Part shown: in pieces, positions 1 through 49,564 of the stretch
How positions within the stretch are numbered: position 1 is the stretch's first letter
How the letters are laid out: each line of letters starts with the position of its first letter
Virus record (IMG/VR): IMGVR_UViG_3300046786_000524
Coordinates: 1 to 49,564 of that record
Direction: 5' to 3' (one strand)
DNA length: 49,564 nucleotides
Source of the DNA: a virus
Taxonomy: Duplodnaviria; Caudoviricetes
Position numbers and translations under genes: made by a program
Notes under the pieces: generated by a model
What the model was told of the DNA's origin: nothing
What the model saw: the letters and a program-made list of their open reading frames with translations, nothing else
Databases searched by the model: none

Positions 1-189
1 GTACTAGCGCCAGAAGGTCACCCGGCACATGCAGACCAGACATTTCATGTCGAAATCGAAGATGAAGGCGGAGGCGAGTTTATCAGCATTTGCCAGCCGC
101 CTGACTTTGTGAAACTGAACATTAACCCGGAAGAGTGGCCAGCGCTGAAAAAGCTGGTCGATAAGATGTTTAAGCAGTGTATTGGATGA
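1..189 (+). CDS. 5'-truncated small phage early protein (…VEIEDEGGGEFISICQ…INPEEWPALKKLVDKMFKQCIG*)
   Basis: Open frame from base 1 to TGA 187-189, in line with the downstream coupled + strand genes. Confidence 0.6.
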   Translation, partial: VLAPEGHPAHADQTFHVEIEDEGGGEFISICQPPDFVKLNINPEEWPALKKLVDKMFKQCIG

Positions 190-199
190 GGGGCGAGTG

Positions 200-463
200 A
201 TGACGCGCGACGAAATAGCTGAAAAGTTTGAAGAGTTTTTTGACTTCCCAACTGCTGACCGTGGCAGCGTAACTAGTACGTCTTGCAAGCTGTTTGCGGA
301 GCATATAGCTGGTGGACTTAGCGAAGAATGCCAGCGCCTGCGCAATGCACTAGAGCGTGCCGAGATGGATATAAACGTGATGTACATGGCGCTGAACAAG
401 AAGGACGAGCTATTTGCATGGCAGGCATTGGAGCGGATCAGGCAAGCATTGAGGGGCGAGTGA
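200..463 (+). CDS. hypothetical phage early protein
   Basis: GAGGGG RBS then ATG at 200 (MTRDEIAEKF); TGATG overlap with the next gene. Confidence 0.7.
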   Translation: MTRDEIAEKFEEFFDFPTADRGSVTSTSCKLFAEHIAGGLSEECQRLRNALERAEMDINVMYMALNKKDELFAWQALERIRQALRGE

Positions 464-756
464 TGGACAAGCAGCGGATAATCGAAATCGCGCAGGAAAT
501 CGCGCGGCGCAACGAGGAAAAGCTAGGATGCCATAATCCAAAAAATGTGCATGTCCACAAAATGCCAGACGTACAGGTAATAACCCTGATTGATAGCGGT
601 ATCGCTGAATTCGTAGCGGCGATACTGATTGAAGCCGCGAAGGTGTGCGACAAGATCACCGACGAACATAGGGAAAAGCACGGACAATATGGGCCACAAT
701 CCGGCGCCGCCTGTTCATTTGCTCTTGAAGAAATGGCGGAGGGGCTGACGGAATGA
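463..756 (+). CDS. hypothetical phage early protein
   Basis: RBS and ATG at 463 (MDKQRIIEIA); ATGA overlap with the next gene. Confidence 0.7.
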   Translation: MDKQRIIEIAQEIARRNEEKLGCHNPKNVHVHKMPDVQVITLIDSGIAEFVAAILIEAAKVCDKITDEHREKHGQYGPQSGAACSFALEEMAEGLTE

Positions 757-1097
757 GCCAGAGAGAACAAATGGAAATCGAACTAAAGCGGCAGGTTATT
801 GCTGAACAAGCCGAAGAGATCGAGCAACTGAAGCTTATATGTGCAAGACAAGAAGAAAAGATTATTGAGCTTAAACACCACAAGCAAGTGTGGGATGAGC
901 AATCTATCTTATTGCAGCATACAAACGATGATCTTAATGCACAGCTGATAATGTCAGCATTAGAAGTTGGTGCAAAAGATATGCGTATAAAAGAACTTGA
1001 GCAGGCTTTAGAGTTGATGATAGATACACATGATGTTGGTGGCTGGCCAACGGCAACTATTGTCATAGCACGCAAAGCACTGGAGGGGAAGCAATGA
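753..1097 (+). CDS. coiled-coil hypothetical protein
   Basis: 114-aa ORF coupled by ATGA overlaps on both sides; heptad-like. Confidence 0.7.
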   Translation: MSQREQMEIELKRQVIAEQAEEIEQLKLICARQEEKIIELKHHKQVWDEQSILLQHTNDDLNAQLIMSALEVGAKDMRIKELEQALELMIDTHDVGGWPTATIVIARKALEGKQ

Positions 1098-1291
1098 GCC
1101 AGCCGATAAAAACCCCACCAGTATCTGATTGCTGGTGTGGTAAGCCTGCGCAGGCATATGACTGGAATTTTAACAGTAGGTGGAAGGTGATTTGTGAGGA
1201 TGGCCACTCATTTAACGGTGAGTGTAATTCACGTCACAGGGCTGTATGCAGGTGGAACAATAGGATCGCAGCAAAGAAGGTAACGCAATGA
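1094..1291 (+). CDS. Lar (restriction alleviation)-like zinc-finger protein
   Basis: CWCG…C motif and C-terminal WNNR resemble the Lar-like family; coupled ORF. Confidence 0.5.
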   Translation: MSQPIKTPPVSDCWCGKPAQAYDWNFNSRWKVICEDGHSFNGECNSRHRAVCRWNNRIAAKKVTQ

Positions 1292-1644
1292 AACGTCTAA
1301 CACTATTAGCACTACTCCCCTGCATTGCCTTCGCTGAACCATGCCCAGATCAATCAGAAGTGGCTGCATCAAAACGCAAGCCATGTGTGTCGTGGTCGCC
1401 TGTGACGATGCGTGAAAACGGCAGGCCGCTACCGCCGAGCGAGTTAGCTGGCTATGTCGTGCACTGGGAACGGACAGGTAGCGACGGTAAAACGCTATCG
1501 GGCAAAACTGAACTGGTGAAAGACACGCAATATTTTTTCCCAAATGCGAACCGCAATTACAGCTATCGGTTCTGGGCTGTCACGCATGATACAGCGGGTG
1601 AAACTTCGGTGAACTCACAAACAGCAACTTGGGGGAAGCAATGA
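1288..1644 (+). CDS. secreted fibronectin type III-like protein
   Basis: Signal peptide MKRLTLLALLPCIAFA; VSWSPVT…GRPL…LAGYVVHW…YRFWAVTHDTAGETS resembles FN3. Confidence 0.55.
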   Translation: MKRLTLLALLPCIAFAEPCPDQSEVAASKRKPCVSWSPVTMRENGRPLPPSELAGYVVHWERTGSDGKTLSGKTELVKDTQYFFPNANRNYSYRFWAVTHDTAGETSVNSQTATWGKQ

Positions 1645-1997
1645 AAATCAGTGAACAAGATTTACTAATACTAGCAGAAACGTATTACGTACAATCCCAT
1701 GACAAAACATCATCACTGCTTCAGTTTTGCGAAGAGCTGATAGCACTGGCGCAGGAAGTCGAGCCGCTGAAGTTTGTTGATGTCAGGTCTCATTGGGTAG
1801 CGTCAAGCATTTTCGGTTATTACAAGGTTGTGTCTTCTGGCTTTGAGTATGACGTACTCTATTTGGAGTATGTTCCAGATGGCGTGCATGTATCAAAGCT
1901 TTGCACTATCGAAGGCATGGACAATGCCAAAGAAGCAGCCCAGCAAGATTACGCAAAGCGGGTGCGCAGTGGTTTGAAATATGGAGGTGGGGAATGA
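1641..1997 (+). CDS. hypothetical protein
   Basis: RBS and ATG 1641 overlapping the previous stop. Confidence 0.65.
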   Translation: MKISEQDLLILAETYYVQSHDKTSSLLQFCEELIALAQEVEPLKFVDVRSHWVASSIFGYYKVVSSGFEYDVLYLEYVPDGVHVSKLCTIEGMDNAKEAAQQDYAKRVRSGLKYGGGE

Positions 1998-2479
1998 AAA
2001 AGACTCTTGATACCAGTGTTGTTACGTTTGAGATGTGCGAGGCGTTCCGTGGTGCCAATAATATGCACTCAGGATTAAGGGCAGCACTGGAAGCAGCGCC
2101 GGGGGTGAAAGAGGAGCCGTTTTGCTATACGCACAAAAATGCACAGGTAGAATTTGATCATGGGTTAAGCGCTAGAATTGCCGACTTTCAAGACGATTAT
2201 TGGAGCATTCCGCTATACCTCCACCCGCCCGCACAATCTGGTTGGCTACGTGCTATTGATGAAGCATTGGTGTGTCATCACTTAGATGTAGCCAATGTTG
2301 ATGATAGTTATGAAGTAGCCAAGGATAAGCTCAACAAACTACTGTGCTGTGTACAAGATATAGGTAGTTACTTTTCTAGATCTGACCTTGTTGAGCGGAT
2401 TAAGGCTTTACCAAGAGTGTACAACCCAAGCGCAGTAAGTATTGATGACGTTATTTCACTGATAGAGGGGGCGAAATGA
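1994..2479 (+). CDS. hypothetical protein
   Basis: GGAGG RBS, ATG 1994 (MKKTLDTS), ATGA overlaps. Confidence 0.65.
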   Translation: MKKTLDTSVVTFEMCEAFRGANNMHSGLRAALEAAPGVKEEPFCYTHKNAQVEFDHGLSARIADFQDDYWSIPLYLHPPAQSGWLRAIDEALVCHHLDVANVDDSYEVAKDKLNKLLCCVQDIGSYFSRSDLVERIKALPRVYNPSAVSIDDVISLIEGAK

Positions 2480-2625
2480 AACTGATCCTTGCAGCATTAG
2501 CCGGTTGTCTCGTCGGCTGGCTTTATGCTCACTATGCGATTGCAACTGAGTGCCGAAAGATTGGAAAGTTTTACGTAGGTAATTCGGTGTTTGTTTGCAC
2601 TGAGATTAAAGAAGGGGCGAAATGA
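2476..2625 (+). CDS. small membrane protein (49 aa, MKLILAALAGCLVGWLYAH…)
   Basis: Read by eye; ATGA-coupled, hydrophobic N-terminus. Confidence 0.55.
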   Translation: MKLILAALAGCLVGWLYAHYAIATECRKIGKFYVGNSVFVCTEIKEGAK

Positions 2626-2694
2626 GCTGAATTGCTTTTGCCATAATTGCGGCAAACTGCGAGACGGGACGCCAGATTTCTGCATGCGCGACGA

Positions 2695-2830
2695 CTAGAC
2701 AAGCTCGAAATGCGGGCCGTCAAAAAACCGCTCGTCACTTGAGCGGCCATCGCCGCTCCAGTCGCCGCCCCACCGTATTTTAATGTCAAGCTCGGCGGCA
2801 CACTGCAAAACAACACTGGCGAGCGCGCCA
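2695..2830 (-). pseudogene. C-terminal remnant of an M15-family (L-Ala-D-Glu peptidase) endolysin
   Basis: …CAAELDIKIRWGGDW…FFDGPHFELV* is the typical M15 C-terminus; the N-terminal half with the H…D zinc ligands is absent. Confidence 0.7.
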
Positions 2831-2901
2831 GTATTCACGCGGCTTCCAGCCAGACCGATGATCAGCCAGAAACAGCGAGCCACACCCCGAGCCACACTTT
2901 G

Positions 2902-4806
2902 TCACGAGTACACCCACGTCCCTGACAACGATGCCACTTTCCAGCCGACCGCCGCATACGCTTCAAGCTCGATAAACCCGCCAACATCTGCCGAGCTGGA
3001 ATCTACTGATGACTTTACAGCGCCAGCGCCTGCAAAAAAGTTGGTCCCAGCGGCGCAGTCGATGGTAAGGTCTTGCGCTACTGCCTTAAAAATATACAGC
3101 CGGGTACCGGCAACTGGAGTTGGGAGCGTGAATGTTTGCGCACCCGATCCGGTTGCAACGATAGTTCGACCCGTGTCCCTGATTGATATCGCGTAGGTAG
3201 ACGCTGACACGGATATGTCTTTGTTGTCGTCGTTTTCGATCAACACCCTGCTCGATGCGTTTGTGAATTTTGCCGTGGATGCGTCGAGGTCATAACAGTA
3301 GCGGATTCTGCCGCTCAAGTCGGCAGAGTCCGAAGCGATGTAATAGCTGTTAGTAACGTTCGTTTTGAATTCGTCAGGCCCAAGATCGACGCAAAGCGGC
3401 GCGGTCGGCGACAATATCCAACCGCTTGTCCCTTTGCTGAACTCGTTTGACTTGCCGGTAATGATGCCCTGTTGCAGCGTAAACCCGGACGTGCAGTAGA
3501 TGCGGTTGCCGTTAACCGACAGCTTGCCGGATAGCAGACCTGCGGGGGCTAGGTCGTCGAAAGTGTTGCCGTCAATCGTGCCTGTGCAGTTTGTCGCACG
3601 CAACCACTGGGACGCAGGAGCGTATGTGGTCGAGGGGGTAAATTGCACCCCGCGCAGATTAAGCCCTTCTACGTTGTCAACGTTAATGCAGCTAGATGAC
3701 GGCGAAACAGCGATAGGGTTAAATATCGTCCCGTTCAAATTCAGCGTTTGGCGCGTTCTGGTGCCGCCGTGGTAGATGTTGTTTTCGCTGAAATCGTAGA
3801 ACGTGCAATCATTGAAATTCGTAACACTGCCACCAAACGTGTTAGCCAATTCGGTACGGGTATCATCTGACCACCACCCACGAACCGCACCGTCAAACAC
3901 ACACGAATCGAACGTCATAAACTCGTCATAAGTAGACCTGATCAGACTGGCCGCAGTCTGCAAGCGCGTCCCGGCAGTGATACCGTATGTGCCGACATAG
4001 CAGCGGATTAAGTGCAAACCCGGAGCGTCCAGCACATCAATCAGTGACCCAGTAAACCCGCTCGTCGCATAGCAGATATCCATATCCATTATTTTTAAAT
4101 TGCGGGCACCATTGCGATATACGCGAATGCCGTAACCAGATGACGTGCCGCTAACAAGTAGTGTTGTTGCACCTCGATAAAAGTTTGATTTACCCCGGCT
4201 GCCAGCACCCCTCAGCGTAAGGCCAAGGTCTTGCGTGAAGTTGAGCACATCAGGAGGAACAAGATATACACCGGGAGGGAAATACAGCTCGCCGCTTGTA
4301 TATGCTGTAATCGTGTTGCCGCCAATGGTGTCGAGAATAGATATTGCATTTCTGCGTAGAGCGGTTATTGCCGATAGGATAGCAGACGAATCATTCGTAA
4401 CCCCATCACCAATAGCGCCTGAGCTGGTAACGCTAACAACAAAATCCGATGTTATCGATGCAATAGGGAATGTAATTTCGGTTGTGCCAATGTCGATGTC
4501 ACCCGCCGCATGCGCTGAATAAACAACGCCATAGTTGTTATCCCTTACAAGCGTTCCTTCTACGGCGTCACGGTTTCCATCAAAGTCTTTCGCGCGCTGC
4601 CATTCAGATGTGCTCGCAAGATAAATGCCGTTTTCTGTAGCGTCTGCCTGACTCCTGACAAGCACCCGGTCATCCGCAACAAGGGATACACCGCTGATGG
4701 ACTGCAATCCTGAAAGCGTAATATTTTCAGTAGTTACCGCAACGACCGGCGCCTTGAACGCAAGGCCTCCCAGCGTCCCGCTTATGCGGTCTGTCATCGT
4801 CGTCAT
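2902..4806 (-). CDS. tailspike / receptor-binding protein with a beta-helix domain
   Basis: 634 aa; N-terminal virion-attachment region, GAIGDGVTNDSSAI motif that opens pectate-lyase-like beta-helices; last gene of the structural operon. Confidence 0.8.
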   Translation of the reverse strand: MTTMTDRISGTLGGLAFKAPVVAVTTENITLSGLQSISGVSLVADDRVLVRSQADATENGIYLASTSEWQRAKDFDGNRDAVEGTLVRDNNYGVVYSAHAAGDIDIGTTEITFPIASITSDFVVSVTSSGAIGDGVTNDSSAILSAITALRRNAISILDTIGGNTITAYTSGELYFPPGVYLVPPDVLNFTQDLGLTLRGAGSRGKSNFYRGATTLLVSGTSSGYGIRVYRNGARNLKIMDMDICYATSGFTGSLIDVLDAPGLHLIRCYVGTYGITAGTRLQTAASLIRSTYDEFMTFDSCVFDGAVRGWWSDDTRTELANTFGGSVTNFNDCTFYDFSENNIYHGGTRTRQTLNLNGTIFNPIAVSPSSSCINVDNVEGLNLRGVQFTPSTTYAPASQWLRATNCTGTIDGNTFDDLAPAGLLSGKLSVNGNRIYCTSGFTLQQGIITGKSNEFSKGTSGWILSPTAPLCVDLGPDEFKTNVTNSYYIASDSADLSGRIRYCYDLDASTAKFTNASSRVLIENDDNKDISVSASTYAISIRDTGRTIVATGSGAQTFTLPTPVAGTRLYIFKAVAQDLTIDCAAGTNFFAGAGAVKSSVDSSSADVGGFIELEAYAAVGWKVASLSGTWVYS

Positions 4807-4820
4807 TGTTCATTCTCCAG

Positions 4821-4851
4821 AAACGAAAAAGGCCCGCAAATGCGAGCCTTT
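4821..4851 (-). terminator. rho-independent terminator after the giant ejection protein
   Basis: Minus strand AAAGGCTCGCA-TT-TGCGGGCCTTTTT CGTTT. Confidence 0.6.
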
Positions 4852-4879
4852 GGTGGGGGTGATATTGTTTTTGTAGCGG

Positions 4880-7800
4880 CTATTTTTTGGTGGGTTCCGG
4901 CCCTAACAGCATGGCCTGCGGCCCGGCTTCACCGGTTGCAAAATTGTAGGTTCCGGTGACGAAATCGCTGATCAGTTTGCCGGGAACGCCAAACGTGAAG
5001 CCGACACCCATCAGCAGATTCTTGACGTCTTGCTGATCGCCGTCGCCTTTCCCAATATCAACCGTCGACTCGATGCCCTTGGCGACGCCCTCAACAGCAG
5101 ACTCAACCGGTGACATCTTGAACGAGCGGGCCCAGCCGCTATCAGCAACGTACTTATCCCAGGCCCACGGTGCTATGTCGCGCACAATCGGGAACATGGC
5201 GGCAGGGTAAAGCAGCAGCCCCTTGGCGTAGCGCGCGACTTTCTCTTCATCGTCCTCATCATCTGGTGTGCGCCGGAACATTTCAGTCACCAGCGCCGGC
5301 AGGATCCAGAAGACCACAAACGCCATGGCCACCCGCCCCGCTGCTTTGCGCGGGTTTGTTTTGGCTTCCTGCTTGCTGATAAGCCCGGCCCTGACCAATT
5401 GCTGCAGCTGCGAATTGAAATAGCTGTAGAACATGGTAAAAATCGTTTTCAGGGGATGCCCGGTCATGATCCCGGCTTTGTCGACAATGCGCCCAGAGCC
5501 TTGCGTTTGCCGTACAACGTGGTCGGCATACTCAACCGCAAGCGATGTATCGGCCCGGTACTTCTCCATGCCCTCAGCAAAGGCAGCGTTCCACACCGGT
5601 ACCGAAACCCCACGATCGACCCAGCCCATCAGCGCAAGAAACGTTGCAGTGTCCGGCATCATTGATCCGTTAACGGTCAGATTCTTCGCCGTGTTCACAA
5701 GATCCTGTTCGTAGGATGTGAACCGGTGCCGCATGTATTCGGATCGCGACGTTGCGAACTCATACATTTTTTTCGGGTGCCGCCCAAACTTGGCGACTTC
5801 GCGGGACAACAGCCACGCATTGACGCGCCCCGTTGCTGGGATGTAACCGGTAAAGTTTTGGAATGCAGTGCCAACGCCGGACATCAGTGTCACGATCGTA
5901 TTGCGGCGAGCAATGGAAACGAATTTTTCGATGAAGCCATAAGGATCCTGCGGCCTGGCTGCGACTTCAGCCACCCGGCGGCGCATTGCGCGAAACGTTT
6001 CAACGCCGGCAGATTGCTTGATTGCGGCCTGAATCTCTTTGTCGTTGAGCAGACGAATGACGTCTGACACGGCTTCACGATAGGCGATGTCATGCACAGT
6101 CTCAGTGACCGTCTCAACGAACACACCGAAATCAAGACGGGGGCGCATCAAGACGCCTTTCTTGCGCTCTTGACTGGTGCCCTGCGGAGTTTTTCCGGTC
6201 ATGCCCATGCCGTTGCGCAGGTCTGACAGCGATTGCTCAACGTCGAACTTATAGGCCCGCTCATCAAGATCAGTGTCGTACTTCAGCCGCATGTAACCAC
6301 CCGGCCAGGTGCCCAGGCGGTTCGTGAATGGCGTTGCCTCAACCTTCGGCGGGGCCTTGCCGGCAGTGCGTTCGTTCAGCGCTTTCAGATCCGGCCACAG
6401 GTCATTATCAAAAAGATCCCAAATGCCTTCAGCAAGACGCTTGTCGCGCTCATCCAGCAGATCGATGATCTTGATGATCTGCTCATCCGTCCACCCGTAA
6501 TTGCGCACGCGCTCACGGCCTTCAGCGTTACCTACCAACAGCGCAACGCCAAGCGCTTTCTCGCGGGTAATAGGAATACCGATCTCGCCCCCGATGTCCT
6601 TCATCGAAAAGGCGCGCTTTTCCATAACGGAATATTGATCGAACAATGGTTCAAGCTTTTTGAATACGCCCTCAAGCCTGGTAGTTCTCCAGTTGGAACG
6701 GTCAGAGATCCGCTTGAAAAATGACTCATGCAGAAGGCCTAGATCGCCGCCTTCAAGGATGTTGATGATCGTCTCGTTGCCAAGAAATTCGCCCAGCATT
6801 GCGTCAGCATTGTCGCCCAGCTTTGCCTTGAGTGACGGCACAAAGTCAGGCGCCTGCCCTTTCGGTTTTCCGTCTGCGTCAAACGCTTCAGGATGGAACT
6901 GGCGCAGCCGATCAAGGATCGCGTTTTTCTCCTGCTCGAGCTCCATGCCGCGAATTTCCATGTACTGCTTTTGTTCGCGACGTGCCAAGTGTTCAAGCTG
7001 TTTGACGGCATCGACAAGACTGCGGAATTCTTCCAGCGTCATGTCGCGGTACGGCTTGCGCACCCCGCCATCAAGCACAAACGCAACCATGTCGGGAGTC
7101 GGGGCGCCCAATTCCTCAGCTTTCGCCTGCAGCCAGTCGGCAAACTTCGGCAGGGTGTTCGCTTTGGTGATAGCCTTCTTCGTGTTGCCGGCGCCGCGAA
7201 GCTCGAAACGCTCAAGCAGGATGTTCAGCTGCTCAAGGTATTCGCCCCGCATCGACTTCTGAGAGCCCGGCTTTTGCAGTTGCTTGAAGTGTCTGACCGC
7301 TTTTGCAACTTCTTCCTCAGCGTCATAAGCCAGCCGCGTTGCAATGTTGTTGACCAGCTGATTGCGTTTTTCCAGCGCCTGATCGTTGACGTTGCCCTTC
7401 TTGCGCGCCTTGTCGAACCTGGCCGCCGCCTTGGATTCCTCAGCGGCAAAGTGTGACGGCTTGATGTCCAGGATCTTCATGCCGGCAAGGATCCGTTCGG
7501 CAAACACCCGAGCAGCTTTGGCGGTGATGCCACGGGCACCCAGCGTCTTCGCTAGAGCGTTGGCTTCAGTGGCCAGCACCTTCGCCCGCATCTTGTTGTG
7601 AATCGCTTCATCAGCGGCCTTGTCCAGCGCCTCTTTACTGGTCAGGTCGCCATGCCGTTCAAACATGATCCGGTCAGTGGTGTCCTCGATGGCGGAAACC
7701 ATGTCTTTTGCTTCCATCAGGAACCTGACCATTTCGTCGCCGGACTGAAAACCGAACTGATCCGCAATCACATCGGGATGAATGCCGTCGTTCGACAGCA

Positions 7801-10800
7801 TGGCGCCCAAGTTTTCCCATGGGAATTCTTCAGTAGAACCACCGTATTCCCGCACCATCGATTCACGATCGATCCGACCACCGGCAAACGGATTGGCTTC
7901 CAGATCCTGCATGCCACCGGTCTTGTCTTCCAGGTTGCGATAGTCGAAGGTTTCCGAATAGTGCGGGATGCCCTTGCCTTCGTCGTGCAGGTAGTCGCCG
8001 AGATCATTCATGTCCCAGCTTTCGCCAAACTTCGATGGCATATAGCCGAGCTGCGCCAGCGCCTCAGCCATACCGTCGGGTGTCATGCCGCCATTGCGAC
8101 GCAGGATAGGTTTGCCGAACACAGGGGTTTTCTTGAAGTCGCCCGGATCAAGGCCGAACTGATCAACCGCCATGTCACGCTGCAGGCCGCCAAGCTTGGC
8201 CACGGCAACAAGCAGGGTATCAGTTGCCGGATCCACAGCATTCGGGTCGCCCTTCGCTTTCTTGACCTTCAGCGCGTCTACCGGTGCCGTCAGGAACTGC
8301 ATGACCCGATACACGGGATGGCTCAAGACCTCAGCGCGTGCTGCAATCCTGGCCTCCCGGCGAAGTCCTGCAGCCTCCCGGCGAAGGCGCCGCACCTCTT
8401 TGTTGTGGGCGTTGCGAAACCATTGCATATCGCGCAGGCTGCGACTCTCAAGCGCAGTTATAGCGTCCTGGTCGGCCTGCTCGATGTTGGCCCGGTATTC
8501 ATCCCAGTCGACGCCAGCGGCTTCCGCCTCTTCTTTGGTCGCAAAGGCCGGCATGTACCCGCGCGCTGCGTTTGCTTCGTAGATCTGCTCTTGCGTTGCA
8601 AGCATGCGATCCATGACCGATCGCACTTCATTGCTCAGCTTAACGTCAAGCGCAGTACCGAGATCCTTATTGTTGAACGCATCCAGCAGTTTCTTGTAAG
8701 CGTCCAGCATCCACGCACGGAAACGCTGGAACAGCTTGGCCAGCGCAAGGCTTGGCGCCTTCCCTTCCCATGCGTAGACCTCAAACCCGCGCGCAAACTG
8801 TTCATGATATGGGCGCTTTTCTTCCAGCGTCATAGATCGCCATATTTCAAGCGCGCTCTTTTGCTCATCAAGTGGCGCATCAATTGGCCCGGAACCTTTT
8901 CCGCCATAATACGGATCCATGGTGTCCGCCAAAACACTAGCAGACGCAAACGCTTTGCCATCCTCAGTGAAAACTGTATTTTTGTATGTAAGCTGATTAA
9001 CATGCTTGCGAGCAAAGTCCTGCATCGCAGTAGCGATACCCTTACGGCGATGCCCCTCTTTCACGTCAAAGTCAGCAAGTGTCGTCTGCCCATTTGGTAA
9101 AACTTCCATTCCAAAAGTGCCGACAATAAGCCCGTCTTTTTCTGCCGTTACTGAAACATCTTCAGGATTAAAACGCAGAGTGTACCCTTTGTAATTCTCT
9201 GTCAGCGGTGCAGGCTTCTTGCCGCTAATTCCAAACCAATCCATGACGGTGTTGAAATCGTCGACAAGCTGCTTAGAGACAACCGCCGCATTCGGCGATT
9301 CATCTTGTAGAGCCATATCTTCGAGCTGTTTACGGAGATCATATATGTGCGTGCCCCTTATGCTTTCATAGCCAGGGATGATCTCCCCTGTTTCCCAATC
9401 CTTTGCATTTCGCAGCATAAGAAATTCTTGAACGTCTCCAGAAAGTTCGTCCCAATACTTCTGAACAATTCTGGCCGCACCTCGATCGTGATCTTGCATA
9501 TCCCCCTTGAAGTATGGCCCGAACTCTGCCTCACCTTTGTGCTTGGCAACAAGACGGTCTACCTCATTGTTTGCCTTAACAATGATGCTTGAGGCTTTGT
9601 TCTCTTTTTGAGTGGAGCCCAATCCTTTGGATGCAAGATCGCTTAGCACCTCAAGGAAAAAATGCCCGCTTTCATGAATGAAGCTGGAAAGGTTGGCGCC
9701 CTTCAGCAAGGTTATGACGGTCGGCGTCGACGTGATGTCGTTGGCAAAAGAGATCTCAGCGAGGGGACGCTGATTGTTTTGTTCTTCTTGGAACAGCGTA
9801 TTCAGCTCAGTCGACAACGACTTAACAGCGCGCGCACGGTCATTGTTGTCGTTCGCTTTGTACTCAACAACTTTCAGGCCGCGCTTTTCCAGCTCAGAGC
9901 GAACCTGTTCTGATGTGTTGTCTGGAACAGCCGCACCCTTGAATTCCTCAATTGCGACATCGCGCAAGATCTTCGCTTCAAAGTAGGCCGTCGGCAGATG
10001 ATGAAGTTTCTCCAAAAACTCGACTGCTTTCTGCTTGGCGCTTTCGCTCAGCTCAATGTTGAAATCCTTGGCGGCAGCCTCAAGCCCCATCTTTGGAGCG
10101 TCCTCAAGGATGGCAATGGCGGTTTCGTTGCGCGTTTTCATGAGATCAACAAGAGCAAAAAACTCGTCGTTTATTTCGTCTTTTATCTTGTCGAAATCGC
10201 CTTCGCTCAGAAGCCTTTCTTTGTTCTTGCGAATATCGGCAACGCTTTTGAATTGTGGCGTGAACTTGGCGCGCAATGATCCGACGCCATAGTTGAAACC
10301 TTCGCCGCCGCGCAATTCCTTCTTCAGGATCTTGACCACGTTTTCAAGAGTATGCGGGATGTACTTGCGCTTTCCTGAATTGTTGAAGCCCTGAAAAATA
10401 CGCTCAGATTTGGTTATGCCATCAAGGGAATCAACGACAAACTGCTGATAGTCATTGGCCAAATTGGCGTCTTGAATCTGTTTCTCCATTGCGCTCATCG
10501 ACGCATATACATCGATGTCAGGCCGCTTGCGCAGCTTGGCAGCGCTTACAATTTCACGGGCAAGATCACGAACAAGGTTTTGCTGCGTATCTTCATCAGT
10601 GCGGAGCTTTTGAACCATTATCTCCTTGCGCCCGCCCATCTTTTGATACTGGTCAATGAGTTCGGCAAGCGCAGCCTGAAAGAATCCTTCGTCTTCCATC
10701 AGGTCATAGACGCTGGTCGCTTCCAGATATGGCCCCAAGCCGAACGACTCCAAACGTTTTACGCGCTGCTCATTCATGCCGGGGCGGAAGGCAACGGCGG

Positions 10801-13800
10801 GCTCAATGCCTTTGTCAGCCAGGAACTTGGCCATGACAACCGGGCTGCGTTCCATCCTTTCTTGGCCTTCACGCTCAAGATCGTCCTGGTCTGGTAGTCG
10901 CGAATTGAACTTTTCTTCAAGCGGCGCATACTCTTTGCGCAACTTAGCAAGAGCACTCTTGTCTAGTTCACGCTCAACGCTTGGATAGCGCGGGCTGTAG
11001 ATGTCGGCGCCGTAGACCTGCGTTTTTGCGTACCCTTTCGGATCCGCCATTTCAGCCGGCCCAATAAGCGTTATGTCGCCGAACCCAGCAAGCGGCGTTT
11101 CGGCCTTCGTGACTGCAAGGGACGGCACCGGGATCCCGCCCATCTTGACGGCGTGCAACAAGTTACTTTCCGTCAGGTTGTGCGTGATGATCAGGTCGCG
11201 TTCAGCCGGCCCGCCCTGGTAGAGAATGTTCGGGTTCTGCGGGTCGAACTCGCCGTTGTTACCGACGGCGGATTTGATTTGGGTCGGGTCGAAAGCGACC
11301 GCCTCGGCCAGCTTTTCTTTGCCGCTTATGCCGCCATAAATTGTCACGCCATCGAAGCCAGCCTCTTTTAGCAACGCGGTCGTGCCTGTTCCACCGCCGA
11401 GCGCGTTGTAAAGCGTGCCCATAAACGGCTCGAATTTGTTCTCACTTACGAAGCCCTGCAACTTATCGACGACCGCTTGGTCAGTTCCGCGTGCGATCAT
11501 CGTGCTGATTATCTTTTCTGCGGTGGCCCGGGATTTCTCGCTCGCAGCTTGCGACCGCGGGGTGATGTTGATGTACGCCGGGTTTTTCAGGGACAAATAG
11601 ACGGGCACAACGTTGGGCGCCTGATCATCCGAGCGCCTTGCCCAAAACGAAAAACCGGAAGCATAATCTGCATCTTCGCTGAAATATGCGCCAGCCCCGT
11701 AAAATCCGGTGTTTCCGGTGGATTCGCCGGATCTGCCAATATCAAACGCCGTGATGTCGCTCGCCGTGCCGTGGAATACGCGCAGCGGCCTGCCCTGGTC
11801 GTCGACCACCTTGGAATCACCGAACCACTTGTAAAAGTTGCGAACACCCTGTTCGGTCTGCGCTATAGGCTGGCCGTTACTATTGCGCGTCGGGCGTTGC
11901 TGGCCGTCGATGTCAATGGTGTCGGGCAGGGAAACGGGTGATTGATATAGCGCCTTGCCCTCATCAAACGTGGTCAGGTCAAGGATTTCAGCCACGCCAT
12001 ACTTGTCACCAGTCACAACGCCATCATAACCGTCGGCAATCAATGCCTTGCTCAAGGCCTTTCCGCGTTTTTTGTAGTGGTCAAAAAGATCCTGTTTCCA
12101 AGTGTCCACATTCAACACAAGCGGATTATTGAACGTAAGCGTACCGGCAACCGTCTTTCCGTCCTGCTCGACTTCAGCGGCATTATCAACAGCAACGACA
12201 TAGCGCCCGGATGGCTCCATGAAACGACCAAAGGGAGCGCCCTTCTTCGGTATACCAAATAGCTTGGTTGCGCTTTCCGTGTTATGGGCAAAGTCGAACG
12301 TCACCGGCTGACCGGTTTTGAACTGCCCAAACTCAGCAAGCTTTTCCTCAGCAAATGGCTTGCCCTGGTTCAGCGTGTTCGCAGCCTGGCCCACGGCCTC
12401 AGCCTTGACCTGCAGCTGGTACATGTCGGCCATCTTCTCAGGTGTGATCCCCAAGCGCGCAGCCATTACCGAAAAGAAGCTGCTCAGCAATTGCGCCTTG
12501 GCTTTGTTCACGTCTTTGCTGAATCTGTTGGCGGTATTCAGCTGATCCTCAAAATTCTTGCGTACAATATCGGCAGACGCTTCGTGAGCATCCCGGTCAC
12601 GCTGAACCTTAATGATCCGCTCGACCTCAGCCTTGGCGGCCTCATTGTTGCCCTTCACCACCTCATCAGCTTCAGCCTGACTCCAGTCGTTCGGGTCGGT
12701 CTTCAGGTGATCCAGCATTGCTTGCGCGTAATTGGTACCGGCGACTTTGGTCAGGAATTCCCCTGCCGGTATCTTGATGTGCTGGCCGGCCGCAGCCTTT
12801 TGCTGGAACTGTTCGCCGATCGACGGGATGTCAGCCATGGCCTGATTGATGTCGATGCCTGACTGTTGGAGCGCGTTGGCCAGTTGGTTAGCGTCGACGT
12901 AGACGCTGCCGCCCTGCGCCACATGGTCGGAAAAGGCCTGCATTGTCGATGGCGACACGTTCTTAACTGTGACCTGCTCGACAGCCTTGTTCATGCGCTC
13001 GAAGGCCTTGCGCGCTTCCATGGCCTTTGCGGCCTTGTTGGCGCGAGCGTCGAACATGCCGGCCGCCTTGTCGATGGCCTTGGCAGTGGTGACCATGCCA
13101 CCGGTACCCACCACGGTAGCAACCGCGGTCTGCAGCGCAGCATTGGGGCGCTCAGCAAGATACTGGCTGAATGACTTGTCAGGATTCAGAACCGCCCATT
13201 CGTTGAGATCCTGCAGAATCGTAGCGATCTGTTCCCCCGGCATTTCAGCAGCCAGCTGCTTGGCGAACATGGAGATGAACCCCGTGTTCTTTTCCAGATC
13301 CTTGATCAGCATGCCCATCGGCAGCTTCTCAGTGGCGAACTCAACCGCCGCCTGTGAAGTCGCATACACGGCGGCAGCCGAATAGTCGACGCCCTTGTCG
13401 CGCGCACGGCCATACTCTTGACCGGCCACGCCGCCCACCATGGGAGCCAGAGCGACGCCCGGGTTACCTGACATGACCGCAGCCGGGAGAGTCAGCATGT
13501 TTTGCCCAAGCGACTGCAGCCCCGAATAAACGCCGGCCTCAACGGAGCCGTCGGCCTTCGGCATCATGCGATCAGCAAGGCCCTTTTGCCCCTGGCGCAA
13601 CCCGCTGAAGAAATCAGACACAGGCGCAAGCGGATCGTTCGGCAGCACCTGCAGATCAAACAGGCCGGTATTGATTGGCGTTGAAAGCGGTTCGGTAACG
13701 TAGGTGCGCGCGGTATCGGTCGCCATCTGCGCCGCTCCGTAAACCCCTTCGTTGAACTTCGGCAGGCCGGAACCAAGAGCGCTTGCTCCCTTCTTCAGGT

Positions 13801-14140
13801 AATCCCAAGCCTGCTCAATGCCCGTCAGGTTGTCGATGTCATCCTGCGCAGCTGATGCGTTGACCGGATCCGCGAGCCATTGGTTTGTGAGTGGTGCATC
13901 AGTGGCCAGCTTCCCGTAATCAATCCGGCGACGCTTGGCGAGTTTGGACAGCTCATCAAAATTGCGCTCAACCGTGCCGACCGGCAGATTCAATTCACGT
14001 GCAAGCTCGATCGATTCCCCGCGCACGGGCTCAACGCTGGCCGCATACATTCCGGCTCGAGCCCCAGGCGTTGCAACCGGCTGCGCTTCTTCACCACCAA
14101 AAACATCATCGGCAAGGCCCAGATATTCGTTATCTGCCAT
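4880..14140 (-). CDS. giant internal virion/ejection polyvalent protein (ART-like, zincin HExxH and GNAT modules)
   Basis: 3086 aa, in the position of the T7 gp16-like ejection protein; FHGT…GAYFS…VYLSLKNP…GFDGV (ART-like), IHESGHFFLE (metallopeptidase), HRRKGIATAM (GNAT motif A). Confidence 0.8.
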   Translation of the reverse strand: MADNEYLGLADDVFGGEEAQPVATPGARAGMYAASVEPVRGESIELARELNLPVGTVERNFDELSKLAKRRRIDYGKLATDAPLTNQWLADPVNASAAQDDIDNLTGIEQAWDYLKKGASALGSGLPKFNEGVYGAAQMATDTARTYVTEPLSTPINTGLFDLQVLPNDPLAPVSDFFSGLRQGQKGLADRMMPKADGSVEAGVYSGLQSLGQNMLTLPAAVMSGNPGVALAPMVGGVAGQEYGRARDKGVDYSAAAVYATSQAAVEFATEKLPMGMLIKDLEKNTGFISMFAKQLAAEMPGEQIATILQDLNEWAVLNPDKSFSQYLAERPNAALQTAVATVVGTGGMVTTAKAIDKAAGMFDARANKAAKAMEARKAFERMNKAVEQVTVKNVSPSTMQAFSDHVAQGGSVYVDANQLANALQQSGIDINQAMADIPSIGEQFQQKAAAGQHIKIPAGEFLTKVAGTNYAQAMLDHLKTDPNDWSQAEADEVVKGNNEAAKAEVERIIKVQRDRDAHEASADIVRKNFEDQLNTANRFSKDVNKAKAQLLSSFFSVMAARLGITPEKMADMYQLQVKAEAVGQAANTLNQGKPFAEEKLAEFGQFKTGQPVTFDFAHNTESATKLFGIPKKGAPFGRFMEPSGRYVVAVDNAAEVEQDGKTVAGTLTFNNPLVLNVDTWKQDLFDHYKKRGKALSKALIADGYDGVVTGDKYGVAEILDLTTFDEGKALYQSPVSLPDTIDIDGQQRPTRNSNGQPIAQTEQGVRNFYKWFGDSKVVDDQGRPLRVFHGTASDITAFDIGRSGESTGNTGFYGAGAYFSEDADYASGFSFWARRSDDQAPNVVPVYLSLKNPAYINITPRSQAASEKSRATAEKIISTMIARGTDQAVVDKLQGFVSENKFEPFMGTLYNALGGGTGTTALLKEAGFDGVTIYGGISGKEKLAEAVAFDPTQIKSAVGNNGEFDPQNPNILYQGGPAERDLIITHNLTESNLLHAVKMGGIPVPSLAVTKAETPLAGFGDITLIGPAEMADPKGYAKTQVYGADIYSPRYPSVERELDKSALAKLRKEYAPLEEKFNSRLPDQDDLEREGQERMERSPVVMAKFLADKGIEPAVAFRPGMNEQRVKRLESFGLGPYLEATSVYDLMEDEGFFQAALAELIDQYQKMGGRKEIMVQKLRTDEDTQQNLVRDLAREIVSAAKLRKRPDIDVYASMSAMEKQIQDANLANDYQQFVVDSLDGITKSERIFQGFNNSGKRKYIPHTLENVVKILKKELRGGEGFNYGVGSLRAKFTPQFKSVADIRKNKERLLSEGDFDKIKDEINDEFFALVDLMKTRNETAIAILEDAPKMGLEAAAKDFNIELSESAKQKAVEFLEKLHHLPTAYFEAKILRDVAIEEFKGAAVPDNTSEQVRSELEKRGLKVVEYKANDNNDRARAVKSLSTELNTLFQEEQNNQRPLAEISFANDITSTPTVITLLKGANLSSFIHESGHFFLEVLSDLASKGLGSTQKENKASSIIVKANNEVDRLVAKHKGEAEFGPYFKGDMQDHDRGAARIVQKYWDELSGDVQEFLMLRNAKDWETGEIIPGYESIRGTHIYDLRKQLEDMALQDESPNAAVVSKQLVDDFNTVMDWFGISGKKPAPLTENYKGYTLRFNPEDVSVTAEKDGLIVGTFGMEVLPNGQTTLADFDVKEGHRRKGIATAMQDFARKHVNQLTYKNTVFTEDGKAFASASVLADTMDPYYGGKGSGPIDAPLDEQKSALEIWRSMTLEEKRPYHEQFARGFEVYAWEGKAPSLALAKLFQRFRAWMLDAYKKLLDAFNNKDLGTALDVKLSNEVRSVMDRMLATQEQIYEANAARGYMPAFATKEEAEAAGVDWDEYRANIEQADQDAITALESRSLRDMQWFRNAHNKEVRRLRREAAGLRREARIAARAEVLSHPVYRVMQFLTAPVDALKVKKAKGDPNAVDPATDTLLVAVAKLGGLQRDMAVDQFGLDPGDFKKTPVFGKPILRRNGGMTPDGMAEALAQLGYMPSKFGESWDMNDLGDYLHDEGKGIPHYSETFDYRNLEDKTGGMQDLEANPFAGGRIDRESMVREYGGSTEEFPWENLGAMLSNDGIHPDVIADQFGFQSGDEMVRFLMEAKDMVSAIEDTTDRIMFERHGDLTSKEALDKAADEAIHNKMRAKVLATEANALAKTLGARGITAKAARVFAERILAGMKILDIKPSHFAAEESKAAARFDKARKKGNVNDQALEKRNQLVNNIATRLAYDAEEEVAKAVRHFKQLQKPGSQKSMRGEYLEQLNILLERFELRGAGNTKKAITKANTLPKFADWLQAKAEELGAPTPDMVAFVLDGGVRKPYRDMTLEEFRSLVDAVKQLEHLARREQKQYMEIRGMELEQEKNAILDRLRQFHPEAFDADGKPKGQAPDFVPSLKAKLGDNADAMLGEFLGNETIINILEGGDLGLLHESFFKRISDRSNWRTTRLEGVFKKLEPLFDQYSVMEKRAFSMKDIGGEIGIPITREKALGVALLVGNAEGRERVRNYGWTDEQIIKIIDLLDERDKRLAEGIWDLFDNDLWPDLKALNERTAGKAPPKVEATPFTNRLGTWPGGYMRLKYDTDLDERAYKFDVEQSLSDLRNGMGMTGKTPQGTSQERKKGVLMRPRLDFGVFVETVTETVHDIAYREAVSDVIRLLNDKEIQAAIKQSAGVETFRAMRRRVAEVAARPQDPYGFIEKFVSIARRNTIVTLMSGVGTAFQNFTGYIPATGRVNAWLLSREVAKFGRHPKKMYEFATSRSEYMRHRFTSYEQDLVNTAKNLTVNGSMMPDTATFLALMGWVDRGVSVPVWNAAFAEGMEKYRADTSLAVEYADHVVRQTQGSGRIVDKAGIMTGHPLKTIFTMFYSYFNSQLQQLVRAGLISKQEAKTNPRKAAGRVAMAFVVFWILPALVTEMFRRTPDDEDDEEKVARYAKGLLLYPAAMFPIVRDIAPWAWDKYVADSGWARSFKMSPVESAVEGVAKGIESTVDIGKGDGDQQDVKNLLMGVGFTFGVPGKLISDFVTGTYNFATGEAGPQAMLLGPEPTKK

Positions 14141-15650
14141 TCATCGCGTCTCTTTTCAGTTTTTCGGTGTACAGCTTGAGAATGTTTGCGTCGCTGACTT
14201 GTTGGCCTTTCGCCCTCAGCGCGGCTTCGATGTTCGCGCGATCTTCATCGCTGACATCATCAATCGTGGCCTGGAACGTGTAACGCTCACCCGCCCCAAC
14301 ATCAGTACCGAACCAGCCCGGCGTTTTCTGCTTGATCAGCTCACGATCAATGATGCGCTGCTCATCTTCTGCAGTCAGTTCTTTTTTGCCTTGGCGTTCT
14401 TTTTCCTTGATGATGCTGCGCTCAACGCTGTCACGCAGCGACGCAAGCGACTTGGCATCGTCTGATTCAGCCTTTGGCTTCGTGTTGATCCCGGCCTGAA
14501 TCAGCGTGTCATTCAACCGCTGGCCAACCGACCGATAACCATCGAGCATCTTTTCGGTTTCAGGATCCTTGTTTCTCAGCTTTGCTTGCAGGTTGATCAA
14601 TTCCTTGCGCTCAGTTGGCGCGAAGTCAAACACCTCATTCGTGAGATCCTTGTTCAGAAACGATTCCCGCGTAACAGGATTTGCGGCCAGATTCTTCAGG
14701 TCATGATATCGGGTTACATCGGTCACGTTGTACTTTCCTGACGCGAGATTTGCCCCGTACTGGCGCAAGTTTTTTTGTTGCTCAGGTTTCAGTGACAGGA
14801 AGGCATCGCCAGGGATTGCAGTGATATCGCCTTCTGCTTCTTCAAGCATATCGGCAAGCTGATCATAGGTTTCGGCGCGCTGCAGATTCTCGATCCGCTT
14901 CTTCAAAAACAGCTTTGATGTCACTGACGAGGTCGCACGTTCTTCCAGCGCTTGACGCTTGTCGGCAGGAATGTACTGCAGCGCGGGATGATTGCTTTTC
15001 AGCATGCCTATCTGGTCTTCTGCTGACCTAGACGTGAATTCTTGCAGCGCCGATTCTTCGGCAAACTTGCGCTTGAGGTTGCCCCCCTCTTCGCGTGTCA
15101 GCCAGTTGTTTTCAATGGCAGCGTCGACGGACTGATTAACGTTTTCATAGGCTGACTTTCTGATTGCGGGATCACCAGTGGAGACAATCAGCTTTTGCGA
15201 GTCATCAAGAAGCCCGCTCAGCTTTGCCCGCCCGTTGTCCTTTTCTTTGGCAAAAGCTTTGCGCGCCATGCCGGCAAGGCCCTGTTCAATATCAACGTCC
15301 GTTCTAAGCACGAAAGATTCGCGCCGGGCTGGATTGCGAATTAAATTAGCGGCTTCATCCCGAGCTTTTGTGATCTTTTCCTTGTACCGCTCACCATAGG
15401 TGGCGTAGTCGTTATCGTTTTCAAATTCTGAATTGACTTGAATATGTCTCTTTAGAAACTCGGAACTTGCTCGCGCGTCGTTAAGCTTATCTTCGCGCTC
15501 TTGAACCTGCTCGCCGATCTTTCCAATGGTCTCGCCCAGGTCAGCAATAGCATCAAGGCGGCCATCAGTAGGCCCTTGAACAACACCACGGCGAGGTTGC
15601 AAAGAAGGGCCGCCACCGTAGGCGGTCATGTCATCAGGAATGCGCGGCAT
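14130..15650 (-). CDS. internal virion (ejection) protein
   Basis: 506-aa helical protein starting MPRIP, between the small core protein and the giant protein. Confidence 0.65.
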   Translation of the reverse strand: MPRIPDDMTAYGGGPSLQPRRGVVQGPTDGRLDAIADLGETIGKIGEQVQEREDKLNDARASSEFLKRHIQVNSEFENDNDYATYGERYKEKITKARDEAANLIRNPARRESFVLRTDVDIEQGLAGMARKAFAKEKDNGRAKLSGLLDDSQKLIVSTGDPAIRKSAYENVNQSVDAAIENNWLTREEGGNLKRKFAEESALQEFTSRSAEDQIGMLKSNHPALQYIPADKRQALEERATSSVTSKLFLKKRIENLQRAETYDQLADMLEEAEGDITAIPGDAFLSLKPEQQKNLRQYGANLASGKYNVTDVTRYHDLKNLAANPVTRESFLNKDLTNEVFDFAPTERKELINLQAKLRNKDPETEKMLDGYRSVGQRLNDTLIQAGINTKPKAESDDAKSLASLRDSVERSIIKEKERQGKKELTAEDEQRIIDRELIKQKTPGWFGTDVGAGERYTFQATIDDVSDEDRANIEAALRAKGQQVSDANILKLYTEKLKRDAMNGR

Positions 15651-16117
15651 TATAGCTCACCATATTTTTCGTAAAGGGATGCACCGGATGACATCAGCGT
15701 GTTTGCTGCTTTGTAGTTGGCAGTGCGGCGCCCATTACGCCCTTCGATGCGCCTGACGTTTGCACCCATTTCCATACCTGACGCCGCTTGTTCTCCATTG
15801 TACAGCGCAGACAACGCACGATATTCGCCTTCTGAATCCAGTCCGGCAATGATGTTTTCAATGGTCGGATCATTGGCAGCGCCCCCCGATGACGCGGCCA
15901 GCGCCGTTGCCCGGCTTTGCAGGTAGTCGGATCTCTTGCGCTCATCATCAGCTACCCGCTGCGACGCCGCTCGCTCAGCCTTGGCATTGGCTTCCATCTG
16001 GCCGGCCTCAAACCTAGCGAGATCATTTTGCTGCTTGCCGGCCATCAGCGTTGAGCCCACCCCAATGACAGCAGATGCAGCCATCATGTATGGAGCGGCA
16101 GCGGCTAGGAACGCCAT
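15650..16117 (-). CDS. internal virion protein (gp14-like)
   Basis: Likely start MAFLAAAAP at 16117; Ala/Gly-rich hydrophobic N-terminus, AASSGG motif; synteny. Confidence 0.65.
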   Translation of the reverse strand: MAFLAAAAPYMMAASAVIGVGSTLMAGKQQNDLARFEAGQMEANAKAERAASQRVADDERKRSDYLQSRATALAASSGGAANDPTIENIIAGLDSEGEYRALSALYNGEQAASGMEMGANVRRIEGRNGRRTANYKAANTLMSSGASLYEKYGEL

Positions 16118-16461
16118 AGAAAGACCTCCGGTTCTTCGGTCGGGACAAAGCCCAAATGGATCAGAAAATTGCACGACGTCTTTTCGTTGACGTCTTGAAT
16201 GGTTACCACTGGCAACCGGCACTGCTTGACAAGATCCATCGTCGCCCGGGCTGCCTTCATCAGCACGACCTTGCGTGCACGCAGCTCATCAGTGATGTCC
16301 GAAAAAGCCACATACATGCCGGGATGCCGTTCCACCCCACCAAACCCAATAACCTGGCCGGCGTTTTCGACGACAATAGCCCTGACCGTATTCTTAGGCG
16401 GATGACCATAGAACGCCAGAAAGTCGCCCAGTCGCGCGGGGCGGATCTTAGGCTTTGTCAT
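16105..16461 (-). CDS. GNAT-fold virion assembly protein (gp13-like)
   Basis: 118 aa; IRPAR…, VIGFGGV, FLIHLGF; follows tail tube B. Confidence 0.55.
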   Translation of the reverse strand: MTKPKIRPARLGDFLAFYGHPPKNTVRAIVVENAGQVIGFGGVERHPGMYVAFSDITDELRARKVVLMKAARATMDLVKQCRLPVVTIQDVNEKTSCNFLIHLGFVPTEEPEVFLWRS

Positions 16462-19117
16462 GGGTGCTCAGCCCGACAACGCAAGCCAACACGGTGCACG
16501 GACGCGGCGATTGTGCTTGCAGGCAAAGCCTTGAATCGGTATCCCATGTGCCCGGGAACTCGAATGCAACTTCGTCAAACGTATCGTGAACCGTGTCTTC
16601 ACTGATCGCGGACCAGCCAGAAGTTAGCGGCAGCTCATCAAGATGATCAAAGTCAGGGCCATAGGAAAGGCCTTGATAATGGGTGTCTTTGAGGATCACG
16701 CCCAGCTGATTGATGCGCTTTGGCTGGACAAGCGAAGAGCCAAGTTGCGCGCCATAGGCAAGCTTTGTCGACTTGAACCGCGCCGTATATGGGAGACCGA
16801 CAAACGCCCGAGTGACTGACTCGCCAAGCCCGGTGATTTGGCCGCTGGCCACGGTGAACGTGCCAAGATCCTTGCCTGCGCCCCACACGCAAACGCTTTC
16901 ACCCTCAAGATGCGACAAGCCGGTAATCGTAGTGGTTGCCGATCCAGAATACTCAAGAAAGCAATCCGAAAGCTTGTTGACGGTGCCGCCGACCGCTTCA
17001 GATTCTTGCGCCCACTTTTCCAGATAGCGAACCGTCGACCCGTTGATCGTCCTGCGTACCACGTAATAAACGGCATCCTCATCGGTGCCGGGCAGCACAA
17101 CACAATCCTCAACCACGCCGTCGGTTTCAAACAGTACCCAGCACCTGACATTTTCAACCACTTCGCTGACCAGAATTGCCACCTTTCCGTCAGATCGAAC
17201 ACAGTGCACGCGAGTGTCAGGCTGCGTCTGAACCGCAACCTTCACAATCCCTGGCTGCCCGATGTCTGGAATCAGCGCCATCAGATCCGCAGGCGAATAT
17301 TCGTTTTCTTGGATATCAAAACCCAGTTGATACAGGCGCGAGCCAGAGCGCTGAACAAACAGCACCGACTTGTCGACGATCGCATTGGCAACCTTCGCCG
17401 CGCCTTGGGATGAAATAGGTTTGAGGCTGAAGTTGGTTGCCGTCAGGGGCTCATCAAAGCTGGATGATTTGGCCGACATAATACGGGCATCATTGCCCAC
17501 CAGTAGACGCGAAACAGGGGCCAGCCAGTTGATAACGTCAATGGTGCCAGATCCGATCGATCGATTGATGGGCGCCGAGTCGCCAATGACCTCATCGTCA
17601 AACGATTCATAACCGTCGGAGACGGAGCCCCAGACTTTATCTTTGCCGGCCCACCACAAGCGGCCATCATACAGCGAGACCGATGTCGGGAAGCCCCGAT
17701 AGTCAGACCACATGCCTTCTGCCCATGCCGTCGTGGCGTCGGTGCCACCCAGATCAACAAGCACGGCTGCGGTGACTTCGGTGTCGCTAACGTAACTGGT
17801 TACACGCACAACACCAGTCGTTGAACCGCCTTCAAACTCCATGCTCACGACTGCGGTACCGGATGTATAGCCACCAGTTTTAACGCCAATCCGATAAAAC
17901 ACGACCATGTTGTCAAGCTCATCATCGTAGGTCGTCGTTCCGTTGCTGGTGTATGTCGTCACATCTGACCATGCCCCGGATTCACCGATTGAGCGCTGCA
18001 GCGTGAGCGTTGCCGACCATGTTCCAGAACGCACGATAGAGAATTTGCGAGAGTCCCCGATCCCGGTGATGCGAATATCGCCTGACCAAGTATCTTCAGC
18101 AACGAACGATTCTTCTACTCGCTGGCCAATCGAATCAATCCTGAATAGCGCGCGGACATGCTCTTCTTTGAAGAATCGCCCAGAAGACGTGATCGTTATG
18201 TTTCCGCTTAATCCAGAGGGGGTCAGCTTAATTCCGCCTTGGTTATACGTGAAAAACGGGCCGTCATTCGGCATATACCGGACAATTGACCATGACGTCG
18301 CTGATCGTCTCTCGATCTTGTACTGTTGCTCGCCCTCGCATGCCACATAGACAACATCGCCTGACTGATCCCAGCGCAGCAAAGGAAGTTCAGTAGATGC
18401 CCATGACGTCGGGAGCGTAATCTCACCAGCCGCCTCGACCTCGACCGAGGTCACCAACGAAACCGCCTTCTTTTCATTAAGCAGCTGAATCCAGAAATCA
18501 CTACCCGTCGGAGTAAAGGCAATGGAGTGATACCCCTGGCCAAGGGTTGTCTCTGACACGAAATCATCGCGAGTAGCAGTAGAGCCCACGCGCAAACGAA
18601 CGGGGCCGCGAGAAACAACGATCCTCAACGCATGCTCAACGCCTTCATCCTCAGCGGCAACGACAACCTGCTGCCTGCGTTCGGCTGACCCGGTGCCTGT
18701 ACCTGTAAGGCCAAGATATCCACCGGAAACCCACGCCGAACTTGCGCCTGCGTCGCTTGAATCTGACCAGCCTGATAAGTCAGTATCAAATGTGCCATTG
18801 CTGACGGTGGCAGAAACGGACGGCCTTGTGACAATGGCATCGTCCACCCACACGCGCAGGATTCCACTGGTCAGTTCAATCAGCGCGCAATCATCGGCTG
18901 CAAAAATGAATGGTATCAATCGTGCCGTATGGTTCTGATACATGCCACCGATATACTCAGTACCCGGGCGCAACATCATGCTGCCAAGCGTGCGCGGCAT
19001 CCAATTCGTTTGCTCAGACGCTGACAGCGCAGTACGCGGGAGATCCGTTCTGGCAAGCGCAAGTTCAGATATGACGCCCCTGTTAAAACATAGGAGACTC
19101 ACATTTTCTCTTGCCAT
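16448..19117 (-). CDS. tail tubular protein B / nozzle
   Basis: 889 aa; FNRGVIS, RPGT, DQSGDVVY, GFPTSVSLYDGRLWWA, VGLPY motifs of podovirus nozzle proteins. Confidence 0.85.
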   Translation of the reverse strand: MARENVSLLCFNRGVISELALARTDLPRTALSASEQTNWMPRTLGSMMLRPGTEYIGGMYQNHTARLIPFIFAADDCALIELTSGILRVWVDDAIVTRPSVSATVSNGTFDTDLSGWSDSSDAGASSAWVSGGYLGLTGTGTGSAERRQQVVVAAEDEGVEHALRIVVSRGPVRLRVGSTATRDDFVSETTLGQGYHSIAFTPTGSDFWIQLLNEKKAVSLVTSVEVEAAGEITLPTSWASTELPLLRWDQSGDVVYVACEGEQQYKIERRSATSWSIVRYMPNDGPFFTYNQGGIKLTPSGLSGNITITSSGRFFKEEHVRALFRIDSIGQRVEESFVAEDTWSGDIRITGIGDSRKFSIVRSGTWSATLTLQRSIGESGAWSDVTTYTSNGTTTYDDELDNMVVFYRIGVKTGGYTSGTAVVSMEFEGGSTTGVVRVTSYVSDTEVTAAVLVDLGGTDATTAWAEGMWSDYRGFPTSVSLYDGRLWWAGKDKVWGSVSDGYESFDDEVIGDSAPINRSIGSGTIDVINWLAPVSRLLVGNDARIMSAKSSSFDEPLTATNFSLKPISSQGAAKVANAIVDKSVLFVQRSGSRLYQLGFDIQENEYSPADLMALIPDIGQPGIVKVAVQTQPDTRVHCVRSDGKVAILVSEVVENVRCWVLFETDGVVEDCVVLPGTDEDAVYYVVRRTINGSTVRYLEKWAQESEAVGGTVNKLSDCFLEYSGSATTTITGLSHLEGESVCVWGAGKDLGTFTVASGQITGLGESVTRAFVGLPYTARFKSTKLAYGAQLGSSLVQPKRINQLGVILKDTHYQGLSYGPDFDHLDELPLTSGWSAISEDTVHDTFDEVAFEFPGTWDTDSRLCLQAQSPRPCTVLACVVGLSTHDKA

Positions 19118-19152
19118 ATAATGTAGAACCTTTTGCTTTATCTGGTGGTCTA

Positions 19153-19821
19153 ATGTCTGGTCGCGGAAGCTTTAAAAATATTTCCGGTCAAAAATTTAAA
19201 TCGTGGACTGTCATTGAATTTTCGCATTCTGAAAATGGATACGCCGTATGGGTATGCAAATGCGAATGCGGAACAATCAAAAACATGCGCACGACATACC
19301 TTAAAGGAACAGGTGCCGAGTCATGCGGATGTAAGCGCGGCAAACACAAACACACTGGAGACTGGGGAAAATCTCCAACCTACAGGTCATGGCAAAACAT
19401 GATTGCAAGATGTGAATCGCCATCATGCCCGTCGTTTAATCACTATAAGCAAAAAGGCATTTCTGTATGCGGTCGCTGGCGACACGGAGAAAAAGGCCTT
19501 TCTGGTTTTGAATGCTTTCTTGCTGATGTCGGAGAAAGACCAACGTCAAGCCACACACTGGACAGAATAAACAATGATCTTGGTTATTCTCCCGACAACG
19601 TCAGGTGGGCAACCAAAATAGAGCAAGCCAACAACAGAGAAACAAACAAATTCTACCCTTACAAAGGGAGGCTACTAACAATCGCAGAGCTTGCAAGAGA
19701 AACCGGCGTATCAAAAGAGCTTTTAAGAACAAGGCTTGTTAGATCAAAGCTTCCGTGGACAGCTGAGGGAGCCGTTGAAACAAAACAGCTTACAAAATCA
19801 AAGGCTGGGTTTTATAAATAA
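19153..19821 (+). CDS. free-standing HNH homing endonuclease
   Basis: WVCKCECG, SCGC, YRSWQNMIARC, HTLDRINNDLGYSPDNVRWAT; AT-richer and antisense within the late operon. Confidence 0.85.
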   Translation: MSGRGSFKNISGQKFKSWTVIEFSHSENGYAVWVCKCECGTIKNMRTTYLKGTGAESCGCKRGKHKHTGDWGKSPTYRSWQNMIARCESPSCPSFNHYKQKGISVCGRWRHGEKGLSGFECFLADVGERPTSSHTLDRINNDLGYSPDNVRWATKIEQANNRETNKFYPYKGRLLTIAELARETGVSKELLRTRLVRSKLPWTAEGAVETKQLTKSKAGFYK

Positions 19822-19822
19822 C

Positions 19823-20467
19823 TCACCCGATCAACTCCTGCCGATTGCCACGCCCTTCACGATCGACCCGCCCGGCCCGCGCATTCGTCCACGTTCCTGA
19901 CGGCAGTCGTTGGGTGGGGCCGTCCATCGCATCTTTGCTGGCCGCTTTCTTCAGCAGCTCATCGGCCATTTTCCGCAGCGCCGCCTGCTTGGTTTCCGCC
20001 TGGTTAAGCCCAAGGCAGATCTCAGCGGCCATGTGCGCGGCAACGTAAAACTCGAATGACTTCGGCCACAGTGAAAGATCAGCGCCAAACTGCGAATCGT
20101 TCGAGACGTACTTGATGTACAGAGGATCTGTTTCGGTAAACCAATAACCTGCCTCATCCGAATAGCGTTCAATCGGGTGATCAAAGTATTCATCGGAGCA
20201 CAACGCGACAGTGCGCAGGCAATCGGACGGCTTCACAAACCCATACTGATACCCGAAATCCGGTTCAATCGACGGGTCAGAATCCAGCCTGATTGTGCGC
20301 GTCGCGAACTTCCATTGCTTTTGCTCAAGGCAAAAATCGACAACGCCGTTATCCCACAGATGATCCAGCAGCCGACGCGGTAAACGGTTTTCGCTCAATG
20401 ATGCAAGGTTGCGTTCACCGACAAGGAAAAGCGCGGAGTTGTAGAGTTTCAGGCGTGTCGTGCTCAT
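19823..20467 (-). CDS. tail tubular protein A / adaptor
   Basis: 214 aa; NSALFLVGE, WKFAT, Y…PSDCLR motifs; synteny. Confidence 0.8.
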   Translation of the reverse strand: MSTTRLKLYNSALFLVGERNLASLSENRLPRRLLDHLWDNGVVDFCLEQKQWKFATRTIRLDSDPSIEPDFGYQYGFVKPSDCLRTVALCSDEYFDHPIERYSDEAGYWFTETDPLYIKYVSNDSQFGADLSLWPKSFEFYVAAHMAAEICLGLNQAETKQAALRKMADELLKKAASKDAMDGPTQRLPSGTWTNARAGRVDREGRGNRQELIG

Positions 20468-20481
20468 TGGCTATCTCGCTA

Positions 20482-20922
20482 TCAGGCAGCGCGTGGCTTG
20501 TGGGCTTTGACGTAATCGCTCAACTCACGATAGGCCTGTTCTTTGGTGTCAATGTCTTCAATGACGGGCTGACCATCAGCGTTGCGAATCACGCAGAATT
20601 TGCGTGGCCCGCGGAATTTCACGGAATACTCAGGATCATCACCGCTTTCGGTAGCGCCCACTTTTAACGTGAGATCCACAACGCGCAACGGAACAACTAC
20701 CGCTGCCGTGCGATTGGATGACACAACAATCAATTCAGCAAAGAAGGCGCCATCAAGGGGCATCACTTCAATGCGTGATCCTGGCTGAAGCTGTTCAGCA
20801 ATGTTTGCCCAATACGCAGGCGCAAGAATGTCCTCAACAACCGTGCCTTCTTCAGGTCTAGCGGAGAACGTTTTGAATACAAATTGGGCCTCTTTGAATT
20901 GGCCGCTGCGAATCTTTTTCAT
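20482..20922 (-). CDS. hypothetical virion-region protein
   Basis: 146-aa ORF with GAGG RBS, in the operon. Confidence 0.65.
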   Translation of the reverse strand: MKKIRSGQFKEAQFVFKTFSARPEEGTVVEDILAPAYWANIAEQLQPGSRIEVMPLDGAFFAELIVVSSNRTAAVVVPLRVVDLTLKVGATESGDDPEYSVKFRGPRKFCVIRNADGQPVIEDIDTKEQAYRELSDYVKAHKPRAA

Positions 20923-20933
20923 GCGAATTCCTC

Positions 20934-20962
20934 AAAAAAAACGAGGCGCCAAAGCGCCCCGT
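20934..20962 (-). terminator. rho-independent terminator
   Basis: ACGGGGCGC-TTTG-GCGCCTCGT followed by a T run on the minus strand. Confidence 0.6.
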
Positions 20963-20986
20963 CTTTCCGTGTTTTGAGAGGTTGGA

Positions 20987-21253
20987 TTAGGCCAGGATGG
21001 CAGCAGCGATTGTGGCGGCGCCGTTGGTCGTAACCGTTTGGACGTAGTGAATGGTCGTGCCGATCGTGGCGCTTGACTTGCTGACAAGCACGATGTCACC
21101 CACTTTCATGCCGAGGTCATAGCCGTCGCTGAAATAATCAGAGGCGTCAACATCGGTGTGAACATCGGTCGAGGTGTAGGCCCAGAGAGCCACACCGTCG
21201 GTGCCCATGCGCGGCAGAAGGCATTTCGGCGGATTGGTAGTTGCGTAAGACAT
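20987..21253 (-). CDS. putative capsid decoration/cement protein
   Basis: Start MSYATTNPPK at 21253 with AAGGAG RBS; small beta-rich protein after the capsid gene. Confidence 0.55.
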   Translation of the reverse strand: MSYATTNPPKCLLPRMGTDGVALWAYTSTDVHTDVDASDYFSDGYDLGMKVGDIVLVSKSSATIGTTIHYVQTVTTNGAATIAAAILA

Positions 21254-21290
21254 TTGGTGTCTCCTTGAGAAAAATAATTTGAAAACCGAC

Positions 21291-21318
21291 AAACAGAAAG
21301 CCCGGCATCACACCGGGC
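21291..21318 (-). terminator. terminator after the major capsid gene
   Basis: GCCCGG-TGTGATG-CCGGGC followed by TTTCTGTTT. Confidence 0.55.
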
Positions 21319-21326
21319 AATCATGA

Positions 21327-22166
21327 TCAGCTTGCGACGTAACGGCTGCCGTCGTGGTTGATGACAACAACGCCAGAGTTCTGGAGAAGCTTCGAGCCCA
21401 TGAACACGCTGGTGCGTGCCCAGTAGTACGAATCCTCTTCGTTGTACCCAGCGCCAATGTCGGCACCTTCCATATCGGCAGCGTGACCGATGGCATTACG
21501 GTGGAACATGAAGCACTTCTCAGCAGAAGTTGCCACGCCTGGCACTTTACTGTGAGTGATCCAGTTGATGCCCATTGCACGCCATACCTTGCGGATGGGG
21601 CCGTTGAGCAGCTTCATTTCAACGTATTCGCCTGACGTGTACTCTTTGATCTGCAGCATGAATGCGCGCAGCGCGGGAGAGATAACGCAAAACATGTTGT
21701 CTTCTTCTTCAAGATCAACGTCGTTGTTACCAAGGATGGTCACCGCTTTCATGATCAGCGAGTGCGAACCTTCGACAGCGTTGCCGGTGTCGTTGGTTGC
21801 AGTGTTCAGCTGCGTCAGGATTGACTGATCGATCTTGCGGTTGATGACCTTGATGCTGCCATCTTGCATGATGCGACGTGCGTCACCCTGAGAAGCGAAA
21901 GCGTTGAACTTGGTTTTGCGCACCTTGTCATGCCATTCCACCAAAGTTGCAGTGGATTGGGTCAGGTTGTCGGAGCGCGTAGCGATCATGCCGTTGATGC
22001 CGCGGGTTACCGGTTCGGCGTCATTGGTGTCAGCCACCAGAAACACCGCTTCGTTGCCCTGGCGGACGTGTTCGGTCACGCAGCAGCCACGCAGCAACGC
22101 CTGGGATTGCTCAAAGCCGGCAATGTATTCCTGCCGGTACTGTTTTTGAAATGCTGAATCGCCCAT
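21327..22166 (-). CDS. major capsid protein
   Basis: 279 aa after the scaffold; FQKQYRQE…, INRKID, CFMFHRNAIGHA, GSKLLQNSGVV resemble BPP-1-like capsids. Confidence 0.85.
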   Translation of the reverse strand: MGDSAFQKQYRQEYIAGFEQSQALLRGCCVTEHVRQGNEAVFLVADTNDAEPVTRGINGMIATRSDNLTQSTATLVEWHDKVRKTKFNAFASQGDARRIMQDGSIKVINRKIDQSILTQLNTATNDTGNAVEGSHSLIMKAVTILGNNDVDLEEEDNMFCVISPALRAFMLQIKEYTSGEYVEMKLLNGPIRKVWRAMGINWITHSKVPGVATSAEKCFMFHRNAIGHAADMEGADIGAGYNEEDSYYWARTSVFMGSKLLQNSGVVVINHDGSRYVAS

Positions 22167-22331
22167 GGGATTTACTCCATCAAATTAACGTTTTTTGGTT
22201 AGTTGCACGCATCAGATGGGTTGTCCCTTTTCAGGCAAAAGCAGGTTGCCCACGCGAAGCGCAGGGCTGCATGACAAGTGAAGGGGGCCGTCGGTATTGC
22301 GTTGGTGTTGCAGTGGTTTAAGCGACTTTCG

Positions 22332-23309
22332 TCACTTCATGCGGTCACGCGCAGAAAGCAGATCGCCGTAGCGTTTCTGTTTTGCTGCGTCTTTGAAGTA
22401 GCCAGCGCGGTCGGTGCGCATTTGGTTTTCAATTGCTTTGATTTCGTCATCGATCGCAGACAGCGAGTTTTGAGTGCCGGCAGGGACGAGCGTTGCAGCT
22501 GGATTCAATTCGCGGGCAAGCGATGCAAAAGCCATGTTCAGCTGGGGATGATTGCCAAACAGCGTGCCGTCGGGCAGTCGCGCGTTGAATATGTCGTTTG
22601 CCAGTTCATCGCCAAACGCCTGAATCGCGAAGTTCTTGACGGCGTTCTGATTCATTCTGAATTCGCCGCCCCATTCTTTGCGCAGCTGATCTTCAGCGTC
22701 ACGGGCAAAGCGCGCGTCTTCTTCAGCGATCAGCTGCTGATTGTGTTCACGCACGCCGTCATAGGCCTTGATGATTTCCTGAACGTACTGCTTTGGAATG
22801 TTCGACTTCGCGGCATGTTCAAGGATGGCGTCAATCCCTTCGCGATCTTCTTCGCCAATCACCAGGCCTTGCATATCGGCAAGATAATCGCCCGGTTTTT
22901 CTGGTACGCCGTTCTCAGCTTTCCATGCTGCGATGTCTTCGGGGCTGGCATCTTTGCCGAGAGCCCGCTTGTATTCGCCGGATGAAATTTTCTTTTCTGC
23001 GTTGAGCGCAAACTTCAGGATGTCAGCCGGAGAACTGAAACGATCCAGTCGCTTCATCAGCTTTTCATCGGTGCCGGCGCCGATACCTTCGGCCATTTGC
23101 TGGCGCCAGTTGTCGGCCCAGTTCTGGGGTTGTGGTTGCGCTGCAGGATCCGCCGACGGTGCGGCTGCCGGAGCAGGTGCGCCATTGTCAGCGGGTGGAG
23201 TGTTTTGGTTCAGCTCTTGAGTGCCAGGTTGCGGCGTAGCTGCTGCCGGTGCTGCGGGTTGCCCTTGCGGGGCCGCGTCAATCACGTCAGCTTGTGCTGC
23301 GGGATCCAT
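22332..23309 (-). CDS. capsid scaffolding protein
   Basis: Pro/Ala-rich N-terminus, GVPEKPGDY, LRKEWG; between portal and capsid. Confidence 0.75.
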   Translation of the reverse strand: MDPAAQADVIDAAPQGQPAAPAAATPQPGTQELNQNTPPADNGAPAPAAAPSADPAAQPQPQNWADNWRQQMAEGIGAGTDEKLMKRLDRFSSPADILKFALNAEKKISSGEYKRALGKDASPEDIAAWKAENGVPEKPGDYLADMQGLVIGEEDREGIDAILEHAAKSNIPKQYVQEIIKAYDGVREHNQQLIAEEDARFARDAEDQLRKEWGGEFRMNQNAVKNFAIQAFGDELANDIFNARLPDGTLFGNHPQLNMAFASLARELNPAATLVPAGTQNSLSAIDDEIKAIENQMRTDRAGYFKDAAKQKRYGDLLSARDRMK

Positions 23310-23345
23310 GGGTTGCCTCAGTTGTGTTGTGGGTTAATCGCGAGC

Positions 23346-23374
23346 AAAAAAAAGGCGCCACATGGGCGCCGTTT
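23346..23374 (-). terminator. rho-independent terminator
   Basis: GGCGCC-CATG-TGGCGCC followed by T8. Confidence 0.55.
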
Positions 23375-23390
23375 GCGTGAATTGTTTTGG

Positions 23391-23693
23391 TTACTTCTTG
23401 GCCTTTTCTTCTGCCAGTCTCAGTGCCATCAGATCCAGCGTGCAAAGCTTTTGGATCTGCTTGCCGACAAACAGCTTGCCGGCTGCAAAGTCGCAGGCCT
23501 GGTGATCGCCAGGGAAGAAAGGAAGATCCTTGTCACCACAGATATTGTTGACGATGTACAGAAGCGCGGCCTTTTGCTGATCTGGCGTTGCGTTCCCGCA
23601 TGCAACAGCCTGCAGCGCAGCCACGTCTTTGTCGTCATATTCAGCCGGATACCACGGCTTAAAATCACGCGGCTTGATTTGCTGCTTGCGCAT
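23391..23693 (-). CDS. small conserved protein after the portal (Bbp19-like)
   Basis: 100 aa; FAAGKLFVG motif; synteny. Confidence 0.6.
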   Translation of the reverse strand: MRKQQIKPRDFKPWYPAEYDDKDVAALQAVACGNATPDQQKAALLYIVNNICGDKDLPFFPGDHQACDFAAGKLFVGKQIQKLCTLDLMALRLAEEKAKK

Positions 23694-25299
23694 TGTTTAC
23701 CGCCTGCCCTGCTTTGCCCATTGCTTCGATCGTTTGCGCGCCCTGTGCCGCCGCCATCATCGCCATTTGCGCCTGCTTGTCTTCTTCTTGCTGCGCCGTA
23801 ATTGCCGCCGCTTCTTTCTCGTCGCGGATCCAGTTGGATGGCGATCCGATAGCTGTCAGCACGTCACGGAACGCAGTACGAACGTCGAGATCAACGGCAA
23901 CGCCCGGATCCAGTTGCGCAGCCAATCCAACCAGGTTGACGGCTTCAGTGAATCGTTGCGCCTTCTCGCGCTCGATGGCTTCTTGTAGCGGAGACTCAAA
24001 CCGGAACTGGAATTCTTTGCCGATCAAAGAGCGCGGCATGTCTTGAATGGAACCAAACGCCCCGTTGCGAATAAGCAGGTCAAACGTCGCATCACAAAGC
24101 GCGCCGTTATATTCGGACTCCATTGGCTCGAACAGTGGCAAGGCCTGACGAATGTATTCCTGAATCCGCTGGCTTACCTCGAATGCTGTCATGTCGCCTT
24201 GTGGCGGCAGGTTCAGCTTGTTCAGATAGAAGGCGTCAGCAATCATGCGCCGCGTGTCGTCGCGCATTTCCATGCCAAGCGGGATCCCTGACCGATCAGA
24301 CGTCAGCGGTCGCAGCACTTCGCCAAGGCGTTCGTCATAGGCCTGATCGACCCACGTCACGCCGCCCGCAAAGATGTTGATGTCAGAACGCACCGCTTCT
24401 TGCACTGCAATCATCGGCGGATCAACCGCTTTCTCACCGGCTTCCAGCAGTACGCGGGTCATGGCCTGGATCAGTCGGGCATCAGGCAAGGCGCAGATGG
24501 TGGCAGGTGAAAACGCGTACTGAGAGCCAGACACCGTTTGCCAGCGCGGCACGACATAGCTGAACTGATGAACCGCGACCTCTTCAAGCACCGTCTGGTT
24601 TTCGATGTCGAGATAAATCGACACCCACGGCGCCCGCCAGGCTTTGCCGTCTTGGTACTGATCAGCCGGCACAACAATGTGCATGCACTCGATTTCGCAG
24701 TATGGAGACTTCGCAAGCTTATCGGTCACTTTCTTCGCAACCGTCTTCGGGAACAATGACGCCAGCACCGTCGCCGTAGGCTTCCACTTGCGGTAGATCG
24801 TATTGATCGACCCGTCAGCACCTTCGGCCCAGGCGCAATCACGTAGGTGCCAGTTGCGATACAGTACGCCGTCGCGGTTTCTATTCAGTTCGACGCTGAT
24901 CGCGCACTGACCGAACGCCGCAAAGTCGTGGTCACCTTCTTTGGTGGCGCGCACAAACTGACTGTGACGGTCATACATGATCTTGCGCTGACGCTCAGAC
25001 GCTTGTTCAAGCCAGCGCTTTTCTGCCGTGTTCGCGCCATCCAGCGCAAGCTTTGCCCAGACTTTGTTTTTGGGGCGCAGCATGCCGGAAAACGCAGAGC
25101 CAAGTTCGCGACGGGCAAGCACCGGATAGGACGTCATCAGGTTGTCAGCGAAGTTGTCGCCAAGCGCACCGTCAGCCGTGAACGTCGCGCGCTCAGGGTA
25201 GAAGTGCATTGCGATCTCTTGCTGCAGCGCATTGAAGCCCCGCTTTTTTTCAAACAGGTAATTGCCCTGCTGAATGAGTTGCTTTGCCCGTTCGTCCAT
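23665..25299 (-). CDS. portal / head-tail connector
   Basis: 544 aa; AAFGQ, VPRWQTVSGSQYAFSP, MTAFEV, FESPL motifs of podovirus portals. Confidence 0.9.
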   Translation of the reverse strand: MDERAKQLIQQGNYLFEKKRGFNALQQEIAMHFYPERATFTADGALGDNFADNLMTSYPVLARRELGSAFSGMLRPKNKVWAKLALDGANTAEKRWLEQASERQRKIMYDRHSQFVRATKEGDHDFAAFGQCAISVELNRNRDGVLYRNWHLRDCAWAEGADGSINTIYRKWKPTATVLASLFPKTVAKKVTDKLAKSPYCEIECMHIVVPADQYQDGKAWRAPWVSIYLDIENQTVLEEVAVHQFSYVVPRWQTVSGSQYAFSPATICALPDARLIQAMTRVLLEAGEKAVDPPMIAVQEAVRSDINIFAGGVTWVDQAYDERLGEVLRPLTSDRSGIPLGMEMRDDTRRMIADAFYLNKLNLPPQGDMTAFEVSQRIQEYIRQALPLFEPMESEYNGALCDATFDLLIRNGAFGSIQDMPRSLIGKEFQFRFESPLQEAIEREKAQRFTEAVNLVGLAAQLDPGVAVDLDVRTAFRDVLTAIGSPSNWIRDEKEAAAITAQQEEDKQAQMAMMAAAQGAQTIEAMGKAGQAVNNAQAANQAA

Positions 25300-25302
25300 C
25301 GC

Positions 25303-25629
25303 TTACCCGCCCAGGCCTTGGCCGTTGTTGCCGCCGCTCATGATTGTCGACGCACGGCCACCGCGAGAAGTAGCACCAGCCCGGCGACGCGCGCGCTGAA
25401 GCTCAAGTTCGTCAGGCATAGGCATCGCCTTATTCGCGGCCTCTTGTGCTGCAGTCAATCGGTCAAGCGCTGTCGTGTCAGGCGCCATCAGCATCGACAT
25501 GTCTTCAGCTGTACCCTTGAGAATCTTTTTTTGCGCGTTCAAATTCCAAGGATTAAGCGCAGCCTGACCAATGCGTGCCAACCGCTTCGGATTCACCGCG
25601 TTTTTGATTGATTTACCTAAACCGCTCAT
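25303..25629 (-). CDS. small virion protein between terminase and portal
   Basis: ATG 25629 overlaps the terL TAA; C-terminal RGGRASTIMSG…LGG is typical. Confidence 0.65.
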   Translation of the reverse strand: MSGLGKSIKNAVNPKRLARIGQAALNPWNLNAQKKILKGTAEDMSMLMAPDTTALDRLTAAQEAANKAMPMPDELELQRARRRAGATSRGGRASTIMSGGNNGQGLGG

Positions 25630-28322
25630 TATCTTCGTCTCCTGGCGTTCGCATGCCCTACGTTGACAGATGGACGATTTCCACCCTGCCACTGCTTGTA
25701 ATGTGTCGCCATGCGCGCGCCTTCGGTGTAGCACATGACAACCGCGTCACCACGGTCGGGTGAACGCCCTATTCGCTTTGCGACTTCTTCTTTCGGTTCG
25801 GCATGTATGACGTTTTTCCTGACCTCATAGTGCACTGCCGTCAGATCCGACAACAGCACCTGGTCAGGAGGTAGCGCAATTTGTGAGCCGCCCAATTGCG
25901 ACGGATCAAGCGCTTCACGAAACCGCCACAGGCATTCCGTTCTCTTGTTCGCGAATGTCAGTGTCCCGTCTTTTGTGCGAGCGCTTGAACCGGTCGCCCC
26001 TTTGTATGCAACCACCGGGTCATTGTTATCGTGAAAATGCTTGTATGCAGAGCCGCCGTAACCACCACCGCAGTCAATGATGATCAGTGCACCGTCCCGG
26101 CGATGCTTGACGATCTCGCCGCTGATATCTTTGCCGAGTGGCGTCTGAGATCCCGGAATAATTTGCAGCTCAGAAAACCAGCTGTCATACCTGGCCGCGA
26201 TAACGTTGTTGTCGGCCCCGCCTTGTGCGACATCTGCAGCGATCGCGCACATGGGGATACCAGCCGGCGGCATTGGCTTCCAGCGCGCTTGCGCCTCGAT
26301 GACCCATTGGGTAGGGATCAGCTGCCACGGGTGATCTTTCAAGCCAGCATCAAACCGGCCGTCGCGATACGCTTCGCGTAATTCCTTCGGCAGTGCGTCA
26401 AGAACACGTTCGTATTGACCATCTGCCGATAGATCTGGATTGTCAGAAAGCTTTGCTGGGATGAACGTGCGCGACTTCGCGTAGACGTCTTTGCCGCCTA
26501 TCTGGTGCGGCCCTGGCCCGTCAACCTCGATGTCAGCGCCGTCTTCGTCCGAGAGGAACCAGCGCAGTTCACCAGGCTTGGCAGGATTGTGATGCTTTGG
26601 ATCCAGCCACGGCGCCCAGCGTTTGATAACCCAAAGGCCTTCAGCCGACGTTGGCGGGTTACCGGTGCACACAACGCGGCAACGCTGGCCTTGAGTCGCT
26701 GACCGGTTCCAGATCGTGATAAACACGTATTGCGATTCAAGGAAGTCTGTAACCTCATCGAACACGATCAGGTCATGCGGGTCGCCCTTGTAGCGCTGCT
26801 TGTCCTGTTCCATTTCGCAGCCGCCGAACGTGATGTGTCGACGGTCATCGCGATAGACCAGATCAGAACCGTTCCACCCGTCACGATCGCCGTCGCGTAT
26901 CTTGCCGATGAATTCAGCGTCAGCCAGTTTTTTGGCGTCTTTGTTGTAGCGACGCAGGATCAGTGTGCGCTCATGCGATTCATAAGCAAGGCCACAGCCA
27001 AGGGCACTGTTGTGCGTTGTGATGAATGTCTCACCGACGCAATACAGGCCACCGACAACCGTGATGCAGTTCATCGGTACCGGTGCGCATGGCCGCACGC
27101 CAACAATGTAACGACGCTTGCACGTTGCACGCTCAGGGCTGCATTGGCGCTTCAGTTTCCGCGTCAGCTTGAAGGCGTCAAAGTCGGCAATGAACTTCAT
27201 GCGGAAATGATCAGCATGCTTTTCGCTTGCCATCGGCTTTTGCCGAATGGAGCACTTGATTCCCAGAGAGTTGATCAGGTGCAGCGCATCATGCGCGAGT
27301 GCCTTGTTGCTCAGCCCAAGCTCAATCTGACCGCGTTCGTCACATGTGCCATCTGTATCAAGAAGCCCACGCAGCAGCTCGCGACGCTGTTCAATGCTTG
27401 CCCGCAAATATTCAGGCGGAATCCTCTTTGTGCGAGGCCTTGCATCTAGTTCGGTAAATCGCCGAATCTGAACTTCCTGCTTGCGCCCTTTGTCTTTACC
27501 TTCAACGATAATTCCTGCCGCTGCAGGAAGATGCTTTTCGATATCGGCCCAATCCGCCGACATCATGATCAATTTGCCGGCCCTGGTATATCCGTCTCCA
27601 AGCCACAGCCCCAGCAGATATGGATCAATCGGCAGGGCCGCATGCGGGTGATCGATAGCCTTGATGACCTCGATCGAGTGGTTGAGCCTGCCGCCGCGAA
27701 CCGTCAGCGTTTCAAGAATGTCGCGCGTTGTTCTTATCGATCCAGCTGGAACCGCAATGTCATGCTGCCGCGCCTTGTTGATCGCTATGATCGATGACGA
27801 TACCCACGGCTTCTTGCTGGCTTGCTTTGCCCTGCTTGGTCTTGCTGCCTTGCGTTTTTCCCGCCACTCGGGGGATGAACGCAAAAGCCTGTCACGCTCC
27901 CGGTAATCCCATGTCAACCAGCGATGCCTGGCGTCAGCAACGACAATCTCACCAGTGCTGAACTCAACCTCATAAGCGTCTGGCTTATGTTCTGTCGGAT
28001 GCCGCCAGATAACCAGTACCGGCGCGCCTTCTGGCCCGTAGACGTAATCACCAGGCTTCAGGTCGCCATGCCGCTTGAAGCCGGTCGGGTCCGTTGAGAG
28101 CGGCACCGGAACCGGAGTGTTTTCGTCCAGAAGTTTCCCGCCGCCTGCCTGGCCGCCGTAAAACAGTTCGTCAGCCTCAGAAAACCAAGCGTCCGTTTGC
28201 GGCCCAGGGTTCGGCACAAACGTTGCCCCTGCCGTCGCCGTCATCGCTGTTTCGACGATCTCCTTTTGCACATCAGCTGGCAATGCAGCCAGCCGATTCA
28301 GGATGTCATCAAGTGGATTCAT
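25629..28322 (-). CDS. terL: terminase large subunit containing an intein
   Basis: Walker A GGQAGGGK|S split by the intein; Walker B IVFDE; CTGNPP; nuclease motifs ADVAQGGAD and SPDRGDA. Confidence 0.92.
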   Translation of the reverse strand: MNPLDDILNRLAALPADVQKEIVETAMTATAGATFVPNPGPQTDAWFSEADELFYGGQAGGGKLLDENTPVPVPLSTDPTGFKRHGDLKPGDYVYGPEGAPVLVIWRHPTEHKPDAYEVEFSTGEIVVADARHRWLTWDYRERDRLLRSSPEWREKRKAARPSRAKQASKKPWVSSSIIAINKARQHDIAVPAGSIRTTRDILETLTVRGGRLNHSIEVIKAIDHPHAALPIDPYLLGLWLGDGYTRAGKLIMMSADWADIEKHLPAAAGIIVEGKDKGRKQEVQIRRFTELDARPRTKRIPPEYLRASIEQRRELLRGLLDTDGTCDERGQIELGLSNKALAHDALHLINSLGIKCSIRQKPMASEKHADHFRMKFIADFDAFKLTRKLKRQCSPERATCKRRYIVGVRPCAPVPMNCITVVGGLYCVGETFITTHNSALGCGLAYESHERTLILRRYNKDAKKLADAEFIGKIRDGDRDGWNGSDLVYRDDRRHITFGGCEMEQDKQRYKGDPHDLIVFDEVTDFLESQYVFITIWNRSATQGQRCRVVCTGNPPTSAEGLWVIKRWAPWLDPKHHNPAKPGELRWFLSDEDGADIEVDGPGPHQIGGKDVYAKSRTFIPAKLSDNPDLSADGQYERVLDALPKELREAYRDGRFDAGLKDHPWQLIPTQWVIEAQARWKPMPPAGIPMCAIAADVAQGGADNNVIAARYDSWFSELQIIPGSQTPLGKDISGEIVKHRRDGALIIIDCGGGYGGSAYKHFHDNNDPVVAYKGATGSSARTKDGTLTFANKRTECLWRFREALDPSQLGGSQIALPPDQVLLSDLTAVHYEVRKNVIHAEPKEEVAKRIGRSPDRGDAVVMCYTEGARMATHYKQWQGGNRPSVNVGHANARRRR
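27009..28133 (-). mobile_element. class 3 intein with LAGLIDADG homing endonuclease (375 aa)
   Basis: Starts LLDENTPVP, ends ITTHN|S; block B HRW, block F MNCITV; LLGLWLGDG and LLRGLLDTDG motifs. Confidence 0.88.
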
Positions 28323-28924
28323 TCGGCCTTTTTGTTCACTGCTTGCGCCAGGTAGAACGCAATCCGGCGAGCTTTTTCAAAGTCGGTAACGTCAGCGCTT
28401 TCAATCGGCCCACCGTCTTTGCCGGTATGTTCGTGGCTGTTCGACTCTTTCAGCCCCAGCTCACGCGCGACAATCATCGCGTTCATTTGATCAGCTGCAG
28501 CGTGCTCGAATTTCTGCGACCAGATAACGTCCTCGATGGCATGCACGACGTCTGCAAAGTCGTCACGCTTACGGTACAGGTCAAAAGTATTGCGACCGAT
28601 ACCAATGAAAAGCGAGAGCCCGGATAACGTGAACGCCCGCGCCTTTGGTATGGCAGCGGTAATGATCTCACCCTGACTGCAAAACGTTTTTTGCTCAAGC
28701 AGCGGGTTGTCAGTCGCCCAGTCAAAGTATTTGCAGGCAGCATCCCACAGCGCATCAGGCGTTTCAAAGATAAGCGGCCGACAGTGGTGCGACTTGCGCA
28801 GCTGCCATATCCGATTACCCGGCTTGAATTGCGTGTCAGCCGGATCTTTTTTGCGCACAGTAGCAGCCGACGCTTTCTTTGCTGGCCTGCCTTTCTTTGC
28901 TGGGGTTTTCTTTTTTGCAGCCAT
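28319..28924 (-). CDS. terS: terminase small subunit (P22 gp3-like)
   Basis: FKPGN, TPDALWDAACKYFDW, FTLSGLSLFIG, HTGKDGGPI; directly upstream of terL; start may be GTG 28957. Confidence 0.8.
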   Translation of the reverse strand: MAAKKKTPAKKGRPAKKASAATVRKKDPADTQFKPGNRIWQLRKSHHCRPLIFETPDALWDAACKYFDWATDNPLLEQKTFCSQGEIITAAIPKARAFTLSGLSLFIGIGRNTFDLYRKRDDFADVVHAIEDVIWSQKFEHAAADQMNAMIVARELGLKESNSHEHTGKDGGPIESADVTDFEKARRIAFYLAQAVNKKAE

Positions 28925-28952
28925 AAAAAAAGGCCAGGTTTTACCCTGGCCT
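28925..28952 (-). terminator. terminator-like hairpin directly upstream of terS
   Basis: AGGCCAGG-GTAAAA-CCTGGCCT followed by a T run abutting the ATG at 28924. Confidence 0.4.
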
Positions 28953-28969
28953 ACCACCTGACATCTTGG

Positions 28970-29614
28970 TTACTTGTCGCCCAGATTCTGCCACAGGAAC
29001 GTAATCGTTCCAGTGAACGAACCGGTGCCGGCCGTATGAGTCACAGAATCATCGACAACCAGGTTGAGATACATATCAATTGCCGTGGCAGTGCCGTTCA
29101 ACCAGCGCGAACCGGATTCAGTCAGCGCCGTGGCAACAGATACGGCGTCGACGACGGCCACGCTTGCGGTCGCAGCGGCAACGTCCACTTCAGGCAGGAT
29201 GTTGGCTTCGGTGCCGGTCAGTGTGGCGCCGGTCGTTGCTGTCACTGTACCGAGTGCAATACCGCCCGCCCATGTCGTAGTGATTGTGCCCGTAGTGCCG
29301 AGGGTGACAGCACCGTCAATAACGGCGCCATCGACTTTGATCAGGCCTTCAGGGAAATCGTACACCTTCACGCCGCCGTACTGCGCAACGCCGGCATCAT
29401 CTGCGATGGTGATGGGGAGCGCCGTGCAGGTCAGAACGGTTTTGTTGTAGATCCCGTTGCCGTAATGGGTTGCAGTAATCGTCGCAGCACTTTCGGCGCC
29501 CATGCTTGCGTCGAGTTCGGTGATTTGGCGGCCTTGCAAAACAAGATCGCGATCTGCGTCAAGACCAATTTCTTTACCGTGAATCGCTGTCAGAATTTCT
29601 CGCTTAGTTGCCAT
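28970..29614 (-). CDS. putative virion structural protein
   Basis: 214-aa beta-rich, Thr/Ala/Gly-rich ORF with AAGGAG RBS. Confidence 0.6.
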   Translation of the reverse strand: MATKREILTAIHGKEIGLDADRDLVLQGRQITELDASMGAESAATITATHYGNGIYNKTVLTCTALPITIADDAGVAQYGGVKVYDFPEGLIKVDGAVIDGAVTLGTTGTITTTWAGGIALGTVTATTGATLTGTEANILPEVDVAAATASVAVVDAVSVATALTESGSRWLNGTATAIDMYLNLVVDDSVTHTAGTGSFTGTITFLWQNLGDK

Positions 29615-29879
29615 TTTTGGGCTCCTTGTCGCTGTTGAGTTTTATTTCAATTTCACCTTGGCCCAAAAGTTCGCCAAGCATATCTGCGATCAATTTCTTA
29701 GTTGTTGACTGATCGTAGAATTCTTCGAGAGTCGGCGGCGCGGCCTTCTTTTCAGACAGGTACTTTTCGCGCACTTCGGTCAATGTTTTTGGCTCGCCGT
29801 AGTTGTCACGAAACCACTTAACGGCGTAAGCATGCTGATGAAAATCCCAGCCCTCAATGCTGAACGTCTTGAGTTTCAT
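29604..29879 (-). CDS. hypothetical protein
   Basis: Start MKLKTF at 29879; overlaps the next gene. Confidence 0.55.
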   Translation of the reverse strand: MKLKTFSIEGWDFHQHAYAVKWFRDNYGEPKTLTEVREKYLSEKKAAPPTLEEFYDQSTTKKLIADMLGELLGQGEIEIKLNSDKEPKNGN

Positions 29880-29883
29880 GTGT

Positions 29884-30156
29884 CTACGTCCTGATGGGTA
29901 TGACTTGCACAAGCAGAGACGCACCGGATGAACCGGAAAGCGTAATTGTCAAGTCGTTGCCGGTGCCAACGGTCAGCTCTTGCGTATATGCAGACGTTGC
30001 AGTATCTAGCGCAAGCGCTGTCCCGCGCGCACCCTCCGCAATACTTATCGTTGCAGTACCGCCGCCAAAGCTGCCGGATAGCTTTACCACCGCAGTCGGC
30101 GCCGGGAACGATGGAATCACAAAGCTTGTGTTTGTCGTCAATGTTGTTTCTGACAT
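29884..30156 (-). CDS. small beta-rich protein
   Basis: 90-aa ORF with GAGG RBS. Confidence 0.6.
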   Translation of the reverse strand: MSETTLTTNTSFVIPSFPAPTAVVKLSGSFGGGTATISIAEGARGTALALDTATSAYTQELTVGTGNDLTITLSGSSGASLLVQVIPIRT

Positions 30157-30166
30157 TGGCTATGCC

Positions 30167-32593
30167 TCAATTACTTGTGTCATACGACACGGATCTTGTT
30201 ACCGGACGTGATACGTGCCGCGAATAACCGCGTCGGCCCGAGCTTGCTGTTTGCGTGGCTTTGATCTCGACAGATATATAACGGCGGGATCCTGACGTTC
30301 CGGTATATGTGACCGTTGTTGCCGGGAACGTGGCGACTTTTGCAGCCGTATGCACCGCAAGTGTGTCAGTCGCATCTTGCACAAATGCGCGAACAGTAAG
30401 CCCGGAAGCGGTTGCGTCACTTGCAGATATGTCAGCAGACCTGTGCGCATAGTTGCACTGAACCCACGACTGGCCTGACTGATCTTGTAGTGTCAGCGCG
30501 GGATAAAGTGCGTTTGTACCGCTTGAATTGACACCACTTGAATATGCACCTACTGACAGCGTGTAACCAGCACCTGGTCGATACTGACTGATCGCGATAG
30601 ATGTGGCGTTTGTCCACGTGCCAGACGATTCAACTTCTTGTGTCGCCAACTTCCAAGCCAATCGATACCCGAGCGACGACGCGCCGCCTGCGACCACGCT
30701 TGTCCAGCCTGACGGCATTGTCGGAGTCGTCACGCTTCCATCGCGCGAAACCCACGCAACAAGCAGGTCACCAGGTTCGCATAGCAGGTCAGCAGTGCCA
30801 TCCGTCCCGGGAACAGTCTCGATGTGGTTGATCCGCTCAAGCACCACCGCGGCAGCAGTGACGATGATTGAAAAAACTTTGTCGAAAGTGTTTGCAGCGC
30901 TGTCAGTTGCACGGACGCGGATTGAATACGTGCCATCGCCCAGCGTAGCCGGATCCGGGCAAATCAGGCTTGTCCCGCTGATCGTGAAGCTGGCGTTGTT
31001 TGTGCTGCCTGTTCCACTTACCAGCGTGAAAGTGTGCGTATCGCCCCAGTCTGCGTCAGTCGCAGACAACTGGCCAACTACAGTGTTAGTTCCAGCATCT
31101 TCCGCAATCGACGAGATCGAAAGGCTGATGTCGGTCGGGGCTGCGTTCTGGGTCGAGTTGTTTGTGACGGGCACATCGAAAAACGACACAAGGTCATTGC
31201 CAACATCGTCCTCGATGCCGTCACCTGGCTGAACATAATCAACGTCTGCCCACGTTTCGGTGTCTGATAGCGTCCGGCTCAGCGTATAAACCAGCGTATT
31301 GGTGCCGTCGCCACTTGCATACGTTGCAGTAGCAGAGCCACCAGCAGCATTGATTGACACCCCGCCACTGCCACCTGACCCGATATTGACCGACTCGGAG
31401 AAAACCAGCGTAAGACTTGTGCCGTTTGTCCCTATAGTGGCGCTTGTCAACGTCGGGGCCGTAGTGTCCGGCGTCATGTCAATCGCGGCAAGACGCCCCC
31501 ATTCCGTCCCATTATGAGCGCGGGCATACCAGAGAGTTATGTCGCCATCGACAACAAGGGTTCCGTCAGCATTTATCGTGATACCGCTGACTGTCCCACC
31601 GACAACCCCAGAGACTTCTATCTGCTCAGTGCCGGTGAGTTCTGGTATTGCTTCCAACAAACCAGATGCTGCAGGCGTACCACTCAGATTGAAATAGGCA
31701 TATCCACTTGCTGGCTGAATCTGGACGTTATACGGATCGCTTTCTTGTGCGTCATTGGTAGTCAATACCAGCGGCACATCGACGTTGTAGCGATTGTTTC
31801 CAAGCGCAACCGTGACCGCAATTGACGTGTTAGACCAGCTTGTTTCCGTCCAACCACTGCCGTCTGCTGTTATCCCACCGGCACCCTGGCTTGCGCCAGC
31901 GTTTTGCACTGTGAGCGTGAGCGTGCTGCCGTTTGCGGGTGTGTCGTCTGATGTGCTGACAATTGCCGGTCCTGTCGAGGCAGGCCCTACGTTAAGTACA
32001 AACGAGACGTTGTTGCGTGCAGTGCTGTGCGTCCACGTGAACGAAGCTGTACGCGCGGTGTCAGTGCCATAACCGTAGGCAATATCACCGTTTGTTAGCG
32101 TGACCTCAGCCGCTTCGGACGGGTTCGCCAAGCCAGTGAAAGCGGCTGACCCATAGTCCTGTACAGTGAAGGCGACGGTGTAGGAGTCAGCGACGCGAGT
32201 AGCCGATACTGACCCGGAGGTGCCAGACGTGGCCGCCGTTACCGCTGTCAGAGTGCCCTGGTCAGCATCTTGAAGTGACCACGTAAAGTATTGTCGGTTG
32301 TTGTATGTGCCGCCTGTAGGTGTGATTGTGCTACCAGACATAGCAGCAATGCCTGTCTCTTTGAGAGCAAACAGTGTCGCGCACACGTCGAAGGCAGTGC
32401 CGTCGTCGTCGATGGTGGCGACAACTTCACAGGACTGACCGCCCAAAGTGAGTGACGTTACCGGCGCAGCATTGCTGCCATGGGTGTGCACTGCAAGCAC
32501 AAACGCAATCCGGTTGCTCCCAGCACTGACCGTGAACGTCGGCACCGTATCGACGGTGGCCGCTGTAATCGCGTCAAGAATATTGGCACTCAT
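30167..32593 (-). CDS. large Ig-like/cadherin-domain adhesin-like protein
   Basis: 808 aa; NAAPTDISLS…AED…VVGQLSATDAD…YSIRVRATD (cadherin-like); DTTAPTLTSAT…LTLVFSE repeat. Confidence 0.7.
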   Translation of the reverse strand: MSANILDAITAATVDTVPTFTVSAGSNRIAFVLAVHTHGSNAAPVTSLTLGGQSCEVVATIDDDGTAFDVCATLFALKETGIAAMSGSTITPTGGTYNNRQYFTWSLQDADQGTLTAVTAATSGTSGSVSATRVADSYTVAFTVQDYGSAAFTGLANPSEAAEVTLTNGDIAYGYGTDTARTASFTWTHSTARNNVSFVLNVGPASTGPAIVSTSDDTPANGSTLTLTVQNAGASQGAGGITADGSGWTETSWSNTSIAVTVALGNNRYNVDVPLVLTTNDAQESDPYNVQIQPASGYAYFNLSGTPAASGLLEAIPELTGTEQIEVSGVVGGTVSGITINADGTLVVDGDITLWYARAHNGTEWGRLAAIDMTPDTTAPTLTSATIGTNGTSLTLVFSESVNIGSGGSGGVSINAAGGSATATYASGDGTNTLVYTLSRTLSDTETWADVDYVQPGDGIEDDVGNDLVSFFDVPVTNNSTQNAAPTDISLSISSIAEDAGTNTVVGQLSATDADWGDTHTFTLVSGTGSTNNASFTISGTSLICPDPATLGDGTYSIRVRATDSAANTFDKVFSIIVTAAAVVLERINHIETVPGTDGTADLLCEPGDLLVAWVSRDGSVTTPTMPSGWTSVVAGGASSLGYRLAWKLATQEVESSGTWTNATSIAISQYRPGAGYTLSVGAYSSGVNSSGTNALYPALTLQDQSGQSWVQCNYAHRSADISASDATASGLTVRAFVQDATDTLAVHTAAKVATFPATTVTYTGTSGSRRYISVEIKATQTASSGRRGYSRHVSRPVTRSVSYDTSN

Positions 32594-34020
32594 GACAGCG
32601 CCACCCCGGTGCTATTAATTGGAACCCCAGGTGCCGACATCGCGTAGACGTAAAGACCTGTCAGCGACGAATGCCTCCCCTGGTTAACGTTGAACGTAAT
32701 GTCTGACGTAGCCCCGTTATCAACCCATGACGTAAATTCGCAAACAGTCCTGATAGTGCATGCAGAAAACGTTGACGCATTACCAAGAATGATGAATTTC
32801 GGGATTGTGGTCGTGTCTGAATATGTGAAGTACACGTCACGATCAAGATACAGCTTGCAGGCAGTGTCATACCCATTGCCCAGATAAGCCTGCAAAACAT
32901 GATATCTGGCTTGCGGTCTGCCTGACGTGGCGGACAAAATTACGTTTTCCGCCCACATATGGGAGATCAATTCTCCCGTTTCCTCAAGATAGCAAGCAAC
33001 ATCAACGCGACCGTCTGCCACTTCGGCCCCAGTTGAGGCGGTCAAGCAAACTTCAATCGTCACCCACTGCTCTTCAAAATGCCAAACTTCAGCGCCGTTC
33101 GCAAACGAACCAGACGCCCAGGTACTTTGCCGCGGTGATGTTGAGCGCGGTATTGTCCACGCAACCAAGCCAGACCCTGAAGCCGCGTTAAGCGGGCCGC
33201 TGTTGACGTTCCAGCGGTTGTATCCATTGAATGTTATGTACGCGTCTTCTGTGTCACCGTCACCAACACCGCCGCCAGTCCCAACCTCTCCACACGAGCG
33301 CCACAATTTGAGCTGCCCCGTCGTGTTGTTAGGGTTTGAGAGGAAGTATGAAAACCTAGCCAACAGGACACGACGTGAAGCGCCAGTGTCCCACCGAAAG
33401 CCAAATTGATACTGTGAGTTAACACGATCATTGAGCAGGCTTTGCGCGCCGTTCAACGAATCAACGCTTGAAAATATAGGGCCCTGCGCCAGACCGCCGT
33501 AGCCAGTCGGAGCATGATCACGAAGCATCGCGCCAGCCGGCCCCGACTCAACGACACCGTTATACCCGCCCAAAAACGACTGATTTCCAGCGGAGACGTT
33601 AGAGCCGGCCCCGGTAATCGTCACGGTTTTTTCGTCACCGTCCGAGATGGGCGGAACATAGCTGATAGTCGCACTGGCCGTTGCAGACACCGCTGATGTG
33701 TAGCCATTAAGCGAGTGCGAAACGCGGTAATAGTACGTGCCTGATGAACCTGGCGTGTCGTCGTGAGTTGCGGTAGTTGGCGTCTTTGTCGCTATCGTTG
33801 ACCACCCTCCCGTGCCGTTCGAGCTGCGCTCAATAGGAGTGTCGGCGTCAGCCCTGCCGTTAGTCCAGTTCAGAGTGATGACCCCGCCAGACTCACTCGC
33901 AGAAAGCCCTGACGGCGGCGTGAAGGTCGGCACGGTGCCGGAATGGCGGTTTCCGTCCCAGCTTACTGGCAACGTAAAATTTTGGTCTTGAATGTCAGTA
34001 GCCAACGGATGCTGCCCCAT
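32590..34020 (-). CDS. FN3-domain beta-rich protein
   Basis: PPSGLSAS…ITLNWT…IERS…YYYRV is an FN3 signature; start uncertain (34059/34020/34005). Confidence 0.65.
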   Translation of the reverse strand: MGQHPLATDIQDQNFTLPVSWDGNRHSGTVPTFTPPSGLSASESGGVITLNWTNGRADADTPIERSSNGTGGWSTIATKTPTTATHDDTPGSSGTYYYRVSHSLNGYTSAVSATASATISYVPPISDGDEKTVTITGAGSNVSAGNQSFLGGYNGVVESGPAGAMLRDHAPTGYGGLAQGPIFSSVDSLNGAQSLLNDRVNSQYQFGFRWDTGASRRVLLARFSYFLSNPNNTTGQLKLWRSCGEVGTGGGVGDGDTEDAYITFNGYNRWNVNSGPLNAASGSGLVAWTIPRSTSPRQSTWASGSFANGAEVWHFEEQWVTIEVCLTASTGAEVADGRVDVACYLEETGELISHMWAENVILSATSGRPQARYHVLQAYLGNGYDTACKLYLDRDVYFTYSDTTTIPKFIILGNASTFSACTIRTVCEFTSWVDNGATSDITFNVNQGRHSSLTGLYVYAMSAPGVPINSTGVALS

Positions 34021-34135
34021 TCTTTGCCGCGCGAAACGCGCACGCGATACCAAAAACAAGAAACAGCGGCGACAGGTACACGAGCAGCGTCACGACGACG
34101 GCCGTAACAAGAATGTCGGTAGCGATCTGTTTCAT
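33995..34135 (-). CDS. small membrane protein (46 aa, MKQIATDILVTAVVVTLLVYLSPLFLVFGIACAF…)
   Basis: Read by eye; ATGA overlap with the upstream gene; very hydrophobic; lysis-cluster position. Confidence 0.45.
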   Translation of the reverse strand: MKQIATDILVTAVVVTLLVYLSPLFLVFGIACAFRAAKNGAASVGY

Positions 34136-34422
34136 TTTTTTTCGGCGATTAGTGTCAGCAGTTTGTCGATGCGTTCGTGTGTGCGGGTCATCAGCTCAGC
34201 AGATTGCTGCCCTTGTTCCCGAATTTCGCGGCGTAGTGCCTCAAGCGTTGCGTTGTGCACGTCCATTGAGACTTTGCCGGCAACGTCTTTCTCAACAGCA
34301 GATAAACGCGCATCTTGCCGTTTGATCCACCAAGCAAATGCGCTCATGACAAGCCCAAAAACAAACTGGACTGAGATGACTGCATTGTCGATATGCAGCG
34401 CAGCAGACGCCTCATCGCTCAT
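34132..34422 (-). CDS. single-TM plus coiled-coil protein (holin/antiholin-like)
   Basis: One TM (VISVQFVFGLVMSAFAWWI) then coiled coil ending ERIDKLL. Confidence 0.55.
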   Translation of the reverse strand: MSDEASAALHIDNAVISVQFVFGLVMSAFAWWIKRQDARLSAVEKDVAGKVSMDVHNATLEALRREIREQGQQSAELMTRTHERIDKLLTLIAEKK

Positions 34423-34595
34423 TGCCCGCCCTTATCTTTGAAAAAGGCGCCAATGAAACCGGTGACAGCCAAACCGACCGACGTTATTGCAGCAACCTGA
34501 TCCGGTGACAGCTGTATGCCTGCAGCGGTGATCAGCAAAGCAATGCCGCGCCAGGTGCTTGGTTCACCCAGCAGTTCGCGAACTTTAGGACTCAT
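34419..34595 (-). CDS. holin-like two-TM protein
   Basis: EPSTWRGIALLITAAGI…GLAVTGFIGAFFKD; first gene after the late promoter. Confidence 0.65.
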   Translation of the reverse strand: MSPKVRELLGEPSTWRGIALLITAAGIQLSPDQVAAITSVGLAVTGFIGAFFKDKGGQ

Positions 34596-34733
34596 GGCGC
34601 ACCCGGAGGAAATGGCGCCACCATCGCCGGCACACGGCACCGACGACAGCGGCATTGAATAGGGGGCGCACCTGCTCGCCGGCAGGGTAGGCTTCTGGGA
34701 CGAAGAGGGAGGGGAGCGAGCAAGCAGGGCGCC

Positions 34734-34770
34734 AAAAACAAAAAACCCGACGCAAGGGCCGGGTTCTTTG
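34734..34770 (-). terminator. tR'-like terminator just downstream of the late promoter
   Basis: AACCCG-GCCCTTGCGT-CGGGTT followed by TTTGTTTTT. Confidence 0.65.
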
Positions 34771-34808
34771 TGGTTGCCGAGAGGGGGAACCTTCGCAACA
34801 CTAGATAA

Positions 34809-34837
34809 AATGTAATCAAAACTTCAGATAGATGCAA
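34809..34837 (-). promoter_or_regulatory. late promoter (pR'-like, sigma70)
   Basis: TTGCAT (34837-34832), 17 nt, TACATT (34814-34809), then a terminator and the lysis genes. Confidence 0.55.
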
Positions 34838-35624
34838 GATCCTTCTTGCGCAAGCTTAGGACGGTCGAGTGTCTGGGAAGCAAAGCTGGCGCCCTGTCCT
34901 CTTCCGCGTCAGCAGCTGGCCCGCTATAGAACCGGATGATGGGCATTGGCTTTGCTGGTTCGGCAAACATGTCATTGATGACGTCGACAACGGGGCGCAT
35001 TGCCAGGTTTTCAAGATCCTGCATTTGCAGCAAGAGGCTGCCAACAATGCGCCGATACTCTTTCGCGTAGCTGGCATCCCTGGTGTTCACAAAGCCCATG
35101 TACTTGCAAAGGTCCGATTCTGAATAGCGCTCGATCCCAGTACGCAGCAGCTGCGAGAAGTGCAGCAGCAGCGGATCAACAAGCTCAGCGGCCCGCGCGC
35201 GCTTCTTCGTTTGGGTGTGCGGAATCAGCGACCGCATTCTATGCTGCCAAAACTCACGCACGATCTTTGTCTTTTCTGGTGGACATTCGGGATCGTACAG
35301 GAACCGCAGCAGCGCAGCCCGCAGTTCGCGCTGACCGCGCGGCGCCTTGTCCTGGTTCTCAGCGGCAGCGATAACGCGCCCGATCATTGTCTTCGTGGCC
35401 ACCCGGTTTGTGGTGCCGGCCCGGGATGGCTTTGACTCTTTGACGTCGTGGCGCTCAGGCGGCACAAACACGATCCTGCCGTCCCTATCCCAATGGATCC
35501 GGTTGCGTTGACCGCCCTTGACGATGTAATCGGTTTCCTTCACTGCGTCCAGGTTCGACGGCTGCAGCTTGTCTACCACATAACAGAGTTCGAGTGTTGC
35601 GGCCGGGTTCTTCGTGATGATCAT
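34824..35624 (-). CDS. putative late regulator/antiterminator (Q position)
   Basis: 266 aa directly upstream of promoter-terminator-holin; assigned on synteny only. Confidence 0.45.
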   Translation of the reverse strand: MIITKNPAATLELCYVVDKLQPSNLDAVKETDYIVKGGQRNRIHWDRDGRIVFVPPERHDVKESKPSRAGTTNRVATKTMIGRVIAAAENQDKAPRGQRELRAALLRFLYDPECPPEKTKIVREFWQHRMRSLIPHTQTKKRARAAELVDPLLLHFSQLLRTGIERYSESDLCKYMGFVNTRDASYAKEYRRIVGSLLLQMQDLENLAMRPVVDVINDMFAEPAKPMPIIRFYSGPAADAEEDRAPALLPRHSTVLSLRKKDLASI

Positions 35625-36232
35625 ATGATTGTGTCCTCACTGAAACGCAGCGCAGGCCGCTCAGGGTTGTATGTGCCGTAGGCCTTCGTGCAGATCTGCC
35701 TTGCAGCAACAAGCGGCTTGTCGCCAATGGTTGCGCACCACATGACGCGATTGATCAGCTTGTCATTGGCATCAGCTTTCACGTCGGCAATGGCCTGATC
35801 GATCAGCATTTCGAGCACGTCATATTTGATGTGCCGATCGAACCACGCGAAATCCACAAACTCTTTGCCGAACGGATCCACGCAGAAGAAAGCGATGTAC
35901 ACGTGCCAGTTGCGCGGGTGATACCTGGCCCAGTCGAAAACAAAGTTGACGTCTCCCGAGTACAGGGGCCGCTTGATCGCGGGATAGATGAACTTGCAGT
36001 TCACCATGCGGCGCCCGGTTTCGATTGTCTCGAATGAGTCGTGCAGCAGACGGAGGTTGCCCATGGCGGCGTCAACCTGCTTGAGCTCGCGCGGTGACAG
36101 CTTCGGAAAGACCTGCTTTGCGGCCAGGTCGATCTTCGCGTTGATCTCCGCCATCCGTTCGGGATCGTCCACGATAGCGGCCATCTTTACCTTGAGCGCG
36201 TCAGTCAGCGCCTTATCGATAGGTGCGTTCAC
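35621..36232 (-). CDS. hypothetical protein
   Basis: 203-aa coupled ORF. Confidence 0.65.
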   Translation of the reverse strand: MNAPIDKALTDALKVKMAAIVDDPERMAEINAKIDLAAKQVFPKLSPRELKQVDAAMGNLRLLHDSFETIETGRRMVNCKFIYPAIKRPLYSGDVNFVFDWARYHPRNWHVYIAFFCVDPFGKEFVDFAWFDRHIKYDVLEMLIDQAIADVKADANDKLINRVMWCATIGDKPLVAARQICTKAYGTYNPERPALRFSEDTII

Positions 36233-36411
36233 TGGTAGGCCTCCGCTTTCTTGACGGCGCCGTTGTGCAGGTGCAGCCGCTTCATCAGCGCCGCATACTT
36301 CGGCTTCAGTTCGGCAATTATCTCCAGTGGCGTCTTTGTCGGTTCAGTCTTTATCTTGTTGCCAGCGGCCAGCCATTCCTCGACCGTCTGCTTTTTGTTT
36401 TGGTCACTCAT
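36229..36411 (-). CDS. hypothetical protein
   Basis: 60 aa, VEEWLAAGNKI motif, coupled. Confidence 0.6.
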   Translation of the reverse strand: MSDQNKKQTVEEWLAAGNKIKTEPTKTPLEIIAELKPKYAALMKRLHLHNGAVKKAEAYQ

Positions 36412-36662
36412 AACAAACCCCTTGCCCGTCCCATTTGTTCTTTGTGGCGCTTTCTTGCGTGTTCCTTGATGTGCTCGATCACCGGCAGCACTCGCGGATA
36501 TTTTTTCTTCAGCAGTTCCCTATGATCATCATCGGCATCCCTATTCCTGGCATTGCTTTGGATGTACAGCGCCAAGCAAAACACCCGAAACTCCCCGCTA
36601 CACATGTCGGCTTCCCTGCCGTAGATGTCCCTGAATAAAACCGGTGCAGGAGTAACCATCAA
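36408..36662 (-). CDS. hypothetical protein
   Basis: 84-aa coupled ORF. Confidence 0.5.
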   Translation of the reverse strand: MMVTPAPVLFRDIYGREADMCSGEFRVFCLALYIQSNARNRDADDDHRELLKKKYPRVLPVIEHIKEHARKRHKEQMGRARGLL

Positions 36663-37480
36663 ATGGATCGCTCACTCAAAAGCCGGAAAGCTTCAGCGGC
36701 GCATTGTGGTACTTGCCCATTGCCAAGGGCTTTAATTCTGTCCACCCTAGCGGCCACCCCATCAGCCACTCGACCCACGTCGGGTTCAGCCTGCCAGTCT
36801 GGCCATTCAATGCGGCTTCCCGCTCTATCGTGTAATCTATCCGGTCGTCTGTATCCGCCCTGTTGTGGTTCTTGCTCCACCCCTTGTGCGCTGTCGCTGT
36901 CGCTGTCGGAAACATTCTCACCGCCGTAGCCAACCCGGTGCCTCTCTTCGTTCCCTGTTTTGGCGCGTTGTTGTTGCCGTGCACTGTCGGCGTTGGCAAC
37001 AATCCAGATGCGGTCACGTTTGTGACGTGCTCCCACGTCGTTTGCTCCCAGCACTCCCCATTGAGCATCAAACCCCATCGCGGCCAGGTCTCCGAGTACA
37101 ATTCCAAGTCCGCGAGAAACGAGCGCTGGGGAGTTCTCCACAAACACAAATCGTGGTCGAACTTCGCAAATAATCCGAGACATCTGCTTCCAAAGCCCTG
37201 AACGCTCTCCGCCAATCCCTTTGCCTGATCCGGCAACGCTGATGTCTTGGCACGGAAACCCGCCAGAAACCACGTCAACAATTCCGCGCCACGGCTTTCC
37301 GTCAAAAGTGCACACGTCAGACCAAATCGGGAAAGGCTCAAGGGCTCCATCGTTTTGTCGTTGCGACAGAACGGCTGCGGCGTAGGCATCACGTTCAACT
37401 GCGCACACGGTTCGCCATCCGAGCAATTTGCCTGCGAGTATTCCGCCACCAGCGCCTGCGAAAATAGCCAACTCATTCAC
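36659..37480 (-). CDS. C5 cytosine DNA methyltransferase, large (alpha) chain
   Basis: Motif I FAGAGG, IV GFPCQ, VI ENS, VIII HKRDRIW, X KALGNG. Confidence 0.9.
   Translation of the reverse strand: MNELAIFAGAGGGILAGKLLGWRTVCAVERDAYAAAVLSQRQNDGALEPFPIWSDVCTFDGKPWRGIVDVVSGGFPCQDISVAGSGKGIGGERSGLWKQMSRIICEVRPRFVFVENSPALVSRGLGIVLGDLAAMGFDAQWGVLGANDVGARHKRDRIWIVANADSARQQQRAKTGNEERHRVGYGGENVSDSDSDSAQGVEQEPQQGGYRRPDRLHDRAGSRIEWPDWQAEPDVGRVADGVAARVDRIKALGNGQVPQCAAEAFRLLSERSI
36676..37476 (-). CDS. overlapping alternative-frame beta chain of the C5 methyltransferase
   Basis: Long stop-free second frame containing LLPTPT and the motif IX-like RLNPTWVEWLMGWPLGWT; true start likely internal. Confidence 0.65.
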   Translation of the reverse strand: MSWLFSQALVAEYSQANCSDGEPCAQLNVMPTPQPFCRNDKTMEPLSLSRFGLTCALLTESRGAELLTWFLAGFRAKTSALPDQAKGLAESVQGFGSRCLGLFAKFDHDLCLWRTPQRSFLADLELYSETWPRWGLMLNGECWEQTTWEHVTNVTASGLLPTPTVHGNNNAPKQGTKRGTGLATAVRMFPTATATAHKGWSKNHNRADTDDRIDYTIEREAALNGQTGRLNPTWVEWLMGWPLGWTELKPLAMGKYHNAPLKLSGF

Positions 37481-37489
37481 GCTTCCCCC

Positions 37490-37948
37490 TTACAACGACA
37501 TTGACGACTGCCGCGATTCCGGCAGGTCGATCTTGTAAACGGTTACGACCATCCGCGCCTGGTCTTCGGGCTCACCGCGTTGTATCTCAAACTTGCGCGC
37601 CCACTTGTCGTCCTCGATGACAACGCCGTTCAGGCTGTCCATCAGAACCTTCAGCGAGTTATCAAGATCGATGCAGCGAATGGAGTCAGCCCAGCCTTCT
37701 GGATCCTTCTTCGCGCGCTTTGCCCAGTCTTTGGGACGTTGCGGTATCAGGGTATAGGACACCCCTACCCTACCCCGGATAACGCTATTCACACCGGCCT
37801 GACGGGCGATTGCGGCCACTTCAGACTTGAAGGCCTTCGCCTCATCTGACAGGACAGTGATTGCCCGCTTGTGCCCTTTGGGCGTGAAGTGGCGCCAATA
37901 CCTGTTAGCTGACGGCGCCATCGGCAGCACCAATGTCACTCGCTCCAT
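37490..37948 (-). CDS. rusA: RusA-like Holliday junction resolvase
   Basis: PSANRYWR, DLDNSLKVLMDSLNGVVIEDD catalytic motif. Confidence 0.85.
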   Translation of the reverse strand: MERVTLVLPMAPSANRYWRHFTPKGHKRAITVLSDEAKAFKSEVAAIARQAGVNSVIRGRVGVSYTLIPQRPKDWAKRAKKDPEGWADSIRCIDLDNSLKVLMDSLNGVVIEDDKWARKFEIQRGEPEDQARMVVTVYKIDLPESRQSSMSL

Positions 37949-37950
37949 GG

Positions 37951-38262
37951 CTACACATCCTCCCGAATGATCCGAACCCGGCCGTCAGGCGTCTCGATCA
38001 GGTCGCATTCATGGCTGACGTTCAGCGCCTGGTGATCGATGCTTTCCAGCCTGTTCATTTCTGCCCGCAGGTTTTCGGCAGCAATCTCGACGTCAAACGA
38101 CACGCCGAGGTCGTTGCCTTCCATGCTCATTTTTTCCGGCAGGATTTCGCTGATGTGCACCCGATAATTTTTCGTGAGCACGATTTTCGCCATGAATTCA
38201 GACAGCACATGACGAAGGATCGAACCGCTAATCTGGCCTATCAATTCTGGTTTTATGCTCAT
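37951..38262 (-). CDS. hypothetical protein
   Basis: 103-aa ORF with AAGGAG RBS. Confidence 0.55.
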   Translation of the reverse strand: MSIKPELIGQISGSILRHVLSEFMAKIVLTKNYRVHISEILPEKMSMEGNDLGVSFDVEIAAENLRAEMNRLESIDHQALNVSHECDLIETPDGRVRIIREDV

Positions 38263-38399
38263 TGCCGTTCTCCTTGCTGTTGCCGCTGTTCACGCTTGTT
38301 CCGCTGCTCGATGCGCCAGTTGGCAGCCACCAAAAGAACGTCTACCAGAACCAACAAGCAGACGTAACCGATCATGAAATTCTCAAATGTAAGCTGCAT
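38259..38399 (-). CDS. small membrane protein
   Basis: MQLTFENFMIGYVCLLVLVDVLLV; GAGGGG RBS. Confidence 0.5.
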   Translation of the reverse strand: MQLTFENFMIGYVCLLVLVDVLLVAANWRIEQRNKREQRQQQGERQ

Positions 38400-38462
38400 G
38401 TAACCCCCTCTTTCGTCCTTGTTTTCCTGCTTTTTTGTTAAAAAGCCCAATTAGTCGGCGCG

Positions 38463-38687
38463 TCATGCTTCCCGAATACTTTTGAAATCGTCATCGCTCA
38501 AAACGTCGTAAGCAAGATCCAAAATCCTAACGCCCGTATTGAAGCGCGGTTCAGTAATATCACCCCGCGCAATTCTTTCGATGTGCCGATGACAGGCCGA
38601 AACTTTCGACGCAATGGTGCAGTACGTCATGTGTTTGCGCAGTTTCACGATACAAAGCTGCCAGTCGATCAGGTCAATTCGTTCCAT
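38463..38687 (-). CDS. HTH DNA-binding protein
   Basis: MTYCTIASKV…IERIARG…EPRFNTG is XRE-like. Confidence 0.6.
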   Translation of the reverse strand: MERIDLIDWQLCIVKLRKHMTYCTIASKVSACHRHIERIARGDITEPRFNTGVRILDLAYDVLSDDDFKSIREA

Positions 38688-38705
38688 TGCTATCCCTTAA
38701 ATCTT

Positions 38706-38888
38706 TCAGTGACTTCGCTCAATTCGAGGGGCCTGCTCCAACCCCAATAGTTCGCGCCGAACGTCTTCGTATTCCCGCATCTTTTGCCAAAGCGTTTTGA
38801 TTTCCTGATCTTCCGGGCACCGCAAAACAACACGGACGACCTGAATAATGAATTCGTTGTAAAGCTTGGCTTCCTGTTGCTGGCTCAT
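38706..38888 (-). CDS. hypothetical protein
   Basis: 60 aa, coupled to dnaB. Confidence 0.5.
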   Translation of the reverse strand: MSQQQEAKLYNEFIIQVVRVVLRCPEDQEIKTLWQKMREYEDVRRELLGLEQAPRIERSH

Positions 38889-40213
38889 ATGTCAAGCGCC
38901 TGTTTTCTGTATTGTTTTTTTGGCTCAGGGGCAGGCGGGAAGTATTCGGATCCCGGCTGAAAACGCATGTACCCAAAATACTGATCCAGCCAGAAGCTGC
39001 CCTTTTGGGAGTGCCGCGACGCTTCGCATATCAGTTCTGTTTTGCCTTCGTCGACGGTATGCAGGAAGAAGATCGCATCGGCGTCTTGCTCGATCTGACC
39101 GGAACCACGCAGGTCGGAGAGCTTGGGGCGGGCGTCAGTGCGGATCTCGATTGAGCGGTTCATTTGAGCAAGAGCAAGGACGGGAACATTCAGTTCCTTC
39201 GCCATACGCTTGAGCCCAGTGGACACCGAACCAATGCGAAGCGCGTCCGTTTCGCCGGAGGCGTTGACCAGCTGGAGATAATCGACGACGACAAAATCAA
39301 GCGGGCCCTTTGCTGCCATTGCCCGGCAACGCGCGCGGATGTCGGCAATAGTCACGTCACTGCCGTCGTCAATGAAGAACGGCAGGCCTTGAGTTTTTGC
39401 GACGTAATCGTTGAGTCGTGACCACTGAAAATCCTCAAGCTTTTTAGGATCTTTGATCAGGTGAAACGGGATGTTCGCGGCATTGGACGCCATCCGATTG
39501 ATCAGCTGGAAGGACGGCATTTCAAGCGAGAAGACGGCGACGGCTTTGCCCTGGTTAAGAACGGCTTGAGCGATGTTCAGCGCAAGAATCGTTTTGCCTT
39601 GCTTGGGGCGGCCGGCAAACACCAGCAGTTCCCCGCCGTGCATGCCGCCAGTGGCGTCGTCAATATCGGGAAATCCAGTAGACAACCCGGTAAGCCCTGA
39701 CTCTGAATTGAACACGCGGTCAAGCTGGTCATACCAATCACGCAGCGATTGCTTTGCAGCTTTCAGCCCTCGATCGGTTTTAACCTTGATAAGATCCAGA
39801 ACGGATTGCTGCGCCCTGGCGATCTTTTCGGATACGTTCATTGACGGGTCGTGGCATGACTGGCAGACGGTACGACCAGCCGCATCAAGTTTCCGCAGCG
39901 TTGCATACTCTTCGACGCGGGCCGCGTAGTGGGTAACGTTTGCCGCTGACGGGGTGTTTCTCATGACCTCAGCCAGCCAAACAGTCCAGTCGCCGGCTGG
40001 GGCAACGGTTTCAAGCCGGTCTGAGACGGCAAGGAAGTCCACTGCAGGCGTTTCTGAGGCCATACCCTGTAGGGTGGCATAGGCTTGCCGTGCGCGAAGG
40101 CTGTGAAGCGAATCCTCAGCCATCACAGCGGCGACGTCAGCGCACTGGCCAGGGTCTGTCAGCAAACCACCCAATACCGCAAGCTCAAGATCGTGGTTAA
40201 ACAATTCGCTCAT
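38885..40213 (-). CDS. dnaB: replicative DNA helicase DnaB-like
   Basis: GRPKQGKT, FSLEM, VVVDYLQL, LAQMNR, DLRGSGQIEQDAD. Confidence 0.93.
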   Translation of the reverse strand: MSELFNHDLELAVLGGLLTDPGQCADVAAVMAEDSLHSLRARQAYATLQGMASETPAVDFLAVSDRLETVAPAGDWTVWLAEVMRNTPSAANVTHYAARVEEYATLRKLDAAGRTVCQSCHDPSMNVSEKIARAQQSVLDLIKVKTDRGLKAAKQSLRDWYDQLDRVFNSESGLTGLSTGFPDIDDATGGMHGGELLVFAGRPKQGKTILALNIAQAVLNQGKAVAVFSLEMPSFQLINRMASNAANIPFHLIKDPKKLEDFQWSRLNDYVAKTQGLPFFIDDGSDVTIADIRARCRAMAAKGPLDFVVVDYLQLVNASGETDALRIGSVSTGLKRMAKELNVPVLALAQMNRSIEIRTDARPKLSDLRGSGQIEQDADAIFFLHTVDEGKTELICEASRHSQKGSFWLDQYFGYMRFQPGSEYFPPAPEPKKQYRKQALDI

Positions 40214-40219
40214 CGGTTA

Positions 40220-40948
40220 TCACTCCACGACCTTGAGAAAATTATCTTCACGCAGAAGGAAATCGAAATTCGCTCCCTCCCAAAATCCGTCTTTGTACTG
40301 GCGCCCGTTCATCCACGCCTCGTTGTGAGTCGCCAGCTTGAAATACTTGCCCCACCATTCGAGGTTTTTGGTTTCTGTCCCCAAATCCCAAATCTTCTTG
40401 ATCAGGCGCTTGCGCTTGTCGTTGCGAACTCTCACCAGCGGTCTGTTGAACGGCAAGGCAACGACCTCGTTGTACAAGTCAAAAATCTGGTCATACGGAA
40501 TCGCTGATGCTTTGGGTCTTATCGGAGTGACATTGGGTGGCGAAGGGGGCTCGTTGTCGTCTGCGTCAGCAGATGACAAATCTTTTTCTGTCTCTGTCTC
40601 TGTCTCTGTCTCTGGCATAGCATCTTGATAGCGGTCTGCTAGCGCATTGCTAGCATCTTGTACCACTTCAAAGAAACCGTTTAAAATCAACTCTTTAATG
40701 GTTGCCCTAATCGTCAGCTCATCAGAACGGAATCGCCAAGCCAGTTTTTTCTCGTCGACGGTGATAAGCCCCTCTGGATGCTCACTTGCAAGCAGCCAGT
40801 AGCACGGTGCTAGCGCTTTGCTAGCAAGCTGCAAAGCATGAAACTCATAGTTATCAAGCAGCGACTTATGGAGCTTGATCCAAGGCGGATTTCTATCCTT
40901 GTAATGTTGGAACTCGTTCCAGTTTTTGGGCTTGATAACCATGCTCAT
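40220..40948 (-). CDS. phage replication initiator (O-like)
   Basis: NWNEFQHYKDRNPPWIKLH N-terminus, ETETETE linker, ANFDFLLR…KVVE C-terminus; upstream of DnaB. Confidence 0.8.
   Translation of the reverse strand: MSMVIKPKNWNEFQHYKDRNPPWIKLHKSLLDNYEFHALQLASKALAPCYWLLASEHPEGLITVDEKKLAWRFRSDELTIRATIKELILNGFFEVVQDASNALADRYQDAMPETETETETEKDLSSADADDNEPPSPPNVTPIRPKASAIPYDQIFDLYNEVVALPFNRPLVRVRNDKRKRLIKKIWDLGTETKNLEWWGKYFKLATHNEAWMNGRQYKDGFWEGANFDFLLREDNFLKVVE
40615..40840. repeat. iteron-like repeats (likely replication origin) inside the initiator gene
   Basis: 11-bp periodic units GGCATAGCATC/TTGATAGCGGT/CTGCTAGCGCA/TTGCTAGCATC near 40615-40660 and GTGCTAGCGCT/TTGCTAGCAAG near 40807-40828. Confidence 0.55.
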
Positions 40949-41160
40949 CAGTCGGCCTCACTGGTTACGCGCTCATCCCAAATGGAATCATCAGCAACAA
41001 GGCGGGCCAACTCAGATGCAACCGCTTCCGCTTGACGCCGAGACAAAACGCAAATGACCTCGTTGCCATCCTCGTCGTACTGCAGGATGGAAATCCGATT
41101 TTCCTGATTGATGAAAATCTTTGTTTCGCGTGTCGATGGAAGGAAAAACATCCCTAACAC
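40948..41160 (-). CDS. hypothetical protein
   Basis: 70-aa ORF, TGATG-coupled to the initiator. Confidence 0.55.
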   Translation of the reverse strand: MLGMFFLPSTRETKIFINQENRISILQYDEDGNEVICVLSRRQAEAVASELARLVADDSIWDERVTSEAD

Positions 41161-41201
41161 CCCTCATAAAATCCCAAAGAAAAACGTCTACAATCAGAAA
41201 G

Positions 41202-41396
41202 TCAGGCTGCCGACTTCACTGTGGTAGGCGGGTCTTCAGCCTTCAGTTTTCCGTTTGTCAGTTTTTCAATTTGGATCTGACGCAGATGCGGGATGCCGTG
41301 TTTTTTCCATTTGTTGATCGCGCCAGGAGTAACGCCGCACTCGCGTGCCAGCGCTCGATAGGTGCGAAAATGGTCTTTTGCTTCTGCAAGAGTCAT
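41202..41396 (-). CDS. cro: Cro-like HTH regulator
   Basis: ALARECGVTPGAINKWKKHGIP…IEKLTNGKLKA; first gene of the divergent operon. Confidence 0.75.
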   Translation of the reverse strand: MTLAEAKDHFRTYRALARECGVTPGAINKWKKHGIPHLRQIQIEKLTNGKLKAEDPPTTVKSAA

Positions 41397-41404
41397 GAGA
41401 GATA

Positions 41405-41609
41405 TACCTAGTTGTGTACCTAGGTATATTCTTGCTTAAACTTTGGTGTATGGCAAGCAGGGATTGCAACTTTCAAAATTTACCAAGGTAAACATCAGGC
41501 ATACACAAGCCATATATCTAGGTATATTTTTTTGTGCACAACAGTTGACTAAAGTCGATACGAACATTAACCTAGGTATATGTCGCCGCATACCTAGGTA
41601 TCTGGCGAC
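41405..41609. promoter_or_regulatory. divergent control region with about six TACCTAGGTA palindromic operators
   Basis: Copies at 41405, 41417, 41481, 41515, 41569 and 41591; + strand promoter TTGACT(41545)-17 nt-TAACCT(41568) overlaps one operator. Confidence 0.7.
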
Positions 41610-41637
41610 TTCTTGAAAAACATCAGGGAGATCACCA

Positions 41638-41799
41638 ATGGTAACCCCACATCCATCGATCAAGAAGATGCCAGTCGTTCGCCTGCGCAGCAGCTACAAA
41701 GCCGTGTGGGTAGATGATCGCAATGAGCGTCTGCAAGCCGAAATCAAAACCGGGATCCGCAATGGTAACGCCATCGTTATCAAGGCCGGTGCGAAATGA
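41638..41799 (+). CDS. small basic early protein (53 aa)
   Basis: GGGAG RBS, ATG 41638, ATGA overlap with the next gene. Confidence 0.55.
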   Translation: MVTPHPSIKKMPVVRLRSSYKAVWVDDRNERLQAEIKTGIRNGNAIVIKAGAK

Positions 41800-42113
41800 A
41801 TCATTCAATCTGGCCAAAATTGCTTGTGAATTTGGACCTCAAACTTGATCGCGAATACAAACATGATGACGCAGACAGCTGCTTTCGCGCAGCAAACCGC
41901 ATCAGCACTCGCAGCAAATTCGTCAATCGCAAATTCATTCTCGCCAACTTTTGCAGGCCGGCCGCAATCGCAGCAAAACGCGACGAAATGCAGCAAATCG
42001 TTCGCGAAATAAAACGCATGAAATCAGGCGAATGTCCAACGTTGACAGCAGCATTGGCCGCTGATCTCACGCGCGTCAAAAAAGAAATCAAAGCGCTGGA
42101 AGCAGCGCAATGA
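41796..42113 (+). CDS. hypothetical protein
   Basis: 105-aa coupled ORF. Confidence 0.6.
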   Translation: MNHSIWPKLLVNLDLKLDREYKHDDADSCFRAANRISTRSKFVNRKFILANFCRPAAIAAKRDEMQQIVREIKRMKSGECPTLTAALAADLTRVKKEIKALEAAQ

Positions 42114-42331
42114 TCAACATTGACTACCACGCAAACAGCGGAATCGTTTCGCTGCAGGTCGATCTCGATTGCAATGCGCCGCAAATTTTCATCGGTGACC
42201 AAAACATTGGCGAGCTGATCCACAGTCACAATTTTTGGGAAATCGTCAGGCAAGCCGAAAAGATCGCAAAACAGGACGCCGATGACGAGCGCGGCGAATA
42301 CCTACACACAATGGGATACGGAAAACAATGA
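42110..42331 (+). CDS. hypothetical protein
   Basis: 73-aa coupled ORF. Confidence 0.6.
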   Translation: MINIDYHANSGIVSLQVDLDCNAPQIFIGDQNIGELIHSHNFWEIVRQAEKIAKQDADDERGEYLHTMGYGKQ

Positions 42332-43122
42332 CCTCAATAGTCGCGATCCGCGCATCAAGCCTGGCCGAGCTTTTCGATTGCCCTGCCAGATGGGAAGCAA
42401 AAAACCTGCTTGGAATGAGAATGCCGAGCAGCGGCGCCGCAACGCTGGGCACGGCCGTGCATGCTGGTACCGCAGTGTTTGATCAGTCCGTCATTGACGG
42501 ATCCGGGATCAGCATTGACGAAGCGGCCAGCGCAGTCGTAGATGCCATCTACAAGCCCGAGCAGGATGTTGCATGGGATGAAGACATGCAGCCCAAAACC
42601 GCCGAAAAGATCGCCCTGGCACTGCATACCAAATACTGCAGCGAAATTGCCCCAAAGCAGAATTATGTCGGCGTCGAAATCACATGCGAACGACTTGAAA
42701 TAACTGACCTTGGCATTGCGCTTACCGGCACAACCGACAGGATCCGCAAAACCGCAGAAGGCCTTGGCGTGTCGGATCTTAAAACCGGTGGCCGCGCGGT
42801 CGGATCCGATGGCCGCGCAGTGACATCAGGTCACGGCCCGCAATTGGGCGTTTATGAGTTGCTTGCAGAGCGATCCATTGGCCAGCCAATCACCGCGCCC
42901 GCTGAAATCATTGGCATGCAGACCGCCAAAACGACGCAGAAGGTCGGCACCGGCCAAATCAAAAACGCCAAAGCTGCATTGCTTGGCGATTCAGAATCTC
43001 CCGGATTGCTTGAGCATGCGGCCGGGATCATCCACGCAGGACGCTTTTACGGAAACTCGAAGTCAACGCTGTGCAGTGCACGCTACTGCCCCCGTTTTTC
43101 CACCTGTAAATTTAAAGGTTAA
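42328..43122 (+). CDS. PD-(D/E)XK (RecB/RecE-like) exonuclease
   Basis: DCPARW, LGTAVH, GTTDRI, DLKTG, QLGVY and a C-terminal Cys cluster; next to RecT. Confidence 0.8.
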   Translation: MTSIVAIRASSLAELFDCPARWEAKNLLGMRMPSSGAATLGTAVHAGTAVFDQSVIDGSGISIDEAASAVVDAIYKPEQDVAWDEDMQPKTAEKIALALHTKYCSEIAPKQNYVGVEITCERLEITDLGIALTGTTDRIRKTAEGLGVSDLKTGGRAVGSDGRAVTSGHGPQLGVYELLAERSIGQPITAPAEIIGMQTAKTTQKVGTGQIKNAKAALLGDSESPGLLEHAAGIIHAGRFYGNSKSTLCSARYCPRFSTCKFKG

Positions 43123-43126
43123 TCAC

Positions 43127-44197
43127 ATGAGCCAAGCCACAAACATCGCAGACCTGAAACGCACCAGCACCATGATCGCAAAAGATGCCGGTATCGGAAG
43201 CGTTAAAAAGTTTTTCGAGTCGCAGAAAGCAACCATGGCGGCAGTTCTGCCGAAACACATGGACGCCGAGCGCATGCTGAAACTCGCCCTGGGCGCGCTG
43301 CGTACCACGCCAAAGCTGATGCAGTGCCGCACAGATTCTCTCTTTGGTGCCATTGTGCAGTGTGCGCAATTGGGCCTTGAGCCAAACACCCCGCTTGGTC
43401 ATGCCTATCTGCTGCCGTTCGAGAACCGCCAGAAGGGCATTACAGAGGTGCAAATTATCCTTGGATATAAAGGCCTGATTGATCTTGCGCGCCGCTCAGG
43501 GCAGATCGTCAGCATATCAGCGCACGAGGTTTGTCAGAAAGACCACTTTGAATATGAGTACGGTCTTGATGAAAAGCTTGTTCATCGCCCCGCCCTTGGC
43601 GATCGCGGTCAAGTCATTGCCTTCTACGCAGCCGCAAAGCTTGTCGGTGGCGGGTATGCATTCGAGGTTATGAGCGCCAAGCAGATCGAAGAGATCCGCG
43701 ACGCAAGCCAGAACTACAAATTTGCAAAGGACAAAACCAAGACCGTTTGGGGTCAGCACTTTGTCGAGATGGGCCGCAAAACGGTACTGCGCCGCCTCTT
43801 TAAGTACCTGCCCGTATCAATCGAATTGGCAACCGCTTCCGCCCTTGATGACAGATCGTCACGCGGAGAAAGCCAAGGCCTGGATGAGGCATTGAATGGC
43901 GATTTCAGCGTCATCGACTCGGACGCAGAGCGTTACCAGGACGATAACGAAACTGTCGATACCAGCACAGGAGAGGTTACCCGCAACGAACCCAATGCCC
44001 TTGGCCTTGGCCTGCAGGACGCAATTGCAGCTGCGCGCCAGGGCGACATCGACACGGCCATGGACATCAGTCGCGGCCTGAACGAGCGCGATCGCCAAGA
44101 GCTTGAGCGGCATTTGCCTCTTGAACAAGCAGAAGCACCCGCAGAACCGCAACGCGCACCGGCACCACGCCAGCGCCAAGCCCGCAACCTCGACTGA
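43127..44197 (+). CDS. recT: RecT single-strand annealing recombinase
   Basis: AQLGLEPNTPLGHAYLLPF, GYKGLIDLARRSG, EMGRKTVLRRLFKYLP. Confidence 0.92.
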   Translation: MSQATNIADLKRTSTMIAKDAGIGSVKKFFESQKATMAAVLPKHMDAERMLKLALGALRTTPKLMQCRTDSLFGAIVQCAQLGLEPNTPLGHAYLLPFENRQKGITEVQIILGYKGLIDLARRSGQIVSISAHEVCQKDHFEYEYGLDEKLVHRPALGDRGQVIAFYAAAKLVGGGYAFEVMSAKQIEEIRDASQNYKFAKDKTKTVWGQHFVEMGRKTVLRRLFKYLPVSIELATASALDDRSSRGESQGLDEALNGDFSVIDSDAERYQDDNETVDTSTGEVTRNEPNALGLGLQDAIAAARQGDIDTAMDISRGLNERDRQELERHLPLEQAEAPAEPQRAPAPRQRQARNLD

Positions 44198-44240
44198 ACC
44201 ACGGGGCGGTGAAAGCCGCCCTATTTGGAGCGACTGAACA

Positions 44241-46109
44241 ATGAAAATTTCAAGAATCGAACTCACCAACTTTCAGGGGCTGCGCAGTGCGCGGCTACAG
44301 CTCACCAAGCCCGTGCTGATGGCTACTGGCGCCAACGGTGCCGGCAAGTCATCGCTGCTTGAAGGGATCCGCCTGGCGCTGCTTGGCAACCCCGAGCGTG
44401 TAGGCCTGAAAAAGGAATTGAGCAAGCTTGTCACCGAAGGCGCCAAGCGCGGTGGCGTAGACGTCATCACCGAGAACCAGCTGCACTTTGCCTACACACT
44501 GCCAGACGGCAAGCACACAGCGCCGGCAGAGCTCGGCAACCATATCGGCTTTGTGCTTGATGCCCAGAACTTTGCGCGGGCAACGCCTGATGTCAGACGC
44601 GCAACTTTATTTGCGCTGACCGGATGCAAGGTAGACGCCGCCGAGGTGACAAAGCGCCTGATCCAGCGCGGCGCAACGCAGGAACGCATTGACCTTGTGC
44701 TGCCAATGCTGCGCTCAGGATTCCCAGCCGCCGAGGGCTTTGCCAAAGAGCAGGCCACCCAAGCCAGAGGCGCCTGGCGCGCAGTGACTGGCGAAACCTA
44801 CGGCGAGAAGAAGGCAGATGGATGGAAGCCTGAAGCCATAGCATGCCCAGACCAGCAGGAAATGGCTGACCTGAATGACGCCGTGATTGCGCTATCGCAA
44901 GAGAAAGACCGGGCGCAAGAAACGCTGGGCCGGGCACGGCAGATCTCAGAGAGTATTGCCTCCGATCGCGATGCGCTTGCAAAGGCAATAGAGAAGGCGA
45001 ACCAGCTGCCACGTCACAAGCAAAAGCTTGCCGTCGACCAGGCAGAACTCGACAAGTGGGAGGCGAAGGTTGCAGAAGCCAAGGCCGCATACGTGCAGAC
45101 AAAGCCAGCCGCCCGCCCTACGGCCAAACTCGACAACGCAATGCTCGACGCCTTTGCGGTTGTAGCAAGTGAATGGCTGGATCTGGTCAGCAAGTCACAA
45201 GGCGTGGTCAATAACTTCAACGTTTGCGAAAACTGGGATCAGCATGCAGGCCTGATCAATCGCACCACCGCCCACGTGTCGACCTACAAAGCCCAGCACG
45301 GCGAACCGCTGACACAAGACGACAGCGACACGCCTGACGTTGCAGCTCCCAACGCGGCCGCACTGGAAGCGTCACGGAACATGTTTGCCCGAGCAGTAGC
45401 GAACGACTTGCGGGACATCGTTGCCGCTGAAGCCGCAGAAGAACAGGCCCAAAAACTTACTGACAAAATCAACGAAGTAAAAGAGATCCGGGTATCCGAC
45501 TTCGTGGAAGCGGTCAACGCAGCGACCGAAAAGCTGAAGGCCGCCGAGGCACGACTTGATGCGCTGAAGGATGCAGCCTACGCATTCACCACCGCACAAA
45601 CCAAAGAGGCAGACGCAGCCAGGCACCACGCCGACGTTGCCGGATGGCTTCTGATCGCTGACGCATTGTCACCCAGCGGGATCCCCGCCGAGATCCTGGC
45701 CGGCGCCCTTCGCCCCGCCAATGACGCATTGCACCAGGCCGCATCATTCGTTGACTGGCCGCGCGTGCAGATCAGCACCGACATGGAGATCACCGCAGCT
45801 GGACGGCCTTACGCCCTGCTCAGCGAGTCGGAGAAGTGGCGCGCTGACTGCCTGCTTGCCCTGACCATTGCAAAGCTGTCAGGCCTCAAGCTGATCGTTC
45901 TGGATCGCTTTGATGTGCTCGACATGCAAGGCCGGAATGATCTGATCGATCTACTGGATGACGCAGCCACCAGCTGCGATATCGAAACCGCCATTGTCGC
46001 CGGCACGCTGAAAACAGCGCCGACCGGCATGCCTGAAACCTTTGATGTCGCGTGGATCGAAAACGGCGAGATCAACAATCTGAAACTCGACGGAGAGCAA
46101 GCAGCATGA
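44241..46109 (+). CDS. Rad50/SbcC-like coiled-coil ABC ATPase
   Basis: Walker A GANGAGKS, long coiled coil, LSESE signature, IVLDRFD Walker B region. Confidence 0.8.
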   Translation: MKISRIELTNFQGLRSARLQLTKPVLMATGANGAGKSSLLEGIRLALLGNPERVGLKKELSKLVTEGAKRGGVDVITENQLHFAYTLPDGKHTAPAELGNHIGFVLDAQNFARATPDVRRATLFALTGCKVDAAEVTKRLIQRGATQERIDLVLPMLRSGFPAAEGFAKEQATQARGAWRAVTGETYGEKKADGWKPEAIACPDQQEMADLNDAVIALSQEKDRAQETLGRARQISESIASDRDALAKAIEKANQLPRHKQKLAVDQAELDKWEAKVAEAKAAYVQTKPAARPTAKLDNAMLDAFAVVASEWLDLVSKSQGVVNNFNVCENWDQHAGLINRTTAHVSTYKAQHGEPLTQDDSDTPDVAAPNAAALEASRNMFARAVANDLRDIVAAEAAEEQAQKLTDKINEVKEIRVSDFVEAVNAATEKLKAAEARLDALKDAAYAFTTAQTKEADAARHHADVAGWLLIADALSPSGIPAEILAGALRPANDALHQAASFVDWPRVQISTDMEITAAGRPYALLSESEKWRADCLLALTIAKLSGLKLIVLDRFDVLDMQGRNDLIDLLDDAATSCDIETAIVAGTLKTAPTGMPETFDVAWIENGEINNLKLDGEQAA

Positions 46110-46160
46110 GCGTCATCATATTCCGGCGACGGCTACGGCTACGGCGACGGCTCCGGCTAA
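46106..46160 (+). pseudogene. collapsed Gly-X (GDGYGYGDGSG) repeat gene
   Basis: TCC GGC GAC GGC TAC GGC TAC GGC GAC GGC TCC GGC TAA (46122-46160) is out of frame with the coupled ATG at 46106. Confidence 0.5.
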
Positions 46161-46221
46161 TAACGATTGATTTAATCGCCCGCCCGAGCGCATCGGGCAC
46201 CAACAAACTCAAGGGGTATTT

Positions 46222-46527
46222 ATGGGGCATGATGTAATTGGCTTTAAGCAAGCGCCAACCGACGAAAACGGAGAGACAAACAAAGAAATAGCATCGTTTT
46301 ATCGTGGTGCATTCAACAAACTGGGCAGAGAAATATACCGCGCGCTTGAGTGCGTTGAGATGGATTGCGGAGTGTCTGGGTGTGGTGGCTATTTGGAGTT
46401 TTCGCACGATCAGCTAAAAGCGGCTCACGATAGGCTTGCGGAACATTTGCAGCCCGAGCGTGATTTTTTGGCGGCGCTGATTGACTACACCAAAGATGGC
46501 AAGCCGTGTTTTATTGCGTTCTGGTAA
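46222..46527 (+). CDS. hypothetical protein
   Basis: 101 aa with AAGGGG RBS; last gene before the cassette array. Confidence 0.7.
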   Translation: MGHDVIGFKQAPTDENGETNKEIASFYRGAFNKLGREIYRALECVEMDCGVSGCGGYLEFSHDQLKAAHDRLAEHLQPERDFLAALIDYTKDGKPCFIAFW

Positions 46528-46589
46528 ACGCTTGCCCGTGCGTAACGGGCACCCTTTCGCATGTGCGTTGTGAGAGCGCACAGCCGAAA

Positions 46590-46645
46590 GAGTAACCCCA
46601 AGTTCAGCGGCCCGCCTGCGGGTCCGCTGCAACGCCCGGTTAGGC
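46590..46645 (-). mobile_element. attC-like site 1 (array-terminal)
   Basis: Minus strand GCCTAAC CGGGC GTTGCAGC GGACCCGCAGGCGGGCC GCTGAAC TTGGG GTTACTC. Confidence 0.8.
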
Positions 46646-46745
46646 CATGCCACCGACACCGCCCGATGTGGGCACCACACCAAGCTGGGCCGCCAGGCCG
46701 AGCGTTTGATTCAGAGGCTCACGGAGTGGGCCGGATAGGAGCGAT

Positions 46746-47252
46746 ATGAAGATTGCAGTGAGCGAGGAAAAAAAGGTACTTGACGCATGCTGCGGCAGCC
46801 GCATGTTTTGGTTCGACCGGAAGGACGCGCGTGCCGTGTTTGTGGACAAGCGCCGGGAGCGCCACACACTGCCAGACGTCTCGAGCAAGGGCGGCTCGCG
46901 CGATCTGGTGATTGACCCAGACCACCAAGCCGACTTCACCGCGCTGCCATTTGCCGATCAGACATTCGCCCTTGTCGTGTTTGACCCGCCTCACTTCGAG
47001 CGCAACGGCGCCACTGGCTGGGTCGGGCTGAAGTACGGAACGCTGAAGGGCGACTGGCGCGGGATGTTAAGGGCCGGATTTGCCGAGTGTTTCCGGGTGC
47101 TCAAGCCAGATGGCACGCTGATATTCAAGTGGTGCGAAGACGAGATTCCCGTGTCGCAGATTTTGGCATTGACGCCGGAGAAGCCACTGATCGGACACCG
47201 CAGCGGGAAGCAGCAGAAAACGCACTGGATCGCGTTCCTGAAAGGGGCCTAA
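46746..47252 (+). CDS. SAM-dependent methyltransferase (cassette A)
   Basis: VLDACCGSRMFW, VVFDPPH, ECFRVLKPDGTLIFKW; the stop TAA lies in the attC core. Confidence 0.85.
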   Translation: MKIAVSEEKKVLDACCGSRMFWFDRKDARAVFVDKRRERHTLPDVSSKGGSRDLVIDPDHQADFTALPFADQTFALVVFDPPHFERNGATGWVGLKYGTLKGDWRGMLRAGFAECFRVLKPDGTLIFKWCEDEIPVSQILALTPEKPLIGHRSGKQQKTHWIAFLKGA

Positions 47253-47302
47253 CCAGACAGCTAAGCGGCGGCGTAGCCGTCCGCTTGAGCGCCCGGTTAG
47301 GC
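47247..47302 (-). mobile_element. attC-like site 2
   Basis: Minus strand GCCTAAC CGGGC GCTCAAGC GGACGGCTACGCCGCC GCTTAGC TGTCTG GTTAGGC. Confidence 0.88.
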
Positions 47303-47326
47303 GGCACACGATAGAAAGGAATTGAG

Positions 47327-47998
47327 ATGGCAGAGAAAGTGGTGATCGGGAACGCGGAACTTTGGCACGGAGACTGCCGCGAGGTGCTGCCGCTGCTGCC
47401 TAAGCATGACCTACTGCTGACGGACCCGCCCTACGGGATTGGCACTGGCGCTGCATCTGTTGGAAGTGGCGGGAAGCTGTGGGGCGCACAGGATTGGGAT
47501 TTAGTCATTGCCAACGATGCGGTGCAGATGGCGCTTTCAAAAGCTGGCGCGGCGATTGTTTGGGGTGGGAATTACTACCCGCTGCCGCCTTCTCGGTGCT
47601 GGCTGCTGTGGGACAAAAAGCAATCGGACGCTTGGTATTCAACGGCGCACTTTGAGATGGCCTGGACAAACATGAACAAGAACGCCCACGCATTCCGAAT
47701 GTCGCAAGTAGAGGCGCATACAGGGATGAACAAAGAACACCCATCACAAAAGCCGCTGCGGCTGATGGCCTGGTGTTTGGACCAAGCTGGCAAGCCCGCC
47801 ACGGTGCTGGACCCGTTCATGGGGTCGGGTAGCACTGGCGTGGCGTGCGTGCAGCTTGGCAAGGCGTTCACCGGCATCGAGCGCGAGCGCAAGTATTTCG
47901 ATATTGCGTGCGAGCGCATAGCCCGAGCCCAAGCGCAAGGCCAGTTGCTGCCGCCTGAACCAGTGGCCGCGCCTGAACAACAGACGATGGAACTGTGA
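47327..47998 (+). CDS. beta-class amino (N6-A/N4-C) DNA methyltransferase (cassette B)
   Basis: HGDCRE, TDPPYG, HPSQKP, LDPFMGSGSTG. Confidence 0.9.
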   Translation: MAEKVVIGNAELWHGDCREVLPLLPKHDLLLTDPPYGIGTGAASVGSGGKLWGAQDWDLVIANDAVQMALSKAGAAIVWGGNYYPLPPSRCWLLWDKKQSDAWYSTAHFEMAWTNMNKNAHAFRMSQVEAHTGMNKEHPSQKPLRLMAWCLDQAGKPATVLDPFMGSGSTGVACVQLGKAFTGIERERKYFDIACERIARAQAQGQLLPPEPVAAPEQQTMEL

Positions 47999-47999
47999 C

Positions 48000-48057
48000 G
48001 CCTAACGCCTGAATTAACCGGCGCCGTCAGGCGTCCGGGTTGAATGAAAGGTTAGAA
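48000..48057 (-). mobile_element. attC-like site 3
   Basis: Minus strand TTCTAAC CTTTC ATTCAACC CGGACGCCTGACGGCGCC GGTTAAT TCAGGC GTTAGGC. Confidence 0.88.
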
Positions 48058-48059
48058 CC

Positions 48060-48278
48060 ATGGACAGACACGAATTACAAAAAGATGGGAAGCACCCTGC
48101 GCCATGCGCGAGGTTTTGTGAAGCCAACGCTTTCAAAATCGAACTTAGAAACCTGCAACTTGAAAATTTCAGGCTGCGCGAGGCAATATGCAGAACGCTA
48201 CAAGAAAACAAGCATCTTGCAGACGGAGAAGATTGCACGCTGATCCACATTAAGCGTGCGATGCAATCTAACCCCTGA
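48060..48278 (+). CDS. hypothetical Cys-containing protein (cassette C)
   Basis: 72 aa, HPAPCARFCEA…HLADGEDCTL; fills the space between sites 3 and 4. Confidence 0.65.
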   Translation: MDRHELQKDGKHPAPCARFCEANAFKIELRNLQLENFRLREAICRTLQENKHLADGEDCTLIHIKRAMQSNP

Positions 48279-48320
48279 ATTAAGCCGCGCCTTGGCGTCC
48301 GGTTGAACTGGCGGTTAGAC
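48266..48320 (-). mobile_element. attC-like site 4
   Basis: Minus strand GTCTAAC CGCCA GTTCAACC GGACGCCAAGGCGCG GCTTAAT TCAGGG GTTAGAT. Confidence 0.85.
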
Positions 48321-48348
48321 CCAGCCACAACACCGATAAGAAGACCAT

Positions 48349-48615
48349 ATGGACAAGGACATGCACCACACAGAGTGCCCCCATGGTGGGTACAAAGAAA
48401 AGATCGACCTGACCGTCGAACCATGGGCCACGCTGGCGCCCCTGTGCTGGGACAACCCGTCAGCGTTCCGCCTTGGCTGGGCGGCAGAAGAACATGGCGT
48501 CAAGCAGAACCCGTTCAAAAGCGAGTTCACGCGCGGCGTTTTTGAGGCGGGTCGCCAGAGATGCCGTGAGGCTGGCACGTCAAACACCAAGACGCTGCAT
48601 GCACCTGGGGTCTAA
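48349..48615 (+). CDS. hypothetical protein (cassette D)
   Basis: 88 aa; the stop TAA lies in the attC core. Confidence 0.65.
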   Translation: MDKDMHHTECPHGGYKEKIDLTVEPWATLAPLCWDNPSAFRLGWAAEEHGVKQNPFKSEFTRGVFEAGRQRCREAGTSNTKTLHAPGV

Positions 48616-48665
48616 CGGCTTGGTAACCGGCTGCCGCAGGCAGTCCGGTTGACCTGGTGTTAGGC
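48610..48665 (-). mobile_element. attC-like site 5
   Basis: Minus strand GCCTAAC ACCA GGTCAACC GGACTGCCTGCGGCAGCC GGTTACC AAGCC GTTAGAC. Confidence 0.85.
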
Positions 48666-48699
48666 CACTGGTTGAGAAACGAACGAAAGGACGACTGAC

Positions 48700-49302
48700 A
48701 TGGAATTTCAAGACTTCCCGAAGATGGCGCGGCTGACCCGCGAAGTGATCGTGACCGAGAAGATCGACGGCACGAACGCGCAGGTTTTCATTGGCGAAGA
48801 TGGCACACTGCTGGCCGGCAGCCGCACGCGCTGGATTACCCCGGCCGATGACAATTTCGGCTTTGCCGCGTGGGTTGAAGCGCACCGCGACGAACTGCTG
48901 ACGCTGGGGCCTGGCCGCCACTTTGGCGAGTGGTGGGGTGCCGGCATTCAGCGCCGGTACGGCTTGAGCGAAAAGCGGTTCAGCTTGTTCAACGTGCAGC
49001 GGTGGGCGTTGCACGGCACCGCGCCGAAGACCTACCCGACCGCCGACCCGCGAGTGACGCGCACGCAAGACGTGCTGCCACCCTGCTGCGGGCTGGTGCC
49101 GGTGCTGTATCAAGGCCCGTTTGACACTGCGGCAGTTGATCTGTGCATTGAAAGCCTGCGGCTCACCGGCAGCGTGGCCGCGCCCGGCTTCATGAAGCCC
49201 GAGGGCGTGGTGGTCTTCCACACGGCTGGCAACGTGGGCTTCAAGAAGACCGTGGAGAAGGACGAATTGCCGAAGGCTCTTGCCGCGCTGCAAGTGGCCT
49301 AA
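48700..49302 (+). CDS. RNA ligase, Rnl2-like nucleotidyltransferase domain (cassette E)
   Basis: Motif I TEKIDGTN, GSRTR, FGEWWG, FSLFNV, VPVLYQG, PEGVVV, FKK; the stop TAA lies in the attC core. Confidence 0.85.
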   Translation: MEFQDFPKMARLTREVIVTEKIDGTNAQVFIGEDGTLLAGSRTRWITPADDNFGFAAWVEAHRDELLTLGPGRHFGEWWGAGIQRRYGLSEKRFSLFNVQRWALHGTAPKTYPTADPRVTRTQDVLPPCCGLVPVLYQGPFDTAAVDLCIESLRLTGSVAAPGFMKPEGVVVFHTAGNVGFKKTVEKDELPKALAALQVA

Positions 49303-49353
49303 CGCAGAAGTCAGCGGCGCCGGCACGGCGTCCGCTGGACTGCCGGGTTATAC
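49297..49353 (-). mobile_element. attC-like site 6
   Basis: Minus strand GTATAAC CCGGC AGTCCAGC GGACGCCGTGCCGGCGCC GCTGACT TCTGC GTTAGGC. Confidence 0.85.
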
Positions 49354-49374
49354 GGCTGGAACTACGGAGTGACC

Positions 49375-49564
49375 ATGCTGGAACTGGACAAGATTCACTG
49401 CGGCGACAACTGCGACTTGCTCGGGCAACTGCCGCGAGAGTGCATTGACTTGGTGGTGACAAGCCCGCCATACGATGACCTACGCACCTACGGTGGACAC
49501 TCTTGGGATTTCTTCGGGGTGGCGTGGCAACTGAAGCGCGTGCTGAAGCCTGGCGGCGTAATTG
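49375..49564 (+). CDS. beta-class amino DNA methyltransferase, truncated by the window end (cassette F)
   Basis: GGAG RBS; MLELDKIHCGDNCDLLGQLPRECIDLVVTSPPYDDLR…RVLKPGGV. Confidence 0.85.
   Translation, partial: MLELDKIHCGDNCDLLGQLPRECIDLVVTSPPYDDLRTYGGHSWDFFGVAWQLKRVLKPGGVI

Follow-up and report, generated by a model that had tools for sequence, protein, structure and literature searches.

Layout of the array

Near the right end of the window (the whole 49,564-nucleotide viral stretch analyzed here), a plus-strand operon encoding a PD-(D/E)XK exonuclease, RecT, and an SbcC-like ATPase (positions 42328 to 46109) runs on into an array of six genes and six imperfect inverted repeats. Genes for a Cro-like regulator, an O-like replication initiator, and a DnaB helicase diverge from this operon on the minus strand (38885 to 41396). 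All six genes of the array lie on the plus strand. Gene 1 (46746 to 47252) encodes a small DNA methyltransferase of 168 amino acids (phrog_954), copies of which with 97 to 98% amino acid identity occur in loci L003 to L005 and L022, and gene 2 (47327 to 47998) encodes an N6/N4 DNA methyltransferase of 223 amino acids (PF01555, phrog_67). Genes 3 (48060 to 48278) and 4 (48349 to 48615) encode proteins of 72 and 88 amino acids whose families are unassigned and for which the protein atlas returned zero hits at 0.9 or above. Gene 5 (48700 to 49302) encodes an RNA ligase-family protein of 200 amino acids (PF09414, phrog_548), and gene 6 (49375 to 49564) encodes a DNA methyltransferase (phrog_67) truncated at the contig end, beyond which the array may continue.

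The repeats, whose top strand is the minus strand, are site 1 (46590 to 46645, 56 bp, predicted crossover 46595/46596), site 2 (47247 to 47302, 56 bp, crossover 47252|47253), site 3 (48000 to 48057, 58 bp, crossover 48005|48006), site 4 (48266 to 48320, 55 bp, crossover 48271|48272; family D16), site 5 (48610 to 48665, 56 bp, crossover 48615|48616), and site 6 (49297 to 49353, 57 bp, crossover 49302|49303). Sites 2 and 5 contain the stop codons of genes 1 and 4, respectively, and gene 3 extends 6 nucleotides beyond the crossover of site 4. Site 1, the last in top-strand order, has a degenerate R' that is completed by phage backbone sequence. The backbone anchor is a plus-strand stem-loop (46548 to 46595) immediately 5' of the first crossover, and it is shared with the closest relative, L001, whose contig terminates at the base matching 46595. 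In plus-strand terms, a cassette comprises a hairpin body followed by its gene and by the initial 6 nucleotides of the site after it. An earlier note on this DNA had one gene between each pair of sites; indeed, the five intervals contain a single main gene each, the sixth gene being cut by the contig end.

Detection and anatomy of the sites

Both strands were scanned with a custom attC grammar parser and with our own model, R1. The parser found exactly six sites in the 49.6-kb window, all with the minus strand as top strand and with scores of 18 to 21, and gave no score above 16 on 30 Markov-shuffled windows. Model R1, which was built from the same six sites and matches them by construction, scored them at 48 to 64 bits on the minus strand and 15 to 32 bits on the plus strand, and the rest of the window gave no match above 10.2 bits. 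Both tools also picked up the two attC sites of a class 1 integron control. Neither found a site in phage MW202573, which carries an attC cluster lacking an integrase (CALIN) according to Qi et al. 2023 (PMC9892861), indicating that parser and model both miss some attC sites. Ten loci related to the window through the RecT or SbcC-like gene held zero sites scoring at least 17; the L001 contig ends at the crossover.

The anatomy of the six sites matches that of attC sites as set out by Nivina et al. 2016 (PMC5027507), who give unpaired central spacers of about 5 to 6 nucleotides, lengths of about 57 to 141 bp, and two extrahelical bases 6 bp apart on the bottom strand, usually G at position 16 and T at 23/24. 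Spacers in the window measure 4 to 5 and 5 to 6 bp, and the site lengths of 55 to 58 bp are at or just under the published lower bound. In bottom-strand (plus) numbering, sites 2, 4, and 6 have extrahelical G16/T23 separated by 6 bases, site 1 has C16/T23, site 5 has G15/T22 (shifted by one), and site 3 has G16/T24 separated by 7 bases. The AAC/GTT of the R''/R' pairing boxes was invariant in 39/39 aligned sites, and over 39 distinct sites the L-box pairs covaried, with 94.9% of cells paired and two-sided changes in all 6 pairs, a level that 0 of 500 shuffles attained. The L box of site 4 is imperfect (5.5/7 pairs), and predicted folding did not favor the bottom strand in site 2. Site 3 is approximately 80% like plasmid-borne class 1 integron attC sites. 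The six sites lie within 2.8 kb, inside the phage CALIN rule of at least two attC sites within 3 kb given by Qi et al. 2023. The earlier description of six inverted repeats of 55 to 58 bp with an attC layout and two unpaired bases was confirmed, the unpaired bases falling at positions 15 to 16 and 22 to 24 in each site, and the L-box covariation agreed with its statement that internal sequences vary while pairing is kept, site 4 being imperfect in this respect.

Hairpins of this kind might instead be RNA elements that punctuate the early transcript by processing, attenuation, or translational coupling, with recombination being incidental. Every site does lie between a stop codon and the following leader, a 62-codon ORF passes across site 1 into the beginning of gene 1, and Qi et al. 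2023 (PMC9892861) remark that attC sites may hold weak terminators. We nevertheless regard this explanation as very unlikely, since the repeats had zero Rfam matches, no terminator-like site was called on the six of them, and what is conserved in them is what IntI recognizes in DNA. The six repeats are attC-type hairpins antisense to every intervening gene, and they would probably serve as IntI recombination sites moving single genes.

Orientation of the cassette genes

Since the genes are on the plus strand and the attC top strand is the minus strand, all six genes are antisense to attC. Polarity was controlled with a class 1 integron, whose sense strand is matched by the minus strand of the window, and not one of the six genes runs along the attC top strand as genes of canonical cassette arrays do. 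The earlier account of the array was accurate as to sites and genes and missed the inverted gene polarity. The same orientation was seen in viral cassettes at large: PHROG matches were obtained for 18/40 bottom-strand ORFs versus 0/39 top-strand ORFs (from 75 and 69 ORFs, respectively, in 151 segments), 10 of the 18 hits being to families used as bait. Ribosome-binding sites in 156 viral segments were called on the bottom strand in 94, on the top strand in 4, on both in 14, and on neither in 44. Stop-codon proximity as an orientation test was dropped as too noisy, with 133/228 sites scored as "both," because attC carries TAA on both strands.

Integrity of the assembly

It is hardly credible that the array is an assembly chimera stitched through repeats. 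Contig ends of X1, possibly the sample from which the sequence came, fall at sites 2, 5, and 6, and the linear record stops within a gene; however, the X1 pieces (45500 to 47291, 47278 to 48665, and 48641 to 49393) overlap and match the window without differences, and the six sites average only 72% column identity. A chimera near 46590, which the earlier note had named as fatal to its own reading, was not found, as site 1 is crossed with zero differences both by the first of these X1 contigs and by a contig from a different study (X3, 46523 to 46716).

Exchange of genes at two edges

Near-identical genes in other phages switch neighbors at the predicted AA|C crossover, and neighboring genes differ in every related phage examined. 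Six of the nine close gene copies with a testable 3' end stop at crossover +0/+1, and the remaining three stop at +5, +16, and -10; boundaries of gene gain and loss fall at the G|TT of R'. A contig of X12 follows the window over 48004 to 48272 (gene 3) and then departs, and some other breakpoints lie inside leaders (+28, +41, and +90). The R boxes flanking a gene were fully complementary in 117/156 viral segments, with a mean mismatch of 0.46 versus 1.77 when permuted (0/2,000 permutations). A search of contigs, and not reads, for a clean single-cassette excision joint returned none in four runs. These shared genes, joined to different neighbors at hairpin edges, suggest that the phages likely trade genes via an integron enzyme.

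Exchange was also seen at the other edge of the hairpin. Among 18 clusters of near-identical bodies, the upstream flank was common to none and the downstream flank to 7, and 15 had more than one downstream partner, i.e., had been re-coupled. The body of site 6, identical or nearly so, occurs in many other contigs beside different genes, and a 99% identical ligase gene is preceded by a body that is only 64% identical. By these comparisons, hairpin bodies change partner at the R'' edge as well, which ordinary cassette movement does not explain. By strict IntI logic a body travels with its gene, so that the mismatched ligase-gene body and the re-coupled clusters count against the explanation that we prefer, as do the leader breakpoints, the missing excision joint, the related RecT or SbcC-like loci devoid of high-scoring sites, the predicted folding of site 2, the lack of a tyrosine recombinase or attI motif in the window, and the scarcity of IntI in array-bearing viral records. 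The rearrangeable platform of the earlier note stands with respect to rearrangement, as judged from crossover ends, complementary gene ends, and a body identical to site 6 at a bacterial attI; the note lacked the exchange at the R'' edge.

An unlikely alternative explanation for such exchange is that the sites are derived from attC and now function only as short linkers at which the phage exonuclease and RecT carry out homologous or microhomology recombination independently of IntI. Both proteins are encoded in the array operon, the window is without intI, some breakpoints are in leaders, identical inner hairpins are found with different outer arms, and site 4 is likely chimeric, its left arm being like site 3 and its right arm like a site of locus L208. 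Yet homology exchange needs no fixed extrahelical bases, L-box covariation, or complementary gene ends; moreover, bodies are never linked to the upstream gene and are sometimes linked to the downstream gene, and the site 6 body occurs at a real attI in bacterial integron L234.

Integrase and attI in viral relatives and candidate hosts

No intI, other tyrosine recombinase, or attI motif was found in the window, which is the assembled 94% of the genome and stops within the array, at the end that in relatives carries attI and intI. The earlier claim of a cassette platform carried by this phage holds for the sites and not for intI and attI in this assembled part, and it left out a phage-associated IntI/attI group. 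Related IntI genes are present on 62 viral contigs, and an attI-like conserved motif lies 5' of intI in 32/61 viral loci, where it ends such arrays; the motif is also present in L208, which holds a copy of gene 4 with 95% amino acid identity and whose array ends in the attI-like site and intI. Sequence to the left of the AAC of this motif varies among otherwise identical sites. The layout in related viral contigs, on a single strand, is early genes, inverted cassettes, attI-like site, and intI; where the sequence before intI extends for at least 2 kb (44 viral IntI loci), upstream sites have the window's polarity in 28 loci and the opposite polarity in 0. In L007 and L021, which share cassettes with the window, IntI scores above the TIGR02249 cut-off, and the alignment of the relatives' IntI shows the presumed catalytic residues and the IntI-specific insertion.

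A full IntI was present in only 2 of 49 array-bearing viral records, with fragments in 3 more, and IntI was found in 0/5 of those records that are at least 90% complete. Among candidate-host genomes, IntI was found in 99/251. The phage-group intI adjoins a phage integrase in four genomes of the Rhodocyclaceae family, and a prophage-like region of genome G577 has a phage-type intI, an attI-like site, and inverted genes; the G577 IntI protein is identical to a database entry listed for a cultured Aromatoleum strain. A search for the phage IntI at an E value of 1e-135 over 401 genomes of the order gave zero hits. Immediately after attI, the phage intI has a short leader for ribosome binding. A LexA-like box was seen in 0/22 such viral intI genes versus only 3/31 genome genes, a contrast that is weak because so few genome genes have the box. 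A quick IntI tree carries a selection bias: its viral entries were chosen for their similarity to a single viral IntI, and its genome entries were chosen on an HMM score. Metagenome contigs were searched for the remaining 6% of the genome with a pattern from the window start and with the SbcC-like protein, and neither returned anything. Only one ORF in positions 1 to 2750 has a relative among the loci compared, and the capsid protein has no close named phage.

Relationship to bacterial integrons

Chromosomal and class 1 integrons of Betaproteobacteria have the same attC anatomy and crossover position as the phage arrays, share hairpin cores with them in bacterial cassettes, and likewise place attI between the cassettes and an intI that runs against the attC top strand. 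They differ in that bacterial integron genes lie mostly along the top strand, away from intI, whereas the phage cassettes read towards attI and intI. The first cassette at the attI of L234 consists of a body identical to that of site 6 and an N6-methyltransferase gene in inverted orientation.

Alternatively, the array could be an inert segment acquired in a single event from the chromosomal integron of a host: the window-type hairpin core occurs in canonical bacterial cassettes (L215, L218, L221, and L239), and the sites resemble class 1 integron attC. Such a capture is extremely unlikely, since the cargo is phage-type and antisense, among 27 chromosomal integron loci the first cassette was canonical in 16, inverted in 3, and ambiguous in 8, and the differing neighbors in every related phage examined contradict it.

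Proposed mechanism

If the sites are IntI recombination sites, IntI would excise or insert single accessory genes at the AA|C crossover, with the enzyme likely being encoded by the host, by another phage in the same cell, or in the genome end missing from the assembly. Given the direction of the cassette genes, Pc would be irrelevant; the phage early promoter would presumably express both cargo and integrase, making Pc unnecessary. A consensus promoter scan found no plus-strand promoter in positions 41100 to 49564. The recombinogenic bottom strand is the coding strand, and if replication proceeds from the O-like gene across the array, the coding strand would be the lagging-strand template; an attC bottom strand on the lagging-strand template is the orientation favoring excision (Loot 2017). 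GC skew is positive over the array and was set aside for fork direction because it is confounded by coding bias. Rarer top-strand recombination would probably account for the joining of bodies to new genes at the R'' edge, and chimeric sites such as site 4 likely arise through homologous exchange of the RecT type. The cargo, with three methyltransferases and an RNA ligase, likely counters host restriction and RNA-cleaving defenses.

Comparison with known phage systems

Accessory regions in the early operons of lambdoid phages are shuffled by Red/RecET recombination. The array has the same position after the exonuclease and RecT and similarly consists of small variable genes, including methyltransferases, but its boundaries are structured attC sites with a fixed crossover base.

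The suggestion in the earlier note that the system was possibly undescribed was overstated, since phage attC clusters were published by Qi et al. 2023 (PMC9892861), who describe CALINs in the virulent phages TJE1, PH101, and P12002L, with methyltransferase cargo and sites that are recombined by IntI1. Like the window, these have several attC sites, an integrase that was not found, and DNA methyltransferase cargo. Unlike what is described there, the window array undergoes shuffling between phages and is linked to an IntI/attI group associated with phages; furthermore, the detectable TJE1 sites have the gene strand as top strand, whereas all genes in the window are antisense. The main text of that paper reports no inverted genes. 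It also describes complete integrons in temperate Vibrio and Shewanella phages, where intI, attI, and cassettes likewise reside in a phage genome; as presented there, the Vibrio cases are captured pieces of host chromosomal integrons and the Shewanella case has a host-like IntI and attI, in contrast to the phage IntI group found here, which has a distinct attI motif and cargo of phage type. The literature searched yielded no account of the inverted layout, the phage IntI/attI group, or the two-edge exchange.

Implications

Integrons are usually treated as bacterial devices, and two recent preprints describe them as stocking anti-phage defenses. Phages seem to have put this recombination chemistry to work on likely counter-defense genes, in a layout needing no Pc, and appear to have hairpins and at least one cassette in common with bacterial integrons. 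The way in which genes acquire attC sites has been described as largely unknown (PMC5371416), and body swaps at the R'' edge would be a specific, cheaply testable route for this coupling. More tentatively, and with the balance of probability against it, Betaproteobacteria phages may run an integron lineage of their own, with a specific IntI and attI at the end of the early operon and backwards counter-defense cassettes, in which cutting at either hairpin edge by this one enzyme couples attC bodies to further phage genes and so acts as a cassette factory feeding bacterial integrons; if true, this would offer a definite path by which gene cassettes, whose origin is unsolved, could arise, with L234 as an instance. 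The G577-type intI, through the identical protein listed for cultured Aromatoleum, may offer a bench system.

attC-type hairpins at the end of a phage early operon

The six imperfect inverted repeats that the earlier note had read as attC sites, at 46590, 47247, 48000, 48266, 48610 and 49297 (sites 1 to 6), were all confirmed. An attC-grammar parser returned exactly six sites in the window, each with its top strand on the minus strand, and no score in 30 shuffled control windows rose above 16. In sites 2, 4 and 6 the extrahelical bases G16 and T23 lay six bases apart, matching the description in the accessible text of Nivina 2016 (PMC5027507); sites 1, 3 and 5 deviated from it in minor ways. 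Over 39 distinct sites, drawn both from the window and from related contigs, pairing in the L box reached 94.9% with two-sided changes at all six pairs, a covariation that is biased in favor since these sites were picked with a model of the window's own six. An assembly chimera near 46590, which the note had named as a possible objection, was checked, and contigs of two studies crossed site 1 with zero differences. The array is real and likely functional. A 62-codon open reading frame (46561-46749, plus strand) spans site 1 and has a stop codon that overlaps the gene 1 start codon, which suggests translational coupling across the hairpin.

The record is linear, estimated to be 94% complete, and by its annotation a tailed phage, with capsid, portal, terminase and tail genes all on the minus strand, as are Cro, an O-like initiator and DnaB. 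The plus-strand early operon begins at 41796, contains an exonuclease, RecT and an SbcC-like ATPase, and ends in the array, which the contig end truncates. Within the assembled part (94%) no tyrosine recombinase was encoded, and no named close relative of the capsid protein was found. From the occurrence of the hairpins and of related integrases only, we infer a betaproteobacterial host. At 41202-41800 lies a divergent control region of lambdoid type that includes a Cro-like gene; a CI repressor or integrase was not recognizable in the assembled part. A 3086-aa polyvalent protein encoded among the virion genes (4880-14140, minus) carries LPD22, ART-PolyVal, PBECR5 and GNAT domains, and the large terminase (25629-28322, minus) holds LAGLIDADG homing-endonuclease domains, likely an intein. 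A short open reading frame with Gly-Asp-Gly-Tyr repeats (46106-46163, plus) may be a deletion remnant; in the window's closest relative, L001, a far longer repeat tract precedes the same downstream sequence.

The cargo comprises three methyltransferases (genes 1, 2 and 6), one RNA ligase-family protein (gene 5) and two small proteins of no recognized family (genes 3 and 4); in relatives the cargo extends to Lar-like, Mom-like, tRNA-guanine transglycosylase-like, PAPS reductase-like, RNase H and HNH genes. Given the known roles of these families, a putative counter-defense role is proposed.

Inverted gene polarity

Read on the minus strand, site 3 matched the attC that separates qacF5 from aadA5 in a class 1 integron, the latter in sense orientation, and a profile built from the six sites scored both attC sites of the class 1 integron control on the gene strand. 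Because of this match, and because the window genes lie on the plus strand, every one of them is antisense to its attC. Gene strand was called as bottom in 94 and top in 4 of 156 distinct viral segments, the remainder being unclear, and in phage loci PHROG matches were obtained for 18 of 40 bottom-strand ORFs versus 0 of 39 top-strand ORFs. First cassettes beside chromosomal intI (27 loci) were canonical in 16, inverted in 3 and ambiguous in 8. We did not class the array as a canonical cassette array, because its genes oppose their attC sites, nor as a complete integron, since the window record yielded neither intI nor attI. One related contig (L005/L127) held two clusters of sites that differ in polarity and lie about 3 kb from each other.

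The accessible text of Qi 2023 (PMC9892861) reports 17 phage CALINs (attC clusters without integrase) and 3 complete integrons, recombination of 5 of 6 assayed sites by IntI1, a structure called typical for phages TJE1 and PH101, and divergent attC for P12002L. The detectable sites of the TJE1 CALIN were canonical, whereas those of the window are inverted. In mostly non-subscription literature, no paper was found that describes systematic inversion of cassettes or an IntI/attI group specific to phages; the annotation file of Qi 2023 may show the polarity of the other CALINs.

Phage early genes are usually co-directional with the replication fork, so that canonical cassettes among them would place the attC bottom strand on the leading-strand template. 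That placement is linked to low excision in the accessible part of Loot 2017 (PMC5371416). With the fork direction presumed here, inverted genes would keep transcription co-directional while the bottom strand moved to the lagging-strand template.

Exchange at the crossover and at the R'' edge

Fetched mainly by cargo genes, 209 loci were compared, 69 of which (plasmid control counted) held at least one site. For genes 1, 4 and 5, a testable 3' end was available in nine distinct close copies with DNA identity of at least 85%; six ended at +0 or +1 from the predicted crossover (AA|C) and the others at +5, +16 and -10. Wastewater contigs diverged from the window exactly at 48272 and 48616. Across the window's five cassettes, the R boxes flanking a gene showed 1 mismatch in total, versus 6 when each existing site was compared end to end, and complementarity was perfect across the gene in 117 of 156 viral segments versus 24 of 156 across the site. 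Such pairing would be expected if each cassette had once been a circle, and by itself leaves polarity unfixed. Near-identical hairpin bodies formed 18 clusters (45 of 266 sites), in which two members had a common upstream flank in 0 clusters and a common downstream flank in 7, an asymmetry that bottom-strand recombination would predict.

Under ordinary cassette logic a body should remain with its gene, and the data depart from this expectation. The ligase gene was 99% identical between the window and the related locus L041, yet the upstream bodies were 64% identical; in 4 of 5 ligase copies identity started at most 2 bases from the GTT of R'', and 15 of the 18 body clusters had more than one downstream partner. 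Top-strand recombination is the likely cause, because in certain short sites IntI1 also cuts the R'' of the top strand, though orders of magnitude more rarely than it cuts the bottom strand (PMC5027507, accessible text). A trace like that of top-strand recombination would also be left by microhomology recombination at the seven conserved bases. RecT-type exchange probably contributes, because site 4 has the look of a chimera joined within the body and leaders contain some of the breakpoints.

A backbone stem-loop before site 1 (46548-46595) was common to L001, whose contig stops at the last base before the crossover; this single observation would fit an anchor that stays fixed while the content varies. 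The stem-loop, which has a conserved base, lies before the first crossover, and L001 (10954-11133) has the same stem with a branched insert of about 130 nt. It had no Rfam match and may be a structured RNA or an antitermination signal of a kind not yet described.

Integrases, attI-like sites and bacterial integrons

Among 49 array-bearing viral records, a full IntI was present in 2 and fragments in 3. Viral intI loci share cassette genes with the window: a 90% relative of gene 1 is found in L007, and a 95% copy of gene 4 in L208. Used as query, the IntI of L007 led to 62 viral loci. Where at least 2 kb lay upstream of intI (44 loci), upstream sites had the window's polarity in 28 and the opposite polarity in 0, with cassette strand calls of 22 bottom, 3 top and 10 none. 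A conserved attI-like motif preceded intI in 32 of 61 loci, and identical attI-like copies had different sequence left of AAC (L265/L266, L271/L272 and L281-L285), which at the sequence level is direct evidence of turnover at this site. A quick tree, whose sampling favors such an outcome, placed 29 viral IntIs in one group (SH-aLRT 92) with 0 of 35 genome rows, a candidate clade. A family-level search of 401 genomes gave five closest matches with a similar attI-like motif, in four of which a phage integrase adjoins intI. Hosts could be an alternative source of IntI for the array; intI was present in 99 of 251 genomes of the sampled order. A second viral intI group (L288, L291-L295, L307 and L308) has a different layout, with attC downstream of intI and its top strand on the intI strand.

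The 24-base core of site 6 was found in 33 stretches of genome contigs, many of which may be phage sequence inside bins, and the adjacent gene was called inverted at 16 distinct sites, canonical at 4, both at 2 and neither at 11. On contig L234, which carries bacterial genes, the first cassette after intI and attI consists of a body identical to site 6 plus an inverted N6-methyltransferase gene; a canonical polyketide-cyclase cassette comes next. The best indirect evidence for site 6 as an IntI substrate, and for transfer of such cassettes between phage and host, is this first cassette. At L237 5600-6040, in an Actinomycetota bin, a long canonical-looking array ends in a hairpin resembling site 6 and a gene that appears to be inverted. 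A prophage-like region of a bacterial genome (G577; L364, 9042-11803) combines early genes and a single intact inverted attC with an attI-like site, with intI and with a phage integrase convergent to it, and also holds a gene closely similar to the one beside the site-6 body in the related locus L219.

What the first reader, a model, noticed from the sequence alone, without database searches (positions are those of the whole stretch)
46590..49353. Every attC is inverted relative to its gene: the site lies upstream of the gene and the coding strand is the recombinogenic strand
Seen: the extra L-box base and the second unpaired base (for example G47287 and T47280 in site 2) place the canonical orientation on the minus strand in all six sites, while all six genes are on the plus strand. 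With crossover at G|TT, the cassettes are 46596-47252, 47253-48005, 48006-48271, 48272-48615, 48616-49302 and 49303 onward. In three of five complete cassettes the stop TAA (47250, 48613, 49300) is exactly the last three bases of the cassette. Known: in normal integrons most genes are co-oriented, lie 5' of their attC and are expressed from Pc. Inference: this is a distinct reverse-polarity cassette class expressed from the phage early promoter. Such genes would be antisense to Pc if captured by a host integron.
Basis: partly seen in the sequence, partly recalled or inferred. Interest (0 to 1): 0.88.

Follow-up and report, generated by a model that had tools for sequence, protein, structure and literature searches.

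The report
Phage integron cassettes with flipped genes
This phage carries six small genes separated by the folding DNA sites that bacterial integrons use to swap gene cassettes, but every gene faces the opposite way to the bacterial norm; related phages share this layout and many carry their own integron enzyme, so phages likely run a separate branch of the integron system.

Summary
Confirmed. Six attC sites have their extrahelical bases placed so that the coding (+) strand is the canonical bottom strand. One motif, scanned in both collections, gave flipped genes in 62 of 69 viral loci and normal genes in 59 of 70 bacterial loci. One near-identical attC body heads flipped genes in phages and normal genes in bacteria. 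Shared cassettes switch neighbours exactly at AA|C, and the hairpin stays with the downstream gene (24 pairs), never the upstream one (0 of 48).

Phage attC clusters are published (Qi 2023); the flipped polarity was not found in 7 literature searches. This scan noted the class before in at least 40 genomes. No recombination or expression was measured.

The parts
46590..46645 (-). attC site 1 (canonical orientation minus; + is the bottom strand; first unpaired base is C)
46746..47252 (+). cassette 1 gene, DNA methyltransferase (cassette 46596-47252); stop TAA is the last 3 bases
   Evidence: phrog_954 E 5e-70; relatives end homology at the AAC
47247..47302 (-). attC site 2; same body heads an unrelated gene in L084
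47327..47998 (+). cassette 2 gene, N6/N4 DNA methyltransferase (cassette 47253-48005)
   Evidence: PF01555 E 2e-17
48000..48057 (-). attC site 3 (third unpaired base)
48060..48278 (+). cassette 3 gene, 72 aa, unknown; stop lies 7 bases inside the next cassette (cassette 48006-48271)
   Evidence: no family; piece seen in another study's run
48266..48320 (-). attC site 4, chimera of two body types, weakest site
48349..48615 (+). cassette 4 gene, 88 aa, unknown; stop TAA is the last 3 bases (cassette 48272-48615)
   Evidence: no family; a contig of another study ends its match at 48616 and goes on into a different attC
48610..48665 (-). attC site 5
48700..49302 (+). cassette 5 gene, RNA ligase family; stop TAA is the last 3 bases (cassette 48616-49302)
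   Evidence: PF09414 E 6e-14; 96-100% identical copies have other neighbours and five different upstream bodies
49297..49353 (-). attC site 6; body found at 11 other viral sites, 2 of them before the same gene
49375..49564 (+). cassette 6 gene, DNA methyltransferase, cut by the contig end
   Evidence: phrog_67 E 9e-15; full-length relatives about 257-262 aa
41545..41573 (+). possible early promoter (8 of 12 consensus bases), overlapping a repeated palindromic operator-like motif; unproven
   Evidence: sequence; not reported by scan; repeat family D3
42328..46109 (+). upstream genes of the same-strand run: PD-(D/E)XK exonuclease, RecT, SbcC-like ATPase; candidates for homologous exchange

Best explanation
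This is an array of integron-type gene cassettes at the end of a phage's same-strand early gene run, in which the genes lie on the attC bottom strand, and the cassettes are likely excised and inserted by an integron integrase cutting the folded coding strand at AA|C. Shown: site anatomy, polarity, switching of neighbours at AA|C, and IntI of related phages placed after an attI-like site on the same strand. Inferred: the enzyme is an IntI of the phage clade (in the unsequenced gap, or supplied by another phage) or a host IntI; the intI-attI-attC geometry is the bacterial one and only the genes are flipped, which would put cassettes and intI in one transcript, with new cassettes entering at the promoter-distal end; methyltransferase and ligase cargo would counter host restriction and RNA-cleaving defences; host cassettes captured here would be antisense and silent, and the reverse in host integrons. 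A second, less frequent process also appears to replace the hairpin body of a cassette.
For: Polarity at the R'' side: viral motif loci 160 flipped, 12 normal, 25 uncalled, 4 ambiguous of 201 sites; bacterial 24 flipped, 145 normal, 66 uncalled, 9 ambiguous of 244. Stop codon is the TAA of the adjacent core in 108 of 273 flipped viral genes and 70 of 173 normal bacterial genes. One body (0-4 mismatches) has flipped genes at 6 of 8 viral sites (2 uncalled) and normal genes at 5 of 5 bacterial sites; by eye it is one base from the aadA7 bottom strand in Qi Table S3. Among 619 viral sites: same upstream gene with a new neighbour changes the body in 48 of 48 pairs; 24 pairs keep body plus downstream gene; identity drops from 0.94-1.0 to background within 2 bases of the AAC. 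In 60 distinct viral IntI loci, 85 of 85 upstream attC have bottom strand = intI strand; genes 78 flipped, 0 normal, 7 uncalled. 15 of 15 tested proteins pass TIGR02249; 41 form a phage-only clade, SH-aLRT 99; an attI-like motif follows the last cassette. 0 of 531 flipped viral genes have a homologue among 189 normal bacterial cassette genes.
Against: No tyrosine recombinase in this record; the gap was not closed. The body is not kept in 81 of 105 pairs that share the downstream flank, and site 4 is a chimera joined inside the loop, which a bottom-strand-only reaction does not explain. The one inverted-type phage site tested in print (P12002L_attC1, located by me on the gene strand) was the one that failed with IntI1, though it is atypical and my scorer does not call it. 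Pair counts are not independent, 624 viral pairs were ambiguous and dropped, the viral set is enriched by my own queries, genes were called by a home-made caller, and the tree is the quick one. Not all phage arrays are flipped: TJE1 is normal, as are L599-L603 and L615.
Confidence: 0.8

Rival explanations
1. The sites came from integrons but now serve mainly as short homology linkers for the phage's own exonuclease-RecT recombination, with no integrase needed.
For: Exonuclease and RecT lie in the same gene run; site 4 joins two body types at a 5-base shared stretch inside the loop; methyltransferase homologues are 60-64% identical overall with near-identical ends; no integrase in the record.
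Against: Identity switches at the 3-base AAC and GTT cores, not inside the longer shared stems; unpaired bases are kept and one-directional (T in 344 of 345 sites, partly imposed by the scorer); related phages keep intact IntI next to the arrays.
Confidence: 0.1
2. IntI uses both strands of these sites at comparable rates, so the unit is the gene between two R cores and the hairpin belongs to neither neighbour; 'upstream attC' would then overstate the case.
For: Same gene with different body in 81 pairs and same body with different flanks in 221 pairs, both with a sharp edge at GTT; short attC sites have lower strand selectivity in IntI1 assays (PMC5027507 passages).
Against: Crossovers at GTT should leave upstream gene and body linked, seen in 0 of 48 pairs and 0 of 19 families, while 16 of 33 downstream families keep the body in some pair.
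Confidence: 0.07
3. The hairpins act in the transcript (RNA processing or translation control) and the likeness to attC, or my strand call, is misleading.
For: 88 of 531 flipped viral genes start inside the site; folding energy alone does not pick the strand.
Against: The same scorer and motif give the textbook polarity in bacterial integrons and in TJE1; identical bodies occur in bacterial integrons; no Rfam match.
Confidence: 0.03

Closest known systems
[quoted passage not shown] 2023, PMC9892861)
   Same: attC cluster in a phage, methyltransferase cargo, no integrase in the record.
   Different: Qi describe TJE1 and PH101 as typical in orientation and do not discuss flipped genes in the text I read. 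TJE1 is normal by my scorer, but their ctTUS972 array is flipped (2 sites). They report no phage IntI clade.
Canonical integrons (class 1 and betaproteobacterial chromosomal integrons)
   Same: attC anatomy, shared bodies, crossover at AA|C, TIGR02249 integrase, intI on the bottom strand at the attI end.
   Different: Genes are on the bottom strand and point towards attI and intI; expression would come from a phage promoter at the far end, so the newest cassette is furthest from the promoter; gene-hairpin pairing is loose (0 of 39 bacterial pairs changed body, but those pairs have little power).
Inverted-integrase integrons of Treponema and others (Cury et al. 2016, 10.1101/030866)
   Same: intI and cassette genes read in the same direction.
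   Different: There intI is flipped relative to attC; here intI keeps its place and the genes are flipped relative to attC. Phage loci L599-L603 and L615 use the Treponema-like solution.

Membership tests
attC site | R'' and R' cores with AAC/GTT, L boxes, unpaired central spacer, stem-loop | tested here: met
   6 of 6 sites; site 4 has stem mismatches
attC site | Two or three extrahelical bases on the arm opposite the cleaved AAC (G in L'', T six pairs further) | tested here: met
   On + in 6 of 6; C for G in site 1
attC site | Match to the published attC covariance model | not testable with these tools
   Model not held; Rfam gave no match; own scorer checked on bacterial integrons and TJE1
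attC site | Recombined by IntI as folded bottom strand | not testable with these tools
   Only indirect: breakpoints at AA|C
Integron gene cassette | Mobile unit with ends at the R' crossover, found beside different neighbours | tested here: met
   Cassettes 1, 2, 5, 6 in related phages, cassette 4 in a run contig
Integron gene cassette | Own R' end complements own R'' core when circularised | tested here: met
   7,7,6,7,7 of 7 against 5,7,5,6,6 in the array; does not tell the strand
Integron gene cassette | Gene on the top strand, 5' of its attC (usual, not obligatory) | tested here: not met
   6 of 6 genes on the bottom strand
Complete integron | intI gene in cis | tested here: inconclusive
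   None in the record, which is about 94% complete and ends where attI and intI lie in relatives
Complete integron | attI site | tested here: inconclusive
   Motif seen in relatives, no match in the window; expected place is beyond the contig end
Complete integron | Pc promoter driving the array from the attI end | not tested
   Genes point towards attI, so a Pc there would be antisense
CALIN | Two or more co-oriented attC without integrase nearby | tested here: inconclusive
   Six co-oriented sites; absence of intI cannot be shown on a cut contig

The most novel reading that the evidence does not exclude
Phages run their own integron branch that also builds cassettes: a phage IntI clade recombines both ends of the attC hairpin, so hairpin bodies shared with bacterial integrons are joined to new genes, while the flipped polarity keeps host defence cassettes silent in the phage and phage cassettes silent in the host. 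This would give a testable route to how gene cassettes are assembled.
Probability: 0.3. Interest if true: 0.9.

Novelty: new variant of a known kind. Interest (0 to 1): 0.7.

Why it matters
Integrons are treated as bacterial devices, and recent work shows they stockpile anti-phage systems (10.1101/2024.07.02.601686). A phage branch with its own integrases, shared attC sites and opposite gene polarity would mean both sides of the conflict use one recombination standard with separate gene pools. The frequent pairing of one gene with different hairpins bears on how cassettes are assembled (an open question, from my own knowledge) and can be tested with standard assays. This window is one more instance of a class the scan has met many times.

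Tried and rejected
Minimum-energy folding as a strand test: not decisive. A first frame-only test of polarity was too noisy (39 flipped, 22 normal, 12 both, 68 neither of 141 sites) and was replaced by a codon-model gene caller. Purine skew of the sites is near even. Promoter and terminator scan gave no more than chance. Closing the gap between contig end and start failed: run contigs stop short, 14 relatives of the first partial gene are 35-48% identical and 13 have no attC nearby, and a metagenome scan gave one weak hit. The closest backbone relative L133 ends 2.7 kb after the SbcC-like gene with no attC called. RNA runs hold pieces only as contigs, so no strand or level. Atlas look-ups for the two unknown proteins stayed under 0.9. 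Annotated phages gave only gene-level matches. The idea that normal-polarity genes in phage arrays are host defence cassettes is not established: of 34, one matches a bacterial cassette gene, several are convergent neighbours at array ends, and Pfam on 24 viral-locus genes named no defence family except a type I RM-like gene in an all-normal array. A Xer-like enzyme, proposed in earlier scan notes for other phages, was not what I found here: the enzymes beside these arrays pass the IntI cut-off. PH101 from Qi was not checked.

Full report
Setting. The window is the whole record G000, a linear virus contig of 49,564 bases, estimated 94% complete. Portal, major head, tail, terminase, DnaB, O-like and Cro-like genes mark a short-tailed phage. 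From 41.6 kb a same-strand run holds an exonuclease, RecT, an SbcC-like ATPase and then the array; the contig ends inside the sixth cassette gene. No tyrosine recombinase is in the record.

Observation. By the definition in PMC5027507 and PMC2727003 (passages) the + strand is the bottom strand. Site 1 has C for G, site 3 a third unpaired base, and site 4 is weak.

Control of the strand call. One motif was scanned in IMG/VR (132 loci from 17 of 64 parts) and in GTDB genomes (131 loci from 3 of 64 parts); 80 loci of each came with flanks. With the same scorer and gene caller, the gene at the R'' side was flipped at 160 and normal at 12 of 201 viral sites, and normal at 145 and flipped at 24 of 244 bacterial sites; by locus, 62 flipped, 4 normal, 3 tied of 69, against 4, 59, 7 of 70. 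Two of the four flipped bacterial loci (L324, L330) look like prophages by gene content. One body, identical in viral L026 and bacterial L289, has flipped genes at 6 of 8 viral sites (2 uncalled) and normal genes at 5 of 5 bacterial sites. The published TJE1 array scores as normal. The strand call therefore holds, and the flip is a phage trait.

Which unit moves. Among 619 distinct viral sites, pairs were classed by upstream flank (U), body (B) and downstream flank (D): same U only 48, same U and B 0, same B and D 24, same D only 81, same B only 221, all three 3; 296 shared none and 624 were ambiguous and dropped. Identity switches within two bases of the AAC and, for the D-only and B-only classes, at the GTT. 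Site 4 has the left arm of one body type and the right arm of another. In 310 bacterial sites no D-sharing pair changed body (0 of 39), but many of those are repeats within a genome. Top-strand recombination by IntI, RecT-type exchange, or fresh assembly could each give this; the data do not separate them.

The enzyme. Full-length IntI turned up in 4 viral loci fetched for other reasons and fragments in 2. A search with one of them gave 74 viral loci; 72 were examined, 60 distinct. All 85 upstream attC have their bottom strand on the intI strand, the geometry of bacterial integrons, and their genes are flipped at 78, normal at 0, uncalled at 7; 29 of 46 loci with enough room had upstream sites. 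A conserved non-hairpin motif follows the last cassette's AAC, matched by pattern in 21 of 40 loci and visible in more; calling it attI is inference. In a quick tree of 59 viral and 38 bacterial IntI, 41 viral ones form a clade (SH-aLRT 99) with no bacterial row, although the bacterial rows included the best hits from 301 genomes of a plausible host order. IntI was found in 106 of those 301 genomes, a tally that includes two unpublished genomes, so a host enzyme is also available. A smaller viral group puts intI upstream of a normal-polarity array. Both layouts keep intI and cargo on one strand, which suggests that fitting into a phage transcript is the constraint (inference). In this phage, attI and intI would lie just past the contig end.

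How it would work. IntI would cut the folded + strand at AA|C, excise hairpin-plus-gene circles and insert them at the downstream end. If replication starts in the O-like gene (from my knowledge of lambdoid phages; not tested), the + strand is the lagging template here, which favours attC folding (PMC5371416 passages). Three methyltransferases and an RNA ligase fit counter-defence cargo (inference). None of 531 flipped viral genes has a homologue among 189 normal bacterial cassette genes, consistent with separate pools, though the bacterial sample is small.

Literature. Seven searches found no description of flipped cassettes as a phage class; the library lacks most subscription journals. PMC9892861: main text parts 1-4 of 7 and supplement part 1 of 2 read; figures and the Dryad annotation file not seen, and they may show the orientation. 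It reports phage CALINs with methyltransferases and bottom-strand recombination for five of six sites. Its ctTUS972 array is flipped by my scorer, and the site that failed lies on its gene's strand. Passages only: PMC2727003, PMC5027507, PMC5371416, PMC8618304, PMC13366799, PMC13323075, 10.1101/030866, 10.1101/2022.09.11.507474, 10.1101/2024.07.02.601686. Earlier scan notes describe the class in at least 40 genomes; they were leads, not support.

Verdict. Real, general in phages, apparently unpublished as a class: a new variant of the integron.

Noticed in passing
window 47327-47998; L388, L393, L396, L400: Methyltransferase homologues are 60-64% identical overall but near-identical in the first 24 and last 45 residues and flanks, suggesting exchange of the middle, specificity-bearing part.
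   Followed up: partly
L599-L603, L615, L616: A second phage layout: intI upstream of the array on the same strand as normal-polarity cassettes.
   Followed up: partly
L330:3780-3875, L136:6887-6986 and others: Long attC sites hold the ribosome site and start codon in their loop; 88 of 531 flipped genes start inside the site.
   Followed up: partly
L046:3610-3987, L533:1121-1519, L073:934-3294: Single normal-polarity cassettes sit antisense inside flipped phage arrays; possible captures from host integrons.
   Followed up: partly
window 46533-46590: Two hairpins just before site 1, without a T run; decayed attC or transcription signal.
   Followed up: no
window 41400-41609: At least four copies of a palindromic operator-like motif between cro and the rightward genes, with no cI-like gene called.
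   Followed up: no
window 25629-28322: Terminase large subunit with LAGLIDADG domains, likely an intein.
   Followed up: no
window 36676-37476: A fourth DNA methyltransferase outside the array, with no attC called nearby.
   Followed up: no
window 46122-46158: Short Gly/Asp/Tyr-coding repeat, a remnant of a Gly-rich gene seen in L133.
   Followed up: no
window 19111-19821: HNH endonuclease on the opposite strand among the tail genes.
   Followed up: no
L135:1806-2216, L417:5499-5717: Truncated intI remnants beside flipped arrays.
   Followed up: no

Follow-up and report, generated by a model that had tools for sequence, protein, structure and literature searches.

A phage-borne row of six attC sites with inverted genes, probably assembled and shuffled by an integron integrase acting in trans

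What is the mobile unit in a row of attC sites carried by a phage, and how are such units moved? The question is raised by the window analysed here, a whole stretch of 49 564 nucleotides from a virus of the Caudoviricetes, which holds six attC sites in 2.8 kb near its right end with no intI nearby and thus fits the definition of a CALIN. The intI gene of a complete integron is absent from the record: searches with PF00589 and TIGR02249 gave 0 matches in this 94%-complete genome. Clusters of attC sites in phages have already been published as CALINs, and phage sites have been recombined with attI1 under IntI1, as reported in the portions of Qi 2023 (PMC9892861) that we draw on. Judging from sequence comparison, we favour with fairly high confidence a phage-borne row of six attC sites with inverted genes, which would have been built and reshuffled by IntI supplied in trans by a host or another phage.

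A preliminary description of the locus stated that cores pair within cassettes better than within sites, and our measurements agree. All five complement pairs are present where they were said to be, as are the core mismatches quoted for sites 3, 5 and 6. Counted outward from the GTT/AAC triplet, complementary runs are 8, 8, 6, 9 and 11 bases within units, the R'/R'' complementarity restored when the cassettes are circularised, and 4, 7, 5, 6, 5 and 4 bases within sites 1-6. By run length the observed assignment of cores is the single best of 120 permutations (p = 1/120), and it ranks 1/720 with all six left cores allowed; for the 7-base cores alone it ranks only 6/120, because GTTAGGC/GCCTAAC recurs. 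Mean runs within units and within sites were 7.35 vs 4.68 in 220 distinct viral units and 7.0 vs 5.22 in 203 units from bacterial genome contigs. Such pairing is textbook integron-cassette anatomy and ordinary for integrons, in most cassettes of which it extends to 9-11 bases (Bouvier 2009, PMC2727003; Nivina 2016, PMC5027507). The proposal that these are integron-type cassettes, each formerly a circle with a self-complementary site and mobilised singly, is supported. That this happened recently finds support only in near-identical copies beside other neighbours (the ligase unit is 99.0% identical in locus L081), but core pairing itself gives no date. Nor can core pairing separate two opening points of the circle, since both put the same two cores in one circle.

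The architecture of the sites does bear on the opening point. Terminal AAC/GTT triplets lie in inverted R boxes in 6/6 sites, and in the hairpin of the + strand the L boxes show an unpaired L'' base (G in sites 2-6, C in site 1), an unpaired T further in and an unpaired central spacer. In integrons the unpaired G and T belong to the attC bottom strand, and a G follows the AAC of R' (Bouvier 2009, PMC2727003). Because the unpaired bases lie on the + strand here, this is the bottom strand; the sites point along the - strand, and therefore the crossover AA|C falls in the left core and each hairpin belongs to the gene that follows it. The R and L boxes, the unpaired spacer, G and T, and the bottom-strand AAC crossover are all shared with integron attC sites (Bouvier 2009, PMC2727003; Nivina 2016, PMC5027507), and the length of 55-58 bp is at or just below Bouvier's 57-base lower bound. 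A G follows the left AAC in 295/410 viral and 314/338 genome sites. Our site profile matches the TJE1 site in the same orientation as the bottom strand described as cloned in the part of Qi 2023 used here, and of 12 bacterial contigs with intI, 11 have this gene on the same strand and to the right, the arrangement expected of the canonical layout. Folding the five circles gave + and - strand energies less than 4 kcal/mol apart in either direction, which does not separate the strands, and purine content (0.47-0.57) does not discriminate between them. The preliminary description had read the + strand as canonical, gene then attC, and its account included neither the inversion of every gene nor the self-pairing of site 2 over 7/7 bases. 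This geometry has to be reversed: instead of a gene on the top strand with attC at its 3' end, the 5/5 complete units and the sixth gene all have the gene on the bottom strand.

The six sites are thus on the - strand and the units, each a hairpin plus the following gene, on the + strand. Site 1 (46590..46645, 56 bp), with an unpaired T at 46623 and an unpaired base in the box 46626-46633, is in canonical terms the last of the array. Its left core GAGTAAC, the R' box, has no GTTACTC partner in 40000-46600, and the outer bases of this core likely derive from the original target site. Unit 1 (46596..47252, 657 bp) carries a DNA methyltransferase gene (46746-47252; phrog_954, E 5e-70) whose TAA stop sits within the next left core; proteins 97-98% identical occur in L278-L280 and L297, and homologues of the gene stand beside other neighbours in L202 and L297. 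Site 2 (47247..47302, 56 bp) opens unit 2 (47253..48005, 753 bp), with an N6/N4 DNA methyltransferase gene (47327-47998; PF01555, E 2e-17; phrog_67); the body of this site recurs at 0.91 identity ahead of that gene in L413 and, at 0.93 identity or more, in L342 and L428. Site 3 (48000..48057, 58 bp) and a 72-aa ORF (48060-48278) without Pfam or PHROG match make up unit 3 (48006..48271, 266 bp, 48.5% GC), and in run X6 a contig of 294 bases aligns over 48004-48272, from AAC to AAC. Unit 4 (48272..48615, 344 bp) joins site 4 (48266..48320, 55 bp) to an 88-aa ORF (48349-48615), likewise without a Pfam or PHROG family, and a contig of run X4 matches as far as 48616 and then diverges. Site 5 (48610..48665, 56 bp) precedes the RNA-ligase-family gene (48700-49302; PF09414, E 6e-14; phrog_548) of unit 5 (48616..49302, 687 bp), of which 92-99% identical DNA is found in L081-L088 with different neighbours and mostly different hairpin bodies. 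Finally, site 6 (49297..49353, 57 bp) and the first part of a DNA methyltransferase gene (from 49369; phrog_67, E 9e-15; homologues of about 260 aa) form unit 6 (49303..49564), which is cut by the contig end.

Judged by comparative breakpoints only, the crossover is in the AAC of the bottom strand, that is, at AA|C of the left core. In pairs of loci with the same left gene the body was kept in 0/16, identity dropping to background directly after AAC, and among 192 near-identical body pairs only the right neighbour was common in 21 and only the left in 0. Likewise, in five contigs sharing the leader downstream of site 6, the body of this site is identical at 42-44/44 bases (5/5), and the 40 bases upstream match only 7-16/40. 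The preliminary description had the circles opened at G|TT, as would be the case for canonical cassettes (gene then attC) opened in the right core of the + strand. Core pairing fits that model equally well, and it has in its favour that bodies are replaced right up to GTT in 22/52 same-gene pairs and that bodies 2 and 6 run into other genes after GTT in contigs; but the unpaired bases are on the wrong strand for it, the body never travels with the left gene, and at the start of arrays there is a site, at their end often only a bare core. This model is largely refuted as the main route, and we regard it as very improbable. A pure AA|C model does not account for everything either. Among viral pairs with the same right gene, the body stays with the gene in only 14/94, which it leaves unexplained, and a contig of run X18 tracks the phage backbone to 46595 and departs there, one base short of the C expected to be common to the crossover partner.

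Hairpin bodies are, in fact, often exchanged while the gene behind them stays the same. The whole body is kept in only 12/52 same-gene viral pairs, and therefore the right core appears to be a second exchange point, so that part of the G|TT proposal stands, in that bodies would be swapped at this core, or close to it, as well. Inheritance differs among units, the body of unit 6 being kept in the 5/5 contigs with the exact leader and that of unit 5 not being kept in L081. In bacteria the body was retained in 72/93 pairs, a figure to which a few genomes with uniform sites contribute most, so that it offers no clean contrast to viruses. Body replacement might proceed by a less frequent exchange in or next to the right core, driven by IntI recombining the top strand or by RecET-type recombination.

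Inverted cargo is not peculiar to this window. By protein anchoring and a home-made hexamer model, 193 of 220 viral units were inverted vs 5 canonical, and the site was on the gene's strand in 230/235 protein-anchored viral loci; of 194 genome units found by pattern, 107 were canonical and 45 inverted, the latter mostly with weak scores. At a score of at least 20 the viral units were 66 inverted vs 0 canonical and the genome units 9 vs 79 (in these counts, as in the pair counts above, pairs and loci are mutually non-independent). An earlier orientation test, on the longest ORF near the site, was dropped for its many ties (left side of viral sites: 27 canonical, 18 inverted, 67 ties; n=121). 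No published description of inverted phage cassette arrays was found in our literature search. Among the best genome matches of the cassette genes, which lie on short or MAG contigs and were examined in part, none proved to be a close homologue located in a bacterial array next to intI. Cultured phages shared gene fragments only (25 records, none covering more than 18%), and a plasmid search with site 4 returned 1939 matches, mostly short, with no useful annotation among the 15 matches listed. The cassette genes of the window point away from the expected position of Pc.

To the left of the array, on the + strand and co-oriented with the cassette genes, lie early recombination genes (42328..46109: PD-(D/E)XK exonuclease, RecT and SbcC-like ATPase), a candidate source of both read-through transcription and homologous exchange. 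In the relative L196 the SbcC-like gene is present, and the 2.7 kb after it give no attC match. The cassette genes are probably transcribed from the early operon on the left, in which case only inverted cargo would be expressed, and it would be silent behind a host Pc. Another idea is that the hairpins are RNA elements of the operon, terminators or processing sites, resembling attC by chance, and they are indeed intergenic and on the transcribed strand. However, no Rfam family reached threshold (best E 0.013, below the gathering score and inside a gene), the full attC box layout is present, the same pattern detects canonical arrays beside intI in bacteria, and neighbours switch exactly at cores, which makes this explanation hardly credible.

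The position of the early genes bears on a further alternative: a single capture from an integron, IntI now being inactive and shuffling occurring only by the phage's RecET-type recombination or by replication slippage at hairpins. The adjoining RecT and exonuclease genes, the lack of an integrase in the record and the 4/52 same-gene pairs in which nothing of the body but its 3' arm is retained, the product expected of a crossover within the hairpin, are all in keeping with it. We nevertheless consider it unlikely: breaks at AAC are sharp between partners with only 3-4 bases in common, lone units are flanked on the left by a mismatched core and on the right by a bare one (for example in L009), core complementarity is kept though cores vary among variants of one gene, and the same type of array occurs in phages with a full IntI. 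On phage contig L282, an inverted array that includes a 90%-identical homologue of cassette 1 adjoins a full IntI (464 bits; cut-off 265) and has RecE-like, SSB and HNH neighbours. No IntI above cut-off was found in 50/50 array-bearing viral records picked before any integrase search, which weighs against the favoured reading, and two viral contigs with a full IntI (L589 and L590) had no attC site by profile or relaxed scan. In the favoured reading, IntI supplied in trans would excise and insert units as circles through the folded + strand.

New units may be taken up at an attI-like core that would lie outside the contig, where the array ends on the right. A matching core follows downstream of 68/106 right ends (shuffled mean 7), 20/76 continue as AAC-N6/7-TAG (background 1.8%), and this motif lies between array and intI in 7/11 bacterial contigs. 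Left ends also had upstream partners above chance (28/101; shuffled mean 3.6), which probably come from missed sites. In L017, L019 and L021, too, sites open with GAGTAAC as left core, but their upstream DNA is unalignable with the window, and no conserved left landing pad was found. Outside integrons, GWT sites can also receive cassettes through IntI (attG, SALINs; Loot, bioRxiv 10.1101/2022.09.11.507474), and attG-type insertion would account both for the left core of site 1, which has no match, and for the lone units in relatives; the attI-like motif of the 20/76 ends and the CRGM motif of attG hotspots (Loot) lie, however, on opposite sides of the crossover. The attI-like motif with a core has no match in bases 1-3000 of the window, and an attI at the array head would fall beyond 49564, about 6% of the genome being missing at the end adjoining the array. 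The next site was predicted to start with about GTATAAC, and homologues of the last gene bear this out: the 3/3 long-enough metagenome contigs with an identical 23-base leader (five found, two too short) end in GCCGTATAAC, as do 9/12 viral loci whose leader starts GTTATAC, the other three running off, having another core and having no core within 1.1 kb, respectively. Reading the next site from the window start by circular closure was ruled out, as the window has no terminal overlap and the record is classed linear. Runs X1 and X2, which contain 96% of the window's words and may be the source data, were left out of this support and gave no extension past the contig end.

Core pairing and phage attC clusters are known; inverted cargo and the exchange of hairpin bodies are less ordinary. 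Like the window, the CALINs in the portion of Qi 2023 (PMC9892861) compared here have several attC sites, no intI and orphan DNA methyltransferase cargo. The TJE1 array tested there is canonical (sites -, CDS +), whereas ours is inverted; the MW202573 array is inverted by our scan, to which the text of the paper at hand makes no reference, and that text describes no body exchange, no comparison of neighbours and, for virulent phages, no attI-like ends in the absence of intI. Compared with integron cassettes, gene and site are opposed in all six units here and the body often does not stay with the gene.

Control of orientation in integrons is held to exist so that cargo is readable from Pc. Here such sites are found with reversed cargo across a broad range of phages, which would separate phage and host cassette pools by orientation alone. 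The inversion of the genes, and the occurrence of the same genes behind different hairpins in related phages, suggest that phages probably maintain their own pool of cassettes. More tentatively, and with the odds in our judgement somewhat against it, there may be a mirror-image phage cassette economy, with attI and sometimes intI in the early operon, inverted anti-restriction and repair cargo silent in host integrons, host defence cassettes that would be silent within phages, and attC hairpins exchanged between genes as independent modules through both cores. Were this true, cassette remodelling, perhaps cassette birth, would be in progress. How cassettes gain or change attC is an open question, and one gene behind several hairpins, or one hairpin before many genes, provides natural before/after pairs for such changes. 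Integrons are described, in the part of the literature drawn on here, as stores of anti-phage systems, to which a phage-side store of methyltransferases and ligases on integron machinery would form the direct counterpart. In the complete phage integrons (L282, L351, L588 and those in the portion of Qi 2023 considered) intI lies to the right of the array in bottom-strand orientation, unlike the window record, which is without intI; in L282 cargo and intI share a strand, the cargo genes leading into intI as a single phage operon.

The window is an entire virus record of 49,564 bases, linear and 94% complete by CheckV, that carries head and tail genes of podovirus type together with a lambdoid O-like initiator, DnaB, RusA, an exonuclease, RecT and an SbcC-like ATPase. 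Six hairpin sites of 55–58 bp each lie at 46590–49353, and a scan of the full record with our own profile found no further attC-type site. The cargo between them comprises three DNA methyltransferase genes, one RNA-ligase-family gene and two small ORFs without known family, all on the + strand and in the same direction as the early recombination genes. Two stable hairpins (46540–46590, no match in Rfam) stand immediately 5' of site 1 and are common to the related locus L195 as far as its contig end. Further upstream, the same ORF begins after the SbcC-like gene in the window (46106–46160) and in locus L196 (8397 onward), the first 18 bases being alike; it is a long gene in L196, and in the window it gives way to a short GGCTAC/GGCGAC repeat.

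On the + strand, each hairpin leaves a T unpaired, and also one base within an 8-base box of the 3' arm. On sequence criteria this is the bottom strand of attC, with the left core as R' and the genes antisense to the canonical layout, because three controls agree. A G directly follows the left AAC in 295/410 viral and 314/338 genome sites (among the matches listed plus, for both, the protein-anchored loci); our profile matches the TJE1 oligonucleotide, cloned as bottom strand by Qi et al. (2023; PMC9892861), in the window-type orientation; and intI lies to the right of the array on the same strand in 11 of 12 bacterial contigs with intI within reach. The array is of the phage CALIN kind (an attC cluster lacking an integron integrase), and differs from canonical cassettes in orientation and in the modularity of its hairpins.

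The core pairs and mismatches quoted in the preliminary description are all present. Complementary runs are 8, 8, 6, 9 and 11 bases within units versus 4, 7, 5, 6, 5 and 4 within sites, and the true core assignment was the best of 120 permutations by run length (6 of 120 using 7-base cores alone). The effect is general, with mean runs of 7.35 versus 4.68 in viral units (n=220, among the matches listed plus protein-anchored loci) and 7.0 versus 5.22 in genome units (n=203, among the matches listed), and Bouvier et al. (2009; PMC2727003) describe R'/R'' pairing as reaching 9–11 bases in most cassettes; core pairing is therefore real but already known, an ordinary feature of such cassettes. The window ends have no terminal overlap, hence the next site is unreadable from the record itself. 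The GTATAAC-type end predicted after unit 6 was nevertheless borne out in homologues: five contigs with an identical leader were found, two of them too short, and the other three all end in GCCGTATAAC, an end also present in 9 of the 12 viral loci whose leader begins GTTATAC. Where variants of the same gene carry a different right core, the terminal core is usually its complement; mismatched chimeras also occur among them (for example, loci L005, L011 and L015).

Since core pairing fits G|TT and AA|C opening alike, neighbours were compared to locate the unit limits. Viral site pairs with a common left gene kept the body in 0/16 cases, identity falling to background immediately past AAC, and pairs with a common right gene kept it in 14/94 versus 0.8% among random pairs. 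Where near-identical bodies had a single neighbour in common, it was the right one in 21 pairs and never the left. The five same-leader contigs of unit 6 carry the same body (42–44/44 bases) with unrelated DNA 5' of the left core. Public-run contigs diverge from the window at 46595, 47253, 48272, 48616 and 49304, each at, or at most 1 base from, a left-core AAC, and one such contig covers unit 3 from AAC to AAC. The left core of site 1 has no partner upstream, which fits outer bases derived from the target. The units, mobile among unrelated phages, are thus bounded at the left-core AAC, and the G|TT opening proposed earlier does not hold as their main limit.

What survives of G|TT is hairpin exchange, probably at or near the right core. 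The comparison covered 52 viral pairs from 18 families that share leader and gene yet differ in their left neighbour: 12 keep the whole body and 4 the 3' arm only, 14 show resemblance in the last 7 bases, and 22 differ up to GTT. Locus L081 has the ligase unit at 99.0% identity, yet the bodies on both flanks differ; 169 body pairs at ≥0.93 identity are flanked on both sides by unrelated genes, and eight further loci contain body 6. A single excision between two right cores would give each gene its neighbour's hairpin. The swap may proceed through top-strand IntI recombination, which Nivina et al. (2016; PMC5027507) show to exist at rates 1,000–10,000-fold lower, or alternatively through RecT-type recombination. 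In L013 (1535), L161 (960–1080) and L673 (past the methyltransferase), long hairpins seem by eye to hold a ribosome-binding site and small-ORF start in the loop.

A single pattern scanned over viral and genome collections gave at least 125 and at least 135 loci, respectively, and at least 884 sites once protein-anchored loci were included. In anchored viral loci, 230/235 sites lie on the strand of the gene. By a hexamer model, distinct viral units (n=220, among the matches listed plus anchored loci) were 193 inverted, 5 canonical, 2 tied and 20 without ORF, and pattern-found genome units (n=194, among the matches listed) 107 canonical, 45 inverted, 8 tied and 34 without ORF; at scores ≥20, among the matches listed, the pattern-found viral units were 66 inverted versus 0 canonical and the genome units 9 versus 79. 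Of 82 viral cargo ORFs, 23 matched a PHROG family and 7 a named one (two methyltransferases, a Mom-like protein, a queuine tRNA-ribosyltransferase, an endonuclease, a pyrophosphohydrolase and an excisionase). Bacterial arrays L445, L458–L461, L483–L484 and L523–L526 hold many near-identical units of ~190–260 bp with weak coding signal. By our own scan of two phage arrays from Qi et al. (2023), TJE1 is canonical, unlike the window, whereas MW202573 (L583, 1854–3883) is inverted, like it; the figures or Supplementary File S1 of that paper may already display inverted arrows for MW202573. A search of mainly open-access literature found no paper on inverted phage cassette arrays or on attC body exchange.

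Searches of the whole window with PF00589 and TIGR02249 gave no match, and IntI scored above cut-off in 0/50 array-bearing viral records, one of which has an internally deleted intI remnant right of an inverted array. Full IntI occurs in phage loci L282, L351 and L588, which were chosen through a prior match; in L282 a homologue with 90% identity to cassette 1 sits in an inverted array leading into intI, with RecE-like, SSB and HNH genes as neighbours. Because such arrays exist, IntI is the likely enzyme; for the window array it would have to be supplied in trans or be encoded in the 6% of the genome that is missing. Broken intI remnants beside inverted arrays (L585:7746–8100, G040; L231:5499–5717; L081:2818–3213, the last on the opposite strand and to the left of its array) suggest repeated intI loss in phages. 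Full IntI is also encoded at L589:7001–7960 and L590:7001–8083, on viral contigs 39 and 49 kb long, with no attC of the window type inside either locus.

In relatives, 68/106 rightmost sites are followed downstream by a matching core (shuffled mean 7), 56 of these 68 with no body detected past that core, and 28/101 leftmost sites have an upstream partner, in excess over the shuffled mean of 3.6. The core continues as AAC-N6/7-TAG at 20/76 right ends versus 1.8% of all TAAC and 0/501 bodies; we read this motif as attI-like because it also sits between array and intI in 7/11 bacterial contigs. We infer that IntI would work through the folded + strand, new units entering at the attI-like core on the right, and that cassette genes would be expressed from the phage early operon, inverted cassettes being silent if placed behind a host Pc. 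Should replication and the genes run in the same direction, the lagging-strand template would be the bottom strand, a location that favours folding (review, PMC8946536); for the window array this is speculation.

Elsewhere, small early genes at 188–2482 (+) are linked by a repeated ribosome-binding junction, GAGGGG-N-RTGA, whose six + matches (188, 451, 739, 1083, 1631 and 2467) all fall in this interval, with two places on the - strand; no attC lies at these junctions, which are possibly microhomology joints. A C5 DNA methyltransferase ORF (36659–37480, -) is overlapped by a 266-aa ORF in another frame of the same strand, and L282 has a comparable pair matching two different methyltransferase PHROGs; the window pair may be a two-frame split enzyme. 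The terminase large subunit (25629–28322, -) has LAGLIDADG and Hom_end domains and likely contains an intein, and a polyvalent virion protein of 3086 aa (4880–14140, -) combines LPD22, ART-PolyVal, PBECR5 and GNAT domains.
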